A DNA stretch of 64,000 nucleotides, taken from the NCBI GenBank assembly GCA_030550175.1, contig JAUQPW010000001.1, forward strand, positions 10,898 to 74,897, in the 5' to 3' direction. The number at the start of each line of letters is the position of its first letter. The stretch's first letter is position 1. The notes under the pieces were generated by a model. The model saw nothing but the letters and a program-made list of their open reading frames with translations, was not told where the DNA came from and searched no databases. The translations under genes and the position numbers were made by a program. This stretch comes from a bacterium (GTDB lineage Bacteria > Moduliflexota > Moduliflexia > Moduliflexales > JAUQPW01). Shown here one piece after another: positions 1 through 64,000 of the stretch.

Positions 1-2
1 TT

Positions 3-281
3 CTTCTACAGATCAAAAAAGGAAATACGCAACGGTTTAAGCCGGTTCTGAAACCGATTGAATCTCAGGGTATCTTATGGATCGGTCAACACGCCGCTAC
101 CCAAACCTTTGGAAAAATTACCCGGGGGGTCTTTAAAAAAAGATGGGAAGAAGGACTTCAGATTCTCCTTCCCTGTGAGGTACTTCAGAGGACTCTCTGT
201 TTAACCTTTACCGGAAATTGTTCCCGCGAGGTCTTACAAGAAATCTTGAAGGTCATCCCCTACGCCGAATGTCACACCTGA
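3..281 (+). CDS. Partial CDS, 3' end of an unidentified protein whose start lies upstream of the window
   Basis: Frame 3 is open from the window edge to a TGA at 279-281 (93 codons). No recognisable motif. Confidence 0.25.
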   Translation, partial: LLQIKKGNTQRFKPVLKPIESQGILWIGQHAATQTFGKITRGVFKKRWEEGLQILLPCEVLQRTLCLTFTGNCSREVLQEILKVIPYAECHT

Positions 282-334
282 TCCCCTTTTTGTGCGAAAG
301 AACTCAACAAATTTATTTTATCTTTTCCCTTTCC

Positions 335-982
335 CTACTCCTGTACCAGCCCCCCAAGCTCCTTTAGAAAACTAAAGAGATCTTCGGCTTTCTTCTTTTT
401 CAATTCAGAAAGAGAAAAGCTGGCCAGCAGGTGGGGAAAGTTCTTTCGGATAGAAATACGGAGAAGATGAGGAACCCAGGGTTGAAAGATTGAAGAAAGT
501 CTATGAAGCCGTTCCTGATGATTCCCCTGCTGGAAGGCTAATACGAAAGAAGTATTTTCCAATTCTTGAGAGAGCCAGTTTTCTTGGGTTACGGTTTGTA
601 GAGCTTCTTTTCCGATCCGATTTTGAGGATCAAAAACTTCAAATTCTAAATTCGGCTCCCTGAGAAGGTTTCCTCGAATGCTGAGTAAGCCTTTTCGCCC
701 CATCAACCGATGAAAGAGCCAGGCCAACAACATACTCCTCGGCTCCAGGATCACCATAAAGGCCATACCTTTAAAAGGGGGAAGAGGGCCTTCCACCAGA
801 ATTTGAAAACCGGAAATGCTCAACCAGCGGACCGATATTCCCTCACCGAGGATACCCAATCCTCCCTGAATCCATCGGATAATTTGATGGCTTTGCCTTT
901 GGTTTAAATAAGATCCAATAAAGTACCAGATTAAAAACAGAAAAGATAAATATACAACGACCTGGAAAGCGGTGATATTCAT
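335..982 (-). CDS. Hypothetical protein with an N-terminal membrane anchor
   Basis: 215-aa ORF. The N-terminal ~25 residues are hydrophobic (VVVYLSFLFLIWYFIGSYL). No recognisable catalytic motif. Confidence 0.45.
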   Translation of the reverse strand: MNITAFQVVVYLSFLFLIWYFIGSYLNQRQSHQIIRWIQGGLGILGEGISVRWLSISGFQILVEGPLPPFKGMAFMVILEPRSMLLAWLFHRLMGRKGLLSIRGNLLREPNLEFEVFDPQNRIGKEALQTVTQENWLSQELENTSFVLAFQQGNHQERLHRLSSIFQPWVPHLLRISIRKNFPHLLASFSLSELKKKKAEDLFSFLKELGGLVQE

Positions 983-994
983 GGGGGTTTTATC

Positions 995-1264
995 TTAATG
1001 GACCTCTGGAACGAACTCGGTAATATCCTTTTCTCGAAGCTGATTTTGTTTCCACTTTTTCAATTTTGGAAATAAATAGGGTAACAACCGAAGCGTCACC
1101 GTGGAATTCATAAGGGGAATTCCCAACAATTCCCCCAGAAGAACAATATTCATTACCTCTTCATATTTAACTTTTTCTTCAAGAGTGGCCCGGTAGAGAT
1201 CAAAGATAAAAAGACCCCAGAAGAAATCTTTGAAGTTTTTCCACCACTTTTTGATCCATTGCAT
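995..1264 (-). CDS. Small hypothetical membrane protein; likely start is the internal Met MQWIKKWW
   Basis: The 995..1369 ORF overlaps the upstream ORF for 89 nt in another frame. Starting at 1264 gives an 89-aa protein with a hydrophobic core (FFWGLFIFDLY) and a basic C-terminus. Confidence 0.35.
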   Translation of the reverse strand: MQWIKKWWKNFKDFFWGLFIFDLYRATLEEKVKYEEVMNIVLLGELLGIPLMNSTVTLRLLPYLFPKLKKWKQNQLREKDITEFVPEVH

Positions 1265-1280
1265 TTCTTCACTCCTTGTA

Positions 1281-1661
1281 TCATACCCTCCACATAGCCA
1301 GCTCTTCCTGGATGGCATATTTAAGGGTTGGATAGTCAAAGGGCTCTTTGAGTATTCGTTTGTTATCAATGATAACGGCCAGATCTCCTCCTAATCGATG
1401 CTTTAAAGTAAGCCAGAAGCCCCGGAGTGAAACGGAACCCGTTACCAGAGGCTTAACCTCCTCACCGAAGTCACGGAGAAGTTGATGGGATAGGGCAGCA
1501 ACCTTTTCCTGGTTCTTTATAACTTCCGGTGGGTAATCCTGGAGTTGATCTATGTCGGTATTGATACCACAGGCTTTAAAGTAGTCTGTGGAACAACAAT
1601 GGGCAGTTGTGCGATAAAAGGTTGGGAGTAGCCCAACGAATTCGACCTGGATTTGATGCAT
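1281..1661 (-). CDS. Hypothetical protein with weak resemblance to a minimal nucleotidyltransferase G-S...D motif
   Basis: 126-aa ORF. Contains TGSVSLRG...GGDLAVIID, reminiscent of NTase GSxxRG...D[IL]D, but the second acidic residue is absent. Cys-rich N-terminus. Confidence 0.4.
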   Translation of the reverse strand: MHQIQVEFVGLLPTFYRTTAHCCSTDYFKACGINTDIDQLQDYPPEVIKNQEKVAALSHQLLRDFGEEVKPLVTGSVSLRGFWLTLKHRLGGDLAVIIDNKRILKEPFDYPTLKYAIQEELAMWRV

Positions 1662-1765
1662 ACGCTAACCTCCCTGGGTTTAAAGAAACTTTGAAAGGTT
1701 TTTTCTGATAAAACTAATTTGTCCCTCGTAGGGAGTCAATAGGATAAACATTTAGATTTACAGAA

Positions 1766-2629
1766 CTATCCTCGGGTCCAGAATCCAGCCGGATCATACG
1801 CCCGGATAAAATTCAGTTCTTCCCGGGTCGGGGGTGGGGTTTCCTTCAGATCGGAAGCCACCTTAAGGTCCCATCCGGTGTTAGCTAAAATTTCTTCCAC
1901 CGGGATACCCGGATGGTTTGAAGCCAGGTACATTTCTTTGGTAACCGGATCGAATCTAAGAATTCCTTGGGTAGTGATGACTGCACCGGGACCTCCCCAG
2001 GGTAGTCCAACCGTTTCTCGCCAGTTTCTTCCTGTTCCATAGCCGGGTGAGGTGATATAATCCACCCGATCTTTGAACCGCCGTTTTTCATGGGGCATGA
2101 TGACAAGTAAACGCCGGGCTAAGGCTGCAATATCGCAAGCTCCTCCACTACCTGGGAGACGGATGAAGCCGGGATTCGGATGGTTGGGAGGGGGTTTACC
2201 GCTGATATAAGAGGTATTTAGATTTCCATACTTATCTATTTCGGCTCCCCCTATAAATCCCGCATCGACCCAACCCTGTTGCATCATCCCCATGAGATCC
2301 AGCGTACTCCCGCATTGTATGGCTCCTAAAATATTAGGAGAATCTCCCATTGTGTACAAGACTTCCTGAGCCGGCGTATCTCGAATAATTCCGCTCTCGA
2401 AAAATCCTATGGCACGAGGAGCATGGGTTTTTTTAGCCAGGGCAAAGGCCAACAAGGGAAGCCTTGTACCCACAAAAATAATCTCTCCATCTCTAATCTC
2501 CCGAGCGGCTGCCGCAACCATAAGTTCTGGTAAAGTATAATTCATGTATTGTACCTGAAAATGGAAAATTGCAACCGGCAGATTTAAAGGTTTCAACTTT
2601 CCATTTTCAATTCCCCTCTCAATATCCAA
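1766..2629 (-). CDS. CoA-transferase subunit B (glutaconate / 3-oxoacid CoA-transferase family)
   Basis: 287 aa with the GSGGACDIA-type signature and conserved E/G-rich core of family I CoA-transferase beta subunits. Its end overlaps the start of the subunit A gene by 11 nt (operon). Confidence 0.85.
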   Translation of the reverse strand: MDIERGIENGKLKPLNLPVAIFHFQVQYMNYTLPELMVAAAAREIRDGEIIFVGTRLPLLAFALAKKTHAPRAIGFFESGIIRDTPAQEVLYTMGDSPNILGAIQCGSTLDLMGMMQQGWVDAGFIGGAEIDKYGNLNTSYISGKPPPNHPNPGFIRLPGSGGACDIAALARRLLVIMPHEKRRFKDRVDYITSPGYGTGRNWRETVGLPWGGPGAVITTQGILRFDPVTKEMYLASNHPGIPVEEILANTGWDLKVASDLKETPPPTREELNFIRAYDPAGFWTRG

Positions 2630-3536
2630 AGTTGGCTGGTGCCGATAAGGCCTCCTTTTTAACCTTTAACTCCTGAATGCGATCTTCCCCCAGCAATTGC
2701 AAATAAGAATGCCGGGTTTTTATACCTTTAACCCATCGATTTAACCATTTTTGAAAGCCTTCCAAGGTTTTAGTTTCTTCATGATAGTCTCTATAGAACC
2801 CATGATCCCGGTTGTAATAACCCTGTACCGGAGAAGGATGGGCGCCCCAGGGTTCTTCAACTACAGCCGAGACCAGAAAACCTGGAATGAGAGTACGGTT
2901 CGGGTCACTCCGGATAACGTCGGGAGACACAATTTCTTCTGTAACTAAAATAAGGGATCGACTGGCCCGGGCTGCATCTCCGGTAATTCCCGTATTTCCC
3001 CAAATATGGGCGTTACCTTCCGGGTCGCAACGCTGGACCTGGATAATGGCGATATCAGGATGAATCGCCTGAACGGCCAGAAGCTTCTCACCGGTAAAGG
3101 GGCAACATATTTCCTTCATCCCGGGATGATTTACAGGAAGATCAGACCCCAGAGCTGTTTTAGTGGGTAGATAAGGGACTCCCAAGGCAGCGGCATGGAG
3201 AGCCAGGGCTATGGTAAAATTAGAATGATCTTCCACGTCTATAGGATGAGGAATCCCTTCTTCAACCGCCCGACGAAAATTATAACCGGATCCCATCATG
3301 ACATTTCCCACCCAGGCGGCTACAACTTTTCGTACACATCCTGCACCTATAAGCAAGTCGAAGAGAATATCGGAGATAGGTCCGATGAGGGTAAGATCCC
3401 TCCGACCCTGACGGATTATCTCATGCCCTGCTGAAAACGGAATCAGGGATTCCAAAGCCGTTCCTGCAACAATACTCATTCCATCACGGACAAATTGTGC
3501 AATAGCCTCTTGCATGGATAAAATTTTACGGTTCAT
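2619..3536 (-). CDS. CoA-transferase subunit A (glutaconate / 3-oxoacid CoA-transferase family)
   Basis: 305 aa. Family I CoA-transferase alpha-subunit pattern (IVAGTALESLIP..., GPISDILFDLLIGAG), paired with subunit B. Confidence 0.85.
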   Translation of the reverse strand: MNRKILSMQEAIAQFVRDGMSIVAGTALESLIPFSAGHEIIRQGRRDLTLIGPISDILFDLLIGAGCVRKVVAAWVGNVMMGSGYNFRRAVEEGIPHPIDVEDHSNFTIALALHAAALGVPYLPTKTALGSDLPVNHPGMKEICCPFTGEKLLAVQAIHPDIAIIQVQRCDPEGNAHIWGNTGITGDAARASRSLILVTEEIVSPDVIRSDPNRTLIPGFLVSAVVEEPWGAHPSPVQGYYNRDHGFYRDYHEETKTLEGFQKWLNRWVKGIKTRHSYLQLLGEDRIQELKVKKEALSAPANFGY

Positions 3537-3959
3537 AACTTATCTTTAGTAACTACGGTTATAGGACCTGTGCTTATCACCGATTCTTTGGATTTTTCCT
3601 CCTACTATAAAATAGATTGACGACCAGATCTCTTTCAGTTTAACCGATGTGGGGGTTAAAAATCAAATACGAAGTGTGAAAAGAAAAAATTTTTAAAGTC
3701 CCGGTTTGCGGTTTATACTAACTTGTAGTTAAATGAGTTGGGAATTACTTTAAGTCGGAGCCATTTCCATTAGTAGATGGGACTTTCCCAGACCTTTAGG
3801 TTATTAAAAAAGTTTAAGTAGAAAACCTCTTTTTTATAAGATCATCAGGATTGCTACAATTAAAAATTGACTTTATCCTGGAAGGTTAGATATAAATAAA
3901 ACTGAAAATCTGAATCTCAGGGTATAATAGCTTCTACGTTGAAACATCGCATAAACTAT

Positions 3960-4320
3960 AGGGGCAGTCCATAGGCATCAAGTTAAGGATTAGACCTGGG
4001 TCTAGATCCCCCTTGTTCCCCCTGGAGGGGGGAAAGGGGGCATAGGCGCCAGGATAAGAGAGAGATTCATCCCCCTTCCTGACCTCCCCCCGCTTTGCAG
4101 GGGAAGGAACTTTGAAGTGAAGTTCCCTCTCCTGTGAAACGGGGGAGGAACAGGGTAGGGGCGCCTTAACCTGGCGCGTATGGGGACAAGGGGAGTATTC
4201 GGGCTGAAAAAATAAGGCTTTTCCCTTCTTAGCTTGATGCGTATGGGGGTGGCCCTTTGTAGCTGTCCTGTTTAAGGGCAACCCTGGGTGATGGCCCTGC
4301 AGGTTATACGACATTTCTAT
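3960..4320. repeat. GC-rich interspersed repeat cluster (scrambled copies of repeat family A)
   Basis: Contains ttaacctggcgcgtatgggg (4166-4185), which recurs in inverted orientation at 46537-46557. Contains gcgccaggataagag (4046-4060), which shares gccaggataaga with the copy at 8677-8690. Also holds ccccc...ggggg hairpins. The 126-aa minus-strand ORF here is a repeat translation artefact. Confidence 0.6.
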
Positions 4321-4378
4321 TCAGTGGTAGAAGGTTCTTTAAGAATACCATAACGCTTCTTTTTGAAAAATTTAGTGT

Positions 4379-5386
4379 ATGGAATCGGGTCAGAAATTGG
4401 TTCAGGAATTACTTAATCTTGCGGCAGGAGAAAGGAACAAAGCTGCCTTTGCTTTAGAAGTTGCACTTTTACTAAAAAAAGTTGATCCCGCAGAAATAGA
4501 GCCTGTTGTCGTTAAACTATTGGAAGATCCTGACAGTTCGGTACGATGGTTTGTAACGCACATCCTCGGGGAGATAAAGACCGGTATGGCTCTGAAGTAT
4601 CTGGCCAAAATGTTAAAGGATCCGAGCAAAGAAGTCCGGGCTGAAGCTGCCGAAGTTCTGGAGGAATTACATCCTGAAGAAGTTATCCCTGAGTTGGTGG
4701 AAGCCCTTAGTGATGAAGATTATTTAGTCCGCTCACGGGCAGCCTCCGCCTTGAAAAGGATAGACCCGGTCAGTGTCCTTCCCCATCTTATAGCCGGATT
4801 ACATCACAAAGACCGATATATTCGACGACAGGTGGTGAGTCTACTGGGTGAAATCAAGCCTCCAGAAGCTGTTCCTCTGCTTATAGAGGCTTTAAAGGAT
4901 CCAGACCATATTGTTCGAAGTGCAGCTATTTCTGCTTTGGGTAGCCTGAAGGCCGTGGAGAGCCTGGATTATCTTATTGAAGCCTTACAAGATGATAACA
5001 GTTGGGTCCAAATTGCAGCATCGAAAGCTTTGGGAGAAATGGGGAATCGTAAGATTGCCGAAAAACTTCAGCCTCTCCTAAAGGCTGAAAGGCTGGAAGT
5101 TCGAGAGGCCGCTTATACGGCACTCACTGAAATTAACCGGCGAGAAGACAAAAACTTTGTTCGTAAAATGAAGGTATCGGATCTCCTCAACGATATAGCT
5201 GCTAATCTGGGAGTGACCCCTCAAGTTTTGTTAAACCTTACTGCCAAGGGGGATGAAGAATTCCGAGAAATGGTAAAGGAAATTTTAAAGGTCCTCCCTA
5301 AGGAGGACCTTCATCAAATCGCCGATAATCCAGGCATGCATCCTCAGCTTCAACAATTTGTACAAACTTTACTTAAAGAGTTTTGA
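4379..5386 (+). CDS. HEAT-repeat (PBS-lyase-type) protein
   Basis: 335 aa with about 8 tandem ~31-aa HEAT-like repeats (VRxxAxxALGxIGxxxAVPxLIxxLxDxD). Confidence 0.8.
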   Translation: MESGQKLVQELLNLAAGERNKAAFALEVALLLKKVDPAEIEPVVVKLLEDPDSSVRWFVTHILGEIKTGMALKYLAKMLKDPSKEVRAEAAEVLEELHPEEVIPELVEALSDEDYLVRSRAASALKRIDPVSVLPHLIAGLHHKDRYIRRQVVSLLGEIKPPEAVPLLIEALKDPDHIVRSAAISALGSLKAVESLDYLIEALQDDNSWVQIAASKALGEMGNRKIAEKLQPLLKAERLEVREAAYTALTEINRREDKNFVRKMKVSDLLNDIAANLGVTPQVLLNLTAKGDEEFREMVKEILKVLPKEDLHQIADNPGMHPQLQQFVQTLLKEF

Positions 5387-5406
5387 GGATAAAATTTTGT
5401 CTCTTT

Positions 5407-5847
5407 TTAGAACTCCCCACAACAATCTTTAAGCTTCAACCCACTTCCACAGGGACATAAATCGTTTCTTGTGACACTTTTCCGACTTTTACTAATTTTT
5501 CTCAAAAACTCATTAAGATCCTTTTCGTCATCATAGATGTCATCATCCTCGTTGTATTCTTCGTAATCCTCTCCTTCGGTTTCTTCAGAATCCTCCAGTT
5601 GCAGTACCGAGAAATGCTCGATGGTCTTTTTTAAATTTCTTGCCAGAAAAACGATGGAAAGTGTTAATCCGGAAAAGCAAGTAATCATTAAAGAGACGAT
5701 AACTCCCTGGAAAAGAGAGAGCGAAAAGAGGGTATGTAATCCATAACCAAGTCCTACTACACCCAGGGAAACCAGAAGTATACTTGCACAGATAGCTGAC
5801 CCAATCAACAGTCCCGGATAAATGAAGGATCTAAAGTCTTTATACAT
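5407..5847 (-). CDS. Membrane protein with an acidic region and a C-terminal SEC-C metal-binding motif
   Basis: Three hydrophobic segments at the N-terminus, a D/E/Y-rich acidic stretch, and a C-terminal CPCGSGLKLKDCCG (SEC-C motif, as in the SecA C-terminus and YchJ). Confidence 0.55.
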   Translation of the reverse strand: MYKDFRSFIYPGLLIGSAICASILLVSLGVVGLGYGLHTLFSLSLFQGVIVSLMITCFSGLTLSIVFLARNLKKTIEHFSVLQLEDSEETEGEDYEEYNEDDDIYDDEKDLNEFLRKISKSRKSVTRNDLCPCGSGLKLKDCCGEF

Positions 5848-5950
5848 ACCTGAAATCTCCTTTTAAAGATCGGTTAGTGACTAAGTTAGGTTACTTGAAG
5901 TTTCAATGAGCAATATTTAACCCTTAAACCTTTTCCATCCCCTCACGTCG

Positions 5951-6433
5951 TTAATGTTCCTGGGATCCTGAAGGGGAAGGCTCTGAAGTCCCTTTACTTT
6001 CCGTACCGGTAGGGGTTGATCCACTACTTTCCTGAGAAGTAGAGGGTTGGGCAACAGGTTTCTCCTCAACAGGAGCCGCCTTATTGGAAGGATTTTCCAG
6101 AGGCGGCTGTTCTTCTTGAGTACTGGATTGAGGTGGAGTTGAAGGTTGTTCCTGAACCGGACTCTGCTGCGTTTGCCTTGCCTTGTCAACAATAGAAGAA
6201 GTCGCTCTGTGGGTCGAAAGCAGGGTAAGTCCAAGGGAAGTCAACATAAAAATCACAGCCGCTATGGTTGTTACCCGATTTAAAAAATTGGCAGGGCCGG
6301 CACCACCAAATAAGGTTTGACTGGCTCCACCAAAAGCAGCTCCGATATCCGCTCCTTTACCTGTTTGTAACAATACAATAGCTATCAAAATGATACTCAT
6401 CAATACATGAATAATGGTAATAAACGTAATCAT
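5951..6433 (-). CDS. secG: Preprotein translocase subunit SecG with a long low-complexity C-terminal tail
   Basis: N-terminal 75 aa match the SecG pattern (two TMs, LLQTGKGADIGAAFGG...FL.R.T...A..F...SL). Location immediately downstream of tpiA is the conserved tpiA-secG order. The C-terminal ~80 aa are P/S/T/Q/E-rich. Confidence 0.7.
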   Translation of the reverse strand: MITFITIIHVLMSIILIAIVLLQTGKGADIGAAFGGASQTLFGGAGPANFLNRVTTIAAVIFMLTSLGLTLLSTHRATSSIVDKARQTQQSPVQEQPSTPPQSSTQEEQPPLENPSNKAAPVEEKPVAQPSTSQESSGSTPTGTESKGTSEPSPSGSQEH

Positions 6434-6438
6434 AAAAT

Positions 6439-7197
6439 TTATTCCTTAAACTTTACAATTTTGGTGAATGAATCGGCATCCAAACTGGCTCCTCCTACCA
6501 AAACCCCGTCGATATCTTTTTGACTCATAAGAGATTTAATATTATCCGGCCTTACACTTCCGCCATATTGAATTCGGATCTCAGAGGCCACGGTTTCATT
6601 AAAATTCTTAGCCAGCAAGTAACGTATAAACGTATGAACTTCATTGGCTTGTTCAGGGGTAGCCGTTTTACCCGTACCAATGGCCCATACCGGCTCATAA
6701 GCAATGATAAGCCGCAGAGCTTGCGAATGGGTTAATCCAACCAACCCCTCTCTTATTTGACGTTCAATAATCTCAAAGGTTTGATTCTTTTCTCGCTCTT
6801 CAAGGGTTTCACCTACACAAACAATAGGGATAAGCCCCTGGTCCAGGGCTGCAAAAATTTTTTTATTAACCGTTGAGTTGGTTTCGCAAAAGTAGGTACG
6901 GCGTTCCGAGTGTCCTATAATAACATAACTACATCCTACATCTTTCAACATCAAGGCAGAAATTTCACCAGTGAAGGCACCACTTTTTTCCCAATGAAGA
7001 TTTTGTGCACCCAGCTTGATAGGACTGGATTTGATAACCTCAAACACGACTTTCAATCCGGTAAAAGGGGGGCAAAGAACTACTTCTCTATCATCGGTAA
7101 GGTCTGTGAGATGGTTGACGAGAGCTTTTGCAAGTTCTTCGGCTTCGGTAGAAGTTTTATGCATTTTCCAATTTCCAACAATGACGGGTCTTCGCAT
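6439..7197 (-). CDS. tpiA: Triosephosphate isomerase (start probably at the internal Met 7197; the ORF extends to 7242)
   Basis: Canonical TIM motifs [19 protein letters not shown] and [11 protein letters not shown]. An AGGGA Shine-Dalgarno sits 5 nt upstream of ATG 7197. Confidence 0.9.
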
Positions 7198-7387
7198 GTA
7201 TTTCCCTGGTGAATCACTTCTTATCTTTTTCTTGTTATACAACTTACAGTGTATTCGAAAATAAATTAAAAATCAAGAAAAAAATATTCAAAATATTCTG
7301 ACACAAATTTTTCTTGCAGGTTCTTTCCTCTCCTGATTAAAATAATAAAAATAAGTTGAGAAGAACAGATAAGCAGGAGCGTGGGGA

Positions 7388-7594
7388 ATGGGTTTATTTA
7401 TAACGGTTCATCTTGATAACACAAAATGTCCCTCGGGTTGTAAGAAATGTGTTACGATCTGCCCGGTAGATATCTTTCAGATGAAATCGGGTAAAGTTTT
7501 CAGTGATGAGATGGCAGAGGATGAGTGTACGCTGTGTGATCTCTGCCTGGAGGTTTGTCCGATAGATAATATTGAGATTCAGAAGCATTATTAA
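7388..7594 (+). CDS. 2x[4Fe-4S] ferredoxin
   Basis: 68 aa with two cysteine clusters: CPSGCKKCVTICP and CTLCDLCLEVCP. Confidence 0.8.
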   Translation: MGLFITVHLDNTKCPSGCKKCVTICPVDIFQMKSGKVFSDEMAEDECTLCDLCLEVCPIDNIEIQKHY

Positions 7595-7729
7595 ATCAAA
7601 TAAAACGTAACCCTGAAGAACACAGAGTTATCCCCTCCACGAATATAGATAACCACTGGTTCGATGTATATTTATCCATTTATCTACGCTTACAGCTTTG
7701 GAGGCTTCGGGGTTGTTGAGGCTAAAGCT

Positions 7730-8542
7730 ATGAATTTACAAAATCCCCTTGCTGATCATTGGGCCCTTATTTTAGGAGCTTCTAGCGGATTTGGAGAAGC
7801 TACCAGTTTGGAACTTGCCAGGAACGGTATGCATATTTTTGGGGTTCACCTGGATAGAAAAGCGACTTTACCTAATGTGGAGCGGATTATCGGTCAAATT
7901 AAAGAAATGGGGCGTGAGGCCATATTCTTTAATGTAAATGCCGCAGATGCAGAGAAACGAAAAGAGGTTCTCGACCAGATCCAGGAGAAACTCAAGGAAA
8001 GTGGCGGGTCTGCCACCATTAAGGTTCTCCTTCATTCCCTGGCGTTTGGAACCCTGAAAGCCTTTATTGCTCCTTCCCCTCAAGATACAGTAACCCAGGC
8101 CCAGATGGATATGACCCTGGACGTGATGGCCCATAGCCTGGTTTATTGGGTTCAAGATTTGATTGCCCGGAAACTTATGACCCAAGGTGGGCGGATTTTT
8201 GCCATGACCAGTGCAGGGGGTCACCGGGTTTGGCGCACCTATGGACCTGTTTCTGCTGCCAAGGCCGCGTTAGAATCTCATATCCGTCAATTGGCACTGG
8301 AGCTGGCTCCGATGGGAATTACGGCTAATGCCATCCAGGCAGGGGTTACCGATACGCCTGCCTTACGAAAAATTCCAGGTAACGAAGAAATGATCAAAAT
8401 CGCCCAGGAACGAAATCCCGGGGGACGATTGACAACCCCTGCCGATGTCGCAGCCGCGATTGCGGTCCTTAGCCAGCCGGGTACCTACTGGATGACCGGA
8501 AACGTGATTCGGGTGGATGGAGGGGAGGACATTGTCGGCTAG
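7730..8542 (+). CDS. fabL: Enoyl-[ACP] reductase, FabL-like SDR (the ORF opens at 7664; likely start MNLQNP at 7730)
   Basis: GASSGFGEA Rossmann motif. Y-x6-K catalytic spacing (YGPVSAAK), typical of FabI/FabL rather than classical SDR Y-x3-K. The C-terminal half matches the B. subtilis FabL pattern (…NA..GG..DT.AL+.FPN.E........N.P.GR.....D…VDGG). Confidence 0.7.
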   Translation: MNLQNPLADHWALILGASSGFGEATSLELARNGMHIFGVHLDRKATLPNVERIIGQIKEMGREAIFFNVNAADAEKRKEVLDQIQEKLKESGGSATIKVLLHSLAFGTLKAFIAPSPQDTVTQAQMDMTLDVMAHSLVYWVQDLIARKLMTQGGRIFAMTSAGGHRVWRTYGPVSAAKAALESHIRQLALELAPMGITANAIQAGVTDTPALRKIPGNEEMIKIAQERNPGGRLTTPADVAAAIAVLSQPGTYWMTGNVIRVDGGEDIVG

Positions 8543-8639
8543 TCGTTCTATGAACGGTGGACCCTAGACTATAAGGATTTGTAACCCCGGTATTTATCCT
8601 CCCTGCCGATCCAGGTATAAAAATCCGGGATATGCGGTT

Positions 8640-9106
8640 CGTAACTCTAAGAGGTTTTTCTTAACCCCCTAACCTCCCGCCAGGATAAGAAGGTTAGCCC
8701 CAGCGGGGCGACCTATGGATAGCTCTTAGGCGGATAACAGATTCTTCTTTCCCTCACCCCAGACCCTTCTCCCACGCTATGGGAGAGGGGAACCGGCACA
8801 TCTCCAGGTCAATTTCCCAAGCTTTATTCCGGCACCTATGCCCTCACTCCCCCTCTTCTGAAGCTTCAGGAGAGGGGAAAGGGAAGTGACAAGACCCTTG
8901 CGCTCCCAGGGTCAAGTTTTTCTACCTTTATCCCGGTACCTATACCTCCTAACCCTCTTTCCGCATCGGGAAGGGGGAACCCGGAGATGACCTGGATCCT
9001 GACTTTCCCTTTCCCTGGGAGGGAAGGGGAGTCGCAGGAGTTAGAAAGCTTGAAGGGGCAGAGAACTTAAATCCGCGCCCCTGTTGCCCTTGTAAAGTTT
9101 AACAGT
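8640..9106. repeat. Intergenic repeat block: family-A 32-bp core plus two degenerate ~100-bp tandem units carrying four CT-rich/GA-rich hairpins
   Basis: 8683-8714 ggataagaaggttagccccagcggggcgacct is identical to the reverse complement of 46662-46693. The unit ccaggtcaatttcccaagctttattccggcacctatgccctcactcc is repeated as cagggtcaagtttttctacctttatcccggtacctatacctcctaaccc. Hairpins include ctcccacgctatgggagagggg and cctcttctgaagcttcaggagagggg. Confidence 0.6.
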
Positions 9107-10750
9107 TTATTTAACAAAATTTAATCCGTGGGGAACCAGTTGTGGAAAAACGTAAGCATACATCATAACGATAAGTCCTACAATAGCCCCTAAAACAACA
9201 CTATGCCATAGGACGAATCGAAAGATTTTACCCTCATTTCCGACCTGATTGGTCGCGGCGGTGGATACTACAATACTTTGAGCATCGATCATCTTGCCCA
9301 TAACACCCCCGGCGCTGTTAGAAGCGGCCATCAGGATGGGATCCATGCCGAGTCGCTCGGCGGTAATCCTTTGAAGACTCCCAAAGAGCGCATTGGAGGC
9401 CGTATCACTTCCGGTCAGAGCTACACCTAACCATCCCAGCATGGCACTGAAGAAGGGAAATAGCCAGCCGGTCCGGGTAAAAGCGAGACCCAGTACAGCA
9501 TCCAGTCCGGAGTATCGTGTCACAAATCCCAGTCCTAACATAGAGGAAATGGCAATCAAGGGCATTTTCATACGCCTCGCCGTCTTTTTAAAGATCCTCC
9601 CCAGTTGAGCCGGAGAACAGCCTGACACAAATCCGGATATAATAGCCGCGATAAAGCATCCGGTTCCGGTGGCAGATAGCCAGTTGAAATCATAGATTGC
9701 CTTTTCTTTAGTTAACTTAGGGACTACCGGTGTGGTTCTGGCTACCGCCTCGTTAAGCCCTGGCCAGGGAAAGGTGTAGGTCACTTTATTGAGTTGTGCC
9801 TTGATAGAGGGAAGCCCCCAAATCAACACCATAATAGATAAAATGAAAAAGGGGAGCCAGGCCACCAGAACTTCTCCGGTAGTATATTTATGCGGAGATA
9901 CTTCCATATGCCTTTCATGTTCGAAACGCCAGAGGGTTCTCGGCTGCCAAAACCGGAGAAAAATAATCATGGCAACCAGAGAAACAATAGCTCCTATAAT
10001 ATCTACCAGGTTGCTGTCTACATAATTAGACCAGTAGAACTGGGTCGCTGCAAAGGAGACGCTGGTTACAAAAATAGCAGGGAAAACTTCAAAGGTCTCT
10101 TGCCAGGATACCATGGTCTTTACAAGCCAGAAAGGGACGATGAGTCCGGTGATGGGAAGAATTCGACCGATCATAGCGTTCAGGTCGGACTCTGGAAGTC
10201 CGGAGACGGCCGCCAAGGTATGAACTGGAGTTCCAATGGCTCCCCAGGCTACTGGAGCAGTATTGGCGATGAGGCAGAGGGCCGCTGCATAAAAAGGTTC
10301 AAAACCAAGACCTACCATAAAGGCTGCCGAAATAGCTACCGGAGCTCCAAATCCGGCAGCCCCTTCAATAAAAGCTCCAAAGGAATAAGCTACCAAGAGA
10401 GCCTGTAGCCTTCGATCTGCAGAAATACCTCCTACAGATTCCTTCATAATTTCAAACTTACCTGTTTCTACCGAAATATCGTAAAGATAAACCGCTGCAA
10501 AGACAATCCAGGCAATTTTGACTAAACCGAAAGCAGCACCGTAAAAAAACGTAGAGATGGATAAATGCCAGGGCATCCCAAAGGCTACGCTAGCCGCTAA
10601 AATGGCTGTGATGGCGCCACCAAAAGCAGCCAGAGCGGCTGAAGTCCTTATTACAGCCAGTAAAAAAAATAAAACAACGACCGGTAAAGCCGCGACAATG
10701 GTGGATAAAATCCAATTATTAAAAGGATCGTAATTTTGTATCCAGGGCAT
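9107..10750 (-). CDS. lldP: L-lactate permease (LctP family)
   Basis: 547 aa with about 12-14 TM segments. The N-terminus MPWIQNYDPF.NW.LS..VAALP and overall hydrophobic pattern are characteristic of LctP/LldP. Confidence 0.8.
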   Translation of the reverse strand: MPWIQNYDPFNNWILSTIVAALPVVVLFFLLAVIRTSAALAAFGGAITAILAASVAFGMPWHLSISTFFYGAAFGLVKIAWIVFAAVYLYDISVETGKFEIMKESVGGISADRRLQALLVAYSFGAFIEGAAGFGAPVAISAAFMVGLGFEPFYAAALCLIANTAPVAWGAIGTPVHTLAAVSGLPESDLNAMIGRILPITGLIVPFWLVKTMVSWQETFEVFPAIFVTSVSFAATQFYWSNYVDSNLVDIIGAIVSLVAMIIFLRFWQPRTLWRFEHERHMEVSPHKYTTGEVLVAWLPFFILSIMVLIWGLPSIKAQLNKVTYTFPWPGLNEAVARTTPVVPKLTKEKAIYDFNWLSATGTGCFIAAIISGFVSGCSPAQLGRIFKKTARRMKMPLIAISSMLGLGFVTRYSGLDAVLGLAFTRTGWLFPFFSAMLGWLGVALTGSDTASNALFGSLQRITAERLGMDPILMAASNSAGGVMGKMIDAQSIVVSTAATNQVGNEGKIFRFVLWHSVVLGAIVGLIVMMYAYVFPQLVPHGLNFVK

Positions 10751-10952
10751 AGCAGGACCTCTTCGTGATCAATCCCAGGTTCCATAAGTTCATATCGGTT
10801 TCTTCTGAGCAAGGGCCAGGACTCTGCCTGCTACAGAAAGACTGTAGAACGCTATGCTACTGATTCTCAGATATGAACTTTTGAAACGGGTTGACGGTTA
10901 ATTGAACTATTAAGAGACAAAGTGAAGGAAGATAAAGACCTTATTTTAAGTT

Positions 10953-11387
10953 TTAAGAAATGTTTTCAGGAGAAGGAATTTTACGGATAATGCTACAAGT
11001 ATTAGAACTTAAAGAGGAAATAACCAATCGGGGAGGTAGAAAAGGAGGGATGTTTAAGCTGATAGATAAAATAATCGTTGGAACAGACAACCCAACCAGG
11101 TTTGTGAAAGCCATGAGTTTCTTTTGTAAGGAAGGTTGGCAGATGGGATTTCTTTTCTCTTTCCATAATGACAGGAGTAATTCATGATCTTCTATGGAAG
11201 ACATGTAGTAAAATAAGCTTTGGGGGAAAAAGAGAATATTCTTTTCAAAGGATAATTTGAAATAAAAATCAGTAAAAGGGTCTGACGGGTCTTCTATTCT
11301 TTCTATAAAGATAGTGAAAAAGTTTCCCAGGGCAAGCAAGGATACGATTAATGGGATGATAAGAAAGTTGGCTCTTCTATCCCTCAT
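10953..11387 (-). CDS. Doubtful ORF in an AT-rich spacer (hypothetical)
   Basis: 144 aa, low-complexity, I/L/S/F-rich, no motif, in a 1.1-kb AT-rich intergenic region. Confidence 0.15.
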   Translation of the reverse strand: MRDRRANFLIIPLIVSLLALGNFFTIFIERIEDPSDPFTDFYFKLSFEKNILFFPQSLFYYMSSIEDHELLLSLWKEKRNPICQPSLQKKLMAFTNLVGLSVPTIILSISLNIPPFLPPRLVISSLSSNTCSIIRKIPSPENIS

Positions 11388-11870
11388 TTTAAATAATCAG
11401 GAATCGATTTTCCCCTCTTACATAAAAAAACTGACCTCTACAGGTCTATCAACGAATATAAAGTAAAGTCTCCCCCTCCATGCAAGCAAGGGAGACAAAG
11501 AAATTTGTTGACAAAAATTCTATCAGCCAACTAAAGTCAGTTTATACTTCCAAGATCACCATTACAATAACCGAATAAAGTAAATACTATACTTTTGCCG
11601 TTTTTAACTCTTAATCCCTGAAGGACTAAGAAGAACTATGAAAAGCATGAGAGTATAGGAGTTTGGGAGTATGGGAGGGTTTAAATCTATACGCCCTTAT
11701 CTTCCTGATTCCATACTCTTCGTGGACAAACCAAATCCACAGTTTAGAAAAAATGCGAAGGTATAGGAACTATACCGATAACTAAAAAAGAAGTCCTTAA
11801 AAGTAACGGGAACTTATAGAGCCAAAAAGGCTGGAGTTCTCGGTTTATTTGATAGGGCAAAACTTCTATT

Positions 11871-13349
11871 ATGGCTAAAGAAGATAAGGGAATTACTGAA
11901 CAAATCAGACCGGTTAAAGCCGGAGAATTGCCATCTTATGAAGTAGCCGAATTACCCACGCCTCCTCCCTTTGGTTTGAAGGGTATTCTAGAGGTTATAG
12001 GACCGGGGGCTATTATTTTAGGAGCTTCCATTGGAAGTGGAGAGTGGCTGGTAGGTCCTGCTGCTACCGTAAAATACGGGGTAGAACTTATCTGGATCAC
12101 AACGGTCGCTGCTATCTTACAAGGGCTTTTCAATATGGAAGCTATACGGTATACTTTGTACACCGGGGAACCTATTTACAGTGGTTTCATGCGACTAAAA
12201 CCGGGTAAATTTTGGGGAGTTTTTTACACTATCTTAGGCTTTTTCCAAATTGGGTGGCCGGGATGGGCTTTGTCTGCGGCAACAGCACTGGCAGCCATTG
12301 CATTGGGTAGAGCGCCAGGGAAAGAAGATAGTGGAACGGTTCTATTTTGGGGCTACATAACCTTTTTTATTGTTATTATTACCTTAGCCGTAGGAGGAAA
12401 AATAGAAAAGACCCTTGAAAAAGTCTCCTGGTTTTTTCTGTTCATGATTTTTGCCTTTTTGCTTGCGGTCAATGTCCTCGTTGCAGCACCACGTGCCCAG
12501 TTGGGAGAGACCTTTTTATCCCTATTCAAATTCGGGACGATTCCACCTGGTGCAGATTGGGCTTTATTGGGGGCTTTCGCGGCTTACTCTGCGGCAGGAG
12601 GTGTTATAAACTGTGCTATCACCAACTGGTTTCGGGATAAGGGTTTTGGAATGGGGGGTGTTGTCGGTTTTATCCCGGGGGCCGTAGGGGGAAGAAGGAT
12701 TAATCTTTCTCCCTTTGGTAAAATCTTTAGAATCACCCCTGAAAATCTCCGCAAATGGAACGATTGGTGGAAATATGCCACTACCGATCAAGGGGTTGTC
12801 TTCGTCGGAGGTTCCTTAATGGGAATGTTTTTAACCATCAATATGGCTACTGCTTTAATTCCTAAAGGTACTGAAATAGGAGGCTGGTCGGTCGCCAACT
12901 TCCAGGCCGTAGAACTGGCAAAGATCGGTGGAAAAATCCTTTGGATTCTAACGGCTTTGAACGGGTTCTGGATTCTCTTCAGTACTCAACTATCGGTTTC
13001 CGATGGCTATATCCGCCAATCCACAGATGCGCTTTGGGTAAGTGATCGCGTTAGAAAATGGTGCCGGGAAGATGTTCGGATTTTGTACTATGCCCTCCTC
13101 GCTATTTTCACCCTTTGGGGATGTATTGCCATCAATTTAGCCCAACCTTTCATTTTAATTTTGATCGGAGCGAACACGGCCGGACTTGTATTTGTTATTG
13201 CTTCGATCCATATCATTCTCGTTAATAGAAAGCTCTTACCTAAAGAGCTTAGACCCCCCCTGTGGCGGGAAATAGGGGTTTTACTCTGTGCTCTTTTTTA
13301 TGGCTTTTTCGTAGCGATGTTGGCAGGTAGACAGGTCGGATTATGGTAA
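11871..13349 (+). CDS. NRAMP-related family membrane transporter (divergent; GPG in place of DPGN)
   Basis: 492 aa with about 11 TMs. The N-terminal region LEVIGPGAIILGASIGSGEWLVGPAA...LIWITTVAAILQ parallels the NRAMP/MntH motif-1 region (DPGN...G...G..LLW). Confidence 0.45.
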   Translation: MAKEDKGITEQIRPVKAGELPSYEVAELPTPPPFGLKGILEVIGPGAIILGASIGSGEWLVGPAATVKYGVELIWITTVAAILQGLFNMEAIRYTLYTGEPIYSGFMRLKPGKFWGVFYTILGFFQIGWPGWALSAATALAAIALGRAPGKEDSGTVLFWGYITFFIVIITLAVGGKIEKTLEKVSWFFLFMIFAFLLAVNVLVAAPRAQLGETFLSLFKFGTIPPGADWALLGAFAAYSAAGGVINCAITNWFRDKGFGMGGVVGFIPGAVGGRRINLSPFGKIFRITPENLRKWNDWWKYATTDQGVVFVGGSLMGMFLTINMATALIPKGTEIGGWSVANFQAVELAKIGGKILWILTALNGFWILFSTQLSVSDGYIRQSTDALWVSDRVRKWCREDVRILYYALLAIFTLWGCIAINLAQPFILILIGANTAGLVFVIASIHIILVNRKLLPKELRPPLWREIGVLLCALFYGFFVAMLAGRQVGLW

Positions 13350-13431
13350 ATGAAGGGAGTAAAAGGTAACAGGCATAGGCAGCAGAGAGCAAATGATGGG
13401 CCACTGCTTTTTGTCTTTTGCCTTCTGATCC

Positions 13432-15300
13432 ATGGAATCCCCGATTTTTATACGAACCTCCCATGAAGATTTAGTTCCCTGGGACCGGGAACAGATCGCC
13501 TACGTACTCATTCGAGAAACTTATACAGACCCGGATACTGCCGCAAGAATCAGTAAAGAGATCGAAGAGTTAATCATCCGATCTAAAATAAAAGTTTTAA
13601 CCAGCGCACTGGTTCGGGAATTGGTGGATGCCAAACTGGTCGAGCTGGGTTTGGAGAGGGCCCATAAAATGCATACCCGTTTGGGAGTCCCTCTCTATGA
13701 TGTCGATCGAATGATTCTACACCAGTATTATGGGGAAAACGATCATCCACCCCTTGGACCTGAAGCAACGAACCTAGCTCTGGCCCAGAGCATCAAGCGT
13801 AATTATGCCCTCCTAAATGTCTTTACACAACAAGTGACCGATGCCCATTTAAGCGGCGAGATCCATCTACAGGGTTTAGGGTTCATTGATCGACTTTATG
13901 CTTCGGGCCAATCGGTAGAGTATGTAAAAAAATTCGGTCTTAAACTTCCCGGAGAGACCATCTCGGCACGACCTGCCAAACATGCAACAGCCTTACTTTC
14001 TCAGTTGGTTGGTTTTACAGAAGCCCTACGTGGACACTTTTCGAGCTCGGTGGAATGGGATGCAGTCAATGTCTTGTTTGCTCCTTACCTCACCGGACTT
14101 TCAGACCATGAAGTTAAACAACTCGCCCAGGCCCTCGCCTTCGAGTTATCTCGACAATCCATTATCCATGGAGGCCTTACGGTCTCCACGGATCTGAATC
14201 TGTACTGGGATATCCCTGTTCACCTGAAAGATACTCCAGCCATAGGACCAGGTGGAGAATACACAGGTAAAATGTATCTGGATTACCTGGACCAATCCCA
14301 AAGATTTCTTCGGGCCATTCTGGAAGTACTTATAGAAGGCGAGGGCCTGGGTAGAACCTTTCCACTGCCAATCCCCATTCTCCACCTTACCGAAGAACTT
14401 TTTCATACTCCTCAGTCTAGGGAATTCTTAGAGCTTGCCGGTATCCTGGCCATTCAAAGGGGTAAAGTTCGTTTTGTATTTGACCGCAAGAAATCCCGAA
14501 GAATCTATGCAGGCTATAAAGAGCAAGAAGTGAAGGGATATCCGCATCCCTGGAAAAGTAGGTACTTTGCCATCCAAAATGTGACCCTTAACCTACCACG
14601 AACTGCCTACCGGGCCCGAGGAAGTGATCTCCACCTTTTTACAGGACTTACAGAAGCCATGGAAGTGGTGGCAGCCGCCCATATGCAGAAACGGGTCTTT
14701 ATTGAAAAGCTCCTGGCAGCCGGAGAAAAGGGTTCGTTGGGAATTCTCATGATGAAACAGGATGGGCAAAGCTATCTGCGACTGGGAGAAGCCCTCTCCC
14801 TGATTAGTGTTGCAGGACTAAATGAAATGGTTCAGATTCACAAGGGGGCCGAACTCCATGAATCCAAAGAAACCCTGGAATTGGGATTAAAGATCATGTC
14901 CCACCTCAAGATGATCACCGAAAAACTCTCCAAACAGCATCATATGCCCTTTGTGGTTACCGGATTATCCCAAGAACCGGTTGCTCAACGTTTTGCCAGG
15001 CTCGACCTCCGACATGCTTCTCCAGAATCCGGACATTTTGTGAAAGGGGATATTGCCCGGGGAGAAGTTTATTACACGAACTCAACCCTTCTGAATCCGG
15101 TAGCTCCCATTTCTCAGTTTGAGAAAATTCGGATAGAAGGCCTCTTTCACAGCCTCACTCCCGCCGAAGCCTGCTCCTTCCTTAAATTAGAGCCGGAAAT
15201 GGAAATTAAAGAAAACTTCCTGAAATTTTTATGGGAGGTTTTTGAAAAAACAGAAAATGAACAGATCGTCCTCCGGGCTTCAACATCTTCCCTTTCCTGA
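13432..15300 (+). CDS. NrdD-like protein: ATP-cone plus class III RNR core homolog lacking the glycyl-radical domain and catalytic cysteines
   Basis: N-terminal ATP-cone (FIRTSHEDLVPWDREQIAYVL...ALVRELVDAKLVELG). AHLSGEIHLQGLGF aligns to E. coli NrdD HERGDIHYHDLDY. NVTLNLPRTAYRA aligns to ISLNLPRIALEA. GEVYYTNSTLL aligns to KGYYTNSFHL. The protein ends ~60 aa later, with no Zn-ribbon and no RVCGY glycine-radical motif. Only one Cys in 622 aa. Confidence 0.6.
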   Translation: MESPIFIRTSHEDLVPWDREQIAYVLIRETYTDPDTAARISKEIEELIIRSKIKVLTSALVRELVDAKLVELGLERAHKMHTRLGVPLYDVDRMILHQYYGENDHPPLGPEATNLALAQSIKRNYALLNVFTQQVTDAHLSGEIHLQGLGFIDRLYASGQSVEYVKKFGLKLPGETISARPAKHATALLSQLVGFTEALRGHFSSSVEWDAVNVLFAPYLTGLSDHEVKQLAQALAFELSRQSIIHGGLTVSTDLNLYWDIPVHLKDTPAIGPGGEYTGKMYLDYLDQSQRFLRAILEVLIEGEGLGRTFPLPIPILHLTEELFHTPQSREFLELAGILAIQRGKVRFVFDRKKSRRIYAGYKEQEVKGYPHPWKSRYFAIQNVTLNLPRTAYRARGSDLHLFTGLTEAMEVVAAAHMQKRVFIEKLLAAGEKGSLGILMMKQDGQSYLRLGEALSLISVAGLNEMVQIHKGAELHESKETLELGLKIMSHLKMITEKLSKQHHMPFVVTGLSQEPVAQRFARLDLRHASPESGHFVKGDIARGEVYYTNSTLLNPVAPISQFEKIRIEGLFHSLTPAEACSFLKLEPEMEIKENFLKFLWEVFEKTENEQIVLRASTSSLS

Positions 15301-15469
15301 GAAGAAGAACTGAAAGCCTTATCCGGCCCAATTAAAAAATCGCCCATTTCCTCCTCGGCCCTCTTCAGCTTCTCGTGAGAGTTTAATGTGCTTATACCAA
15401 TTCTTTATGAACATAAAGAATTAACAGAATGCAAAAAACAATACCACTTCTGATCGAATAGGTTGCATC

Positions 15470-15610
15470 CTGTCAATCCCCTCTCAAGGGGCTGCATCCT
15501 GGATAGAGGCGATCCTGTGGGGTCCTCAAGCCTCAAGCAGGCAGCCCCTTCCCTCCCCGCACGCGGGGAGGGCCAGGGTGGGGGCAGTCTTTATCCTTAT
15601 ATACCTCATT
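15470..15610. repeat. GC-rich hairpin repeat (family B: ccctccccgcaYgcggggagg) with flanking 10-bp inverted repeat
   Basis: 15551-15572 ccctccccgcacgcggggaggg, compare 35701-35721 ccctccccgcatgcggggagg. Inverted repeat aaggggctgc (15493-15502) / gcagcccctt (15542-15551). Confidence 0.55.
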
Positions 15611-15749
15611 TCCATCATGGGGCCTGGGGTCTTACCCCTTGACTCTCAGGTAAGGTCGTTATCCCGACTTCTCTAAAAAGAAAAGTTTTTTCCTTTTTAA
15701 CTTGACAAACTCCTTCTTATTAGAATATGTTGATATACCAACATTTAAG

Positions 15750-15767
15750 TATACTATATATAGTATA
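15750..15767. promoter_or_regulatory. Candidate NrdR box (perfect 18-bp palindrome tatactatatatagtata) upstream of nrdR-nrdJ, next to a second 16-bp near-palindrome (15728-15743) and a TTGACA -35 hexamer (15702-15707)
   Basis: Central 16-mer atactatatatagtat matches the NrdR-box consensus acaCwAtATaTwGtgt at 14 of 16 positions. It lies 23 nt upstream of the nrdR start. Confidence 0.45.
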
Positions 15768-15790
15768 TTTTCTCTTTTTTTTTATCCGAT

Positions 15791-16321
15791 ATGAGATGTC
15801 CTATTTGTGAAAAAGATGAAGATAAGGTCATCGACTCACGTTCGGCCAGGGGGGGCAGTGTCATTCGGCGACGGAGGGAGTGCCTGAGTTGTGGTCATCG
15901 TTTTACCACCTATGAGACCATTGAACAGGCCCCTGTTTATGTGATCAAAAAAGACGGACGCCGGGAGCCTTTTAATAGGGACAAACTGTTAAATGGAATT
16001 TTGATGGCCTGTAAGAAGCGTCCGATTCCCATGGAAACTTTAGAAACCATTGTCCAGGAGATTGAGACCAAAATTCATAATAACTTTCCTATTGAAGTAC
16101 CCAGTCGCGTTATTGGAGAAATGGTCATGGACAAGCTACAAGAGCTGGATGAAGTCGCCTATGTCCGATTTGCTTCTGTCTACCGACAGTTCAAGAATGT
16201 CCAGGAATTCATGGAAGAATCAGAGGCGGTACAAAAACGGCGAATACAAAAGGAAATAGATAAGTCCCAATTATGGATATTTACTCAGAAGCCAGAAATC
16301 GGAAGTCAGAAGTCCTTTTGA
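15791..16321 (+). CDS. nrdR: Transcriptional repressor NrdR
   Basis: N-terminal Zn-ribbon ([15 protein letters not shown]...[12 protein letters not shown]) followed by an ATP-cone ([24 protein letters not shown]). It carries a ~20-aa C-terminal extension relative to typical ~150-aa NrdR. Confidence 0.9.
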
Positions 16322-16363
16322 ATTCTGACGCCTGAGGTCTGGCACTTGTGAGAAGGGGGTATC

Positions 16364-19141
16364 ATGGAGCCATTCAACAACGGTCTTAAAGGAAACCTAG
16401 AGATTCTGAATCGTTCTATCACCGGGTCTGTTGGGAAGGGTTTAAAAATCGAACGATTTTTTACCAAACCTGGCATTCACCCCTTTGATGAACTGGAATG
16501 GGAACTTCGGACGGCTCTCATTACCAATGAAAGGGGAGAAAAAATCTTTGAACAAAAAGATGTTGAAGTTCCCAAAACCTGGTCTCAGACGGCTACCAAC
16601 GTTGTGGTCCAGAAGTATTTCCATGGTACCCTGGGGACCCCCCAGCGGGAACGAAGTGTGAAGACTTTGATCAACCGGGTAGCTCGTACCATTACCGGCT
16701 GGGGAATCCGGGATGGATATTTCGCCTCCGACGAAGATGCAGAGGCCTTTTACCAGGAACTCTGTCATATTCTGGTCAATCAGAAAGCGGCCTTTAACAG
16801 CCCGGTATGGTTTAATGTGGGGATTGAACCCAAACCCCAGTGCTCGGCATGTTTTATAAATTCGGTGGAAGATACCATGGAATCCATTCTGGATCTGGCC
16901 AAGACCGAAGGGATGCTTTTCAAGTACGGTTCAGGAACCGGTACGAATTTCTCGACCCTCCGTTCTTCAAAGGAAAGGCTTTCGGGGGGTGGGATACCCA
17001 GTGGGCCTGTCTCCTTTATGCGCGGATACGATGCCTTCGCGGGGGTCATCAAAAGTGGAGGAAAAACCCGAAGGGCGGCCAAAATGGTGATCCTTAACAT
17101 CGACCACCCAGATATCGTAGGATTTATTAACTGTAAGGCCAACGAAGAAAAAAAGGCCTGGGCGCTTATCGAAGCGGGATACAGTGGAGATTTCAATGTT
17201 CCGGGAGGGGCGTACGATAGCGTTGCTTTCCAGAATGCCAATCACAGTGTTCGGGTTACCGATGAGTTCATGTGGGCGGTTTTAGAAGATAAAGAATGGA
17301 AGACCCGAGCAGTAACTACAGGCCAGATCATGGATACTTATAAGGCTCGGGATCTTATGCGGATGATTGTAGAATCGGCATATATTTGCGGGGATCCGGG
17401 TTTACAATTTGATACGACCATCAATGACTGGCATACCTGCCCGAACACAGGTCGGATTAATGCCAGTAACCCCTGCTCAGAGTATATGCACCTAGATGAT
17501 AGCGCCTGCAATCTCTCTTCCCTGAATCTCATGAAGTTCCGAAAGGACAATGGAGAATTCGATATCGAAGCTTTTCGCCATGCCGTAGATATCATGATCC
17601 TGGCCCAGGACATCATTGTAGATAATGCCAGTTATCCTACTCCGAAAATTGATAAAAACGCCAAAGCTTACCGGCAGTTAGGATTAGGGTATGCGAATTT
17701 GGGAGCGCTACTGATGGCCCGCGGACTGCCCTACGATAGCGATGAGGGAAGGGCTTATGCTGCGACTATTACAGCGCTTATGTGTGGGGAAGCCTATCGG
17801 ATGTCGTCGATCCTTGCAAGTCGAATAGGTCCCTTTGAAGGGTATGCCAAAAATCGGGAACCCATGCTTCGAGTTATCCAAAAACACCGGGAACATGTAG
17901 ACAAAATCAACCGATCTTTGGTACCCCATGAGTTATGGACGGCCGCAAAGGAGGTCTGGGATGAGGCTTATCTCCTGGGAAGTGAGTATGGGTATAGAAA
18001 TTCCCAGGTTACCGTACTGGCCCCTACGGGAACTATTGCGTTCCTTATGGATTGTGACACTACCGGTATAGAACCGGATATCAGCCTGGTTAAGTATAAA
18101 AGGTTGGTAGGTGGAGGACTCCTTAAAATCGTCAATCGAACGGTTCCAGAAGCTTTGAAAAAACTCGGCTACTCTGCAAACCAGATCCAGGCTATTTTAC
18201 AATACATTGACCAGAACGATACCATTGAAGGAGCTCCAGAGCTAAAACCGGAACATCTACCGGTTTTCGATTGTGCTTTCAAACCCTTAAAAGGAACCCG
18301 ATCCATCCACTATAATGGGCATATTAAAATGATGGCTGCCGTTCAGCCTTTCATCAGTGGGGCTATCAGCAAAACGGTTAATATGCCCCATGAAGCAACT
18401 CCCGAAGACATCTGGCAGGTATACATGGATGCCTGGAAGTTAGGATTAAAAGCTATTGCTATTTATCGTGACGGATGTAAGCGGACACAGCCTTTAAGTA
18501 CTTCCAAGGAAAGTCCTGGGGTTAAAACCCTGGGTCCTGAGCCAAAATTAAGCTCACACTCAGTCGATTTCAAGCCGGTCCGTAGACGACTCCCGGATGA
18601 AAGGAAGGCGATCACCCATAAGTTCAGTGTTGCAGGTCATGAGGGGTATATTACGGTGGGTATGTATGAAGACGGGAAACCCGGTGAAATCTTTATTGTT
18701 ATGTCCAAGGAAGGATCTACCATCTCAGGACTCATGGATGCCTTTGCTACCGCTATCTCCATAGCTCTCCAGTATGGGGTCCCCTTAGAAGTTTTGGTGA
18801 ACAAATTCAGTCATATGCGGTTCGAACCTTCTGGATATACGGGGAATAAGCAGATTCCCTTCGCTAAATCCATCATGGATTACATTTTCCGATGGCTGGC
18901 GTTAAAGTTCTTACCGGAAAAGGCAGAAACCCACGTGCTAGAACCTTCTATTCCTAAATCCCTGAGTAACGGCACCCCCGGTTCTGAGGCTCCAGATGAA
19001 GAACGTCTGGGTATATTGGAAAAACAAATCTTCCAAACTCAGGCCGATGCACCCCTTTGCAGTGATTGTGGTTGCTTGATGGTGAGAAATGGTTCTTGCT
19101 ACAAATGCCTGAATTGTGGAGCTACCAGCGGCTGTTCATAA
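16364..19141 (+). CDS. nrdJ: Class II ribonucleotide reductase, adenosylcobalamin-dependent (NrdJ)
   Basis: 925 aa. Active-site loop SNPCSEYMHLDDSACNLSSLNL (thiyl-radical Cys). The C-terminal tail has a CxxC...CxxC cluster (CSDCGCLMVRNGSCYKCLNCG), as in monomeric NrdJ. Sits 43 nt downstream of nrdR. Confidence 0.9.
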   Translation: MEPFNNGLKGNLEILNRSITGSVGKGLKIERFFTKPGIHPFDELEWELRTALITNERGEKIFEQKDVEVPKTWSQTATNVVVQKYFHGTLGTPQRERSVKTLINRVARTITGWGIRDGYFASDEDAEAFYQELCHILVNQKAAFNSPVWFNVGIEPKPQCSACFINSVEDTMESILDLAKTEGMLFKYGSGTGTNFSTLRSSKERLSGGGIPSGPVSFMRGYDAFAGVIKSGGKTRRAAKMVILNIDHPDIVGFINCKANEEKKAWALIEAGYSGDFNVPGGAYDSVAFQNANHSVRVTDEFMWAVLEDKEWKTRAVTTGQIMDTYKARDLMRMIVESAYICGDPGLQFDTTINDWHTCPNTGRINASNPCSEYMHLDDSACNLSSLNLMKFRKDNGEFDIEAFRHAVDIMILAQDIIVDNASYPTPKIDKNAKAYRQLGLGYANLGALLMARGLPYDSDEGRAYAATITALMCGEAYRMSSILASRIGPFEGYAKNREPMLRVIQKHREHVDKINRSLVPHELWTAAKEVWDEAYLLGSEYGYRNSQVTVLAPTGTIAFLMDCDTTGIEPDISLVKYKRLVGGGLLKIVNRTVPEALKKLGYSANQIQAILQYIDQNDTIEGAPELKPEHLPVFDCAFKPLKGTRSIHYNGHIKMMAAVQPFISGAISKTVNMPHEATPEDIWQVYMDAWKLGLKAIAIYRDGCKRTQPLSTSKESPGVKTLGPEPKLSSHSVDFKPVRRRLPDERKAITHKFSVAGHEGYITVGMYEDGKPGEIFIVMSKEGSTISGLMDAFATAISIALQYGVPLEVLVNKFSHMRFEPSGYTGNKQIPFAKSIMDYIFRWLALKFLPEKAETHVLEPSIPKSLSNGTPGSEAPDEERLGILEKQIFQTQADAPLCSDCGCLMVRNGSCYKCLNCGATSGCS

Positions 19142-19194
19142 CTATTGACCTTATTTATCCAGGAAGGACTATCTCTGAGACACAGGAACTTGGG

Positions 19195-19250
19195 GGACGC
19201 AGGGAAATATCTCCACATCTCCGCGTCTCCCTATCTCCGTGTCTCAATAG
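19195..19250. repeat. Short repeat (atctccacatctccgcgtctccctatctcc) bounded by the inverted repeat gagacac/gtgtctc; a near-copy lies inside the sucB linker
   Basis: Compare 23158-23225 atctccacctctccgcgtctcc[gcgtctccgcatctccgcgtc]cctctatctcc. Confidence 0.5.
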
Positions 19251-20017
19251 GATGGGTAGCCCAAAACCAGAATCTCTGTACTTGCCGGTAAAGTGGCCTT
19301 GCGGACCTCGAGGGTTGAACTTTCGACTTTACGTACGGGATACTTATCTCCTACAAAAGAAAGAAAGTTGTCGATCATACCTTTAAAATCATACTGCATC
19401 GGAATAACCACCCGGGGTTTCAATTGTTCAATCACAGTTAAGACATCCCTATGACTCATCGTCCAGCTTCCATCTACCGAAATAAGAACAATATCTACTT
19501 TCCCCAAGGTTTTAATCTGTTCTTCACTGAGAGGATGCCCTAAATTACCCAGGTGGGCAATACATAACTCGCCTACTTCAAAGACAAAAATTGAGTTAAC
19601 CCCCAGTCCCCCACCGGTCCGAGTATAAACATTAAAGATTCTTATATCTTTAATTTTCTCATCGATTTTATTCCACTCCCCCCGGGGATTTACCCCTAAG
19701 AGTTGAATGGGATTCCCTTTAACCGCTTTAGTATTATCGTGGGCATGATGAAGATTGCTCACCGTAACAATATCCGGAGGGGTATCTGGAATATAGGGTA
19801 GAAAAGGATCTGTCAAAACGGTTGTACCCTCTGGCGAGGTAATCAAAAAGCTAGAATGCCCCAGTCGTTGAATAAGCACAGAGTTTGTGTTTACCAGCAT
19901 ATAGTTAACTGGAACTACCCAGTGACGGACCATTTCTAAATCACAACCTGCAAACGCCTGGGGCAGAAAAGTAAGGGTGAAAATCAAAGAAATAAAAAAG
20001 GACAAGATCTTTTCCAT
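19244..20017 (-). CDS. Secreted MBL-fold metallo-hydrolase
   Basis: Signal peptide (MEKILSFFISLIFTLTFLPQAFA). HHAHDN metal-binding motif and a later H/D pattern of the metallo-beta-lactamase fold. Confidence 0.65.
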   Translation of the reverse strand: MEKILSFFISLIFTLTFLPQAFAGCDLEMVRHWVVPVNYMLVNTNSVLIQRLGHSSFLITSPEGTTVLTDPFLPYIPDTPPDIVTVSNLHHAHDNTKAVKGNPIQLLGVNPRGEWNKIDEKIKDIRIFNVYTRTGGGLGVNSIFVFEVGELCIAHLGNLGHPLSEEQIKTLGKVDIVLISVDGSWTMSHRDVLTVIEQLKPRVVIPMQYDFKGMIDNFLSFVGDKYPVRKVESSTLEVRKATLPASTEILVLGYPSY

Positions 20018-20703
20018 GAAAACTTACCTCCCACCTGTTTAACTAAACTTGTTCTAAAAATCTGACGATATTTTCTATAAAGAAATCCTTCTCAGTTGAG
20101 ATTGTCAAGGTTGTAAAGGAACTTCTTCGAGTTCAAAGCGAGGAAAAGGGGGGTAAAGAAAGACGTTTCTACCGAATCCTATCCAATCGGACTGATCTAT
20201 CCTTTAATGAATTTGAACATCCCCTCGACCCGTCTAGAAGGACCGGGAAGGGGTTAAATAAAACCCCACAAAATGCCGTATCCTACCAAAGAAACCTCAA
20301 TGGAGATACCTTATGGAGATTTAACCCTCTTAATAAATTCTACTGAAGATACAGGTTCCAGCCTTCCGGTACCCTGTTAATCCGGGTTTTCCACCTTTTT
20401 TATTCAGGCGAGCTTTCCCCATTCCGGCCCCTTGTATTTTTTTCATTCTTTCCAGGCACAGAACTTGCTCCCTTAATCTTTAGAGTTTGTAGTGGATAGA
20501 GCGGTTTTAAGCCTGATATTCGGGTTATTGTAAGCCGAAGGACTTCCTTCAAGAACTTCGGAGCCTTGATCCTGAAAATGATGAAGAGGTCATAGACTAT
20601 CTCCAGAAGCATTATCCAGGTCTGTACCACGAAGAAGCTTTTCGCGTGAATATGAACGTGGTCGGGCTCGACTCACAAGACTTAAGGGAAAAGTATCAAA
20701 GCA

Positions 20704-21210
20704 ATGAGTAATCTTTTGTACAATGAGCAGCCCCTGAAAGCCAAAACGAGTAATATCAACGTTGGCGATACCGAACGTTGGGCCTCTGTAGTAGGAGGAG
20801 CTCTACTGGCGCGTTCCGGTTTAAGACGGAGTTCTTTAAAGGGTCTATTTCTGACACTTTTAGGCGGGACTCTTATTTATCGAGGTGTAACAGGGCATTG
20901 CGATGTTTATGAAGTCTTAGGGATTAGCACAGGTAGGCGAACCCAAAGTCCTGTGGCCAGTGTGTTTCACAAGGAAGGCATTAAGGTTGAAAAAAGCATA
21001 ACCGTCAATAGATCGCCGGAAGAATTATATCGCTTTTGGCGTAACTTTGAGAACTTACCCCACTTCATGGAACATCTTGAATCTGTGAGGAGGATAGATG
21101 ATAAACGTTCCCACTGGATAGCCAGGGCACCTATGGGTAGAACGGTGGAATGGGAGGCAGAGGTTTATATCGAATACACGCCCATTGCTGGAACGAATCG
21201 AACATGGTGA
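20704..21210 (+). pseudogene. DUF2892 (YgaP-like TM) + SRPBCC (cyclase/dehydrase-like) protein, C-terminally truncated
   Basis: N-terminus GDTERWASVVGGALL...LLGGTLIYRGVTGHCDVYEVLGIST is the DUF2892 pattern. The SRPBCC domain starts at ITVNRSPEELYRFW but stops after ~80 residues (about half a domain), where a foreign gene tail begins. Confidence 0.45.
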
Positions 21211-21340
21211 TATTGATCCCTCGTTTGTCATTACTCACCGGATGAGGCTGGAAGATGCGCCTTATAGTTACAAGATTTTTAGGGAATTAATGGATAATTG
21301 CATTAAGATAGTACTTAAGCCATAATGTAATAAAGAAGGA
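21182..21340 (+). pseudogene. Remnant of a Zn-dependent alcohol/formaldehyde dehydrogenase gene (C-terminal ~50 codons only)
   Basis: The frame starting 21212 translates to ...IEHGDIDPSFVITHRMRLEDAPYSYKIFRELMDNCIKIVLKP*, the conserved MDR/Zn-ADH C-terminus (THR..LEDAP.AY..F.....IKVVLKP). The frame has no start and is under 60 codons. It overlaps the 3' end of the SRPBCC ORF in another frame. Confidence 0.55.
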
Positions 21341-21432
21341 TCTTGTATAAAGTCTTACGTGGAATACAAAGATCTTTAGTAGGGGTGCCTGATTCCGCGC
21401 CCTTACGGGATGTAGGATCTTTATTATTAAGT

Positions 21433-22113
21433 ATGGAGATACGATTCCGAGATCGAAGGGAAGCGGGTCGTATATTAGGTCAGAGGCTGGCAACTTATGC
21501 GAATCGCTCAGATGTACTGATACTTGCACTCCCACGGGGAGGTGTACCTGTAGCATTTGAAGTGGCTAAAGCCCTTAAGGCTCCAGTAGATGTATTCATC
21601 GTACGCAAACTTGGCGTACCCGGTGATGAGGAACTGGCAATGGGAGCCGTTGCCACAGGGGGTATACGCGTGCTTAATGAAAATGTGATTCGGGCTTTAG
21701 AGATACCCGAGACGGTCATTGAAACGGTTACAGAAAAAGAAAAGCAAGAACTTGAACGGCGCGAGTTTATTTATCGGGGGGATCGTCCCCCGCTGGATGT
21801 ACGTGCACGTACTGTTATTCTTGTAGATGATGGCCTTGCGACAGGCTCTACCATGCGAGCTGCAGTTGCTGCACTTAAGCAGCAGCAGCCTGCTCGAATT
21901 ATTATTGCTGTTCCCGTTGCCTCACCCTCAACCTGTGAAGAGCTCAGGTCTGAGGTAAATGAAATCGTATGCCTGGCAACTCCGGAACCCCTCTTCGCCA
22001 TCAGCCTGTGGTATGAGGATTTCTCACAAACAAGCGATGAAGAAGTACGTGACCTGCTCGAACAGACCATGAAGGGATCTTCTGTAAGCTCTACGAATTC
22101 ATCCCCACCATAA
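21433..22113 (+). CDS. Predicted phosphoribosyltransferase (type I PRTase fold, COG1926-like); the ORF opens at 21343
   Basis: PRPP-binding loop [18 protein letters not shown]. The N-terminal [12 protein letters not shown] pattern is typical for this family. A ~30-aa S/T-rich C-terminal tail follows. Confidence 0.7.
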
Positions 22114-22166
22114 CCCCTATACTTCCGGTAAGGCAAGAAGGAACCCGTAAGGTACAAAATAGATAC

Positions 22167-23474
22167 TTAATAGTCCAGCTCCATGGTTTCTAAGTTTCGG
22201 GTAAACGCCTGCAGAAATTGCGCCGCAGTACTTCCATCCACCACGCGATAATCATAGGATAAAGAAGCGTACATCATCCAACGGATGCCGATCATATCTT
22301 CAATTACCACAGGCCGCTTCTTAACTGCACCAATTCCTAAAATCGCAATCTGGGGAGGTTGAATAAGGGGAGTATCTACTACAACCCCGAAAGCCCCGGA
22401 ATTGCTAACGGTAAAGGTTCCTCCCTGGAGTTCTTCAGGCTCGAGTTTTCTAGTTTGAGCTCGATAAATCAGATCCTCAATGGCTTTGGACATTCCCAAT
22501 AAATTTAAGCCTTGAGCCTCTTTAATAATAGGTACAACGACCTTATCTTCCAGAGGTACTGTAAAACCAATATGGATAAATTCCTTTAAAGCAACCGTCC
22601 CATCCTCTATAAGACCGTTTAAAGTAGGAAATTGCTTGAGGGCCTTAACCGTGGCCACCAGGATAAAAGGTAGAAATACCCACTCAGACGACCTTATGAC
22701 CCTCTCTCCCTGGGTTTTTTCCAGGTGCCGGACGATCCGCGTCATATCTACTTCTATCAAAGCGGTTGCATGGGGTACGAGCTGGGGGCCTAAGACCCGG
22801 AGACGTGGGATCGCAGAGATACTAGGTTGCCTGAACATTATTTCCCTTTCCTTACCTTGTGGTTTCTGCACTTCCTCTTCCAGAACTTGAGAGGGAGGAG
22901 GAATCGGCTCGGGTTTCGTTTCTTGAATCCTTTTTTTCGTTTTCAGGTCTGCCAGAATATCCTGCTTCATGATCCTACCACTCGGGCCGCTTCCCTGTTT
23001 CTGCTCAATTTCTTCCAGAGGAATCCCTTCCTTTTCGGCAATAGCCCGGGCCAGGGGAGAAATACGGGGACGTGGGGACGTAGGGACGCCGGGATGCGGG
23101 GGTACCCTTTCGGCCTCCCTATCTTCCTGTCTTTGCGCCTCCATTTCCCCCCGTCCCTCCATCTCCACCTCTCCGCGTCTCCGCGTCTCCGCATCTCCGC
23201 GTCCCTCTATCTCCACCTCCCCCCGTCCCTCCTCTACCTCTGTTTCAATCGAGGCGACTTCTGCCCCCACAGGGACCGTCTCTCCCTCGGCAAACAAGAT
23301 TCGACTGAGTTTTCCTGTGGCCGGAGCCGGCACTTCCGCATTTACTTTATCCGTACTCAGGACCAGAAGGACTTCATCCTTTTTTACAAAATCTCCTTCC
23401 TTTTTGTGCCACTCCAGAATCGTCCCTTCGACTACACTTTCTCCCAATTGGGGTATTGTAACGCTGACTTTCAT
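22167..23474 (-). CDS. sucB: Dihydrolipoamide acyltransferase E2 (2-oxoglutarate dehydrogenase complex), with an unusual E/R/G repeat linker
   Basis: N-terminal lipoyl domain (LSTDKVNAEVPAPATG, lipoyl-Lys). E3-binding domain (SPLARAIAEKEGIPLEEI). Catalytic domain with DYRVVDG (DHR..DG-type). The linker EVEIEGRGDAETRRRGEVEMEGRGEME is encoded by 8-bp tandem repeats. Confidence 0.85.
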   Translation of the reverse strand: MKVSVTIPQLGESVVEGTILEWHKKEGDFVKKDEVLLVLSTDKVNAEVPAPATGKLSRILFAEGETVPVGAEVASIETEVEEGRGEVEIEGRGDAETRRRGEVEMEGRGEMEAQRQEDREAERVPPHPGVPTSPRPRISPLARAIAEKEGIPLEEIEQKQGSGPSGRIMKQDILADLKTKKRIQETKPEPIPPPSQVLEEEVQKPQGKEREIMFRQPSISAIPRLRVLGPQLVPHATALIEVDMTRIVRHLEKTQGERVIRSSEWVFLPFILVATVKALKQFPTLNGLIEDGTVALKEFIHIGFTVPLEDKVVVPIIKEAQGLNLLGMSKAIEDLIYRAQTRKLEPEELQGGTFTVSNSGAFGVVVDTPLIQPPQIAILGIGAVKKRPVVIEDMIGIRWMMYASLSYDYRVVDGSTAAQFLQAFTRNLETMELDY

Positions 23475-23550
23475 TACACACCGGAAGCCAAAAATCAGAG
23501 GTTATTCTAAATTCCCCACTCCGACCTCTGGCTTTTGATTCTTGATTTCC

Positions 23551-26500
23551 CTATCCTTTAAGGGCCGTTTCAATAATTTGTCTTTGTTCCTCCTGATGAA
23601 TCCTTAGAGAGCCTGTTGCAGGGCTGGCACTTTCTGGACGGCCCACATAGATGGGTTCTGCATCTCTGAGTTTAGGGAAGAAGGATAAATCTCTCCGGAG
23701 TAATTTACGCAGGCGCGGACTTATATAACCCCAGGCACCCATGTTTTGAGGCTCTTCCTGTACCCAGAAAAGCTCTTGCAGATTGGGATACGTTCGTAAG
23801 AGTTCTTGAAGCCGGGCTTCATGGAAAGGATAGAGTTGCTCCAGACGTAATAGGGCTATGTGACGGATCTGACGTTTTTCCCGCTCTTGCAAGAGCTCAT
23901 AATAAATTTTGCCACTACACAGAATAACTCGAGTTATCGGGTCTTTAGAATTCAATAGGGTATCATCCAGAATTTCCTGAAAATGACCTTTTATCATCTC
24001 CTCAAGGGTTGAAACTGCCCGTGGATGTCGCAACAGACTCTTTGGGGTGGCTACAACGAGGGGTTTACAGGTTCCATCATAGACCTGACGACGCAGGAGG
24101 TGGAAATACTGGGCCGGGGTTGTACAATTGCAGACCTGAATATTATCCTCCGCGCAGAGTTGTAAAAATCGTTCAAGTCGAGCAGAGGAATGTTCCGGTC
24201 CCTGTCCTTCATAGCCATGGGGGAGTAACAGGACAATATCACTGGACTGACTCCATTTTTCTTCGGAACTGGCCAGAAATTGATCGATAATGACCTGAGC
24301 TCCGTTGGCAAAATCACCAAATTGGGCTTCCCAAAGCACCAGAGTGGAAGGATCCGCAACGCTATATCCGTATTCAAAACCGAGTACGGCTGCTTCAGAA
24401 AGAAGGCTATCAAACACATCAAACTTTGCCTGGGTAGGTTCAAGATGGTTCAAGGGTACATATTCCTGTTCGGTTTCATAGTCATAGAGGATGGCATGGC
24501 GCTGGCTAAAAGTACCCCGCGCGCTATCTTCTCCGCTCAACCTTACGTGGATTCCTTCGGTTAGCAAACTACCAAACGCCAGGGCTTCGGCAAAGGCCCA
24601 ATCTATAGGAGCCTGGGGATTGGTGAGGACGGCTCTCCGTTTTTCCAGGAACGAGCTAAGTTTGGGATGTAGCTTAAAATCTGAGGGAAGTGTGGTCATT
24701 CGTTCTGTAATCAGGATTAATCGATCTTTCTCGACGCCTGTATCTGAAAGTTCTTTAGGCTTTGGTTTTGCTTCGTCTATTAAAGGATTCTTGGATAGAC
24801 GAGGGGTCGTTGTGGGCTTGAGGGACTTGACCACTTCCAGGGCCTGTTCAAAGCGTTTGTGAAAATCTGCCGCCATTTCTTCAGCTTCCTCCGGCTTCAA
24901 TTCGTTATCTCGAAGTAACTGCTCGGTATAAATCTGCCGGACCGAGGGATGTTCCTGGATTTTCTTATAAAGCACGGGGTGGGTATAACTGGGTTCATCT
25001 ACTTCGCTGTGACCGTGGCGACGATAGCAAATAAGGTCAATAACTACATCGGTTGCAAACTTTTGCCGATAGGCAAATGCCAACTTTACCACATGGACTG
25101 TTGCTTCCGGATCGTCCCCGTTAACGTGGAATATGGGTACCTGCAACATCTTAGCAATGTCGGTTGCATAGAGCGTAGAACGAGCCTGCTCCGGAGAGGT
25201 GGTAAAACCTATTTGATTATTGATGACAATATGAACGGTACCCCCCGTACGATATCCTCGAAGCTGAGAGAGGTTAAGCGTTTCGGCCACAATGCCCTGA
25301 CCGGCAAAGGCAGCATCTCCATGGATTAAGACCGGGATGACCTTTTTCCTGTTGGTGTCGCCGATCCGCTCCTGTTTAGCCCGGGTCATTCCTTCTACGA
25401 CCGGATTGACGGCTTCCAGATGACTTGGATTTGAGGCCAACGAAAGGTTGATTTTCTTACCGGTGGGGGTTTCGTAGAATCCGGTAGCTCCCAGGTGATA
25501 CTTGACATCTCCAGAACCTTGAGGTGCGGTCGGGTCTATATATTCTTCGAACTCCGAAAAGATTTTTTCATAGGATTTACCGATAATATTGGCCAATACA
25601 TTTAATCGTCCCCGATGGGCCATCCCCATCACGACTTCCACCACTCCCTGTTCTGTGGCTTCGTCTAATAAGGCATCGAGCATAGGAATCAGGGTCTCAG
25701 CCCCTTCGAGGGAAAAGCGCTTATAGCCCACATATCGGGTATGGAGGAATTTCTCAAAGGCCTCGGCGGCATTCAATCTTAAGAGGATTCGGCGCTTGGC
25801 TTCACGGGAAAGTTGGGTTTTATTACGGCAACTCTCCATCCGCTCCTGAAGCCATAATTTTTGCTCCGGGTTTTGGATATTTCTATACTCTACACCGATT
25901 TTCCCACAGTAAGTTTCCCGCAAGGTATCCAAAATATCCCGCAGGGTAGCAACCGACTGGCCTCCCAATCCTCCCGTAATAAACTTTCGATCAAGATCCC
26001 AAATGGTCAATCCATACTGGGCCGGATCCAACTCAGGATGATAGTGAGGTTCATAACCTAAAGGATTGAGATCTGCAAGTAAATGCCCTCGGACCCGATA
26101 AGCATTGATAAGCTGTAACACCCGGGCCTGTTTTTCTATAGCTTCAAGGCTACGGGTTAAATCCAGGAGCTCTTTATTCTCATCCCGTTCCCAGTGGACA
26201 GGTTCATGGGGTAGCTTAAGATCCGTAAAGATTTGCTCATAGAATCCATCTTCTCCCTGGAGCAATTGATGAATTCGAGCCAGGTAGGAACCCGATTCGG
26301 CCCCTTGAATGATCCGGTGGTCATAGGTGCTGGTTAGGGTCATTACTTTACTGACCCCCAATTGAGAGAGGGTTTCCTCGGACATCCCTTGATACTCTGC
26401 CGGATAATCAATCGCACCCGTTGCGATAATGGCTCCTTGTCCCGGCATAAGCCTTGGGACCGAAGCTACCGTACCTATCATTCCAGGATTGGTTAAACTA

Positions 26501-27219
26501 ATAGTCGTGTCCTGAAAATCCTGGAGTGTCAACTTACCCGAGCGAGCCCGCTGAACCACATCGTTATACGCCTTCAGAAATTCAAGGAAGTTCAGTTTAT
26601 GAGCGTTCTTGATATTAGGTACCAGTAAAACCCTGGAGCCATCTTTTTGCTCAACATCTATTGCCAGCCCCAGATTGACCTCGGTCCTCTGAACCTTATG
26701 GGGTTCTCCGTTTAAGACCATAAAGGCCGAGTTCATATTAGGGTAATCCTTCAGGGCTTTAACCATCGCCCAGGCAATAATATGGGTATAAGAAGCCTTC
26801 CCCTGCCCCATCAAACTTAGGTGATGATTGATGATCCGTCTATTTTCTTCCAGTACCTTAACCGGTATAACACGCACAGAAGTAGCCGTCGGCAGGGTTA
26901 AACTGGCCTCCATATTCTCTGCAATCTTTGCCATAACCCCGCGAAGGGCCTTGATTTCTCCCGTAGGTAACGGACGATGGGCTGTGGATAGTTCTTCTTT
27001 TTCCGGCTTCCAGCTTTTAACCTCCGGTCTTTTGCCCTCTCCAGGGGCTCCTCCATTACCTGCCTGAAAATCCCGTTCATAACCCGCAAAAAACCGCCGC
27101 CAACTCTCACTTACCGTTGAAGGGTCCTTCAAGTACTGCTCATAAAGATCCTGGACAAAGTCGGAGTTAAATCCAAACTGCACTATTTTCAAGTCCTTAT
27201 CCGACATTTTCTCTTTCAT
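23551..27219 (-). CDS. sucA: 2-oxoglutarate dehydrogenase E1 component of the OdhA/Kgd type (N-terminal E2-like succinyltransferase domain fused to E1o)
   Basis: 1222 aa, against ~930 for classical SucA. The N-terminal ~350 aa contain the E2 catalytic signature LTSTYDHRIIQGAESGSYL. The remainder is E1o (ThDP-binding GDAAFAGQG region, transketolase-like C-terminus). Sits immediately upstream of the E2 gene. Confidence 0.85.
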   Translation of the reverse strand: MKEKMSDKDLKIVQFGFNSDFVQDLYEQYLKDPSTVSESWRRFFAGYERDFQAGNGGAPGEGKRPEVKSWKPEKEELSTAHRPLPTGEIKALRGVMAKIAENMEASLTLPTATSVRVIPVKVLEENRRIINHHLSLMGQGKASYTHIIAWAMVKALKDYPNMNSAFMVLNGEPHKVQRTEVNLGLAIDVEQKDGSRVLLVPNIKNAHKLNFLEFLKAYNDVVQRARSGKLTLQDFQDTTISLTNPGMIGTVASVPRLMPGQGAIIATGAIDYPAEYQGMSEETLSQLGVSKVMTLTSTYDHRIIQGAESGSYLARIHQLLQGEDGFYEQIFTDLKLPHEPVHWERDENKELLDLTRSLEAIEKQARVLQLINAYRVRGHLLADLNPLGYEPHYHPELDPAQYGLTIWDLDRKFITGGLGGQSVATLRDILDTLRETYCGKIGVEYRNIQNPEQKLWLQERMESCRNKTQLSREAKRRILLRLNAAEAFEKFLHTRYVGYKRFSLEGAETLIPMLDALLDEATEQGVVEVVMGMAHRGRLNVLANIIGKSYEKIFSEFEEYIDPTAPQGSGDVKYHLGATGFYETPTGKKINLSLASNPSHLEAVNPVVEGMTRAKQERIGDTNRKKVIPVLIHGDAAFAGQGIVAETLNLSQLRGYRTGGTVHIVINNQIGFTTSPEQARSTLYATDIAKMLQVPIFHVNGDDPEATVHVVKLAFAYRQKFATDVVIDLICYRRHGHSEVDEPSYTHPVLYKKIQEHPSVRQIYTEQLLRDNELKPEEAEEMAADFHKRFEQALEVVKSLKPTTTPRLSKNPLIDEAKPKPKELSDTGVEKDRLILITERMTTLPSDFKLHPKLSSFLEKRRAVLTNPQAPIDWAFAEALAFGSLLTEGIHVRLSGEDSARGTFSQRHAILYDYETEQEYVPLNHLEPTQAKFDVFDSLLSEAAVLGFEYGYSVADPSTLVLWEAQFGDFANGAQVIIDQFLASSEEKWSQSSDIVLLLPHGYEGQGPEHSSARLERFLQLCAEDNIQVCNCTTPAQYFHLLRRQVYDGTCKPLVVATPKSLLRHPRAVSTLEEMIKGHFQEILDDTLLNSKDPITRVILCSGKIYYELLQEREKRQIRHIALLRLEQLYPFHEARLQELLRTYPNLQELFWVQEEPQNMGAWGYISPRLRKLLRRDLSFFPKLRDAEPIYVGRPESASPATGSLRIHQEEQRQIIETALKG

Positions 27220-27679
27220 ACCTCCTGATTATTAATTTAAGGTTAAACAATCCCCTGAGGCCAGAGTAAATCTCGGATTTCTTTCGTAGTCAACCAAACT
27301 CAAAGTGAGTACTCCTTAACTCCCTCAGGATAATCTTTCCATGAAGAAAAAGAATAAACCTTTTGATCCCATGGAGGTGAATCTCTGCCGAAGCTGCAGA
27401 GGATACTCTGAGAAACACCCCTTGTCTTTTACATCTAACGATTTTTCCCTGACCCTTTAACCTGCCTTTTATACTATTTTTTTACTCTTTCTAAATGGAA
27501 ATCTCTGATTTTCACCTTATTTTCCCTTAAAAATAGGAGGTTAACATAAAAACAATCAGCCGGTTAAAGGAGCACCTGTTCGTCAGGTGCAGGAGGATCA
27601 ACAAAATATTTCAACCGGCCGCCAGGTTAAGGGTTAAGCTTGATCAATCCTTGATTTCAAGGTCATATATCTTTGAACT

Positions 27680-29095
27680 TCATGAGGAAGCAGTCTTCCA
27701 CAGATTTCCTGCTAGACAGAGAACAGCTAACCATCCGATGATTCCTGAAAATGCAAAGGCAGTTTTAGCGACCCACACGCTCGCGGGAACTGCTCCAAAT
27801 ATAGCTGAAGGGAGAAGCAAAGGAAATATACGGCAGATGGTGGCTACAGTGCCCAACCAGAAGGTAAAATCTACCAGTTGTGTGCAGGCTACTCGCTTCT
27901 TCTTAATAAAGCCCGGAATCATGCGTACAGACATACCGAAAATCAGGTGGGTAATGAAGCCTAACAAATACAGATGTCGTATAACATCATTCCCGATGCT
28001 AACCGGGCGTCCCCACAGGGTAGCAATCCCCAAAAGTATCTCAAAGAAAGCCCCCACGACAAGCCATACGTAAGCGGCATAGACCGGTCTCTCAAAACGA
28101 CCAAATTCCCCGTAATCCGGCATACCCGGTCGGGTGGGTCGGCGGTCTGAGGCTGGTTGTAAAGTACGTTGACCTGTCCAGGGTTCTCGAAAGCGGGTGA
28201 GAATATCCAGCTTCCAAACAAACCACAAGATAACTCCCCCCTTTAGAAGCATCCCTATCTGGGATAGGTAGAAAGACGCCTGGGGTATCAGATCTGAAAG
28301 GGGAGGAAAAGCAGGTGCAGTTTGTAAGCAAAAGGCAAAAAGGTAAGCATAAGCGACCCTACGAACAGGCCAATCGATAGGAGCAAGGCGGAAATAAAGC
28401 GGAAACGTACGAATCGAAAAGGCAAAGGCGACCGGGAGAAGAACCAGACCAACAAATATCTGGATGGAAAATTCGTTCCAGGCCGGACTTATCATACTCC
28501 CTTTGCTCAAAACCATCTGGATAAGCAAAATAAGGTTGAGGCTGGCATAAAAAAGCCAGCCCACCAGCATCATACTAAAGTAGGGCTTTACCGATGTCAA
28601 GGCCGGACGTTGGTCAATCCCCTTTACTCCGTAAAGGGTTTTACTTAACAAAAATAAATAGGCAAAAATACCCGACCATTCTATCAGTCCTGAGCCGACA
28701 ACCATTCCGCCGAAAAGAACAAACAACGTGCTTCTGGTTATATAGGGTAAAACTACATGGCCGACGCTCCGAAGCAAAAGCCCAACTCCCATCAGCCAGA
28801 GGATGCGGTGGATCCACCGGGGTTGAGAAACGGGGATTCCGGCCAGCCGGGGAATAAAATGAAGGCTAATTCCGATGATGAATAACCCGGCCCAGCCAAC
28901 CAACTGGAGATGGCCATGAGTTTGAATAAAACTGTGATAGCCTTTTCCCAGTGGAAAGTCATAACCGATGACAAAAGTTAAATGGGCACCGATATCAAAT
29001 CCTGCAAATAAAGCAGCAGACAGCGCCACCCAGATATAGCCCATTTGAAACTCTGCTTGTTTACTTCTCGATTCAGGAATAGACTCGTTTAACAC
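27680..29095 (-). CDS. NnrS-family-like polytopic membrane protein (putative haem-Cu protein; assignment tentative)
   Basis: 471 aa with about 12 TMs. The conserved His-containing segment QTHGHLQLVGWAGLFIIGISLHFIPRLAG resembles the NnrS H.H.M.FGF...FI.GFL motif. Confidence 0.4.
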   Translation of the reverse strand: MLNESIPESRSKQAEFQMGYIWVALSAALFAGFDIGAHLTFVIGYDFPLGKGYHSFIQTHGHLQLVGWAGLFIIGISLHFIPRLAGIPVSQPRWIHRILWLMGVGLLLRSVGHVVLPYITRSTLFVLFGGMVVGSGLIEWSGIFAYLFLLSKTLYGVKGIDQRPALTSVKPYFSMMLVGWLFYASLNLILLIQMVLSKGSMISPAWNEFSIQIFVGLVLLPVAFAFSIRTFPLYFRLAPIDWPVRRVAYAYLFAFCLQTAPAFPPLSDLIPQASFYLSQIGMLLKGGVILWFVWKLDILTRFREPWTGQRTLQPASDRRPTRPGMPDYGEFGRFERPVYAAYVWLVVGAFFEILLGIATLWGRPVSIGNDVIRHLYLLGFITHLIFGMSVRMIPGFIKKKRVACTQLVDFTFWLGTVATICRIFPLLLPSAIFGAVPASVWVAKTAFAFSGIIGWLAVLCLAGNLWKTASS

Positions 29096-29321
29096 CGTCC
29101 CTGAGAGGAATCAAAAACTGAAATCATCTGAGAACCCAAAATCGATTTAAATATAAACCGACTATCTATGGTATCAAGGAAAAATTTGAACTTTTCAACG
29201 GGCCTGGAGAATCCAGTCCCATGATCGGATATTTGGCCGGATTAAGAGGGTTAAAAGGGGAATCCTTCCAAAATTTTGAATCTTTATCTTGACAGCGAAA
29301 GGGATCAGCCTCTTTTTATAA

Positions 29322-29951
29322 GTGAAGGTAGATTCACAAAAAGGAGAGGATGTGGGTATAGAAAAACTGAGGACAGAAATCAGGAGGGAGCAAATCGTTC
29401 AGGCGGCCCTGAACCTGATTGCCAGCCATGGCATGAGGAAGCTAAGCATAGCCGGAGTAGCTCGCCGGGTTGGTCTGGTTCCCTCTGCCATCTACCGCCA
29501 CTTTAAGAATAAGGACGAGGTGTTGGATGCAGCTCTGGAATTTATCCGAAATAGGCTCCTGGACAACGTCAAGGAAGTCTTTGAAGAGACAATAGACCCG
29601 CTGGAGCGTCTTAGGCGATTGTTGATGCGCCATGCCAAGCTGATTCGAGAAAACCAGGCCATCCCGCTGGTTATCTTTTCCGAAGAGGTTTACCACGGTT
29701 CCCCGGAGAGAAAAGCCAGAGTTCGTGGAATTATGCAGGGATATCTGGATAGGGTGAGTGACATTGTTCGCCAGGGTCAGCAGGAAGGGCGAATACGCTC
29801 TGAGATCGATCCGAAAACAATCTCTCTGATGTTTATAGGCCTGTTCCAACCGGCAGCGATCTTCTGGCATATGAGTGATGGGGAGTTCGACGTAACAAAG
29901 CATACTGAGAAAGCCTGGAAGGTTTTCAGTAAGGCGATTCAGGCAAACTAA
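29322..29951 (+). CDS. TetR-family transcriptional regulator (probable start GTG 29352, after an AAGGAGAGGA Shine-Dalgarno)
   Basis: N-terminal HTH REQIVQAALNLIASHGMRKLSIAGVARRVGLVPSAIYRHFKNKDEVL. All-helical C-terminal ligand domain. Lies upstream of the HlyD-ABC operon. Confidence 0.85.
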   Translation: MKVDSQKGEDVGIEKLRTEIRREQIVQAALNLIASHGMRKLSIAGVARRVGLVPSAIYRHFKNKDEVLDAALEFIRNRLLDNVKEVFEETIDPLERLRRLLMRHAKLIRENQAIPLVIFSEEVYHGSPERKARVRGIMQGYLDRVSDIVRQGQQEGRIRSEIDPKTISLMFIGLFQPAAIFWHMSDGEFDVTKHTEKAWKVFSKAIQAN

Positions 29952-29965
29952 TTTTTTGTCATTTC

Positions 29966-29983
29966 TGTGAATCTTTATTCACA
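29966..29983. promoter_or_regulatory. Candidate TetR operator: 7-4-7 palindrome TGTGAATctttATTCACA between tetR and the hlyD-ABC operon; half-sites recur in the tetR promoter region (29277-29287 tgaatctttat; 29330-29338 agattcaca)
   Basis: Perfect inverted repeat tgtgaat/attcaca. The motif gaatctttat appears both here and next to the TTGACA (29289-29294) upstream of tetR. Confidence 0.5.
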
Positions 29984-30087
29984 TAAAATGGGTAGGAAAG
30001 GTTAGGATCCCTTTTTAAGGAAACCCTTCAGGCAGAACAAATTTTTAGCTCTGGATACCCATCGGTATTTGCAGAGGAGGGACAGCC

Positions 30088-31263
30088 ATGAAGAATAAGA
30101 AAAAGCTGATCATCTTGTTCTCCATCCTGATAATCGCTGTCATGCTGATCTATGAATACATCCAGGGTAGATCCAGCAAGGAGCCGAACATCCTTCGCGT
30201 CTCCGGTAATATTGAAATTACAGACGCCGAAATAAGTTTCAAGATTGCAGGTCGGGTGGAAGAGCGTCTGGTTTCAGAGGGGGAGAGGGTCCAGGCGGGT
30301 CAGATCGTGGCCCGATTGGATCCTACGGAGCTGGTTCATCAGGTTGCTTTGCGTAAAGCAGAAGCTGAAGTAGCCCGCGCAGCCCTCGCCGAACTCGAAG
30401 CAGGACCTCGACCGGAAGAAATTGCTCAGGCCGAGGCTGCAGTCCGGAAGGCGCAGGCACAACTCGACGAACTGCTTGCCGGATCAAGGCCCCAGGATAT
30501 AGCCGTTGCAGAAGCGGTGGTACAACGGGCGAAGGTTGAGGTAAACCGTTTGAAAGCAGATTATGAACGGCGTTACAAACTTTACAAAGAGGGAGTCTTA
30601 TCCACCAACGAATATGAAGCGGCACAAACGGCTTATAAAGTGGCTACTGCCCAGCTAAAAGAAGCAGAAGAGCGTTTGAAACTCATCAAAGAGGGCCCCC
30701 GAAAAGAGCAGATTGAGCAAGCCCGCGCAGCGTTGATGCAGGCCAAAGAGACGCTTACTCTCATCAAAAAAGGCCCCCGTAAAGAGACCATCGACCAAGC
30801 CCGTGCCCGCCTGGATCAGGCTAACCAGGCCCTGGCAATGGCAGAAACCCAGTTAGGCTATGCAACCCTGGTCTCGCCCATCTCTGGGGTTGTTCTGTCG
30901 AAAAACGTCGAGCCGGGAGAATATGTTGCTCCCGGAACACCGGTTGTTACAGTCGGTAATCTGGATAATGTGTGGTTACGGGCCTATATCAACGAAACCG
31001 ACCTGGGTCGCGTGAAAGTAGGTCAACGGGTACGGGTGACCACAGATACCTATCCAGGGAAGGTGTATGAAGGACGCATTTCCTTCATTGCTTCGCAAGC
31101 AGAGTTTACACCCAAGAATGTGCAGACCGAGAAGGAGCGTGTGAAGCTTGTTTATCGCATTAAAATCGATATCCCCAATCCCAATATGGAGCTGAAGCCT
31201 GGAATGCCCGCCGATGCAGATATTCTGGTCTCCGGCACTGAAATGAAAGAGGCTTCAAGATGA
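30088..31263 (+). CDS. HlyD-family membrane fusion (periplasmic adaptor) protein of an ABC-2 exporter
   Basis: N-terminal TM anchor. A coiled-coil region has four internal repeats (GPRPEEIAQAEAAVRKAQAQL, SRPQDIAVAEAVVQRAKVEV, GPRKEQIEQARAALMQAKETL, GPRKETIDQARARLDQANQAL). C-terminal beta-barrel/lipoyl-like domains. Confidence 0.85.
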   Translation: MKNKKKLIILFSILIIAVMLIYEYIQGRSSKEPNILRVSGNIEITDAEISFKIAGRVEERLVSEGERVQAGQIVARLDPTELVHQVALRKAEAEVARAALAELEAGPRPEEIAQAEAAVRKAQAQLDELLAGSRPQDIAVAEAVVQRAKVEVNRLKADYERRYKLYKEGVLSTNEYEAAQTAYKVATAQLKEAEERLKLIKEGPRKEQIEQARAALMQAKETLTLIKKGPRKETIDQARARLDQANQALAMAETQLGYATLVSPISGVVLSKNVEPGEYVAPGTPVVTVGNLDNVWLRAYINETDLGRVKVGQRVRVTTDTYPGKVYEGRISFIASQAEFTPKNVQTEKERVKLVYRIKIDIPNPNMELKPGMPADADILVSGTEMKEASR

Positions 31264-31397
31264 ACAGGTTTGAACTACCTGATATTCAGAAGCTAAAGAA
31301 CAGATGATTGCATGGGTACGGCCTTTGGTTATTACTGTTCAGGTTTACGTAATCTGCTCCTCAGAATGTCTAAGTCGATGGGGATCGGAGGCATATC

Positions 31398-32324
31398 ATG
31401 GAAGCCATTAAAATCAGCCATCTTACAAAGACCTTTGGGGACTTACGAGCGGTTGACGACCTTACTCTTAGTGTATCTCAAGGAGAGATCTTCGGACTCG
31501 TGGGCCCGGACGGGGCCGGGAAGACCACAACCCTGCGGCTCCTCACGGCGATTCTGAATCCTACTTCAGGAGATGCCTGGATAATGAACAAACATATTGT
31601 TCGGGAAGCAGAAGCTCTTAAGGAAGAGATCGGTTACCTGAGCCAACGCTCTGGACTCTACCCGGACCTGACAGTAATGGAAAATATCCATTTCTACGCA
31701 GATATCTATGGCGTACCGCGCAGGAGCCGAGATCCAAAGATTGATGAATTACTCTCTTTCAGTAATTTGACCCCTTTCAAAAATCGCCTGGCAGGAAATT
31801 TATCAGGTGGGATGAAGCAAAAACTTGGCCTGGTTTGTGCGCTGATCCATACTCCAAAGGTACTCTTCCTGGATGAGCCGACCAACGGTGTGGATCCCAT
31901 TTCACGCAGGGACTTCTGGCGCATCCTGTATCAACTACTCCGTGAGAAAGTTACCATCTTTATTTCCACCGCTTATCTCGATGAAGCCGAGCGCTGCAAT
32001 CGGGTGGGTCTCATCCATAAAGGCAGACTTCTTGCCTATGGAACTCCCCTGGAGGTGAAGAAGTTGATGCAGGGAACCATCCTCGAGGTTTGCCCATCAG
32101 AGCCACGTAAAGCTACAACCCTCTTGCGCCAACGGTTTGGAGCCGGCCTGGTAAGCCTTTTCGGCGATCGTATTCACGTTGTAACCCAAGAACCAGACCG
32201 GACCATGGTTCAGGTGAAAGGAGTCCTCACCGGAGCCGGCCTTAAAGTCTTCGATATCCGGTCTATCGAACCGACGCTTGAGGATGTGTTTATCTCGGTC
32301 CTCGCTAGGGAAAAAGGACCATGA
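31398..32324 (+). CDS. ABC transporter ATP-binding protein (ABC-2 subfamily)
   Basis: Walker A GPDGAGKTT, signature LSGGMKQKL, Walker B LFLDEPT. Confidence 0.9.
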   Translation: MEAIKISHLTKTFGDLRAVDDLTLSVSQGEIFGLVGPDGAGKTTTLRLLTAILNPTSGDAWIMNKHIVREAEALKEEIGYLSQRSGLYPDLTVMENIHFYADIYGVPRRSRDPKIDELLSFSNLTPFKNRLAGNLSGGMKQKLGLVCALIHTPKVLFLDEPTNGVDPISRRDFWRILYQLLREKVTIFISTAYLDEAERCNRVGLIHKGRLLAYGTPLEVKKLMQGTILEVCPSEPRKATTLLRQRFGAGLVSLFGDRIHVVTQEPDRTMVQVKGVLTGAGLKVFDIRSIEPTLEDVFISVLAREKGP

Positions 32325-34483
32325 ACACCAGTAAAAATGAAAAGGCTGTGATCGTAAAGGACCTGGAAAAGCGGTTTGGTAGCTTCATTGCCGTGAATCG
32401 CATCAGTTTCGAGGTTGCTAAAGGAGAGATTTTCGGTTTCCTGGGTCCCAACGGTTCGGGCAAATCCACAACAATTCGTATGCTGTGTGGTATTCTGGCT
32501 CCTACTGCTGGGACAGGAACGGTTGCCGGATTTGATCTTCGTACCGAAGCGGAGAAGATCAAGGCCCATATTGGTTACATGAGCCAGAAGTTCTCGCTCT
32601 ATGAGGATCTCACCGTCGAGGAGAATATAACCTTTTACAGCGGCATCTACCGCATCCCTCCGGAAAAAAAGAAGGAGCGTAAGGAATGGGTCATGGAGAT
32701 GGCCGGTCTCAAGGAGCATCGACATTCTCAAACAGCCATTCTGTCAGGTGGCTGGAAGCAGCGATTGGCCCTGGGGTGTGCCATTCTCCACGAGCCGCCG
32801 ATTCTCTTCCTGGACGAACCGACGTCGGGTGTGGACCCTATCAGTCGTCGCCAGTTCTGGGATCTGATCTATGAGCTTTCCGGCAAAGGAGTGACGGTCT
32901 TCGTCACCACCCACTACCTGGATGAGGCTGAATATTGCGACCGTATCGGCTTTATCCACCAAGGTAAGTTGATCGCCGTAGGATCCCCTCAGGTGCTCAA
33001 GGCCGAATTCATACAAGAAGATATCCTAGAAGTCTTGTGTGAACGGCCTCAGGACGTAATAGATGAGATCGAGAAGGTGGCAGGTGTCAAGGAAGTCACT
33101 CTGTTCGGTCAGGGATTGCATATCACGACCGGGGAGAGCCATAAGGTTTCAGCAACTGTTCAGAACCTCCTCAACGTGCGAGGTTATCCGGCCGACCATA
33201 TCAAGAAAATAACCCCTTCCCTGGAGGATGTATTTGTTTCACTCCTTTCGACCCGGGATCGAGACCTCACTCCTTTTCCCCATCCTCACCCTTTCATACC
33301 TCCTCTCTCCCAAATTGGAAAAGGGGGAAGGGAGGTGAGAGAAGGTTCGACAAAGTTATTGCGAATTTGGGCAATTGCCCGTAAGGAGTTTACTCATATC
33401 ATCCGCGATCCCCGAAGCCTCGGAATGGCCGTTGCCATTCCGATACTCATGTTGGTACTCTTTGGTTACGCACTGACGTTAGACGTGGATAATGTGCCGA
33501 TGGTTATCTGGGATCAGAACAACTCCCGGATAAGTCAGGAGTTTATCAGTCACTTCGACGGTTCTCGCTATTTCTCAATTCGGGGGTATGCCCGTAACTA
33601 TCAGGAAGTTGAGCGGGCCATTGATTCCGGACAGGCCCTTCTAGCCCTCGTTATTCCGACAGATTTCGCCCAGCGTATCGAGTCCGGGCGGTCGGTTTCG
33701 GTTCAATTGATTGTGGACGGGAGTGATTCCAACACAGCGATTATCGCCATAGGCTATGTCGAGGCGGTAACTTTGACCTATTCCCGAAGTATGGCCATTG
33801 AGGAGATCCAGAGAGTCGGCGGGCGTACACCTTATCTACCGCTGGAGTTGCGACCCCGGGTTTGGTTTAATACTGACATGGAATCCAAAAATTACATCAT
33901 CCCCGGCCTCATCGCCGTGATTACCATGGTGATCGCAGCACTTTTGACTTCTCTAACCGTGGCCCGCGAATGGGAACGCGGCACCATGGAGCAGTTAATT
34001 TCTACACCCGTCAAGGGCCAGGAACTGATCCTTGGGAAGCTTCTACCTTACCTTGCCATCGGTATGTTTAACGTGCTGCTGGCCGTGCTTATGGGCCAGT
34101 TCGTATTTCAGGTTCCCCTACATGGTAATGTGGCTTTACTCTTTGGGGTAGCTTTCATATTTGTAACAGGGGCTTTATCTCTGGGCATGCTGATTAGTAT
34201 CGTGACCAAGAACCAGCTTTTGGCTAACCAATTGGCTATGGTACTGACCTTTCTGCCCTCGTTTCTGCTATCCGGATTTGTGTACGCCATTAGCAATATG
34301 CCCCTGGTACTTCAACTGATCACGTACCTGATCCCTGCCAGGTATTTCATGACCCTCCTCAAGGGTATCTACCTGAAAGGTATAGGGTTAGAGATCCTTG
34401 CCATGGAGACAGGCCTCCTGACCCTCTTCAGTGCGGCCATGGTAACTCTGGCCAATCTAAAGTTCAAGAAGAAGCTGGAGTAG
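32321..34483 (+). CDS. Fused ABC ATP-binding domain + ABC-2 permease; linker contains a repeat-derived hairpin
   Basis: N-terminus has GPNGSGKST, LSGGWKQRL and LFLDEPTSGVDP. C-terminal 6-TM ABC-2 permease. The linker ...TRDRDLTPFPHPHPFIPPLSQIGKGGREVREGSTK is encoded by a CT-rich/GA-rich hairpin (33268-33345). Confidence 0.85.
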   Translation: MNTSKNEKAVIVKDLEKRFGSFIAVNRISFEVAKGEIFGFLGPNGSGKSTTIRMLCGILAPTAGTGTVAGFDLRTEAEKIKAHIGYMSQKFSLYEDLTVEENITFYSGIYRIPPEKKKERKEWVMEMAGLKEHRHSQTAILSGGWKQRLALGCAILHEPPILFLDEPTSGVDPISRRQFWDLIYELSGKGVTVFVTTHYLDEAEYCDRIGFIHQGKLIAVGSPQVLKAEFIQEDILEVLCERPQDVIDEIEKVAGVKEVTLFGQGLHITTGESHKVSATVQNLLNVRGYPADHIKKITPSLEDVFVSLLSTRDRDLTPFPHPHPFIPPLSQIGKGGREVREGSTKLLRIWAIARKEFTHIIRDPRSLGMAVAIPILMLVLFGYALTLDVDNVPMVIWDQNNSRISQEFISHFDGSRYFSIRGYARNYQEVERAIDSGQALLALVIPTDFAQRIESGRSVSVQLIVDGSDSNTAIIAIGYVEAVTLTYSRSMAIEEIQRVGGRTPYLPLELRPRVWFNTDMESKNYIIPGLIAVITMVIAALLTSLTVAREWERGTMEQLISTPVKGQELILGKLLPYLAIGMFNVLLAVLMGQFVFQVPLHGNVALLFGVAFIFVTGALSLGMLISIVTKNQLLANQLAMVLTFLPSFLLSGFVYAISNMPLVLQLITYLIPARYFMTLLKGIYLKGIGLEILAMETGLLTLFSAAMVTLANLKFKKKLE

Positions 34484-34485
34484 AT

Positions 34486-35616
34486 ATGTTTGAACGTATG
34501 AAATATATGCTTTTCAAGGAGTTCATCCAGATCTTTCGAGATCCGCGGATGAAGTTTGTTATATTCGTGTCGCCTGTGGTTCAGGTCCTCGTGTTTGGAT
34601 ATGCTGCAACAAACGATGTACGACAAGTTCCCATTGCGGTTTACGATCTTGACAATAGCGTAACCAGTCGAGAACTCGTGGTCCGTTTTGTGAGATCGGG
34701 TTATTTTAATATTGTGACGTTCGTCCAGGACGAGCGTCATGCCATTGAGTTGATAGACCGTGATAAGGTCCGGGCTGTGCTTCGTATGAACAAAGGTTTC
34801 GAGAGTGATGTGGGAGCCGGAAGGACGGCCCAACTTCAAGTGATCGTAGATGGGACGGATTCCAATATGGCAGGAATCGTGCTCAATTACAGTACCAGGA
34901 TTGCCGAGGAGTTCTCACGGGAGATTTTAACCACGAGGCTCATGCGGCTTCAGGGCCTGGTCCGAATTCCCGGGCAAATAGAGGTGCAAACCCGGGCCTG
35001 GTTCAATGAAAACCTTGAGAGTCGTAATTTTTACGTGCCTGCTATCATCGCCAACCTCGTCTTACTCACGACCATGTTGTTGACAAGTATGGCTGTTGTG
35101 CGGGAGAAGGAGATCGGTACCCTGGAGCAGATTCTTGTCACTCCCATCACACCGGTGGAGTTCATTCTGGGTAAAACCATTCCTTTCATCCTCATTGGTT
35201 TCGCCAATGTAAGTTTAATTACAGGGGTGGGGGTGTTCTGGTTTAAGGTACCTATCCGGGGAAGTTTGATATTGCTTTTCCTTGCCACAGTCCTTTACTT
35301 GATGACGACGTTAGGGGTGGGACTTTTGATTTCGACCATCAGTCAGACTCAGCAACAGGCTATGATGAGTTCTTTTTTCTTTACTTTTCCGGCGATGCTC
35401 TTGTCAGGATTCACGTTTCCAATTACCAGTATGCCTCAAGTCATTCAGTGGTTAACTTATCTAAACCCTCTGAGGTATTTCCTGGTCATTATTCGGGGTA
35501 TCTTCCTTAAAGGGGTAGGAGTGAGCATTCTTTGGCCTCAAATGGTCGCATTGGCCCTAATAGGCCTTACCGTACTAGGATTGGCATCGCGAAGATTCCA
35601 GAAAACCCTTACCTGA
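34486..35616 (+). CDS. ABC-2 type transporter permease
   Basis: 376 aa, 6 TMs, paralogous to the C-terminal half of the upstream fusion protein (KEFIQIFRDPR... similar starts). Confidence 0.85.
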   Translation: MFERMKYMLFKEFIQIFRDPRMKFVIFVSPVVQVLVFGYAATNDVRQVPIAVYDLDNSVTSRELVVRFVRSGYFNIVTFVQDERHAIELIDRDKVRAVLRMNKGFESDVGAGRTAQLQVIVDGTDSNMAGIVLNYSTRIAEEFSREILTTRLMRLQGLVRIPGQIEVQTRAWFNENLESRNFYVPAIIANLVLLTTMLLTSMAVVREKEIGTLEQILVTPITPVEFILGKTIPFILIGFANVSLITGVGVFWFKVPIRGSLILLFLATVLYLMTTLGVGLLISTISQTQQQAMMSSFFFTFPAMLLSGFTFPITSMPQVIQWLTYLNPLRYFLVIIRGIFLKGVGVSILWPQMVALALIGLTVLGLASRRFQKTLT

Positions 35617-35689
35617 TGGCTAAAGAAATTGCTAAAGAGGGTTAATAATACCAAGTCGGTATTGAAATGTGGTGGGTAAAGTAGGGACA

Positions 35690-35900
35690 GCCCCGCCCAG
35701 CCCTCCCCGCATGCGGGGAGGAAAGGAGGTTAGGTTAGAAAAAACCTACCTCAGAAAAGGGGAAGGGGCTACCTGCTTGAGAGCGACTGACAGGGGTAGC
35801 TCCAGATGGTTGTCCTGTTGGAAGGGTAGATAGTTGCCGCCCGGCCCTTTAGGCAACATTTTTATTGTGAAGGGGAGGAAATAGTAACGAAATAATCCCC
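35690..35900. repeat. GC-rich hairpin repeat cluster (family B copy ccctccccgcatgcggggagg 35701-35721, plus further hairpins)
   Basis: Near-identical to 15551-15572. Additional hairpins include aggttagaaaaaacctacct and ggctacc...ggtagc. Confidence 0.55.
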
Positions 35901-35961
35901 TTAAAGAGGAAGGGAGAAGAATGGAAAAGTCCATTCTTCTTTCCTGCTACAGAGTAAACCT

Positions 35962-38754
35962 ATGAAAAATCCTGTTACGCCAACTACGGATCCCGTCCAT
36001 GATGTTCTGCGTTATGAACGTCAACCTCTGGATGCGATCTTCGCACCGCGGAATGTTGCTGTAATCGGTGCGACCGAAAAGACTGGCAGTGTCGGACGTA
36101 CCGTTTTGTGGAACCTCATCCATAATCCCTTTGGTGGAGCCGTTTTTCCTGTCAATCCGAACCGACATAGTGTATTGGGGATCAAAGCCTATCCCCATAT
36201 TGGAGCGGTACCCGATCCGGTGGACCTTGCTGTTATTATCACACCGGCACCTACGGTCCCTGGGATCATAGGAGAGTGTGTCGATGCCGGTGTAAAAGGA
36301 GCGATTATCATCTCCGCCGGTTTCAAGGAGTGTGGGCCGGAAGGGGCTGAGTTAGAGCAACAAATCCTTGAGCAGGCACGTCGCGGGAAGATACGCATTA
36401 TCGGACCCAATTGCCTGGGTGTGATGAACCCGCTTACCGGTCTTAACGCCACCTTCGCCAGGACTATGGCACGACCCGGGAATGTCGGCTTTATCAGCCA
36501 GAGTGGTGCGCTGTGTACAGCTATCCTGGATTGGAGTTTACAAGAGAATGTAGGATTCAGTGCCTTCATCTCCATTGGCTCTATGCTTGACGTCAGTTGG
36601 GGGGATCTCATTTATTACCTAGGTGACAATCCCCACACCCACAGTATCGTCATTTATATGGAATCTATAGGGGATGCCCGGTCGTTCCTCTCTGCTGCTC
36701 GGGAAGTAGCCCTCACTAAACCCATCATTGTCATCAAGGCCGGTCGTACAGAGGCTGCTGCGAAGGCTGCAGCTTCCCATACTGGGGCTCTCACCGGTAG
36801 CTATGAAGTCCTGGAGGCAGCTTTTCGTCGTTGCGGTGTGCTTCACGTCAATAATATTGCCTATCTTTTCTATATGGCCGAAGTACTCGCCAAGCAACCA
36901 CGTCCACAAGGTCCACGGTTAACGATTCTCACCAACGCCGGTGGTCCCGGCGTGCTTGCCACCGATGCCCTGATCGCAGAGGGGGGAGAACTGGCGGAAT
37001 TATCCCCGGAAACCCTGGAATCCCTTAACCGGCTTCTCCCGGTTTACTGGAGCCATAACAACCCTATCGATATTTTAGGAGATGCCGACCCTCAGCGATA
37101 TGCAAAAGCCCTGGAGATTGCCGCGAAGGATCCGAATAGTGATGGTCTATTGGTCATTTTGACTCCCCAGGCGATGACCGATCCGACCCAAACGGCAGAG
37201 CAGTTGAAAGCTTACGCCCGGAATAGCCACAAACCTATCCTCGCCAGCTGGATGGGTGGGGCCGATGTTGCAGCGGGAACAGCGATTCTTAACCAGGCTG
37301 GTATTCCTACTTTTCCTTACCCGGACACAGCTGCCCGGGTGTTCAATTACATGTGGCGGTATAGCTATAACCTGCGGGGTCTATACGAAACTCCGGTCCT
37401 CCCGGCAGGGGTAGGGGGATATGAGAGTATCAACACCTCTACTCCCACACCCCCACACTCCCATACTCCTGTATCCCCATTCCAGCGGGCCGAGGAGATT
37501 ATTCAAACTGCCCGCAAGGCCGGTCGAACCCTTCTCACCGAGCCCGAATCCAAGCAGCTCCTCGCCGCCTATGGCATCCCAACGGTGGAAACCCGGGTTG
37601 CTACCCATGAAACCGAGGCGGTCAGACTTGCAGAGGAAATCGGCTACCCAGTTGTCCTCAAGCTCTTTTCTGAAACCATTACCCACAAGACCGACGTGGG
37701 CGGTGTTCAGTTGAATCTGATCAACGCCGAGGCTGTCATACAGGCTTATCGTGCCATCGAATCTTCCGTGCGTGAAAAGCAAGGGGCCAAACATTTCTTA
37801 GGTGTGACCGTCCAGCCCATGATCAAATGGGAAGGTTATGAAATCATCCTCGGCAGTAGTGTTGATCCTCAGTTCGGTCCGGTATTGCTTTTCGGCTCCG
37901 GAGGTCAATGGGTGGAAGTATTTAAAGACCGCGCCCTGGCACTCCCACCCCTTAATACCGTCCTGGCACGGCGAATGATGGAGCAGACCCGTATCTATAC
38001 CGCCCTCAAAGGTATCCGAGGACGTAAATCAGTGGATCTGGCTGCCCTTGAACAACTCCTGGTCCAATTCAGCCAACTGGTCGTCGAACAACTTTGGATC
38101 AAGGAAATTGATGTTAACCCCTTACTGGTCTCTCCTGAACGATTAATTGCGCTGGATGCGCGGGTGATTTTGCACGAACCCCATATCCCGGAAGATAAAC
38201 TACCCAGGCCGGCCATCCGCCCGTACCCAACCCAATATGTATCACCCTGGACCTTGAAGGATGGTACTCCCATCATTATCCGCCCGATCCGCCCTGAAGA
38301 CGAGCCCCTGATGATCAACTTCCACAAAACCCTCTCCGAACGCAGCGTATATTTCCGCTACTTTTATCCCATGCAGTTGAGTCAGCGTATTGCCCATGAA
38401 CGGTTGACACATATGTGCTTCATCGACTACGACCGCGAAATGGCCCTCGTCGCAGACTATACGGATCCTAACACCGGTACCCACGAGATTATAGCCGTTG
38501 GCCGTTTAAGAAAATTGCACGGTACCCCGGAAGCCGAGTTTGCCCTCCTCGTCAGCGATCGATATCAACATCAGGGATTGGGTACCGAGTTGTTACGCAG
38601 ACTCCTGCAGGTCGGTCGTGACGAAAAACTTCAGCGTATCGTCGCCGATATTCTTCCCGAGAATCGAGATATGCAACGGGTCTGTGAGAAACTAGGTTTC
38701 CGCCTCCGCTGGGTAGCCACTGAAGGGGTAATAAAGGCAGAAATCGATCTCTGA
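35962..38754 (+). CDS. pat: Pat-like protein lysine acetyltransferase: ADP-forming acyl-CoA synthetase (alpha+beta) fused to a C-terminal GNAT domain
   Basis: N-terminal CoA-binding/succinyl-CoA-synthetase-like domains ([17 protein letters not shown]-grasp). C-terminal GNAT ([14 protein letters not shown]...[17 protein letters not shown]). A linker [14 protein letters not shown] is encoded by the cacactcccatac repeat. Confidence 0.8.
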
Positions 38755-38880
38755 AACAGAAGGTAATTGATAGTATAAGATAAAAAAATCTTGACTACCA
38801 ACATCATAACTTGAGTATACTTTGATAAAGCTAAAGAAGAGAGTAAATTCTTTATTTAACCTTCAACCAGGAAATCAAAA

Positions 38881-39511
38881 ATGGCTATTTTAAGCTTTGC
38901 CTGGACCAAAGATGAATTTCTCAGTGGCAAAAAGACGGTTAGCCGACGGTGTTGGAAAGAACGTCAGTTAAAAATGTGGCAAAGGCTATGGGATAGTGGG
39001 CGGCTTGTACATGAAACATGGGATAAAGCTCCCTTTGCAGGCGGTAAGTGGACCCATCCGAAGACCCGCCGAATGGGCAATTCTCAAAATAGAACCGTTT
39101 ACCGACGTCCAGTTATGGTTTGAAGCTCGCTGCGATGCTCTCTTAGAACAAAAGGGCCGAGATATTATTCTTATCTTTGGCTATCAGTCCCCAACTTTCT
39201 ATTATGCCCATTTATCCAATCAAACCGACCGGGTTCATAATGGGATTTTCCTTGTCAACGATGCAGATCGGCAACGAATTGATAATGGAAAGGGAATCGC
39301 CCGGCTGATAGATAATAACTGGTACGCCATCCATCTCATACGAAATGTCCAGACAGGTGCTATTCAGGTTTATGTCTCCGATATGCAAACACCGGCACTT
39401 TCTGCTAACGACACCACCTTACAGTGGGGTCGTGTGGGTGTTGGATCCTTTGACGATACAGGAGCATTTAAAAACATTCGCGTGGCCGGTAAGTTAATGT
39501 CTTCAGAATAA
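38881..39511 (+). pseudogene. DUF1080 (LamG-like, 3-keto-disaccharide-hydrolase fold) gene split by a frameshift near 39050
   Basis: Two overlapping ORFs in frames 1 and 2. The frame-2 part carries the DUF1080 pattern (FTDVQLWFEAR..., DNNWYAIHL..., C-terminal GRVGVGSFDDTGAFKNIRV). Confidence 0.4.
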
Positions 39512-39768
39512 AGACAGGAAGTGAGAGGAGCCCTCTCTTACCTTCCCTGTGGGTGGGGAGGGTGGAGAGGTGCATCTATTGAACCAATACAGACTCAAAT
39601 TCCAATAATAGGGTTGACACTTTAGATCCCCGGATATAAAGTCAAATCATATTTTAAAAATCCCAAGGTAAGACCTGTTTGGGAAAAATCGGAATTCTGA
39701 GCAGGTTTATACCGATAATTACGTTCAGGTAATTAAATCCTCACAATCTGGAAAGGAGTGAAGAAACC

Positions 39769-40149
39769 ATGGGACAGAGCCAGATACGGGAGTATACAGT
39801 ACAGGCTCGCTCCACCGATACATTCGGAAGAGTGTTATGCAGTTGTCGTCAACACCATTTTATAGTTGATGGACCCATTCAAAATGGCTGCCCCGGTGAG
39901 GCCATAACCCCTGCCGAGCTGTTTTTGTCCGGAGTTGCTTCGTGCGGGGTTGAGTTGCTCCAGGTGGTGGCCAAAGAGCAAAATGTACCCCTGGAAGGCG
40001 TTAAGGTCAATATTTGGGGAATCATCGATCGGGACCATCCCGTTCGTTCCGATGTTACTTTGTTCAATAAGGTCCGATTAAGTTTTCAACTTAAAGGGGT
40101 CAACGAAGGAGAGGGAGTCAAACTCATTGAGACCTTCAAGGGCAGATGA
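39769..40149 (+). CDS. OsmC/Ohr-family peroxiredoxin-like protein
   Basis: 126 aa. HHFIVDGP...GCPGEAITPAELFLSGVASC, with the two conserved Cys of OsmC. Confidence 0.7.
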   Translation: MGQSQIREYTVQARSTDTFGRVLCSCRQHHFIVDGPIQNGCPGEAITPAELFLSGVASCGVELLQVVAKEQNVPLEGVKVNIWGIIDRDHPVRSDVTLFNKVRLSFQLKGVNEGEGVKLIETFKGR

Positions 40150-40402
40150 CCGCTCTATGGAACGGTCGCAGTTGCGACCCCCGAGGTCCAGGTAGAGTTC
40201 CATATAGAGCATTAACGAATAAATACCTGGATGTAAAGCCCGATAACTCGATTATCCGATAAAGCTGACCGGTTTTCGATTCTATACGAGTTAGTGGGCA
40301 CTCCAATGGATCTGATAAACAGATTAATGACTATAGAATTCAAAACTATTACCTGTTGCCATAGAAGGTAAGTGCTGTTCCTTCTATAAGGAGGTAAACA
40401 CC

Positions 40403-40696
40403 ATGGGTACAACTGTTTTAGTCGAGTTCCAGGCTAAACCTGAAGTCGTCCAGGATTTGAAAACATTTTTTAAAGAAATTCTTCCAGATACCCGTAAATA
40501 CCAGGGTTGTCGAAGTGTATATCTTTGCTGTAACCAGGAGAATGCAAACAATTTTCTTCTAGTAGAACAATGGGATTCCCGTGATCATTATGAAAAATAC
40601 CCGGCATGGCGTAAAGAGACGGGGGTGATAGACCGTTTAGGTGGAATGTTGGTCGGTCCACCTACTATTCGATACTTCGAGTATGTCAATGCTTGA
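40403..40696 (+). CDS. Antibiotic-biosynthesis-monooxygenase (ABM/Dabb) domain protein
   Basis: 97 aa ferredoxin-like ABM pattern (VLVEFQAKPE...GCRSVYL...LVEQWDSRDHYEKY). Confidence 0.65.
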   Translation: MGTTVLVEFQAKPEVVQDLKTFFKEILPDTRKYQGCRSVYLCCNQENANNFLLVEQWDSRDHYEKYPAWRKETGVIDRLGGMLVGPPTIRYFEYVNA

Positions 40697-40986
40697 GTTT
40701 CCTTGATTTAAACGAGCCAAAGCCTTTTAACAACCGGTTAGAGGAAAGATATAATTCACCTCGTTTAAAAGGGATACAAAGCGTTACAGAACCGGATTAT
40801 AGAAAAAAGTGATACCATCAGCCGAGCTAAACTGGAAAGATTCGCACGAATGGCTGGAGTCTATGGGGAAGGCAATTTCCCGCAGGAGGATCATAAGCCT
40901 AACCGACATTCACTATATGCATCTTGTAAGGTGAAGTGGTGGCAGGCAGTGAACATATCTACCTGGAACTTGAAAGGAGCACTGGT

Positions 40987-41823
40987 ATGCAAAGAATCCT
41001 TCTGATCATTTTAATACTTGGCCTGGCCTTATTTAAGGAGGTAATAGGTGTGCAGGCAGCCGAGCTACCCATCTTCGATGCGCATATCCATTATAGCCAG
41101 GATACCTGGGAGGTGGTATCACCGAAAGAGGCGATTGCAATCTTACGAAAGGCTGGCGTGATACAGGCGCTTGTGTCAAGTTCGAACGATGAGGGTACCC
41201 AAAAGCTCTATGCAGAAGCACCTGACTTGATTATTCCGGAGTTACGGCCTTACCGCAAGCGCGGAGAAATCTCCAGCTGGATCCACGATGAGTCGATCCT
41301 TACCTACCTGGAGGAGCGGTTGAAAAAATATTCGTACGTTGCCATCGGAGAGTTCCATGTAAGTGGGGCGGATGCAGATCTGCCGGTGGTACGTCGCACG
41401 GTTCAGCTTGCAAAGCAACACGGCCTCATGTTGCATGCACATTCAGATGCAGATGCGGTGGAACGGATGTTCCGCCAGGATCCGGAGGCAAGGATTCTAT
41501 GGGCACATGCTGGATTTGAGCGACCCTCTCGCGTGGGTGAGATGATGCGCCGCTACAAGAATTTGTGGGCTGATCTGGCAGTTCGCCGTGATGTGGCTCC
41601 AAACGACCAGGTCACACCCGAATGGCGGGAGATCTTTCTCGAATTTCCCGATCGTTTCATGATCGGTACAGATACCTATGTGCCCGATCGCTGGAATGTG
41701 GTGGTTTCAAATGCCAACTGGGCCCGCAAGTGGCTAGCCGGACTACCTCCGGAAGTTGCTGAGCGGATCGCTTACAAAAATGGTGAAACGGTGCTTACAG
41801 CCGCATTCTCGAAGCGACGTTAG
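40987..41823 (+). CDS. Secreted amidohydrolase-2 (TIM-barrel metal-dependent hydrolase) family protein (the ORF opens at 40936; start MQRILL at 40987 after an AAAGGAG Shine-Dalgarno)
   Basis: Signal peptide. IFDAHIHY metal-binding start and later His (LMLHAHSD) and Asp (IGTDTYV) ligands. Confidence 0.7.
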   Translation: MQRILLIILILGLALFKEVIGVQAAELPIFDAHIHYSQDTWEVVSPKEAIAILRKAGVIQALVSSSNDEGTQKLYAEAPDLIIPELRPYRKRGEISSWIHDESILTYLEERLKKYSYVAIGEFHVSGADADLPVVRRTVQLAKQHGLMLHAHSDADAVERMFRQDPEARILWAHAGFERPSRVGEMMRRYKNLWADLAVRRDVAPNDQVTPEWREIFLEFPDRFMIGTDTYVPDRWNVVVSNANWARKWLAGLPPEVAERIAYKNGETVLTAAFSKRR

Positions 41824-41943
41824 GGTTTTGAAGATTCCGAGTATTGCACACCTTGTAATTACTGCAAGCAACCTGCAAGGGAAAAACTCCTGTTTATGAG
41901 GGAGTCGGGAGTAAAAAAATATACAAGGAAAAGTGATAACCTT

Positions 41944-42984
41944 ATGTACCCTGAAATTTCCCTTATCCAACGCTTAGAATTGCTTAAGCCACCTCAAAAT
42001 AAAGTATCCATGGTCCTCGATACCGATCCCTACAATGAAATGGATGATCAATTTGCCATCGTCTACTCATTGCTGGCGCCGGAACGCCTGGAAGTGAAGG
42101 CCATTTATGCAGCACCATTTGCCAATGCCAGATCGGGAAACGATGAAAAACGCGGTATGGAAAAGAGTTACGAAGTTGTAAAGGAAATATTGGATAAGCT
42201 GCAAGGACCCGAATTACCCCATATTCCTCCGGTATTTCGAGGATCTGACCGATGGATTTCCGAGGATAATGCAGGATTTAAGGGTACGGCCATTCGGAGT
42301 GAAGCGGCAGAGCATCTGATTCATCTGGTCGAAGCCCAACCAGAAGGTAAATTCCTCTACGTGGTCGGTATTGCGGCTATCACGAATATTGCCTCGGCCA
42401 TTCTACTCAAGCCGGAAATTATCCGAAAAATGGTAGTGGTCTGGCTTGCCGGTCATCCCTATAATTATTACGACACCGACGAGTTCAATCTACGACAGGA
42501 TATTTATGCTTCGCGTGTGATACTGGATTGCGGGGTCCCGCTTGTACGGATACCCTGTCGTAATGTGGCTGAACACTTACTCCTAACCGTGGAAGAGGTA
42601 GAGAATCGCATTAAAGGGCGAGGTGAAATCGGAAATTATCTCTATAAAGCGTACCATGAATATCTCGAAGAGAAGAAGTTCATTTCCAGGCCTATCTGGG
42701 ACATGGCTCCTATTGCCTGGCTTGTTAATCCTACGTGGGTCGAGACGGTAATTATTCCCACTCCGCTCCTCGCAGTCAGCCCGCTGCAAACCGAAGGCTA
42801 CTCCACCCCCTTCCTGACCCAAAAACTAACGTTTGAGAAAAACAGAAAAGCTTACTGTACCTGGAACAATGATCCACGTCGTCATTTGACCCGAGAAGCT
42901 TACAGGTTGAACCGGGATGCTATCTTCCAGGACTTTTACCATCGATTAGATAAATATAGGGGGGTTGGAAAAATTGAAAATTAA
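41944..42984 (+). CDS. Inosine-uridine-preferring nucleoside hydrolase family protein (the ORF opens at 41896)
   Basis: DTDPYNEMDDQFAIVYSLL matches the IUNH aspartate cluster DTD.G.DD..A. Confidence 0.75.
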   Translation: MYPEISLIQRLELLKPPQNKVSMVLDTDPYNEMDDQFAIVYSLLAPERLEVKAIYAAPFANARSGNDEKRGMEKSYEVVKEILDKLQGPELPHIPPVFRGSDRWISEDNAGFKGTAIRSEAAEHLIHLVEAQPEGKFLYVVGIAAITNIASAILLKPEIIRKMVVVWLAGHPYNYYDTDEFNLRQDIYASRVILDCGVPLVRIPCRNVAEHLLLTVEEVENRIKGRGEIGNYLYKAYHEYLEEKKFISRPIWDMAPIAWLVNPTWVETVIIPTPLLAVSPLQTEGYSTPFLTQKLTFEKNRKAYCTWNNDPRRHLTREAYRLNRDAIFQDFYHRLDKYRGVGKIEN

Positions 42985-43004
42985 ATCGGCAAAATGAAAA
43001 TGAA

Positions 43005-43418
43005 ATGGTAAAACCTTTAATCGTTCTTGATACCAATGTCTTCGTCGCGGCAGGTTTTAACCCGGAAAGTTCATCGGCGCAGATCCTCGAACAGATAAGG
43101 AGTGGACAGATCCGAATGGTCTGGAATGAACAGATCCGACAGGAAATTCAGCATATTCTTCGGAAGATCCCCCATCTCTCCTGGGAACAGGTATCCAGCT
43201 TATTCAAAGAAGAAGATTACTACACGGGTGAAACCCATTTTGAGAAATTTAACTTTATCGCCGATCCGGACGATCGAAAGTTTGTAGCCCTTTCGGAGGC
43301 TAGCGGAGCGGTCCTGATTACCATGGATTACGACCTTTTGAGTATTCGTAATGAGGTATCGATACCCATTCTGACACCTGGTGAGTTCTTGAGTAATTCG
43401 ACTCGATTCATCAGGTAG
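43005..43418 (+). CDS. PIN-domain protein (VapC-like toxin fold, COG1569-type)
   Basis: LIVLDTNVFVAA N-terminal acidic motif plus distal D residues (FIADPDDRKFVALSEA...ITMDYD). Confidence 0.7.
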   Translation: MVKPLIVLDTNVFVAAGFNPESSSAQILEQIRSGQIRMVWNEQIRQEIQHILRKIPHLSWEQVSSLFKEEDYYTGETHFEKFNFIADPDDRKFVALSEASGAVLITMDYDLLSIRNEVSIPILTPGEFLSNSTRFIR

Positions 43419-43426
43419 AAATAAGT

Positions 43427-43810
43427 ATGAATCCATTCAGTCATATCGATGTTCGTGTTAAAAGCCTTGAGAGAGCTTTACCGTTTTACTCGGTTGTTTT
43501 ATCTGCTCTGGGATTCAAGCGAACATTTCACAGTGGAGGATGGAATGTGTTTGCCGGTGACGGGGACTTACCGAGTGTACCTTACTTTGCAATAACCGAA
43601 GATCCCGAGCATCAGCCAAACAAGAATCGAATTGCGTTTTGGCTGCCCAGTCGTGAAGAAGTCGATCGACTCAGTATTCTGATCCGTGGGGCCGGTGGAA
43701 ATATCACCGCCGGACCCAAGCTGTTTCCGGAAATCAGTTCCAGTTATTATGCACTTTATTTTGAAGACCCCAGTGGTAACCGGCTCGAGTTAGTTCATAG
43801 AACTGATTAG
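43427..43810 (+). CDS. VOC-family (glyoxalase/bleomycin-resistance fold) protein
   Basis: 127 aa. HIDVRVKSLERALPFY...FEDPSGNRLELV. Confidence 0.7.
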   Translation: MNPFSHIDVRVKSLERALPFYSVVLSALGFKRTFHSGGWNVFAGDGDLPSVPYFAITEDPEHQPNKNRIAFWLPSREEVDRLSILIRGAGGNITAGPKLFPEISSSYYALYFEDPSGNRLELVHRTD

Positions 43811-43851
43811 GACTATCTTGTTAGAGCCGCCCGGGGAAAGGAGCGAACAAT

Positions 43852-44493
43852 ATGAAAATAGGTATTCTTGGAACAGGGGATGTAGGCCAGGTATTAGGAT
43901 CTGGATTTGTGAAACTAGGCCACTCGGTTAAAATGGGATCTCGAAATCCTAACCAGGAAAAAATCAAGGCCTGGCTTGCCAAGACGGGAGCCAACGCTTC
44001 GGCAGGCACCTTTGCAGAAGCTGCAGCCTTTGGGGATCTTGCGGTATTGGCAACGCTGTGGGCCGGAACGGAAAATGCAATTCGTCTGGCGGATCCTAAA
44101 AACCTGGCCGGGAAAGTCGTGATCGATGCAACCAATCCTCTGGATTTCTCCTCCATGCCCCCTAAACTGGCAGTAGGCCACACAGATTCCGGTGGGGAGC
44201 AGGTACAACGCTGGCTTCCAAACTCCCATGTGGTAAAGGCGTTCAACAGTGTGGGTAGCCCACATATGGTCCGTCCGGATTTTCCAGGAGGTCCCCCCGA
44301 TATGTTTATCTGTGGTAATGATACCAAGGCCAAGGAAACCGTAACGGATTTGCTAAAAGCATTTGGGTGGTCTGTGGTCGATATCGGTGGGATCGAAGGA
44401 TCCCGATACCTCGAACCCCTGGCCATGATTTGGATTCTCCAGTTCTTCAGAACCCGAAGCGGGAACCATGCCTTTAAGCTTCTGCGGAAATAA
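43852..44493 (+). CDS. NADP oxidoreductase, coenzyme-F420-dependent family (Npd-like dinucleotide-binding protein)
   Basis: MKIGILGTGDVGQVLGSGFVKLGHSV Rossmann start and F420_oxidored-type C-terminus. Confidence 0.7.
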   Translation: MKIGILGTGDVGQVLGSGFVKLGHSVKMGSRNPNQEKIKAWLAKTGANASAGTFAEAAAFGDLAVLATLWAGTENAIRLADPKNLAGKVVIDATNPLDFSSMPPKLAVGHTDSGGEQVQRWLPNSHVVKAFNSVGSPHMVRPDFPGGPPDMFICGNDTKAKETVTDLLKAFGWSVVDIGGIEGSRYLEPLAMIWILQFFRTRSGNHAFKLLRK

Positions 44494-44505
44494 TCTAATG
44501 AATAG

Positions 44506-45135
44506 GTGAGGAACATGATAATTCAGGATGTGGGACAGCAACATTTGACCAGGATTCAGCCAACAACGGAAGGTATCCGTACCTGGAGAACCTATCTCAA
44601 GGAGTATCAATTTAATAAAAAATATCCGGACGATGCCTATGTGTGGCTTACCTGTATTCTGGCATTGGAGGCCGTTGGGGTCGGCAACTTTGGGGTTGGG
44701 TGTATTTTGATTAATAATCAAGGTGACATATTAGCTCAAGGGCATAACAAAATATTCCATCCTTACTTTCGGAGTGATCGACATGCTGAAATGGTTGTCA
44801 TGGATGACTTTGAGGATGCCCATCCAGAACCTAGCGGGTTGGGTGCTTACTCTTTATATACCTCTCTGGAGCCCTGCCCCATGTGCCTGGTACGATTGAG
44901 TACCTCGGGGATAAACAAAATACTATTTGCTGCCCCGGATGTGTCAGGGGGTATGGTTCATCGAATGAATAACTTACCACCCTTCTGGTTTGAGTTGGCC
45001 CAAGGGAAAATATTTAGCCAGGCACAGTGCTCGCCGGATTTGGTTCATGCGGCTACGCAGATCCTACTTCTTAATTTAAATGAACTAACAACTGAAGTCA
45101 AAGTCAGACAGCGTAAAGTATCCGTATCAATTTAG
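44506..45135 (+). CDS. Cytidine/deoxycytidylate-deaminase-fold (CDA) nucleoside/nucleotide deaminase
   Basis: Zinc-binding H-A-E (RHAEMVV) and PCxxC (LEPCPMCLVRL) motifs. Confidence 0.7.
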   Translation: MRNMIIQDVGQQHLTRIQPTTEGIRTWRTYLKEYQFNKKYPDDAYVWLTCILALEAVGVGNFGVGCILINNQGDILAQGHNKIFHPYFRSDRHAEMVVMDDFEDAHPEPSGLGAYSLYTSLEPCPMCLVRLSTSGINKILFAAPDVSGGMVHRMNNLPPFWFELAQGKIFSQAQCSPDLVHAATQILLLNLNELTTEVKVRQRKVSVSI

Positions 45136-45151
45136 TAGGTGGAAAAAGAAA

Positions 45152-45214
45152 CACCCCCCTGGCCTCCCCCCTCTAATTCCCCCGTATACGGGGGAGGGGG
45201 GGCCAGGGGGGTGT
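45152..45214. repeat. Perfect nested GC palindrome (possible REP-like element or terminator) downstream of the deaminase gene
   Basis: acacccccctggcc tcccccct ctaatt cccccgtatacggggg agggggg ggccaggggggtgt. No T-tract follows. Confidence 0.55.
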
Positions 45215-45315
45215 GTTCAGACAGAAAAGGTGACACCTACTAAATTGTTCCAGTTACCAGCGTAAAATGAGGTAAAACGATTCTATTTGGTATCGAAAAT
45301 GGAGGTCATATAACC

Positions 45316-46128
45316 ATGATAGAGAGAAAACCGCGGCTGGCCGGGAAGGTTGCCATTGTTACAGGAGCCGGCTCCAGGGGACCAGGCATTGGTAATGGCA
45401 AAGCCACGGCCATTCTCTTTGCCCGAGAAGGGGCCAAAGTTCTGTTGGTGGATAAATTTGCCGACCGCGCTGAAGAAACCCATCGGATCATCCAGGAGGA
45501 AGGAGGAGAAAGCACCGTGTTTGAGGCCGATGTGACCCAGGAAAACCGGGTGCGGGATATGGTAGAATATACCCTAGAGCGATATGGAAGATTGGACATC
45601 TTGCATAATAACGTTGGAGTAGGGATGCCCGGGTCTGTCCTGGATGTGACCGAGAGGGATTGGGACCGAACCATGGCCATCAACTTAAAAAGCATGCTGT
45701 TTTGTAGCAAACATGCCATCCCCAAGATGATCCAGGGGGGTGGTGGCTCTATTATTAATATCTCTTCTGTGGCCGGGATGCGAGGCCACGGCCTCGTTGC
45801 TTATGCTGTCTCTAAAGGCGGTGTCATTGCCCTCACACGTACCATGGCGGTCCAACATGCCAGGGACAACATTCGGGTAAATTGTATTGCTCCCGGCCCC
45901 GTTTATACCCCCATGGTTGCCGAGAGTCTGACCGAAGAAGAGCGTATCCTCCGTAAGAACGCTGTACCGTTGGGTATTGAAGGTACGGCATGGGATGTTG
46001 CCTGGGCGGCCGTCTATCTGGCCAGTGATGAGGCACGGTGGGTGACCGGTGTGGTGTTACCGGTTGATGGGGGTTTAACAGCCACCACTCACCCTATCGT
46101 TACCCGGATAAAATTCTCCGAACAGTAA
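45316..46128 (+). CDS. SDR-family oxidoreductase (3-oxoacyl-ACP-reductase-like)
   Basis: GKVAIVTGAGSRGPGIG, NNVG, catalytic YAVSKGGV (Y-x3-K) and IRVNCIAPGPVYTPM. Confidence 0.85.
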   Translation: MIERKPRLAGKVAIVTGAGSRGPGIGNGKATAILFAREGAKVLLVDKFADRAEETHRIIQEEGGESTVFEADVTQENRVRDMVEYTLERYGRLDILHNNVGVGMPGSVLDVTERDWDRTMAINLKSMLFCSKHAIPKMIQGGGGSIINISSVAGMRGHGLVAYAVSKGGVIALTRTMAVQHARDNIRVNCIAPGPVYTPMVAESLTEEERILRKNAVPLGIEGTAWDVAWAAVYLASDEARWVTGVVLPVDGGLTATTHPIVTRIKFSEQ

Positions 46129-46261
46129 TCAAAACCTAAAGAAAGCCCCCAGAGGGAATAGTATTAGGTTGTGTTTTATTAAAATAGAGGCAGGTTTCAA
46201 TCCTGCCTCTAGGAAAGAACCTTTATGACCATCTAAAAGGTAAAGGGTTATTAACTATAAA

Positions 46262-46440
46262 ATTACCTTCAGGATCTTATAAGTTTTAAAAAAACCGTTG
46301 TCCCCGCATTCAATTCGTTTTGAATTTCTATAGTTCCTCCATGGGCTTCCATAATTTTCTTACATAAACTGAGTCCCAGACCATAACCTCCGGTATCTTT
46401 GGACTGCTCTGAGGATAAGCCTGAGAGATAAACAAATTAT
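46262..46440 (-). pseudogene. Remnant of a sensor histidine kinase gene (C-terminal HATPase_c G2-box fragment only)
   Basis: Minus-strand translation VYLSGLSSEQSKDTGGYGLGLSLCKKIMEAHGGTIEIQNELNAGTTVFFLKLIRS*. The upstream DNA is AT-rich with no continuation. Under 60 codons. Confidence 0.5.
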
Positions 46441-46529
46441 TTCCGAGTTGTATTAAAAATTGTAACAGAAACAGACGGAGTACATTGTTACTTTAATTTT
46501 GCTTATGCTTAACGTTTAAGTGGCTCTCA

Positions 46530-46745
46530 CCCCCGGCCCCCATACGCGCCAGGTTAAGCTGAAAAGCCCCGTCAGGGGCGAACGGTTGGTAGCCCTGACG
46601 AAAGTCGGGGGATTCAGAAATTCAGAATTTTTTCAAGCCCCCTAGCCGCGTCTTGTTAAACAGGTCGCCCCGCTGGGGCTAACCTTCTTATCCCGAAGCC
46701 TGGGTCCCTCGGCCCCTCTCCCATGCAGAATGGTTATTCAAATTT
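46530..46745. repeat. Repeat family A composite copy (contains both the 20-bp and the 32-bp cores seen at 4166-4185 and 8683-8714, in inverted orientation)
   Basis: 46537-46557 ccccatacgcgccaggttaa. 46662-46693 aggtcgccccgctggggctaaccttcttatcc. Confidence 0.65.
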
Positions 46746-46896
46746 AACTTTACAAGATAGGGTTAAAATGTGAGGTAACGGTTTCATAAAACAGATGAAG
46801 AACTTCCCCTAAGGGATTATTTTATAGAGGGAATATAAGGGCAGACTTTAAAGTAGAATCTAAGGAAAATTTCCAAGCGAAAGGAGGGTAGTAAGG

Positions 46897-47889
46897 ATGG
46901 TTCGATTTAAATATCTTATGGGGCTTATAAGCTTAATTTTAGCTGTTCAGTTTTTACTTCCTTATCAGGTCGAGGGTGGGGATAAAAAATTAAAAGTAGC
47001 CATGATTCTTCCCGGTCGAATCAACGATGTATCCTGGAACCAGGCAGCCTATGAAGGACTCAAGCAGGCTGAAAAGGAGTTGGGGGTTGAGATAGCCTAT
47101 ACCGAGAATGTCAGTGTGGCCGATGTGGAAAGGGTTTTGAGAGAATATGCTACGGCGGGATACGATCTCATTTTAGCCCACAGTTTCAACTATGGAGATG
47201 CGGTATTTAAAGTCGCTCAGGACTTTCCAAAAATTAAATTTGGATGGGCTACCGGTTTTAAGTCGGCTCCCAACGTAGCTTTCTATGACTGGCCCGCCCA
47301 TGAAGTAGGATACCTGGTAGGAATGCTGGCAGCTTCCATGAGCAAAACCGGAAAAATCGGTGCTCTGGGGGGATTCGATGTGCCGGATGTTGTCCGGGCC
47401 ATAGAGGGTTTTAAATTGGGAGCTAAAGCGGTAAATCCTGAGATTAAGGTTTTTACAACCTACATTGGGGATTGGGAGGATGCTGCAAAAGCTAAAGAAG
47501 CTGCTCTGGCCCATATCGAAAACGGAGCAGATGTCGTTTATATTAATGGGGATGGAATTAGTTACGGAGTTATCGAAGCTGCCAAGGAAAAGGGGGTATA
47601 TGCCATCGGTGGTATTGCAGATCAGTATTCTCTCGCTCCGGAAACCGTTCTCAGCAGTACCGTACTGAATGTAGGATTTACAATCAAAAAAATGATCGAG
47701 GACGTTCAGGCCGGTAAATTTAAAGAAAGTTATCTGTATAGCTTAAAAGAAGGTGGAGTGGATATTGCACCTTATCACGAACTGGAAAAAGTGATCCCCC
47801 AGGAAGTAAAAGATAAAATTGCCAAAGCTAAAAAGGATATTCTGGAGGGAAAGCTCCAGGTGCCGGATATTGTTAAACCAACGGAGTAA
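46897..47889 (+). CDS. BMP-family ABC transporter substrate-binding lipoprotein (PnrA/TmpC-like nucleoside-binding)
   Basis: Signal/lipobox region, then KVAMILPGRINDVSWNQAAYEGL, typical of the Bmp/Med family. Followed by its ATPase and two permeases. Confidence 0.85.
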   Translation: MVRFKYLMGLISLILAVQFLLPYQVEGGDKKLKVAMILPGRINDVSWNQAAYEGLKQAEKELGVEIAYTENVSVADVERVLREYATAGYDLILAHSFNYGDAVFKVAQDFPKIKFGWATGFKSAPNVAFYDWPAHEVGYLVGMLAASMSKTGKIGALGGFDVPDVVRAIEGFKLGAKAVNPEIKVFTTYIGDWEDAAKAKEAALAHIENGADVVYINGDGISYGVIEAAKEKGVYAIGGIADQYSLAPETVLSSTVLNVGFTIKKMIEDVQAGKFKESYLYSLKEGGVDIAPYHELEKVIPQEVKDKIAKAKKDILEGKLQVPDIVKPTE

Positions 47890-48066
47890 GTATGGGAGTG
47901 GGAAGTATGGAAGTGGAAAAGTATGGAAGTATGGGAGTGGGGAAGTGGAGACTCGTCCACACTCTCACACCCCCATACTTCCATACCCCTATACCCACTC
48001 CCATACCCCCACACTCCCATACTTCCATACCCCCATACTTCTCCACTCTCATACCTCCATACTTTC
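47890..48066. repeat. Long imperfect hairpin built from tandem gtatggRagtgg units and their complement (ccacactcccatac...)
   Basis: 47890-47950 holds four direct units. 47960-48066 is approximately their reverse complement. The motif acccccacactcccatact also occurs in frame inside the pat linker (37455-37475). Confidence 0.65.
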
Positions 48067-49617
48067 ATTCTTTTAAGGATAGATAAAATCACTAAACGGT
48101 TCCCAGGGGTTCTTGCCAATGATCAAATTTCATTGGAAATCGAGGCAGGGGAGGTGCATGCGTTGTTAGGTCAGAATGGGGCCGGTAAGACTACGTTGAT
48201 GAATATTCTCTATGGTCTTTATCAACCGGACTCCGGTCAAATTTATTTTAAAGATCGAAAGGTTAAAATAAGCTCTCCTCGAAAAGCTATTGAATTGGGA
48301 ATTGGAATGGTTCACCAGCATTTCATGCTAATTCCCGACTTTACAGTTGCCGAGAATATCCTGATCGGCTTTAAGCAGAGGGGCCCCTTTTTAAATCTTA
48401 AAAGAGTCGAACAGGCTGTAGCCGAACTTTCTCACCGTTATAGACTTCAAGTAGACCCGACGGCCAGAGTTCAGCACTTATCTGTCGGAAGTCGACAAAG
48501 GGTTGAGATTATCAAAGCCCTTTATCGCGGAGCCGAGCTTTTGATTCTCGATGAGCCTACATCGGTTCTAACTCCCCAGGAAACCCATGAACTTTTCCAG
48601 ATCTTGCGGACCCTCACAGCTCAAGGGAAGTCCGTTATTTTCATCACGCACAAATTGAACGAGGTAATGCAGGTATGTGATCGGGCGACAGTTTTAAGAA
48701 ATGGAAGGAAAGTGGGAACGGTTAAAATCCAGCAGGAAGGACCTGAAAAAGAAGTAATTAAAGAGAATCTGGCTCGAATGATGATCGGTAAAGAGGTTTC
48801 CCTGGAAACCGAAAGAACAGCACTTAAAAAGAAGCCTGTTCAGTTCGGTAAGGAGGTTTTAAAAGTCGAGGAGTTGGAAGCCGTAAACGATCAAAATCGG
48901 CTCGTTTTAAAAAAAATTTCCTTTTCTGTCCGGGCGGGTGAAATTTTGGGGATTGCCGGTGTAGCCGGCAATGGTCAGAGCGAACTGGTAGAAGTCCTGG
49001 CCGGGTTACGTAAAGCCGTGGGTGGAAGGGTCTTCCTGAACGGTCAAGAGGTTTTGAATGAGCCCCCACGTAAGCTTTTGGAGGGAGGGATTGCCCACAT
49101 TCCGGAGGATAGGTTAAGAATGGGTCTTGTACTGGATTTACCTTTACCGGAAAATGCCATCCTGGGTTCTTTTCATAAAGCTCCTTTTTCCTTCAAAATA
49201 GGAAACGCTCTTCCTGGGCCTCGTTGGTTAAATTATACCGAGATTCGAAAGTTTACAGAACGCCTTATCATTTCCTATGATATCAAAACCCCCCATCCAG
49301 AAGCCACCATGCGAATGCTTTCAGGGGGAAATCAGCAAAAATTCATAGTAGGTCGCGAACTCACCCGGTCTCCGAAAGTACTGCTGACCGTTCAACCCAC
49401 CATGGGTCTCGATATAAAAGCTACCGAGTTTGTTCATCAGAAATTCTTAGAACAACGAGAAAATCAGGTGGCCATTCTCTTAATTTCCACTGAACTGGAT
49501 GAAATATTAGCCCTCAGTGATCGCGTGGCCGTCCTCTATGAAGGGCAAATTGTCGGACTCCTTCCTGCCGATCAGGCTGATAGAGAAATCCTGGGACGCT
49601 GGATGAGTGGATTATGA
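47923..49617 (+). CDS. ABC transporter ATP-binding protein with duplicated NBDs (nucleoside/sugar importer type); 5' end buried in the repeat, true start uncertain
   Basis: Two NBDs (GQNGAGKTT and second-domain signatures). The conserved N-terminus begins about LRIDKITKRFPGV (~48073). There is no ATG/GTG/TTG in frame between 47923 and 48100, so initiation would be inside the repeat. Confidence 0.8.
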   Translation: MEVWEWGSGDSSTLSHPHTSIPLYPLPYPHTPILPYPHTSPLSYLHTFILLRIDKITKRFPGVLANDQISLEIEAGEVHALLGQNGAGKTTLMNILYGLYQPDSGQIYFKDRKVKISSPRKAIELGIGMVHQHFMLIPDFTVAENILIGFKQRGPFLNLKRVEQAVAELSHRYRLQVDPTARVQHLSVGSRQRVEIIKALYRGAELLILDEPTSVLTPQETHELFQILRTLTAQGKSVIFITHKLNEVMQVCDRATVLRNGRKVGTVKIQQEGPEKEVIKENLARMMIGKEVSLETERTALKKKPVQFGKEVLKVEELEAVNDQNRLVLKKISFSVRAGEILGIAGVAGNGQSELVEVLAGLRKAVGGRVFLNGQEVLNEPPRKLLEGGIAHIPEDRLRMGLVLDLPLPENAILGSFHKAPFSFKIGNALPGPRWLNYTEIRKFTERLIISYDIKTPHPEATMRMLSGGNQQKFIVGRELTRSPKVLLTVQPTMGLDIKATEFVHQKFLEQRENQVAILLISTELDEILALSDRVAVLYEGQIVGLLPADQADREILGRWMSGL

Positions 49618-50759
49618 AAAAGCCGGTAGAGAAAAATACAGAGAAAAACAGGAAAGTCCAGGAATGGAGAAGGGGGAGATCTTTTCTGTTCCTCTATTCC
49701 CCCCTTCTCTCATTTTTTCTTGCGATTCTACTGGCCTTCCTGCTGAGTAGCCTTCTCATAAGTTGGATAGGCGCCAGCCCCCTGTTAGCCTTTAAAGCCC
49801 TTATTTTGGGGGCTTTTGGGAGCTTAAACGGTTTTACGGAAACCCTTGTTAAGGCAACTCCGTTGATGTTAACGGGACTTGGGTTATGTGTGGCTTTTAG
49901 AAGTAAGGTTTGGAATATAGGAGCCGAAGGTCAGATTCATCTGGGCGCTTTAGCAACCACCTTAATGGGAGTTTACCTGCCCCATTTTCCTTCTTTCATT
50001 TCCTTAACTCTTACGGGATTGGCCAGCTTTTTTGCCGGAGGCTTCTGGGCAGCCATACCCGGATGGCTCAAGATACGATGGGGAGTTAATGAGATTATTA
50101 CCACCTTAATGATGAACTATATTGCCATCCTCGGAATTAATTATGCCGTTCACGTTCCCTTGAAAGAACCCGGTGGATTTTTACCCCAGTCGGCCTTGAT
50201 TCAACCATCTGTGGAACTTCCGATTTTAGTTGAACGAACCCGACTCCATGCCGGTATTCTTCTAGGAATTGCCGGAGCCGGAGTCCTCCATATCCTCCTG
50301 GCACGGACTACGCTGGGTTATCAAATTCAGGTTGTCGGTTTAAATCCCGATGCCGGTCGATGTAGTGGAATTCCTGTAGGAAAAATTATCCTCATCGCCA
50401 TGGTACTCAGCGGAGGATTTGCCGGTTTAGCCGGTATGGGTGAAATTGCCGGGGTTCATCATCGCCTTCTGGAAAATTTCTCACCGGGATACGGATATAC
50501 TGCCATTGTAGTTGCTTTACTTGCAGATTTAAAACCTCTGGCTGTAATCTTAGTTAGTATCCTATTTGCGGCTCTTATTGTTGGAGCAGATACCATGCAA
50601 CGGGTTGCAGGAGTTCCTAACTCTTTAGTATTGATTATCGAAAGCCTCATCGTTCTCTTTGTATTGGGAAGTCGTGCGTTGTCCTATGTTCGTCATCCGT
50701 TGTTTTTCGTAAAGGATAACGGACAAAGAACAACGGAGGGAAAGCTACGGATATCTTAA
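49614..50759 (+). CDS. ABC transporter permease (BMP/nucleoside system, first permease)
   Basis: 381 aa, multi-TM. Start overlaps the ATPase stop (ATGA). Confidence 0.85.
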   Translation: MKKPVEKNTEKNRKVQEWRRGRSFLFLYSPLLSFFLAILLAFLLSSLLISWIGASPLLAFKALILGAFGSLNGFTETLVKATPLMLTGLGLCVAFRSKVWNIGAEGQIHLGALATTLMGVYLPHFPSFISLTLTGLASFFAGGFWAAIPGWLKIRWGVNEIITTLMMNYIAILGINYAVHVPLKEPGGFLPQSALIQPSVELPILVERTRLHAGILLGIAGAGVLHILLARTTLGYQIQVVGLNPDAGRCSGIPVGKIILIAMVLSGGFAGLAGMGEIAGVHHRLLENFSPGYGYTAIVVALLADLKPLAVILVSILFAALIVGADTMQRVAGVPNSLVLIIESLIVLFVLGSRALSYVRHPLFFVKDNGQRTTEGKLRIS

Positions 50760-51682
50760 CCCAGGCTTTTATTGTCGGAGTCCTGGCATCGGGAGTACGG
50801 CTGGCCGTTCCTATTCTACTGGCAGCTTTGGGCGAAATCTTTTCAGAAAGGGCCGGCATCCTCAATATTGGGATCGAAGGGGAGATGCTGGTAGGAGCTC
50901 TGGCCGGATTCCTGGGAACTTTCTATACCCATCATGTGGGATTAGGGTTCCTGATCGGAATGGCGGCAAGTGGAGTTTTTAGCCTGATTATGGGCTTTAT
51001 AACTATTACCTTAAAAAGAGATCAGGTCATTACCGGAATTATCCTTAATATATTGGCCCTTGGATTAACGAGTTTCGTCTACAGGGCCTTATTCGGTACC
51101 TCCCGAACGCCTCCCAGTATAAAGCCGTTAACTCCCCTTAAAGTCCCGATCTTAGGGGATATCCCTTATATAGGAACTATCCTTTTTCATCAGAATCTTT
51201 TGGTTTACCTGGCCTTTTTATTGGTTCCTGTGAGTGCCTGGATTCTTTTTAAGACCCAATTTGGATTAAATTTAAGAGCCGTTGGTGAACATCCTCGGGC
51301 CGCAGATACATTGGGAGTCCCTGTGGAGAGAATGAGATATATCGCAGTGATTCTGGGAGGGATCTTCTCCGGTTTGGGGGGTTGTTTTTTGACCCTGGCC
51401 CAGCTAAATCGATTTACCGACAATATAACTGCCGGACGTGGGTTTATTGCCATTGCAGCGGTTATATTTGGAAAATGGAATCCCTACGGTGTCGCCCTTG
51501 CAACACTTCTTTTCGGAATCGCCGATGGACTTCAATTAAGACTTCAAGCCCTGGGTACCAAGCTTCCATATCAGTTCCTCTTGATGCTCCCGTATATCTT
51601 AACCATTGTAGCCTTGGTTGGAATCGTGGGAAAATCAAAACCCCCGGCAGCCCTAGCGGTTCCCTATCAAAAGGATAATTAA
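50720..51682 (+). CDS. ABC transporter permease (second permease); annotated ORF starts at TTG 50828 but the conserved N-terminus is encoded from ~50720 without a canonical start
   Basis: Upstream in frame: TDILTQAFIVGVLASGVRLAVPILLAALGEIF, the typical first TM of this permease family. A frame-2 stop sits at 50717-50719. Confidence 0.7.
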   Translation, partial: RTKNNGGKATDILTQAFIVGVLASGVRLAVPILLAALGEIFSERAGILNIGIEGEMLVGALAGFLGTFYTHHVGLGFLIGMAASGVFSLIMGFITITLKRDQVITGIILNILALGLTSFVYRALFGTSRTPPSIKPLTPLKVPILGDIPYIGTILFHQNLLVYLAFLLVPVSAWILFKTQFGLNLRAVGEHPRAADTLGVPVERMRYIAVILGGIFSGLGGCFLTLAQLNRFTDNITAGRGFIAIAAVIFGKWNPYGVALATLLFGIADGLQLRLQALGTKLPYQFLLMLPYILTIVALVGIVGKSKPPAALAVPYQKDN

Positions 51683-51762
51683 CCATCAGCCATCAACAAT
51701 TAACAATCAGCAATTAACAAATTTTTGTTTATTGCTCTTTGTTCATTGTTCCTTGAGTAAAG

Positions 51763-53274
51763 ATGCGTCTTAATATCGTCATCTTTGTTTGTGGAGGCGT
51801 ACTTATGGCTTTAGAGATCGTAGGAAGCCGAGTACTGTCGCCACATTTTGGAAGCTCGATCTATGTTTGGGGAAGCTTAATCTCCGTGTTTCTGGCCGCT
51901 TTGACGACCGGATACTTTTTAGGTGGAAAGGTAGCGGATCGGAGTCCACGCTTACAAAGCCTGGGGCGGATCATCTTCCTTACCAGCTTTGTCATCTGGG
52001 CTATTCCCCTCTTTTCAGTTCAAATCATCACTTTTTTAATCAATATGGGATTGGGAGTTCGATTTGCCCCTTTGATGACTTGCCTTCTCCTCTTTTTTTT
52101 ACCCAGTATGTTGTTGGGCATGGTTTCCCCTTATGGAATCCGGTTGGCAGCCGTAGAAGTTGCAACCGTGGGAAATGTATCCGGAACTCTCTACGCCATC
52201 TCCACGGCGGGAAGTATTGCAGGAACGCTGCTGACCACTTTCGTTTTAATTCCTCTCATACAGGTTCGAACCATTTTTTATAGCTTAGGAGCTGTTCTGA
52301 TCCTCATTTCACTCCTTACCTTGAAACGAATTACCTCCGTCCAGGCTATGGTACGTGCAGCTATTCTGGTTATAACCTGGTTTTTCTTCCAGGAGCTACC
52401 AGAACCCAGTATTATTTCACCGGATTTTGGCGAGGTTATTTATCAACGGGATACGGCCTATCATCGGGTTTTTGTAACTCAAAACGATCACTATCGTTTC
52501 TTGCGATTTGATCGTACCTGGCAGAGCAGTATGGATATCCAGGATCCTTATCAGTCAAAGTTTACCTACCCCGATTATTTTCAACTTGCTTGGATTTTTA
52601 AACCGGACATTCAAAAAGTTCTGATTATCGGTATGGGAGGTGGGGCTGCTTCCAAAAAATTTTATAAAGACTACCCTCACGTGAGGGTGGAAAATGTGGA
52701 AATCGATCCGGTGGTAGCAGAAGTTGGAAAGAAGTATTTTTATATTCCTCAAGACGCCAGATCCCAAATCTTTATAGAAGATGGTCGGGTTTACGTGGTA
52801 CGAAACCCAGGTCCTTACGATTTAATCATTCTGGACGCTTTCTTTGGTGAAACGATGCCTTTTCATCTGATGACCATCGAATTCTTTCAAATGGTCAAAG
52901 AGCGGTTGACCCCTCAGGGGGTCGTCGCCGTTAACTTTTTGGGAGCGTTAGGGGGTAAAAAAAGCCAGCTTTTTCGATCCTTTTATAAAACCCTCAGCAC
53001 GGTTTACCCCCAGGTTCTGGTCTTCCCAGAGGACTGGGAACCCGGAGACGATATGGAATTAGAGGGAAATTTGATTATTTTTGCCACCCTAAGACCCGAT
53101 CATCTCTCCAAAGATCAGATCGTTCAGACGGCAAAGAAGTTAAAATCTGGATTTGTTAAGGTGCCTCGACTGGATGAATTTGCTGAGAAGCTTTATACAG
53201 CAAGGATTGAAACGAAGGACGTCCCCATCCTCACAGATCAATACGCCCCGGTAGAGGCCCTTCGACAGTTATAA
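51763..53274 (+). CDS. Spermidine-synthase-like (aminopropyltransferase fold) protein fused to an N-terminal polytopic membrane domain
   Basis: N-terminal ~200 aa with about 7 TMs. The C-terminal half has the SpeE-type methyltransferase-fold motifs (VLIIGMGGG, LIILDAF). Confidence 0.7.
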   Translation: MRLNIVIFVCGGVLMALEIVGSRVLSPHFGSSIYVWGSLISVFLAALTTGYFLGGKVADRSPRLQSLGRIIFLTSFVIWAIPLFSVQIITFLINMGLGVRFAPLMTCLLLFFLPSMLLGMVSPYGIRLAAVEVATVGNVSGTLYAISTAGSIAGTLLTTFVLIPLIQVRTIFYSLGAVLILISLLTLKRITSVQAMVRAAILVITWFFFQELPEPSIISPDFGEVIYQRDTAYHRVFVTQNDHYRFLRFDRTWQSSMDIQDPYQSKFTYPDYFQLAWIFKPDIQKVLIIGMGGGAASKKFYKDYPHVRVENVEIDPVVAEVGKKYFYIPQDARSQIFIEDGRVYVVRNPGPYDLIILDAFFGETMPFHLMTIEFFQMVKERLTPQGVVAVNFLGALGGKKSQLFRSFYKTLSTVYPQVLVFPEDWEPGDDMELEGNLIIFATLRPDHLSKDQIVQTAKKLKSGFVKVPRLDEFAEKLYTARIETKDVPILTDQYAPVEALRQL

Positions 53275-53358
53275 GAAAATAACTCTTAAAAGATCCGAGA
53301 AAGATCTCCCAAAACCGGTACAGAGGTAAGGGAGGAGGGTCATAAAAAAGAAGGTGGG

Positions 53359-53655
53359 GTGGTTTCCACACTTAAAAACATCGGAACTACCATTAAAGAA
53401 GGAGCTGTAACAGGTGGAAAAGCAGTCAAGGGGGTAGGAGAGGAAATTTCCGATGCAACCATCACTTCGGCCATCAAGACCAAGTTTGCCAGCGATGACC
53501 AGATAAAAGCTTTGGATATCGATGTAGATACCGAAAACAGCGTCGTAACCCTCACCCCCCATGTTCCGGAAGTAAATATGGATAGAGCCGTAGAAATCGC
53601 AAGAAACCTTCCCGGAGTTAAAGAAGTTCGAGTTAAACCCGTCGAGAGACGATAA
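53359..53655 (+). CDS. BON-domain protein (OsmY-like)
   Basis: ITSAIKTKFASDDQIKALDIDVDTENSVVTLTPHV...LPGVKEVRVKP. GTG start after an AAGGTGG Shine-Dalgarno. Confidence 0.65.
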   Translation: MVSTLKNIGTTIKEGAVTGGKAVKGVGEEISDATITSAIKTKFASDDQIKALDIDVDTENSVVTLTPHVPEVNMDRAVEIARNLPGVKEVRVKPVERR

Positions 53656-53808
53656 GAATAACTATGGAATACCATTTCTCCGTGGAACCACTGCATAAGC
53701 CGTAAAAGTAGATCCCTGCAGTTGCCTTGTTTAAGGGTAGTCCAGGAATTGCCCTCAGGGGTAATCCGGTAATATTTTCATAGTGAATGGATAGATAGGT
53801 TTCTTTTT

Positions 53809-55572
53809 ATGGGTAGAGCCGATTTTCATTCAATCTGGAAATACAAATTGGGACCGGTATTAGGTTTCGCCCTTCTCAGTTGTGGGTTCTTTTGGTTTAA
53901 GGCGGGAGAGAAAAGTATTTGGGCCAAAGATATCGAAGGTATGCGGGCGGAGGTCGTGCGGGAGATGGTAACTTCGGGATACTGGCTTATTCCCCATCTT
54001 AACGGAGAAATCCTGGTTACCAAACCCCCCTTCTATTTTTGGCTGGCCGGTTTTTGCTCTCTTCTTGCAGGAGAGGTCACCGAATATACCCTGAGTCTTC
54101 CTTCTGTCATCGGTGGATTTTTGGGTCTGGTATGGACTTTCCTCATCGGGCTCCAACTTTTTAATTATCGCATTGCCTGGTTATCCACTCTTATATTGGC
54201 CACCAGCCCTTTGTATATCCTTATGTCACGCACCATCAATCTGGATATGACCCTGGCCTGGCTAACAACGGCTACCATAGGGTGTTTTCTACTAGGATTT
54301 CAAAGCCAGGGAAAATCCAGCAGCAGATATTATCTTTGGGCCTTCACGTTTATGGGATTAGCCACCATGACCAAAGGACCTATCGGAGTCATGATTCCCG
54401 GGATTCCCATTCTGGGTTATTTAGGATGGAAGTTAATTTGGAGACAGGAAGTAGCAGATAGTAAATCAGAGGAAGAAGGTAAAAAGCAAAGGGTCGAAGA
54501 GAGTTTGTTGCGGAAACGACTCTTTACCCTTTGCCCCTGGCGGACTATTTTAATAGGAATCGGGATTTTCCTGCTTATAACCTTACCCTGGGCCATCCTG
54601 GTCTATTTCCGAGTACCTAACCTCGGAGAAATCCTTTATCTAGAAACCCTCTTCCGCTATGAACGGCCCAATTATCAGAATGCCAAGCCCTTTTATTTTT
54701 ATTTTATAGCCTTACTGGAAGCCCTGGCTCCCTGGTCTTTATTTTTGCCAGGTGGATTCCTGGCCGTTGTGGAGAAATACAAAGCCAAATCTTACCACTC
54801 TACCTCCTTACTTTCTGCCCTTGTTTTCCTTTTCCTTTGGATCTGGCCTAGCTTTTTTATATTTTCTATAACCAGCACAAAACGAGATTACTACCTTCTT
54901 CCCCTCTGTCCGGCCCTGGCTTTATGGGTTGCATGGATCTGGGATAACTATCTGACCGGTCAGGCTTCTGAGGGACAACAAAAACTTTTCTCTTTCGCAA
55001 TCCTCAGTATTGCAGGTATTTTTCTCTTAGGACCTCTGGGCATCCTCATCTTTGTTTATCTCTTTTTCCCAGATCTGATCAAGATAGCCCTTGTTCTATG
55101 CCTTATATATGCCATTTTGAGTAGTTTCCTCCTTATTCTGTTTCTTAAATCAAAAAATTCAAAAACCTCTTTTCTTCGATCTCGAGGGTCCCTTGTCTTC
55201 CTGGTAATTATACTGGCCCTTGCCGTTGGTTGGGGGACCTGGTTTACCGTAGGCCTTCCAAAAATGGATTCTTTGAGAACCCGTAAGGAGTTCTTTCGTG
55301 AGGCGGCCTCCCTGGTTGGTTCTCACCGTCTGGTCAACTATAGATACAATGGATACGATCTCCAGTTCTATGTCAAACGAATAGTTCCTATTATTCAAGA
55401 GCCCGCTCAACTTTATGAACTTCTAAAATCATCCGATCCGGTTTACATTCTTATGGAAGATACCCATTTTGATTCTCTTAAACTAGAAGGATTCAAAACG
55501 ATTCTGATCCGTGACCGAAGGGATCCGATTAATCCTCAAAAGGTCAGACGAATGATTTTAATATCCAATTAG
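53809..55572 (+). CDS. GT39/ArnT-like lipid-carrier-dependent glycosyltransferase (PMT_2 family)
   Basis: 587 aa polytopic. The N-terminal region REMVTSGYWLIPHLNGEILVTKPPFYFWL matches the ArnT/PMT signature (…SGDW..P.LNG..Y..KPPL.YW). Confidence 0.75.
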   Translation: MGRADFHSIWKYKLGPVLGFALLSCGFFWFKAGEKSIWAKDIEGMRAEVVREMVTSGYWLIPHLNGEILVTKPPFYFWLAGFCSLLAGEVTEYTLSLPSVIGGFLGLVWTFLIGLQLFNYRIAWLSTLILATSPLYILMSRTINLDMTLAWLTTATIGCFLLGFQSQGKSSSRYYLWAFTFMGLATMTKGPIGVMIPGIPILGYLGWKLIWRQEVADSKSEEEGKKQRVEESLLRKRLFTLCPWRTILIGIGIFLLITLPWAILVYFRVPNLGEILYLETLFRYERPNYQNAKPFYFYFIALLEALAPWSLFLPGGFLAVVEKYKAKSYHSTSLLSALVFLFLWIWPSFFIFSITSTKRDYYLLPLCPALALWVAWIWDNYLTGQASEGQQKLFSFAILSIAGIFLLGPLGILIFVYLFFPDLIKIALVLCLIYAILSSFLLILFLKSKNSKTSFLRSRGSLVFLVIILALAVGWGTWFTVGLPKMDSLRTRKEFFREAASLVGSHRLVNYRYNGYDLQFYVKRIVPIIQEPAQLYELLKSSDPVYILMEDTHFDSLKLEGFKTILIRDRRDPINPQKVRRMILISN

Positions 55573-55717
55573 CCCATGGTTTATTGTCCGTTGCTTGCTG
55601 TTTCAAAGTCGTAACCTTTGGACAGGCCTGATCCGGCTTTGATTACTCCACACAGGTTACGGCAGTCGTTATAACGAGCTGCTCTAGACGACGGACAATG
55701 GACAAAGGGAAATCCTT

Positions 55718-56668
55718 ATGTATAAAATTCCCTGCGATATCGTAACCGGTTTTTTAGGAAGTGGAAAGACGACACTTCTGAAATATATACTACAACACGG
55801 CCTCAACAACCGCCGGGTGGCCATTGTCATGAACGAATTGGGGGATCTAGGGGTGGATGGAAAAGTAATCAAAGATCTGGAAGCAGTTGAAAAGCTGGTA
55901 GAGCTGGATAACGGCTGTATTTGCTGCTCTATTGGATTTCGCTTTGCCCTGGCTATACAGGAAATTATTGAAACGACAAATCCGGAACTGATTATCATCG
56001 AAACCACCGGCGTCGCCGAACCCCAACCCCTCCTTCAAGAGTTGGGGGTTGCCGGTCTTACTCTAGATGCGGTTATCACGGTTGTAGACGCAGAAAATCT
56101 GTTGGGGATTCATTCCCAAAGTGTGGTTACGGAAAAACAGATTGAAGCAGCAGACTTTATCGTTCTCAACAAGATCGACCTGGTCGATGAAAAACGCCTA
56201 CGTAAAGTTGAAAAGTATCTTCATAAATTGAATGACCGTGCGCTTCTTCTACCTACCTCCTATGGTCAGGTTAAAACCGATCTTTTATTCGGTACAAGCG
56301 TACGGAATTATCGGGAAAAACTTCGTACCTCTCCATCAGATTCCCATGCGGAAGGCCACTCCCATCTGGAACAGGACGAAATCTCCGCTTTCATTTATAA
56401 GGGTGAGAACCTGCTGGAACGTAAAAAGTTCGAGCGTTTTCTCTCAGAGTTACCTTCCCATGTCTACCGGGCTAAGGGATTCATGAAATTCATCAACGAA
56501 AGCATGCCGTCCTTGTTTAACTACACCTGCGGACGGTTTGATTTTAATTGGTATACTTTGAAAGACGGGGATCAGATCAAACCTCAAGCTGTATTCATCG
56601 GGAAGAATATCCATCTCGTTAAGGAAAAAATACTTAAAAACTTGGAAAAGTGTGAGATCAGAATCTGA
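55718..56668 (+). CDS. CobW/COG0523-family GTPase (putative metal chaperone)
   Basis: P-loop GFLGSGKTT, CxCC motif GCICCS, C-terminal CobW_C-like domain with a His-rich segment SDSHAEGHSH. Confidence 0.85.
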   Translation: MYKIPCDIVTGFLGSGKTTLLKYILQHGLNNRRVAIVMNELGDLGVDGKVIKDLEAVEKLVELDNGCICCSIGFRFALAIQEIIETTNPELIIIETTGVAEPQPLLQELGVAGLTLDAVITVVDAENLLGIHSQSVVTEKQIEAADFIVLNKIDLVDEKRLRKVEKYLHKLNDRALLLPTSYGQVKTDLLFGTSVRNYREKLRTSPSDSHAEGHSHLEQDEISAFIYKGENLLERKKFERFLSELPSHVYRAKGFMKFINESMPSLFNYTCGRFDFNWYTLKDGDQIKPQAVFIGKNIHLVKEKILKNLEKCEIRI

Positions 56669-56886
56669 GTTGCCTGGAAATTTTTTCTTGATAAAATTTT
56701 TTCTTCCCGGGGTTTTGACACTATCCTAAGCTTCATCTATACAAAATATAAGATGGTCTTGGAGGGGTGTGGTAACTACGCCCCTTACCAGGTAAGGTTG
56801 AATAGCTACATTATCTTGAAAAAGGAGTAGGAGACCGCATCGTTTGGGATGCAAACTCCTGCCTTCTCTGAAAAGTATAAACCCAT

Positions 56887-56950
56887 TGAGATTTATGGTT
56901 GATGGTGGTTAGATCGGATGAGATTTATGGTTGATGGTGGTTAGATCGGA
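56887..56950. repeat. Perfect 32-bp tandem duplication (tgagatttatggttgatggtggttagatcgga x2) within a 1.1-kb non-coding leader
   Basis: Copy 1 is 56887-56918 and copy 2 is 56919-56950, identical. Each contains a mini-ORF ATG GTT GAT GGT GGT TAG (MVDGG*). Confidence 0.8.
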
Positions 56951-57765
56951 AAAACAAGAGTCTAAAAATTAGACGTTTCTTCCTAAAAGGATATTCTCTT
57001 CTAAAAAAGAAACTTCTCTACAAAGGAAAGTAAAAAATTGTCAGATTATAGGTCTGAAAGTTAGACCTTCTCCCTATCAGGCCTTCCGTTACGGAAATAT
57101 ATTCCGGTTCTGCCTACCCTCCGGATTGTTCAAACTTCTGGTTCCCATTTTATAAAGTGGTACTTGAATTGCAGAAGAAAATGGTCACATAGCTTACTTA
57201 CAAGAGTTTAATCATAACCCCTGTAAGGCATCTTTATCCCCGTCCATTCAGATACTTTTCCATGCCTTACCGTGAGAAGGCGTATGCCATTTCACAGAAC
57301 GGAAGGGATCATCCAGCAGATTCGCAAGCCGAACGAAGTATCAATTTGAAGTGAAACCTCTTCGGGGACGGGGAAATTTGGAGAGGAGTACGACGGATAA
57401 AACTATACTTATACCCGAAAACGCCTCCTGGCAGGTATATCCCATCAGAAATTTACTGTAGAAATTTTAACCTTGAAATTTTTCTTGAAAAGATTCAGAT
57501 AGAATCATTTATCTAAACCTATGAGAGGTAGCCAGGTAAGGTATCTGTTTCAGTGAAAATCTCAAAGCAATTTCCCCATGAAATCCACGTTGTTGACACC
57601 ATCGGATCCTATGATTAAAGAACAACAAAATCATAAAGAAGTGGCGTCTGACTACAAGGATGTGAAGAAACCGTCCCCTGCTGGTTAAAAGCCGAGATAT
57701 TTTAGTGAGAATTGATAAGGAATATACAGAACCAACCCAATTTTTAATCAAGAAAGGAATAAACC

Positions 57766-58794
57766 ATGAGAGTATTAGTCACAGGGCATAAAGGTTATAT
57801 TGGAATGGTGATGGTTCCTATGCTTCTAAAGGCAGGGCATAGCGTAATAGGGTTAGATACGAATTTTTATGAAGGGTGCACGTTTGGAGACGGGGTTGAC
57901 ACGGTTCCAGAAATAAGAAAGGACCTTCGGGATGTAGAAGCATCTGATCTGAGAGGTTTTGACGCGATTATTCATTTAGCTGCGTTATCCAATGATCCGT
58001 TGGGAGATTTAAACCCGGACTTAACTTACGATATCAATCATAAAGCAACGGTTCGTTTGGCTGAGATAGCCAAACAAGTTGGGATTTCCCGTTTTCTTTT
58101 TTCCTCATCCTGTAGTAATTATGGGGCTGCTGGGGATGCTTTGCTGAATGAGGAAGCCCCTTTTCATCCGGTTACTGCGTATGGAATTTCAAAAGTACGT
58201 GCTGAACAAGACCTGGTAAAGCTGGCCGACGATAATTTCTCCCCTATCCTTCTCCGTAGTGCAACGGCTTATGGGGTATCCCCTCGTTTACGCCTTGATG
58301 TGGTTCTCAACAATCTGACCGCTTCCGCTTTCACAACCGGTAAAATCTTTTTGAAAAGTGATGGGACTCCCTGGCGACCTATTGTGCATATTGAGGATAT
58401 TTCTCGTGCCTTCCTGGCTGTACTCCAGGCCCCCCGTGAACTTGTACATAATCAAGCATTTAATGTCGGCAGACCAGAAGAAAATTATCGTATCCGCGAG
58501 ATAGCAGAGATAGTTAAGCAAACGATTCCCAATTGTTGCATTGAATTTGCAAAGGATGCAGGCCCGGATAAACGATGCTACCGGGTAGATTCCAGTAAAC
58601 TGATCCGTACCCTACCTGAGTATAAACCCCAGTGGAATGTCAGACAAGGAGCCGAACAACTTTATAAAGCTTACCAACAAGTCGGACTGACGATCACAGA
58701 CTTTGAAGGTCCAAAATACAAACGGATTGATCAGATTAAGAAACTGATCCGTGAGGGCCGATTAGACGAGAATCTGCGCTGGCGTGATAAATAG
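57766..58794 (+). CDS. NAD-dependent sugar epimerase/dehydratase (extended SDR)
   Basis: MRVLVTGHKGYIGMVMVPMLLKAGHSVIGLD, the catalytic YGISKVRAEQ (Y-x3-K) and the SxS motif upstream (SSSCSNYG). Confidence 0.8.
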   Translation: MRVLVTGHKGYIGMVMVPMLLKAGHSVIGLDTNFYEGCTFGDGVDTVPEIRKDLRDVEASDLRGFDAIIHLAALSNDPLGDLNPDLTYDINHKATVRLAEIAKQVGISRFLFSSSCSNYGAAGDALLNEEAPFHPVTAYGISKVRAEQDLVKLADDNFSPILLRSATAYGVSPRLRLDVVLNNLTASAFTTGKIFLKSDGTPWRPIVHIEDISRAFLAVLQAPRELVHNQAFNVGRPEENYRIREIAEIVKQTIPNCCIEFAKDAGPDKRCYRVDSSKLIRTLPEYKPQWNVRQGAEQLYKAYQQVGLTITDFEGPKYKRIDQIKKLIREGRLDENLRWRDK

Positions 58795-58807
58795 GAGGAA
58801 TTTGGTG

Positions 58808-60046
58808 ATGATAAATATTCCGAGTTGCAGATTTTGTGGTTTCGGTTTACGTCACATTTTTGTGGATTTGGGAATGCTCCCTCTTTGTGAAAGTTATATA
58901 AGCGAGGATCAGCTCAACCGAATGGAGCCGTTCTATCCCCTTCATCCCTACGTCTGCGAGCGTTGTTTTCTGGTTCAACTGGAGGTCTATGTAGCTCCTG
59001 AAGAAATATTTTCGGAATATGCCTATTTCTCATCCTATTCGGATAGCTGGGTACAGCACGCCAAACAATATGTAGAAATGATTACGAAACGGCTCAGGCT
59101 GAATGACCGGAGTTTAGTCATAGAGTCGGCCAGTAACGATGGCTACCTGCTTCAACACTTTGTGGCTATGGGAATACCTGTTCTGGGAGTCGAACCTGCA
59201 GCTAATGTCGCCAAAGTCGCCATAGCTAAAGGAGTTCCAACGCTAGTTAAGTTCTTCGGGGAGGAATTAGCCCGGGAATTGCTCGCTGAAGGTAAACAAG
59301 CCGATCTTTTAGTAGGTAATAACGTATTAGCCCAGGTACCCGATTTGAATGATTTCGTGAAGGGGTTGAAAGTACTCCTTAAACCCCAAGGTGTGATTAC
59401 CCTGGAGTTCCCACATCTCATGCGCTTGGTGGAGGAAAATCAATTCGATACGATTTATCATGAGCATTTTTCCTACTTCTCCTGGTTTACCACCGAAAAG
59501 ATATTTGCAGAACACGGGTTAAAGCTTTTTGATGTGGAAGAACTCCCTACCCATGGAGGTTCGTTAAGAATCTATGCCTGTCATGCAGAGAACACTTCTC
59601 AATCTGTAAGTGAGAGGGCCCGGGAACTCAAATCCAGAGAAGAAGCTGCCGGGATTACCCATCTGACCTACTACGCTTCCTTTGCCGAAAAAGTAAAGGA
59701 AACCAAGCGTAAACTCTTAGAACTCCTGATCGGTATCAAACGGGCAGGAAAATCTATTGTCGGATATGGCGCTCCGGGTAAAGGAAATATTTTATTGAAC
59801 TACTGTGGTATCCGATCTGATTTTCTGGATTATACCGTGGATCGCAATCCTTATAAACAAGGTAAGTTTTTACCGGGAACCCATATTCCCATATTTCCAC
59901 CGGATAAAATCAAGGAGACTCAGCCGGATTATGTGATGATCCTACCCTGGAATTTCAAAGACGAAATTATGGAACAGATGGCGTACATACGGAATTGGGG
60001 GGGTCGATTCATCGTACCCATCCCCGAGCCAAGGATTTATCCATGA
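58808..60046 (+). CDS. Sugar C-methyltransferase family protein (TylCIII/NovU-like class I SAM MTase with an N-terminal Zn-ribbon); the ORF opens at 58784
   Basis: N-terminal CRFCGF...CERCFLVQ Zn-ribbon. The SAM-binding fold (VIESASNDGYLLQHF) and C-terminal domain are typical of NDP-hexose C-methyltransferases. AGGAGG lies 9 nt upstream of ATG 58808. Confidence 0.7.
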   Translation: MINIPSCRFCGFGLRHIFVDLGMLPLCESYISEDQLNRMEPFYPLHPYVCERCFLVQLEVYVAPEEIFSEYAYFSSYSDSWVQHAKQYVEMITKRLRLNDRSLVIESASNDGYLLQHFVAMGIPVLGVEPAANVAKVAIAKGVPTLVKFFGEELARELLAEGKQADLLVGNNVLAQVPDLNDFVKGLKVLLKPQGVITLEFPHLMRLVEENQFDTIYHEHFSYFSWFTTEKIFAEHGLKLFDVEELPTHGGSLRIYACHAENTSQSVSERARELKSREEAAGITHLTYYASFAEKVKETKRKLLELLIGIKRAGKSIVGYGAPGKGNILLNYCGIRSDFLDYTVDRNPYKQGKFLPGTHIPIFPPDKIKETQPDYVMILPWNFKDEIMEQMAYIRNWGGRFIVPIPEPRIYP

Positions 60047-60582
60047 TTTTTAACCCAACAAAACTGAAAGGCGCTTACCTTATCGAACTCGAAAAACGAG
60101 AGGACGAACGTGGTTTTTTTGCCCGTTCCTGGTGCCAGCGGGAGTTTGAAGCACATGGGCTCAATCCAAGATTGGTACAATGTAACATATCCTTTAACAA
60201 GAAAAAGGGTACCTTGCGGGGAATGCACTACCAAGCTCCCCCCTACCAGGAAGCTAAATTGATTCGATGTACCGCCGGAGCTATCTATGATGTGATTATC
60301 GATTTACGTCAGAACTCCGAAACCTATAAGGAATGGATTGCTGTGGAACTCACGGCCGAGAATCGTAAAATGTTATACGTACCGGAAGGTTTTGCCCATG
60401 GATTTCAGACTTTAATGGACAATACCGAAGTGTTTTATCAGATGTCTGAATTTTACATACCGCCATACAGCCGGGGGATACGTTGGAATGATCCGCAGTT
60501 TAAGATTATCTGGCCTGAAGCCGAGGAGCGTGTCATCTCGTTAAAGGATCAAACTTATCCAGATTTTGAAGGGATCAGGTAA
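60043..60582 (+). CDS. rfbC: dTDP-4-dehydrorhamnose 3,5-epimerase-family (RmlC-like cupin) sugar epimerase
   Basis: LIELEKREDERGFFARSW...GTLRGMHYQAPPYQEAKLIRCTAGAIYDVIIDLR...VPEGFAHGFQTL is the RmlC signature. ATGA overlap with the upstream stop. Confidence 0.8.
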   Translation: MIFNPTKLKGAYLIELEKREDERGFFARSWCQREFEAHGLNPRLVQCNISFNKKKGTLRGMHYQAPPYQEAKLIRCTAGAIYDVIIDLRQNSETYKEWIAVELTAENRKMLYVPEGFAHGFQTLMDNTEVFYQMSEFYIPPYSRGIRWNDPQFKIIWPEAEERVISLKDQTYPDFEGIR

Positions 60583-60732
60583 AGTGAACCTATCGGGCTA
60601 CAGATAGAATACCTTACAGATTCGTCTCAGGTAAAACCCTGTTGGGAATGAGGCTGAAGGAAACATTTCATATTTCTAACCTTATGCCGGTTCCATCAGA
60701 GTAAAGCCTGGGAACCAAATCTTTTAGAAAAA

Positions 60733-62049
60733 ATGGATATAACTCAACTTAACGCGGTTTTAAAACCTGACGAAATCGGTCAAGAGATGTATCACCTCAT
60801 CTCCGAGTTGTATCCTATTTGCCGGAGTATTACGGGAAATGGTTTCAGGGAGACCCTCCAGATAATTAAAAATTACATTCCCTTAAACATTTATGAAGTT
60901 CCAACCGGAACCCAGGTATTCGACTGGACGGTTCCCAAAGAATGGAATATCCGAGATGCCTATGTAAAAAATTCAAAGGGTGAGAGGATTATAGATTTCA
61001 AGAAATCTAACCTGCACGTGGTAAATTATAGCATACCCATCAAGACCAAAGTCTCCCTAACCGAGTTACGGGAACATCTTTTCACCTTACCGGAATATCC
61101 AGATTGGATTCCCTATAGAACGTCCTACTACAAGGAAAACTGGGGTTTCTGTCTAAGTCACAGGCAATTATTGGAGTTAGAGGAAGATGAATATGAAGTG
61201 TGTATTGATGCTTCCCTGGAAAAAGGTCATCTAACCTATGGAGAATATTACCTTCCGGGAAAAGGTTCAGAGGAGATACTCCTGACCTGTCATACCTGTC
61301 ATCCTTCACTTTGTAATGATAATCTTTCCGGCATTTCTCTGGTAACTCATCTGGCCAAACAGCTAGGTTCTCTTTCACTCCGATACTCCTACAGATTTCT
61401 TTTCATTCCTGGAACCATCGGTTCTATTACTTGGCTCTGTTTAAATGAAACTCATGTTTCCAGGATCAGGCATGGCCTGGTAGTAGCCAACGTGGGAGAT
61501 TCAGGTAAGTCCACTTACAAGAAAAGTCGCCGGGGAGATGCAGAAATAGATAAAGCAGTCAGTCACATCTTAAAGCATTCGGGTCAAGATTATGAGATTC
61601 TAGACTTCTCCCCCTATGGCTATGACGAAAGGCAGTTTTGTTCGCCCGGGTTCAATCTCCCTGTGGGATGTTTAATGAGGACCCCCTATGGTTGTTTTCC
61701 TGAGTATCATACCTCGGCAGATAATCTAGATTTCGTTCGACCGGAGTATCTGGCAGATTCCTTTTCAAAATACCTGGCCGTTTTAAATGTTTTGGAGAAT
61801 AACAAGAAATATTTGAACAAAAATCCCAAGTGTGAGCCCCAGTTAGGTAGAAGAGGATTGTACCGGGCAATGGGAGGGCAAAAAGACGTAGGAACTTTTG
61901 AGCTGGCCCTACTTTGGGTTCTGAATCTGTCCGACGGTAAACACACACTGTTGGATATTGCAGATAGATCTGGTTTAAAGTTTGATTTAATTAAAAATGT
62001 GGCAGACGCTCTCAAGGAGCATGATTTGCTGGAGGAGTTTTCAGATTAA
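60733..62049 (+). CDS. DUF2172/DUF4910-type aminopeptidase-like protein with a C-terminal winged-helix, embedded in the sugar cluster
   Basis: 438 aa. M28-like fold hints (H/D/E residues, EYHTSADN). C-terminal HTH-like LLWVLNLSDGKHTLLDIADRSGLKFDLI. Function unknown. Confidence 0.5.
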   Translation: MDITQLNAVLKPDEIGQEMYHLISELYPICRSITGNGFRETLQIIKNYIPLNIYEVPTGTQVFDWTVPKEWNIRDAYVKNSKGERIIDFKKSNLHVVNYSIPIKTKVSLTELREHLFTLPEYPDWIPYRTSYYKENWGFCLSHRQLLELEEDEYEVCIDASLEKGHLTYGEYYLPGKGSEEILLTCHTCHPSLCNDNLSGISLVTHLAKQLGSLSLRYSYRFLFIPGTIGSITWLCLNETHVSRIRHGLVVANVGDSGKSTYKKSRRGDAEIDKAVSHILKHSGQDYEILDFSPYGYDERQFCSPGFNLPVGCLMRTPYGCFPEYHTSADNLDFVRPEYLADSFSKYLAVLNVLENNKKYLNKNPKCEPQLGRRGLYRAMGGQKDVGTFELALLWVLNLSDGKHTLLDIADRSGLKFDLIKNVADALKEHDLLEEFSD

Positions 62050-62106
62050 GCACCTTCAATTATCCCTAATTCAGGGCAAATCATTAAGGCCAAAGGAGAG
62101 GTTTAG

Positions 62107-62949
62107 ATGAAAGTTGTTTTATTTTGTGGCGGCCTGGGAATGCGGTTAAAAGAGTATTCTGAAACCATTCCTAAGCCCATGGTACATATCGGATATCGAC
62201 CCATATTGTGGTACGTGATGAAGTATTATGCCCATTATGGATATAAAGATTTTATCCTCTGCCTGGGTTATAAGGCAGATATCATCAAGAACTATTTCCT
62301 GGATTACAAGGAGTATCTTTCCAATGATTTTATTCTCTCCAATGGAGGCAGAGAGCTCCAACTCTTCAATCGGGATATTCAAGACTGGAAAGTTACTTTT
62401 GTAGATACCGGTCTAAATTCAAACATCGGTCAGAGGTTGAAAGCCGTTGAAGAATATTTAGAAGGAGAAGAGATATTTCTGGCTAATTACACCGATGGTC
62501 TCACCGATTTTTATCTTCCGAACTTGATAGATTATTTTCATAAAAATGATAAGATAGCGTGTTTTCTCTCTGTGAGACCGAATCATAGCTTTCATATTGT
62601 TTTAGCCCAAGAGGATGGAACAGTAACCCGTATACAAAGTTTAGCTGAGTCGGATATCTGGATAAACGGGGGATTTTTCGTCTTTAAAAGGGAAATTTTC
62701 GACCACATAAATCCGGGAGAAGACCTAGTTCAAGAACCTTTCTTGCGACTTATTGAGAAGAAAGAACTCATCACCTGGAAGTACGAGGGATTCTGGATGT
62801 GTATGGATACCTTTAAAGATAAGCAAATTCTAGATGAGATGTATGCCCGGGGAGATACTCCCTGGGAGGTATGGAAATCTTCTAAGACCTATCTCAATAC
62901 CCATATAAAGATTAAAAAAACTGACCCTGTTCAGGTTAAACTTCGCTAA
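62107..62949 (+). CDS. rfbF: Glucose-1-phosphate cytidylyltransferase (CDP-glucose pyrophosphorylase)
   Basis: MKVVLFCGGLGMRLKEYSETIPKPMV...FLANYTDGLTD...GFWMCMDTFKDK matches the RfbF/DdhA pattern. Confidence 0.85.
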   Translation: MKVVLFCGGLGMRLKEYSETIPKPMVHIGYRPILWYVMKYYAHYGYKDFILCLGYKADIIKNYFLDYKEYLSNDFILSNGGRELQLFNRDIQDWKVTFVDTGLNSNIGQRLKAVEEYLEGEEIFLANYTDGLTDFYLPNLIDYFHKNDKIACFLSVRPNHSFHIVLAQEDGTVTRIQSLAESDIWINGGFFVFKREIFDHINPGEDLVQEPFLRLIEKKELITWKYEGFWMCMDTFKDKQILDEMYARGDTPWEVWKSSKTYLNTHIKIKKTDPVQVKLR

Positions 62950-62985
62950 TAAAGGAAATCTGTTTAGTAGAAGAGACGATTGTAA

Positions 62986-63933
62986 ATGGAGACTAAATCA
63001 GGAAGATCCCTTTATCAACTTTCGGGCCAAAGGGTGCTCATTACCGGTGCCAGTGGGTTTATCGGATCGCACTTATGTTTCCGCCTATGTAAGAGTGGCG
63101 TGGAAGTGCATGCTATTTCCAGGATAAACCGCTCCGGAGAGAAGGGCGGTCCTTATTGGTGGCAAGGAGATTTAGCGGAAATAGAACAGGTTCGGAATCT
63201 TTTAAGGAATATTAAGCCCGATTTGATTTTTCATCTGGCAAGCTATGTAGCAGGAGCCCGGGATGCAAGCTCTGTCATGACTACCTTTCGTAACAACTTG
63301 GTCAGTACTGTGAACCTTTTAACGGTGGTAAATGAAATCGGCTGTAAACGAATGATCCTGGCCGGTTCCCTGGAAGAACCAGAACAGAGGAATCTATTGG
63401 CTATTCCCTGTTCACCCTATGCTGTGGCCAAGTGGGCGGGAAGTGCTTATGCCCGTATGTTTCACGCGCTTTATCAACTTCCTGTCGTTATTCTACGTAT
63501 CTTTATGGTTTATGGGCCTGCCCAACAGGATCTACAGAAGCTTATCCCGTATACGATACTTTCTTTACTCCGAGGAGAAGTTCCAAAGCTCACCAGTGGC
63601 CAAAGACCGGTTGACTGGATCTATGTTGAAGATGTAGTAGAGGGATTTCTTGCTGCAGCCCAGGCAGCCGACATAGAAGGTAACACCATTGACATTGGGT
63701 CAGGAAATTTGGTTTCCATTCGTGCTATTGTAGAGAACCTGGTTCGTTTGATCAATCCACAAATTCAACCTCTATTCGGGGCTTTAAGTGAAAGACCTTT
63801 TGAACAAATACGAGTCGCCGATACAGCAAGGTCTTATGCTCTGATAGGATGGAAGGCTACAACTGCCTTAGAAGAAGGATTAAAACGAACGGTCGATTGG
63901 TATAGACAACAATTAAAAGGGAAGTCTCTATAA
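62986..63933 (+). CDS. NAD(P)-dependent epimerase/dehydratase/reductase (extended SDR; candidate CDP-sugar reductase/epimerase)
   Basis: RVLITGASGFIGSHLCFRL, catalytic YAVAKWAGS (Y-x3-K). Confidence 0.75.
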   Translation: METKSGRSLYQLSGQRVLITGASGFIGSHLCFRLCKSGVEVHAISRINRSGEKGGPYWWQGDLAEIEQVRNLLRNIKPDLIFHLASYVAGARDASSVMTTFRNNLVSTVNLLTVVNEIGCKRMILAGSLEEPEQRNLLAIPCSPYAVAKWAGSAYARMFHALYQLPVVILRIFMVYGPAQQDLQKLIPYTILSLLRGEVPKLTSGQRPVDWIYVEDVVEGFLAAAQAADIEGNTIDIGSGNLVSIRAIVENLVRLINPQIQPLFGALSERPFEQIRVADTARSYALIGWKATTALEEGLKRTVDWYRQQLKGKSL

Positions 63934-63950
63934 AGGAGAAATTATCTTAC

Positions 63951-64000
63951 ATGCCAATAAATGAATCTAAGAAAAGATATAGCTTGAATCTCCGTGCCGG
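63951..64000 (+). CDS. 5' end of a further CDS continuing beyond the window (MPINESKKRYSLNLRA...)
   Basis: ATG at 63951 after an AAAGGAG Shine-Dalgarno. Open to the window end. Confidence 0.3.
   Translation, partial: MPINESKKRYSLNLRA

Follow-up and report, generated by a model that had tools for sequence, protein, structure and literature searches.

A structured spacer inside a Bmp-type transporter operon

The window (the whole stretch of 64,000 nucleotides analysed here) contains an ABC transporter operon of the Bmp (nucleoside) type, encoding a Bmp/PnrA-like substrate-binding lipoprotein, an ABC ATPase and two permeases (Table 1). Its start signals differ from gene to gene: a strong Shine-Dalgarno (SD) sequence, aaaggaggg, precedes the ATG of the Bmp gene, none was seen before the AUU at the head of the ATPase gene, and permease 2 lacks a canonical start, the gene call recorded for a contig of GCA_035559535.1 beginning this permease at the equivalent ATT. 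The Bmp gene, which is syntenic in all relatives, ends with TAA at 47887-47889, and a hairpin-forming spacer occupies the interval from the next base up to the ATT at 48067.

The spacer is built from short tandem units. GTATGG begins at 47890, 47905, 47921 and 47929 in the G-rich arm, for which Tandem Repeats Finder (TRF) reported a period of 8 (7.5 copies), and the C-rich arm has periods of both 8 (9.2 copies) and 16 (6.4 copies). Inverted-repeat arms of 47, 22 and 13 nt are complementary at 79%, 95% and 100% of positions, respectively. The spacer RNA folds at -86.1 kcal/mol, compared with -53.1 ± 4.2 kcal/mol for 200 dinucleotide shuffles, none of which folded as well (z = -7.8). Repeat analysis and folding thus agree with the initial annotation, which had placed a long and imperfect hairpin, made of short tandem units, between the Bmp lipoprotein and ABC ATPase genes and had proposed RNA structure prediction as a check; the prediction returned a stable hairpin. 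With about 55 bp (57 predicted pairs), the stem is shorter than the roughly 85 bp originally given, since the G arm measures only 61 nt and the C arm about 110 nt; the C arm being about twice the length of the G arm, alternative pairing registers exist. None of the three forward frames is interrupted by a stop within the spacer, as had been stated.

No Rfam family matched anywhere in the window, and a consensus promoter scan found no sigma-70-like promoter in the spacer. A consensus terminator scan likewise found no canonical intrinsic terminator at the hairpin, either in the window or in the L088 allele of a relative: the short GC-rich stem with a U-run within 0-2 nt is absent, and what comes after the stem is only a partial U-rich tract, UUUCAUUCUUUU, separated in the window allele from the foot of the minimum free energy (MFE) stem by about 20 nt.

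Table 1. Features of the transporter operon, its spacer and related hairpins in the window.
Feature	Position	Strand	Description
Intergenic hairpin	11646-11722		GTATGGGAG-type units as in the spacer; -34 kcal/mol, z = -5.7
Intergenic hairpin	19190-19250		GGAGACGC octamer family; between convergent genes
Octamer hairpin, second unit family	23050-23250	-	GGGGACGY / GGAGAYGC units; in frame in the E2 acyltransferase linker that joins the lipoyl and E3-binding domains
C-arm/G-arm hairpin	33264-33347	+	Linker of fused ABC-2 ATPase-permease gene
G-arm/C-arm hairpin, same family as spacer	37407-37484	+	In frame in the linker of the Pat-like acetyltransferase, residues ~483-508
Bmp/PnrA-like substrate-binding lipoprotein gene	46897-47889	+	Pfam PF02608 Bmp, E = 3e-69; first gene of the operon
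Intercistronic spacer, Bmp gene to ABC ATPase gene	47890-48066		177 nt; G-rich arm, then longer C-rich complement
G-rich arm	47890-47950	+	Four GTATGG units, 8/16-nt period; begins directly after the Bmp stop
ATG	47923-47925	+	Only canonical in-frame start before LRIDKITKRF; inside G arm; not conserved in relatives
Apical loop (approximate)	47951-47955	+	GACUCG region; from MFE structures
C-rich arm	47956-48066	+	CCCATAC/CACACTC-type octamers; direct repeat of 11 copies at spacing 8, plus inverted repeats
ATT	48067-48069	+	Proposed non-canonical ATPase initiation codon; aligned position is ATG in MLLQVKNITKRF-type orthologues
ABC ATPase gene	48067-49617	+	Two ABC_tran domains (Pfam PF00005); 516 codons from the ATT
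TTG 48133, GTG 48154	48133-48156	+	Gene-caller starts in relatives (494 and 487 aa)
Permease 1	49614-50759	+	ATG overlaps the ATPase stop (ATGA)
Permease 2	50753-51682	+	No canonical start at the true N-terminus; candidates ATC 50753 and ATT 50771

Spacer alleles and the start of the ATPase gene

Related metagenomic genomes, whose ATPases share 67-95% amino acid identity with that of the window, brought the number of distinct spacer alleles to six (177, 213, 141, 182, 126 and 74 nt), with nearly identical flanking coding sequence. A scan of metagenome contigs with a degenerate junction pattern returned one further locus, which is identical to L003 and thus counts as independent confirmation and not as a new allele. 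MFE folding covered all six alleles, and a hairpin lies at the same junction in each, including that of the 67%-identity relative, where the hairpin sequence is different; alongside the z of -7.8 in the window, scores are given for three alleles of relatives, which fold at -104 (z = -5.8), -90 (z = -8.0) and -41 kcal/mol (z = -2.9). The position of the spacer is therefore kept while its sequence is hypervariable, and the alleles differ in unit number. The spacer is a lineage-specific, hypervariable hairpin of 8-nt tandem units. Across the six alleles the two strands folded about equally well, with no consistent sense advantage (sense better in four, equal in one and worse in the window), a comparison that does not establish RNA-level selection on the sense strand.

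Inspection of the reading frames bore out the initial annotation in that no canonical start lies near the conserved ATPase N-terminus and that ATG 47923 is the sole in-frame candidate. The further proposal, in which the ATPase gene takes its 5' end from the repeat, is not supported by comparison of the alleles. In four of the six, including that of a 95%-identical relative, an in-frame stop is followed by no ATG, GTG or TTG before the conserved N-terminus, and all six carry ATT where the orthologous genes have ATG. A leader rich in H, P, T and Y therefore cannot be the conserved solution, although the window and the most distant relative, the two alleles with an in-frame ATG inside the hairpin, may produce a leader-bearing ATPase.

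The orthologous ATG was identified in an outgroup set obtained by searching genome contigs with the ATPase (identity of at most 54% among the matches listed). In the 23 closest outgroup orthologues among those matches, the position of ATT 48067 is occupied by ATG (MLLQVKNITKRF versus ILLRIDKITKRF). Distant orthologues thus do have a conventional start at the equivalent position, a result that the initial annotation would have read as a sequencing error in the window; that part of the argument does not follow, because the ATT is present in ten independent assemblies (NCBI, JGI, ENA and Logan) and is invariant among the six alleles. Counted from ATT 48067, residue 12 is a Phe, as in the same 23 orthologues; this residue is the A-loop aromatic of ABC ATPases, and the Pfam ABC_tran match begins at residue 19. 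Initiation at TTG 48133 or GTG 48154 would drop the first 22-29 residues, Phe12 among them, and is implausible because the strand carrying this residue would be deleted.

Coding constraint begins at the ATT, upstream of which the sequence is hypervariable. The first 22 codons differ among relatives by 0-3 synonymous and 0-1 nonsynonymous codons, and DKITKRFPGVLANDQIS differs from its counterpart in the 67%-identity relative by 10 synonymous and no nonsynonymous changes; over the whole gene there are 65-109 synonymous and 24-59 nonsynonymous codon differences, indicating purifying selection. The absence of upstream starts in four of six alleles, the ATT at the orthologous ATG and the almost exclusively synonymous changes downstream make it likely that translation of the ATPase begins at the conserved AUU (48067), the place of the ancestral AUG. 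In E. coli, AUU supports initiation at about 1-2% of the level of AUG and is the natural start codon of infC and pcnB (10.1101/063800). Public annotations of the gene are inconsistent (564, 494 and 487 aa) because gene callers do not consider AUU.

Other routes into the ATPase frame were considered. Frameshifting (-1 or +1) from other frames at CUUUUAAGG would have neither a conserved upstream start frame nor a stimulator. A read-through fusion of Bmp to the ATPase was rejected: spacer lengths are multiples of 3 in four of the six alleles, but three of these four (L001, L002 and L088) contain in-frame stops, and the lipoprotein nature of Bmp was counted as a further reason against it.

Related hairpins in the window and known repeat families

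The repeat is, as the initial annotation had expected, found elsewhere. A 13-mer allowing up to 2 mismatches gave 15 matches in the window where 0.89 were expected, at three loci (11653-11681, 37446-37466 and 47890-48038), and the 19-mer ACCCCCACACTCCCATACT occurs exactly twice (48005-48023 and 37449-37467; 0 expected by chance). The second copy had been reported in the Pat-like gene at 37455-37475; it is indeed exact, at the corrected position. In-frame reuse of the motif within the linker of the Pat-like protein, as claimed, is confirmed as well, and the site holds a small but complete G-arm/C-arm hairpin, more than a shared motif. More than 15 orthologues lack this insertion, and its length varies in close relatives; comparison of filled and empty sites indicates that the linker was replaced, with no target-site duplication. 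In E2 and in the ABC-2 protein the copies fall between Pfam domains, and the ABC-2 ATPase-permease appears to be a fusion of two genes by a hairpin repeat. The octamer arrays are apparently growing in situ. A heptamer hairpin is also present at 51677-51755. A protein search with the repeat-encoded peptide returned no matches. Given similar hairpins at many unrelated sites, coding linkers included, the presence of one at the spacer could partly reflect tolerance and not function.

A literature search for octamer-repeat hairpins returned nothing specific. REP/BIME sequences occur in enterobacterial ABC operons, examples being malE-malF and hisJ-hisQ. Like them, the spacer forms a stable stem-loop directly after a binding-protein gene, inside the operon, and belongs to a dispersed family of hairpin repeats whose copy number at the locus varies between strains. 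Unlike the conserved REP palindrome of 30-40 nt, however, it consists of 8-nt tandem units and is three to six times longer; the window hairpins (60-220 nt) have no consensus beyond the unit and differ between loci and alleles, the 5' GTAG of REP is only sporadic within their units, and three of them lie in frame inside genes whereas REP sequences are strictly extragenic. No RAYT (Y1 transposase) was detected among the 30 window ORFs scanned with Pfam. A MITE is a poor match as well, given the lack of a target-site duplication at the Pat site and alleles that differ by unit numbers with no discrete length.

Rickettsia palindromic elements (RPEs) are hairpin-forming repeats that lie in frame in unrelated genes at structurally tolerant positions (PMC10969869). 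The window hairpins in the interdomain linkers of Pat, E2 and the ABC-2 fusion resemble them in being in frame and leaving the protein intact, but RPEs are elements of about 150 bp with a family consensus and a conserved peptide, whereas the window hairpins are low-complexity octamer arrays of variable length in a lineage unrelated to Rickettsia (a metagenome-assembled genome labelled Chloroflexota). Membership in the Rickettsia RPE families is implausible given the taxon and the low complexity.

Cyanobacterial STRR sequences (short tandemly repeated repetitive heptamers) are scattered across intergenic regions. The window shares with them very short, dispersed tandem units, among which the heptamer hairpin may be counted; the spacer unit is nevertheless 8 nt, the array is followed by its inverted complement, and taxon and sequence differ. 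Simple sequence repeat (SSR) contingency loci such as the CTCTT repeat of Neisseria opa offer another parallel, in that the spacer unit is not a multiple of 3, its copy number varies between relatives and the repeat sits between possible upstream starts and the gene body. Variation in unit number places an ATG in frame in two of six alleles; neither the AUU start nor the intact ATPase ORF depends on repeat number, and there is no evident on/off logic. As for the start codon, the ATPase gene resembles infC and pcnB in that it is otherwise normal and has a conserved AUU where initiation is expected. It differs in that its AUU lies without an SD at the 3' foot of a hairpin (125-215 nt), that a second gene of the operon, permease 2, also lacks a canonical start, and that nothing points to IF3-type autoregulation.

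A candidate post-binding-protein stem-loop

Structure at this junction extends well beyond the lineage. In 45 distant operons with Bmp directly upstream among the matches listed, the spacers (76-373 nt) had a median z of -4.5, and 44 of them fell below -2, compared with a median z of -0.33 and 9% below -2 for length-matched coding controls. A strongly structured spacer after the Bmp gene thus appears to be near-universal in this transporter family across phyla, and the window hairpin is therefore most likely a local version of a post-binding-protein stem-loop. It has three features expected of one: it lies directly 3' of the Bmp gene, is stable beyond its composition and recurs in orthologous operons.

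Judging from these comparisons of sequence, we consider it rather probable that the hairpin is such a stem-loop, lowering ATPase and permease expression relative to that of the binding protein, and that the ATPase starts at AUU 48067. On the polycistronic mRNA, a very stable stem-loop would extend from the Bmp stop codon to the ATPase start or just before it and could act as a protector of the 3' end, a partial terminator or a barrier to translation, so that the binding protein would be plentiful while the ATPase and permeases stay at low levels. REP hairpins have been found to function as terminators and mRNA stabilisers (PMC3333891). The ATPase would initiate at the AUU without borrowing a 5' end from the repeat, possibly with the help of ribosomes that unfold the stem as they complete the Bmp gene or a short ORF through the repeat; the inherent weakness of AUU as a start codon is in line with low ATPase expression.

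On a neutral or selfish origin, the hairpin would be just one copy of a genome-wide, slippage-prone repeat that builds up in any spacer or linker able to tolerate it, with no role in the operon, next to an ATT start that is an unrelated old mutation. The many comparable hairpins in the rest of the window (three of which are in-frame linker copies), the rapid change in unit number among alleles and the lack of a consistent folding advantage of the sense strand are all in keeping with such an origin. Nevertheless we regard it as unlikely, since each of the six alleles has a hairpin at the exact junction, even in the 67%-identity relative, where its sequence is different. The junction is also strongly structured in 44 of 45 unrelated operons from this family, which speaks for selection acting on structure there. 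Still less probable is translation from ATG 47923 with the repeat encoding an H/P/T/Y-rich N-terminal leader of roughly 48 aa. The public gene call for the window's genome does start there (564 aa, P0250), at the only canonical in-frame start in the window, and the hairpin of the most distant relative likewise contains an in-frame ATG; set against this are the four alleles with an in-frame stop and no upstream ATG, GTG or TTG, a leader that varies in sequence and length among alleles, the pairing of ATG 47923 within the stem of the MFE structures and outgroup proteins that begin exactly at the ATT position. That the start codon was lost through sequencing or assembly error, or that the ATPase is a decaying pseudogene, is highly improbable: such repeats are hard to assemble and a canonical start is absent, but both the ATT and the hairpin recur in the ten assemblies, and the full-length gene shows purifying selection.

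A different use of the same structure would be translational coupling, in which the SD-less AUU is reached only by termination and reinitiation, either of a ribosome that ends at the Bmp UAA and is held beside the AUU by the stem, or of one that translates a short ORF beginning in the G arm, opens the stem on its way and terminates 7-20 nt beyond the AUU. In several alleles (L088, L002), stem-closing pairs do join the Bmp GAG-UAA to the ATPase AUU(C), and every allele has at least one ORF with an ATG or GTG start that crosses the C arm and is fused in frame or else ends between ATT+7 and ATT+20. Permease 1, through its ATGA overlap, and permease 2, with a near-cognate start overlapping the upstream stop, also look coupled. 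However, composition by itself predicts ORFs of this kind, as ATG and GTG abound in the G arm and no stop can be encoded by the C arm; the alleles do not share a frame for these ORFs, and in the window allele the foot of the MFE stem lies about 20 nt from the AUU. We therefore hold coupling to be improbable, and think it just as doubtful that the hairpin is a coupling device which octamer copy number retunes or phase-switches between strains, with its non-canonical-start logic reaching permease 2.

Set against these alternatives, the post-binding-protein stem-loop makes the hairpin a regulatory spacer of a known kind, together with an annotation trap, and not a new system. The trap has practical consequences, in that one ATPase gene has been deposited as a protein of 564, 494 or 487 aa in genomes whose proteins are at least 90% identical, the correct product being probably 516 aa, and permease 2 of the same operon is a second gene of this type. 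For the transporter family, a structured spacer after Bmp has in this lineage been rebuilt from a hypervariable octamer repeat, and its alleles form a natural series for asking how stem length sets the stoichiometry of binding protein to transporter. The in-frame linker hairpins extend the Rickettsia-type phenomenon of palindromic repeats within coding sequence to an uncultured lineage labelled Chloroflexota.

The Bmp-ATPase spacer and the ATPase start codon

The spacer between the Bmp lipoprotein gene and the ABC ATPase gene runs from the base after the Bmp TAA to 48066 and consists of a G-rich first 61 nt, with GTATGG at 47890, 47905, 47921 and 47929, followed past a short loop by ~110 nt of C-rich CCCATAC/CACACTC octamers. 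TRF gave a period of 8 in both halves and of 16 over the C arm, a repeat search of the spacer found 11 copies in register spaced 8 nt apart, and the inverted arms are up to 47 nt (79%), 22 nt (95%) and 13 nt (100%) long. The spacer RNA folds at -86.1 kcal/mol where dinucleotide shuffles reach -53.1 +/- 4.2 (z = -7.8), confirming the long imperfect hairpin of tandem units described in the initial annotation, although with a predicted stem of ~55 bp (~57 base pairs in the fold) rather than ~85 bp. The foot of the MFE stem lies ~20 nt upstream of AUU 48067, and alternative registers reach 48065, the C arm being roughly double the G arm in length. The stem is followed by a tract that is partly U-rich, UUUCAUUCUUUU, and takes in the probable start codon. 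Consensus scans called no terminator at the hairpin and found no promoter in the spacer, and the window scan gave no Rfam match for the hairpin. Antisense and sense folds are comparable across the spacer alleles; therefore, strand-specific RNA constraint is not demonstrated.

The orthologous junction was recovered from ten assemblies as six distinct alleles, which differ in unit sequence, unit order and length between nearly constant flanking coding sequences. All six fold strongly, for example at -104 kcal/mol (z = -5.8) in GCA_035559535.1, -90 kcal/mol (z = -8.0) in L002 and -41 kcal/mol (z = -2.9) in L003, a relative with 67% ATPase identity. In the related loci L088 and L002, stem-closing pairs link the last codon and stop of Bmp (GAG-UAA) to the ATPase AUU(C). 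Sampling of this lineage is poor, with one MAG labelled Candidatus Limnocylindrales, Chloroflexota.

Among the matches listed, the N-termini of the closest outgroup proteins (~55% identity, several phyla) read MLLQVKNITKRFPG, and the conserved Phe is residue 12 in 23 homologues. Read from ATT 48067, the window gives ILLRIDKITKRFPG with Phe again at residue 12, so ATT 48067 falls exactly on the ancestral ATG. A conventional ATG at the equivalent position had been taken in advance as a sign of sequencing error here; the outgroups do have that ATG, but error is excluded because ten independent assemblies agree on ATT, which occupies the start position in all six alleles. Sequence upstream of ATT is hypervariable. 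The stretch just downstream is, judging from codon substitutions, clearly translated: close relatives differ in codons 1-22 by 0-3 synonymous and 0-1 nonsynonymous codon differences, and DKITKRFPGVLANDQIS (17 codons) differs from the 67%-identity relative by 10 synonymous and no nonsynonymous changes. Gene callers start the relatives' genes at the equivalents of TTG 48133 (494 aa) or GTG 48154 (487 aa), which would remove the N-terminal strand with Phe12, in ABC ATPases the A-loop aromatic that stacks against ATP; residue 19 is the first in the Pfam ABC_tran match. As read from these alignments, initiation most likely takes place at AUU 48067. AUU supports initiation in E. coli at ~1-2% of the AUG level, and infC and pcnB naturally begin with it (10.1101/063800).

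The Bmp gene itself has AAAGGAGGG and ATG, and the ATPase has AUU and no SD. Permease 2 lacks ATG, GTG or TTG at its true N-terminus (window 50720-50830; 12597-12700 in L001, the GCA_035559535.1 locus), where the frame reads ...ACG GAT ATC TTA ACC CAG GCT TTT ATT GTC..., with only synonymous differences among relatives; the 67% relative carries GTG in place of the ACG. The recorded call on the GCA_035559535.1 contig begins at ATT, and other calls begin at TTG 19-25 codons further in, losing part of the first membrane helix. Translation-level tuning of Bmp versus the ATPase and permeases thus appears visible in the window.

Octamer hairpins elsewhere in the window

Positions of the window features, and lengths of the Bmp-ATPase spacer in its six alleles
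Feature	Position	Strand	Length	Remarks
Bmp/PnrA-type lipoprotein gene	46897-47889	+		PF02608; stop TAA 47887-47889
Permease 1 gene				start overlaps ATPase stop (ATGA)
Pat-like linker hairpin	37407-37484			in frame between Ligase_CoA_2 and ATP-grasp_5 domains; same type as ATPase spacer hairpin
E2 acyltransferase linker hairpin	23050-23250	- (gene 22167-23474)	200 nt	second octamer family, GGGGACGT / GGAGACGC units
ABC-2 ATPase-permease fusion hairpin	33264-33347			C-arm/G-arm, in frame in linker DLTPFPHPHPFIPPLSQIGKGGREVRE
Intergenic hairpin	11646-11722			same or related units
Intergenic hairpin	19190-19250			same or related units
Intergenic clusters of G/C-arm hairpins	4050-4175, 8640-8980, 35640-35760, 39490-39600			CCCTCTCC...GGAGAGGG type; z = -3.4 to -7.9
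Spacer, window allele			177 nt	
Spacer, L001 (GCA_035559535.1)			213 nt	
Spacer, L002			141 nt	
Spacer, L086/L087			182 nt	
Spacer, L088/L089/L090			126 nt	
Spacer, L003/L084			74 nt	

Reuse of the motif in the Pat-like gene was noted initially and holds, the 19-mer ACCCCCACACTCCCATACT recurring exactly, at slightly different coordinates (37449-37467). The site as a whole is a small hairpin that extends beyond the shared 19-mer. In an alignment of 18 orthologues it is an insertion of ~16-19 residues that occurs only in the window clade; an 83%-identity relative and all more distant proteins lack it, a 92%-identity relative carries three octamers more (24 nt, 8 residues), and linker lengths vary among members of the 90% cluster. 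Comparison of filled and empty sites shows that an ancestral acidic linker was replaced and reveals no target-site duplication at the Pat site. In the related locus L086, the gene call splits the Pat-like gene (10001-12817) into an 830-aa ORF and a GNAT ORF of 104 aa, suggesting that a frameshift or stop lies close to where GNAT joins.

The E2 hairpin encodes the whole linker from the lipoyl to the E3-binding domain (EVEEGRGEVEIEGRGDAETRRRGEVEMEGRGEME...PPHPGVPTSPRPR). The ABC-2 ATPase and permease form one 720-aa ORF in the window (32321-34483); in L086 (7620-7800) they are separate, overlap at GTGA and have no hairpin. In the window the element appears to have joined them, seemingly through a frame shift caused by the repeat insertion.

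Like REP elements, the octamer family consists of dispersed hairpins with variable copy number, but it lacks a consensus palindrome and is not restricted to extragenic sites. Unlike MITEs, it has no terminal inverted repeats, target-site duplication or fixed length, and a scan of 30 window ORFs turned up neither a transposase nor RAYT. With Rickettsia palindromic elements the family shares in-frame insertion (PMC10969869). It appears to be made up of short tandem repeats that form hairpins and expand and contract in place.

Hairpin repeats occur about once per 6-7 kb in the window, and the genome is generally rich in them. An octamer-type hairpin (GGCCGTAGGCCGTGGGCCGTAGGCAG ... CTGCCTGCGGC) lies in the permease 1-permease 2 spacer of the 67% relative (L003 12700-12800); the window clade has no spacer there. 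A heptamer-unit hairpin (AATCAAC-type array, then TTGTTCA-type complement; -21.9 kcal/mol, z = -4.9) fills the spacer at 51677-51755 that separates permease 2 from a spermine-synthase-like gene, a further intercistronic hairpin of short tandem units. At 56887-56950, an intergenic 32-nt unit (TGAGATTTATGGTTGATGGTGGTTAGATCGGA x2) is perfectly duplicated in tandem and has no significant fold (z = 0.2).

The transporter operon (46897-51682) adjoins nucleoside hydrolase (IU_nuc_hydro) and cytidine/dCMP deaminase genes (41896-46128), and the window also encodes ribonucleotide reductases (NrdD-like and class II) and NrdR. Given these nucleoside-metabolism neighbours, a role in nucleoside uptake fits the Bmp-type transporter.

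Distant operons and interpretation of the junction

A genome scan gave at least 80 loci whose ATPases share <=54% identity; of those listed, with Bmp located by tblastn, 45 have the Bmp gene immediately before the ATPase gene, across a spacer of 76-373 nt. The median z of these spacers was -4.5, with 44 of 45 below -2, versus a median of -0.33 and 9% below -2 for length-matched segments inside ATPase genes. This operon family thus generally has a structured spacer after the Bmp gene, be it in Bacillota, Chloroflexota, Actinomycetota or other groups. That agrees with what is known of ABC operons, in which a stem-loop past the binding-protein gene raises binding-protein expression relative to the membrane components, malE-malF and hisJ-hisQ being cases with a REP stem-loop. 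REP elements serve as terminators and mRNA stabilisers (PMC3333891).

We consider it probable that the hairpin is the form which the post-binding-protein stem-loop takes in this clade, and that the ATPase starts at AUU 48067. A purely neutral repeat at the junction seems unlikely, since it would leave unexplained both the structure kept there in all alleles and that in 44 of 45 unrelated operons. The initial annotation had the repeat supply the ATPase 5' end: all three forward frames are indeed open across the window spacer, and ATG 47923 alone among its canonical start codons shares the ATPase frame. Yet four of the six alleles have an upstream in-frame stop with no ATG, GTG or TTG between it and the ATT; a repeat-encoded N-terminal leader is therefore not how the clade makes the ATPase, and we regard such a leader as improbable. 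We give equally little credence to structure-bridged or uORF-mediated reinitiation at AUU: the geometry of the stem and of the stop and start fits, and every allele has an ATG/GTG ORF across the C arm that ends 7-20 nt past AUU or is fused in frame, but base composition by itself would be expected to produce such ORFs. An artefact or a pseudogene is effectively excluded by the independent assemblies and purifying selection.

Intercistronic stem-loops, non-AUG starts and palindromic repeats in coding sequence are already known; what is unusual is the combination of a hypervariable hairpin of 8-nt units, a conserved AUU at the stem foot, another gene of the operon with a non-canonical start and colonisation of linkers, including one gene fusion. 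In practice, gene models are to be corrected, and the question raised is whether stem length and AUU jointly set transporter stoichiometry. Structured Bmp-ATPase spacers may be regulatory in Bmp/PnrA-type ABC operons generally, as a feature little described so far.

Follow-up and report, generated by a model that had tools for sequence, protein, structure and literature searches.

Described systems that the operon analyzed here resembles include the late steps of L-mycarose-type pathways, in which a C-3 methyltransferase (TylC3/EryBIII/MtmC), an RmlC-family 5-epimerase and a 4-ketoreductase act in antibiotic clusters on dTDP-2,6-dideoxy-4-keto sugars supplied by a 4,6-dehydratase, and the GDP-D-glycero-L-gluco-heptose pathway of Campylobacter jejuni, which relies on the C4-dehydrogenase Cj1427, the C3/C5-epimerase Cj1430 and the C4-reductase Cj1428. 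Cj1427 oxidizes a GDP-heptose at C4; its NAD(H) stays tightly bound to the enzyme and is regenerated as alpha-ketoglutarate is converted to L-2-hydroxyglutarate (PMC10680097). In addition, the operon encodes a member of the DUF4910 family, whose link to sugar clusters was described in 2014 by Das et al., who proposed transacylation for the family (PMC4000134); "uncharacterised", the label given to this gene by a sequence-only reading of the DNA, is fair for its biochemistry, although the family itself had been described. One family member, Cj1295, is required for a modified pseudaminic acid with an N-linked di-O-methylglyceroyl group (Hitchen et al. 2010, PMC3068675).

The window, i.e. the whole stretch of 64,000 nucleotides analyzed, holds six complete genes of the operon at 57766-64000, all on the forward strand (Table 1). 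Pfam and NCBIfam profile scores bear out the gene content given by the sequence-only reading for this region, as well as the ArnT-like transferase and CobW that it placed upstream. The ORF at 63951 is interrupted by the window end, and the window was extended via an identical contig (L001, 0 mismatches across 7080 nt), where the interrupted gene is followed by a PIG-L deacetylase, then a GT2 glycosyltransferase, then a Wzx flippase. The operon covers about 10.5 kb on a single strand, from 57766 to about 4.3 kb past the window end, so that the region in the window is its first two-thirds. Gene calls on the identical contig moved two starts, that of the methyltransferase from 58784 to 58808 and that of RmlC from 59995 to 60043; the latter shares 4 nt (ATGA) with the stop of the methyltransferase, to which RmlC is translationally coupled. 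On balance, we lean toward the view that this operon makes a nucleotide-activated 3-C-methyl-branched hexose for export, by C4 oxidation and not by a 6-deoxy route.

Table 1. Genes of the operon and its upstream neighborhood, in window positions
Feature	Position	Strand	Evidence or remark
PMT_2/ArnT-like GT-C transferase	53809-55572	+	PF13231, PF02366
CobW	55718-56668		upstream of operon
SDR1, extended SDR, Cj1427 type, proposed NDP-hexose C4-dehydrogenase	57766-58794	+	PF01370 148 bits
NDP-sugar 3-C-methyltransferase, TylC3/MtmC/TcaB9 type, 412 aa	58808-60046	+	Methyltransf_13, Methyltransf_23, Methyltransf_14
RmlC-type NDP-4-keto-sugar 3,5-epimerase, 179 aa	60043-60582	+	TIGR01221, PF00908
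DUF4910/DUF2172/HTH_47 zinc protein, CA_C2195/Cj1295 family	60733-62049	+	Pfam matches
RfbF-like sugar-1-phosphate (probably cytidylyl) transferase, NTa subfamily	62107-62949	+	TIGR02623 below cut-off, 1TZF match
SDR2, extended SDR, proposed terminal C4-ketoreductase	62986-63933	+	PF01370 152 bits
First 16 codons of 358-aa Cys-rich protein	63951-64000	+	full gene on identical contig L001

The case for C4 oxidation starts from SDR1. Its closest solved relative is Cj1427 (6VO6/6VO8; E 7e-39, 137 bits, with the runner-up at 82 bits), which also ranks first in a Foldseek search with SDR1. The two proteins have 32% identity, a distance at which extended SDRs often change function, and they share the motifs SPRxRxDxxxN (172-183) and PDKRxY (267-272). 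SDR1 contains S115-Y139-K143, and inspection of its motifs found no Asp/Glu-Lys dehydratase pair of the kind seen in the TSDKC of RfbG. By this likeness, SDR1 is proposed to be a C4-dehydrogenase that would give a 4-keto sugar without 6-deoxygenation. With no such acid/base pair in SDR1, and a C4-dehydrogenase as its nearest relative, the "6-deoxy" of the product named in the sequence-only reading has no support here.

The search for a 4,6-dehydratase points the same way. Against TIGR02622 (CDP-glucose 4,6-dehydratase, cut-off 278), SDR1 and SDR2 score 25.5 and 60.2 bits, compared with 477 bits for the true RfbG of related loci. No 4,6-dehydratase was found across the 64-kb window, including 58 kb upstream, and in a close relative (L084) no gene called within the 10 kb downstream resembles one. 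The gene at 63951, previously taken as the probable missing CDP-glucose 4,6-dehydratase, turned out after the downstream extension (7031-8107 on L001) to encode a protein of 358 aa that lacks an SDR domain and has no family in Pfam or NCBIfam; it has more than 8000 homologs, all unnamed, and its model (pLDDT 88) consists of two SH3/KOW-like barrels. With no dehydratase found and a Cj1427-type SDR1, the product is most likely not 6-deoxy. Of the earlier prediction, the synthesis of a C-methyl-branched hexose by a nucleotide-sugar cluster stands, but the dehydratase and the 6-deoxy product are not supported.

Gene context was compared across 80 loci of the nearest DUF4910 relatives; since these loci share ancestry, Fisher P values overstate their independence. 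In about 60 of them (61 by tblastn, 59 by ORF clustering), which represent seven phyla or more, the core genes are co-localized, and the same arrangement is present in L084, whose DUF4910 protein is 96% identical and whose DNA is about 92% identical over the cluster; the arrangement is thus not due to chance. Among the 59 methyltransferase loci, 45 have an SDR1-type gene and four have RfbG, but never both, and SDR1-type and canonical RfbG do not co-occur anywhere in the 80. Canonical RfbG lies within the cassette in five loci (L035, L042, L051, L061 and L065), in one of which, L051, it adjoins a 104-aa SDR remnant. Moreover, L-2-hydroxyglutarate oxidase genes (NF008726, 328-535 bits, cut-off 299) are confined to loci with the SDRb type (9 of 15) or with its remnant. 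Against an oxidase role of SDR1, none was found near the SDRa type, to which SDR1 itself belongs (0 of 32 among the 80 loci), nor in the 64-kb window; outside the 80-locus set, L088 has this oxidase in one operon with an SDR 68% identical to SDR1. Cyanobacterial cassettes mostly have a single SDR, which leaves the reductase step unaccounted for there, and five Nostocales genomes have intact methyltransferase, NT, PIG-L and DUF4910 genes with no SDR or epimerase nearby, so that these two genes can either come from elsewhere or be dispensed with.

The remaining enzymes fit a branched-sugar pathway to different degrees. The methyltransferase (237 bits with Methyltransf_14) gives a full-length alignment with MtmC (4RV9, E 4e-84), matches KijD1 and TcaB9 (E about 1e-63 to 1e-67) and has the N-terminal Cys4 zinc ribbon (Cys7, 10, 50 and 53); it is a true relative of sugar 3-C-methyltransferases and not of a non-sugar family, in line with the earlier assignment. 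The RmlC protein scores 188 bits with TIGR01221, above the cut-off of 155.75, and 225 bits with PF00908, and we propose that, after methylation of C3, it would act on C5 alone. The nucleotidyltransferase is indeed RfbF-like (1TZF, E 7e-56), but its 229.6 bits with TIGR02623 are below the equivalog cut-off of 300.25, and it falls in the NTa subfamily and shares 38% identity with canonical RfbF from related loci (450 bits). PIG-L co-occurs with NTa in 38 of 41 loci and with canonical RfbF in 0 of 12; this coupling makes an N-acetylhexosamine a possible sugar. CDP is the probable nucleotide, as the enzyme is RfbF-like and its subfamily is paired with canonical RfbG (CDP-glucose 4,6-dehydratase) in L061 and L065. 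Among solved structures, SDR2 is closest not to RfbG but to 4-epimerases, UXS and the RMD reductase, and it carries the motifs GSLEEP (127) and YAVAK (145). Only 8-9 of the 80 loci have SDR2, which adjoins DUF4910 directly downstream in the anammox loci and never accompanies the classical SDR "c6", which fills the same slot in 23 loci.

In the pathway that we propose, the RfbF-like transferase would turn a sugar-1-phosphate into what is probably a CDP-sugar, and SDR1, judging from its nearest relative and its context, would oxidize C4 to a 4-keto sugar with the 6-OH kept. The TylC3/MtmC-type enzyme, whose family is clear, would then methylate C3 with SAM, the RmlC-type enzyme, also clear in family, would epimerize C5, and SDR2 would be the putative C4 reductase. 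Past the window, the PIG-L deacetylase, GT2 and Wzx flippase would process and export the sugar, and the upstream GT-C may join them. The product is likely a CDP-activated 3-C-methyl hexose that retains its 6-OH, and it may be amino-substituted.

The DUF4910 zinc protein belongs to the conserved core of the cassette, in which it constantly accompanies the methyltransferase and the epimerase. A profile search confirmed the domains named by the sequence-only reading, DUF4910 (396 bits) and DUF2172 (144 bits), together with HTH_47 (98 bits), and the protein is 60% identical to CA_C2195 (3K9T, E 2.8e-172). Peptidase_M28 gives 19.4 bits, short of the cut-off of 21.3. The Zn ligands H190, D196 and H326 are retained, whereas the catalytic Asp and Glu of M28 are replaced by S192 and P226; these five positions are invariant in 79 of 79 relatives. 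A peptidase role was rejected. More than 8000 homologs were found; identity across phyla is 65-75%, and the gene lies immediately downstream of RmlC in 24 loci, and of PIG-L in 18. We tentatively suggest that the protein might act on the NDP-4-keto intermediate, before the final reduction, with its single zinc, bound by His-Asp-His, serving as a Lewis acid. A somewhat less probable role lies away from the sugar nucleotide, as an amidase or transacylase on an amino-sugar substituent or as a non-catalytic scaffold or regulator working through its winged-helix domain. Clan MH contains many deacylases, and the wHTH domain and the high identity across phyla could reflect protein-protein contacts. 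The requirement for Cj1295 (PMC3068675) and the transacylation proposal (PMC4000134) favor this role too. However, anammox/Nitrospirota-type cassettes, which have canonical RfbF without aminotransferase, acyltransferase or deacetylase, keep DUF4910 with no predicted acyl-amine substrate; the invariant Zn site argues for catalysis over scaffolding, and a gene inside enzyme operons, not divergently transcribed, does not suit a regulator.

Two other accounts would restore a 6-deoxy product. One may argue that a 4,6-dehydratase encoded elsewhere in the genome leads to a vinelose- or virenose-like CDP-6-deoxy-3-C-methyl-L-hexose, with SDR1 and SDR2 as reductase and epimerase. The characterized methyltransferase relatives (MtmC, KijD1, TcaB9) all use 6-deoxy-4-keto sugars, which also counts against the C4-oxidation pathway, canonical RfbG sits inside the same cassette in five related loci, and, judging from the Nostocales genomes, genes of the cassette can use partners encoded elsewhere. 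Comparable sugars exist: CDP-vinelose and GDP-virenose are C-methyl 6-deoxy sugars, and the CDP-vinelose of Azotobacter vinelandii is CDP-6-deoxy-3-C-methyl-2-O-methyl-L-talose. Nevertheless, we regard a displaced dehydratase as unlikely, since a cassette with RfbG either lacks the SDR1-type gene or retains only a remnant of it, as expected of alternatives and not partners, since the link to L-2-hydroxyglutarate oxidase suits an oxidase and not a reductase, and since neither the 58 kb upstream nor the 10 kb downstream in L084 contains a recognizable dehydratase. More improbable still is that SDR2 is a divergent NDP-hexose 4,6-dehydratase and SDR1 the final 4-ketoreductase. SDR2 does have LegB (117 bits) and RmlB, the dTDP-glucose 4,6-dehydratase (104 bits), as its best NCBIfam matches, and Ser-x-Glu in GSLEEP stands where GMD- and LegB-type dehydratases carry Thr-Ser-Glu, features that speak against the C4-oxidation pathway as well; but both matches are weak and far under the family cut-offs, and the nearest solved relatives lie elsewhere. 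Moreover, the slot that SDR2 occupies in so few loci otherwise belongs to a 242-aa classical SDR incapable of 4,6-dehydration, and L027, which has L-2-hydroxyglutarate oxidase, SDRb and SDR2 together, fits SDRb as oxidase and SDR2 as reductase.

The C4-oxidation pathway combines features of several known systems. With L-mycarose-type late steps it has three enzyme families in common, which follow each other in the same logical order, but it probably uses CDP, has no dehydratase and lies in a surface glycan export context (GT2, Wzx), and its DUF4910 and PIG-L genes have no counterpart there. With the C. jejuni heptose pathway it shares the logic of C4 oxidation, epimerization and reduction with no 6-deoxygenation, and the L-2-hydroxyglutarate oxidase found beside the SDR in related loci, though not in the window, matches the by-product of Cj1427; it differs in its predicted CDP-hexose instead of a GDP-heptose and in the inserted C-methylation step. 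The RfbF and RfbG 3,6-dideoxyhexose pathways have a similar nucleotidyltransferase, and some sister cassettes have canonical RfbF and RfbG, whereas the window enzyme is of the PIG-L-coupled subfamily below the equivalog cut-off and RfbG is absent. The yersiniose-like analogy drawn earlier is poor, as the yersiniose branch is made by a ThDP enzyme and not by a SAM C-methyltransferase.

A GT2, a flippase and a PMT_2/ArnT-type GT-C in or beside the operon also recall three-component periplasmic systems (ArnC/ArnT with the ArnD deformylase; GtrA/B/C; CsbB/GtcA/YfhO), and by analogy the upstream GT-C may be a periplasmic transferase using a lipid-linked sugar, with PIG-L in parallel to ArnD or GlcNAc-PI de-N-acetylase. 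The GT-C scores 60.7 bits with PF13231, 46.9 bits with PF02366 and 82.7 bits, far under the cut-off, with the ArnT profile NF009784; between it and the operon lie cobW and an ORF-free gap of 1.1 kb, the GT2 has no ArnC- or GtrB-type match, and most related loci lack a GT-C, although L087 has a GT2 and PMT_2 pair directly after the cassette. This likeness is thus taken as a lead only. In summary, the cell-surface methyl-branched-sugar operon is real and widespread among bacteria. Its DUF4910 protein has the same three domains, single-Zn ligands, M28 residue loss and sugar-modification setting as CA_C2195 and Cj1295, but the loci of those two are pseudaminic-acid/flagellin-glycan loci with acyl-carrier and acetyltransferase genes, whereas here and in most of the 80 relatives its partners are a C-methyltransferase, RmlC, a Cj1427-type SDR, an RfbF-like NT and PIG-L, which newly places DUF4910 in a conserved cassette common to many phyla.

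The 57766-64000 stretch comprises six complete genes on the + strand plus the start of a seventh, with successive spacers of 13 nt, a 4-nt overlap, 150, 57, 36 and 17 nt. Their reported content was confirmed by Pfam and NCBIfam, with two start codons corrected, and the PMT_2/ArnT-like GT-C transferase and CobW GTPase claimed upstream are both present; the annotated genes farther upstream are housekeeping ones, e.g. a nucleoside ABC transporter. The public contig L001 matches the window's final 7080 bases exactly (0 mismatches) and continues 4.47 kb beyond it, where the ORF from 63951 is completed as a 358-aa protein, followed by a PIG-L/LmbE-type deacetylase, a GT2 and a Wzx-type flippase. The same gene order is found in L084, a locus in a MAG labelled Candidatus Limnocylindrales, in which the cluster stops at the flippase; its DUF4910 protein is 96% identical to that of the window and its DNA is ~92% identical over the cluster.

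Genes of the cluster and of its continuation on contig L001
Feature	Position	Strand	Basis
SDR1, extended SDR	57766-58794	+	Pfam/NCBIfam
C-methyltransferase (Zn-binding Methyltransf_13, class I SAM domain, Methyltransf_14)	58808-60046	+	Pfam/NCBIfam
RmlC epimerase	60043-60582	+	exceeds NCBIfam equivalog cut-off
DUF4910/DUF2172/HTH_47 protein	60733-62049	+	Pfam; Peptidase_M28 under cut-off
RfbF-like nucleotidyltransferase (NT)	62107-62949	+	under RfbF equivalog cut-off, 229.6 vs 300.25 bits
SDR2, second extended SDR	62986-63933	+	Pfam/NCBIfam
PIG-L/LmbE deacetylase, just past the window	L001 8100-8753		PF02585 48.1 bits, cut-off 28.2

A 1.1-kb ORF-free gap (56669-57765) separates cobW from the operon. 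This leader holds a perfect 32-bp tandem duplication at 56887-56950 and, relative to L084, an insertion of ~300 nt; in L084, two sites are instead occupied by a short GC-rich palindrome, GGGCGGAAGGCCTTCCGCCC. Short inverted repeats were looked for in the window's leader and none was found, an Rfam search of 56500-57900 gave nothing beyond a chance match (E 0.96), promoter and terminator scans returned sites no more numerous than in shuffled sequence, and there are no tRNA genes within the window. Just upstream of the GT-C gene lie a fused MFS/spermidine-synthase protein (51763-53274; NF037959, 218 bits) and a small BON-domain protein (53359-53655), an order kept in L084. At the other end, the operon is met by a convergent gene (minus strand of L084, 17583-20582; L001 shows the end of it at 11353-11553). 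Its 999-aa product combines FG-GAP repeats and DUF5060 with an apiosidase-like (GH140-type) catalytic domain. This glycosidase family takes its name from a branched sugar, and here a member adjoins the putative branched-sugar operon.

The C-methyltransferase contains three domains (PF08421, 81 bits; PF13489, 49 bits; PF08484, 237 bits), has Cys7, 10, 50 and 53 in its Zn-binding domain, and matches MtmC (4RV9) at E 4e-84 across residues 4-412 and KijD1 and TcaB9 at 1e-62 to 1e-67. Both its architecture and its full-length similarity to characterised members place it in the NDP-sugar 3-C-methyltransferase family (TylC3/TcaB9/MtmC), and the sequence-only reading of it as a TylC3-like, sugar-type enzyme stands. 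The epimerase scores 188.3 bits against TIGR01221 (cut-off 155.75), and its sequence shows a His (RGMHYQ), a Lys (EAKLIRC), a Tyr and an Asp (WNDP), which we take to be the catalytic residues.

The same reading had predicted a CDP-linked 6-deoxy C-methyl hexose and had made this pathway depend on a CDP-glucose 4,6-dehydratase (RfbG) encoded from 63951. The 358-aa protein starting there has no SDR domain whatever and matches no Pfam or NCBIfam family, so the assignment is refuted on its own terms. Neither SDR fills the role: against the TIGR02622 equivalog cut-off of 278.45 bits SDR1 scores 25.5 and SDR2 60.2, compared with 477 bits for a genuine RfbG in the related locus L065. The Asp-Lys acid/base pair that follows the catalytic Ser/Thr of RfbG (TSDKC in the enzymes of L065 and of another locus, L035) is absent from both, the alignment showing SSSCSN in SDR1 and GSLEEP in SDR2, and tblastn across the whole 64-kb window found no RfbG. 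That interpretation is therefore right in part: its dehydratase and 6-deoxy element fails the reading's own test. Neither "6-deoxy" nor "RfbF/RfbG pathway" should be annotated from this gene set. The suggested analogy to yersiniose was also dropped, because the branch of that sugar arises by another chemistry.

With each species represented by a single genome, a scan recovered 80 loci in which the DUF4910 protein shares 65-75% identity with that of the window; they belong to Cyanobacteria, Nitrospirota, anammox and other Planctomycetota, Chloroflexota, Acidobacteriota, Bacteroidota, Desulfobacterota and Gammaproteobacteria (Crenothrix). These were compared in two ways, by tblastn and by clustering of all ORFs, and the counts drawn from them are not phylogenetically independent, so that P values derived from them serve as a guide only. 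Of the 80, 59-61 contain the methyltransferase and 52-56 contain RmlC. The gene immediately 5' of DUF4910 is RmlC in 24 cases, and in 18 it is PIG-L. In Scytonema sp. NIES-4073 the SDR, RmlC, methyltransferase, NT, PIG-L and DUF4910 genes stand alone amid unrelated genes, and the cassette is distributed over cyanobacteria, anammox planctomycetes, Nitrospirota, Chloroflexota, Acidobacteriota and methanotrophs. Five Nostocales genomes (Brasilonema, Scytonema NUACC26 and Dendronalium; L019, L024, L029, L030, L033) have intact methyltransferase, NT, PIG-L and DUF4910 genes with SDR and RmlC missing, the sole RmlC trace being 21 aa in L033; hence a core of four genes is maintained without them. Literature searches for a product or cassette combining a C-methyltransferase, a cytidylyltransferase and CDP-glucose, and for 3-C-methyl LPS in cyanobacteria, returned nothing relevant.

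If a 4-keto sugar is not formed by a dehydratase, SDR1 is the candidate to form it. Its nearest solved relative is 6VO6/6VO8 (137 bits; next match 82 bits), which by entry titles is Cj1427 of Campylobacter jejuni, consistent with a mechanism review (PMC10680097), and whose sequence shares 96% identity with a C. jejuni gene located amid capsule heptose genes. The top Foldseek matches of the SDR1 model are also titled Cj1427, an outcome favoured by the model's alignment, for which Cj1427 homologues were used. The Campylobacter enzyme oxidises a GDP-heptose at C4 with no dehydration, its tightly held NADH being re-oxidised by alpha-ketoglutarate to give L-2-hydroxyglutarate, and is followed by an RmlC-type epimerase and then a C4-reductase (PMC10680097). 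Identity between SDR1 and Cj1427 is just 32%. SDR1 keeps S115, Y139 and K143 with no acidic residue following the catalytic Ser (SSSCSNYG), and R174, R176, D178, N182, D268, K269 and R270 are invariant in SDR1 and 20 Cj1427 homologues and absent from SDR2 and RfbG in the alignment. Moreover, the two Cj1427-type subgroups, SDRa (which includes SDR1) and SDRb, account for 45 methyltransferase loci versus 4 for canonical RfbG, with no locus holding both. From its nearest relatives and gene context, SDR1 is a putative C4-oxidase of the Cj1427 type.

An L-2-hydroxyglutarate oxidase gene directly adjoins a Cj1427-type SDR in the sugar operons of L016, L027, L066, L067, L074 (at 2563-3759), L075, L076, L082, L014/L087 and L088, with NF008726 scores of up to 535 bits among such loci. 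Within the 80-locus set these oxidase genes (NF008726 328 and 535 bits, cut-off 299) are confined to the neighbourhood of SDRb (9 of 15 loci) or of an SDRb remnant, none accompanies the SDRa type, and none is present in the 64-kb window; in L088, which lies outside the set, an SDR 68% identical to SDR1 shares its operon with one. An oxidase beside a Cj1427-type SDR points to a dedicated loop recycling the L-2-hydroxyglutarate that arises from alpha-ketoglutarate as a by-product, and no description of such a loop was found in the literature searched. At L051 5480-5794, a 104-aa SDRb remnant, 85% identical to intact copies, is flanked by an L-2-hydroxyglutarate oxidase gene and a canonical RfbG, which looks like one 4-keto-forming enzyme replacing the other, with the swap under way.

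SDR2 has an S-x-E motif, and its best hits are weak ones to dehydratase models. In related loci, SDR2 is never found together with a 242-aa classical SDR, and each lies directly 3' of DUF4910, a mutually exclusive use of the same slot that fits a common ketoreductase role; the classical SDR is absent from the whole window. By its nearest relatives and gene context, SDR2 is a putative C4-reductase. In cyanobacterial cassettes with a single SDR, no gene accounts for the reduction step, and the sugar might be oxidised and then reduced again by that one enzyme. An apparent 528-aa SDR2-PIG-L fusion in L090 (6387-7973), from a long-read MAG, was discarded as evidence: its ~40-residue Arg/Pro/Gly-rich junction and an SDR part lacking its C-terminus make a frameshift likely.

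The nucleotidyltransferase matches RfbF (TIGR02623) over the full profile but scores below the equivalog cut-off, and is therefore called RfbF-like here. Two types are seen among the 80 loci: NTa, 58-69% identical to the window's enzyme, and NTb, the canonical RfbF (449.8 bits in L051). PIG-L accompanies NTa in 38 of 41 loci and NTb in none of 12. The activating nucleotide is probably CDP, given the RfbF-like fold and the presence of NTa together with a canonical RfbG in L061 and L065. The close tie between NTa and PIG-L, whose metal motifs HxDD and HxxH are intact (HCDD at residue 22, HQDH at 119), suggests, as a more speculative step, that the activated sugar bears an N-acetyl group later removed by PIG-L. 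By analogy with ArnD or GlcNAc-PI de-N-acetylase, this could take place while the sugar is still attached to its nucleotide or once it is lipid-linked.

The profile check bore out both DUF4910 (395.6 bits) and the inserted DUF2172 (143.5 bits), and added a C-terminal HTH_47 (98.3 bits), all exceeding their cut-offs. The protein is 60% identical to CA_C2195 (PDB 3K9T; E 2.8e-172), and its single-Zn His-Asp-His set, H190, D196 and H326, corresponds to H189, D195 and H324 there. An M28 peptidase function is ruled out: PF04389 reaches 19.4 bits (cut-off 21.3), and Ser192 and Pro226 occupy the positions of the catalytic Asp and Glu, both being invariant, like the zinc ligands, in 79 of 79 relatives; an active M28 aminopeptidase would bind two Zn ions through five ligands. 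Das et al. (2014) likewise concluded that the CA_C2195 family is not a peptidase and linked it to modified-carbohydrate operons (PMC4000134). Another member, Cj1295, is needed for di-O-methylglyceroyl pseudaminic acid on flagellin (PMC3068675) and is still listed merely as a putative transferase in a 2026 source. Thus the sugar-operon link has been published since 2014, and what is new here is the C-methyl cassette setting, in which most of the nearest 80 relatives are located.

As to its chemistry, retention of DUF4910 in canonical-RfbF cassettes without amino- or acyl-transfer genes speaks against a role as amidase or transacylase in those loci. In 31 of the 80 loci DUF4910 has an SDR partner adjoining it or nearby, and one also adjoins CA_C2195 (PMC4000134). 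For the cassette loci, an NDP-4-keto sugar intermediate is predicted. The same kind of intermediate is presumably formed at the Cj1295 locus, from the PseB step. Because this intermediate and the SDR partner are shared, our tentative guess, held at rather less than even confidence, is that DUF4910 performs a Zn Lewis-acid step on the keto-sugar ahead of its final reduction. In 12 cyanobacterial loci (L036, L037, L041, L043, L044, L046, L048-L050, L055, L059, L073), DUF4910 is found only with the 242-aa classical SDR, which is PRK08219-like and immediately downstream, in housekeeping surroundings with no further sugar gene nearby. A ~300-aa protein absent from the window often adjoins DUF4910 in related cassettes (L032 4608-5537, L088 14737-15645, L090 4559-5464); the only signal it gives is a faint one for a 2OG-Fe(II) oxygenase (PF13759, E 0.001), and in such cassettes the protein could contribute a hydroxylation.

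Taken together, the best explanation, resting on the methyltransferase, epimerase and NT families, is that the operon makes a nucleotide-activated 3-C-methyl-branched hexose. The NT would activate the sugar, SDR1 would oxidise C4, the TylC3-type methyltransferase would methylate what is presumably C3 rather than C5, the RmlC-type epimerase would act on C5, and SDR2 would reduce C4. The product most likely retains its 6-hydroxyl, unlike the sugar first proposed. A broader claim is that SDR, RmlC, C-methyltransferase, NT, PIG-L and DUF4910 form a self-contained, horizontally spread cassette for an undescribed route to a CDP-3-C-methyl (amino)hexose with a 6-OH, via an alpha-ketoglutarate-recycled C4-oxidase and with DUF4910 as a new NDP-keto-sugar zinc enzyme; in its entirety we consider it unlikely. 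Sugars with a C-methyl branch are rare and, as surface components, strongly antigenic; all routes to them known to us go via a 4,6-dehydratase. If the cassette does use a Cj1427-type C4-oxidase instead, ping-pong dehydrogenase chemistry would be carried beyond Campylobacter heptoses, and non-deoxy 3-C-methyl hexoses would be predicted in environmentally dominant Nostocales, anammox bacteria, Nitrospirota and Crenothrix; if the broader claim is true, the CA_C2195/Cj1295 family would at last gain an assigned chemistry. More than 8000 members of that family have been detected, a crystal structure has been available since 2009/2014 and genetics in C. jejuni has given a phenotype, and the cassette offers the family a defined, testable biochemical setting in which the neighbours are all of known chemistry. 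Compared with known systems, the methyltransferase is of the same family as TylC3, MtmC and TcaB9, and the operon would be a variant of known branched-sugar pathways, one that pairs TylC3-type methylation with probable Cj1427-type oxidation and regularly includes a zinc protein that is still uncharacterised.
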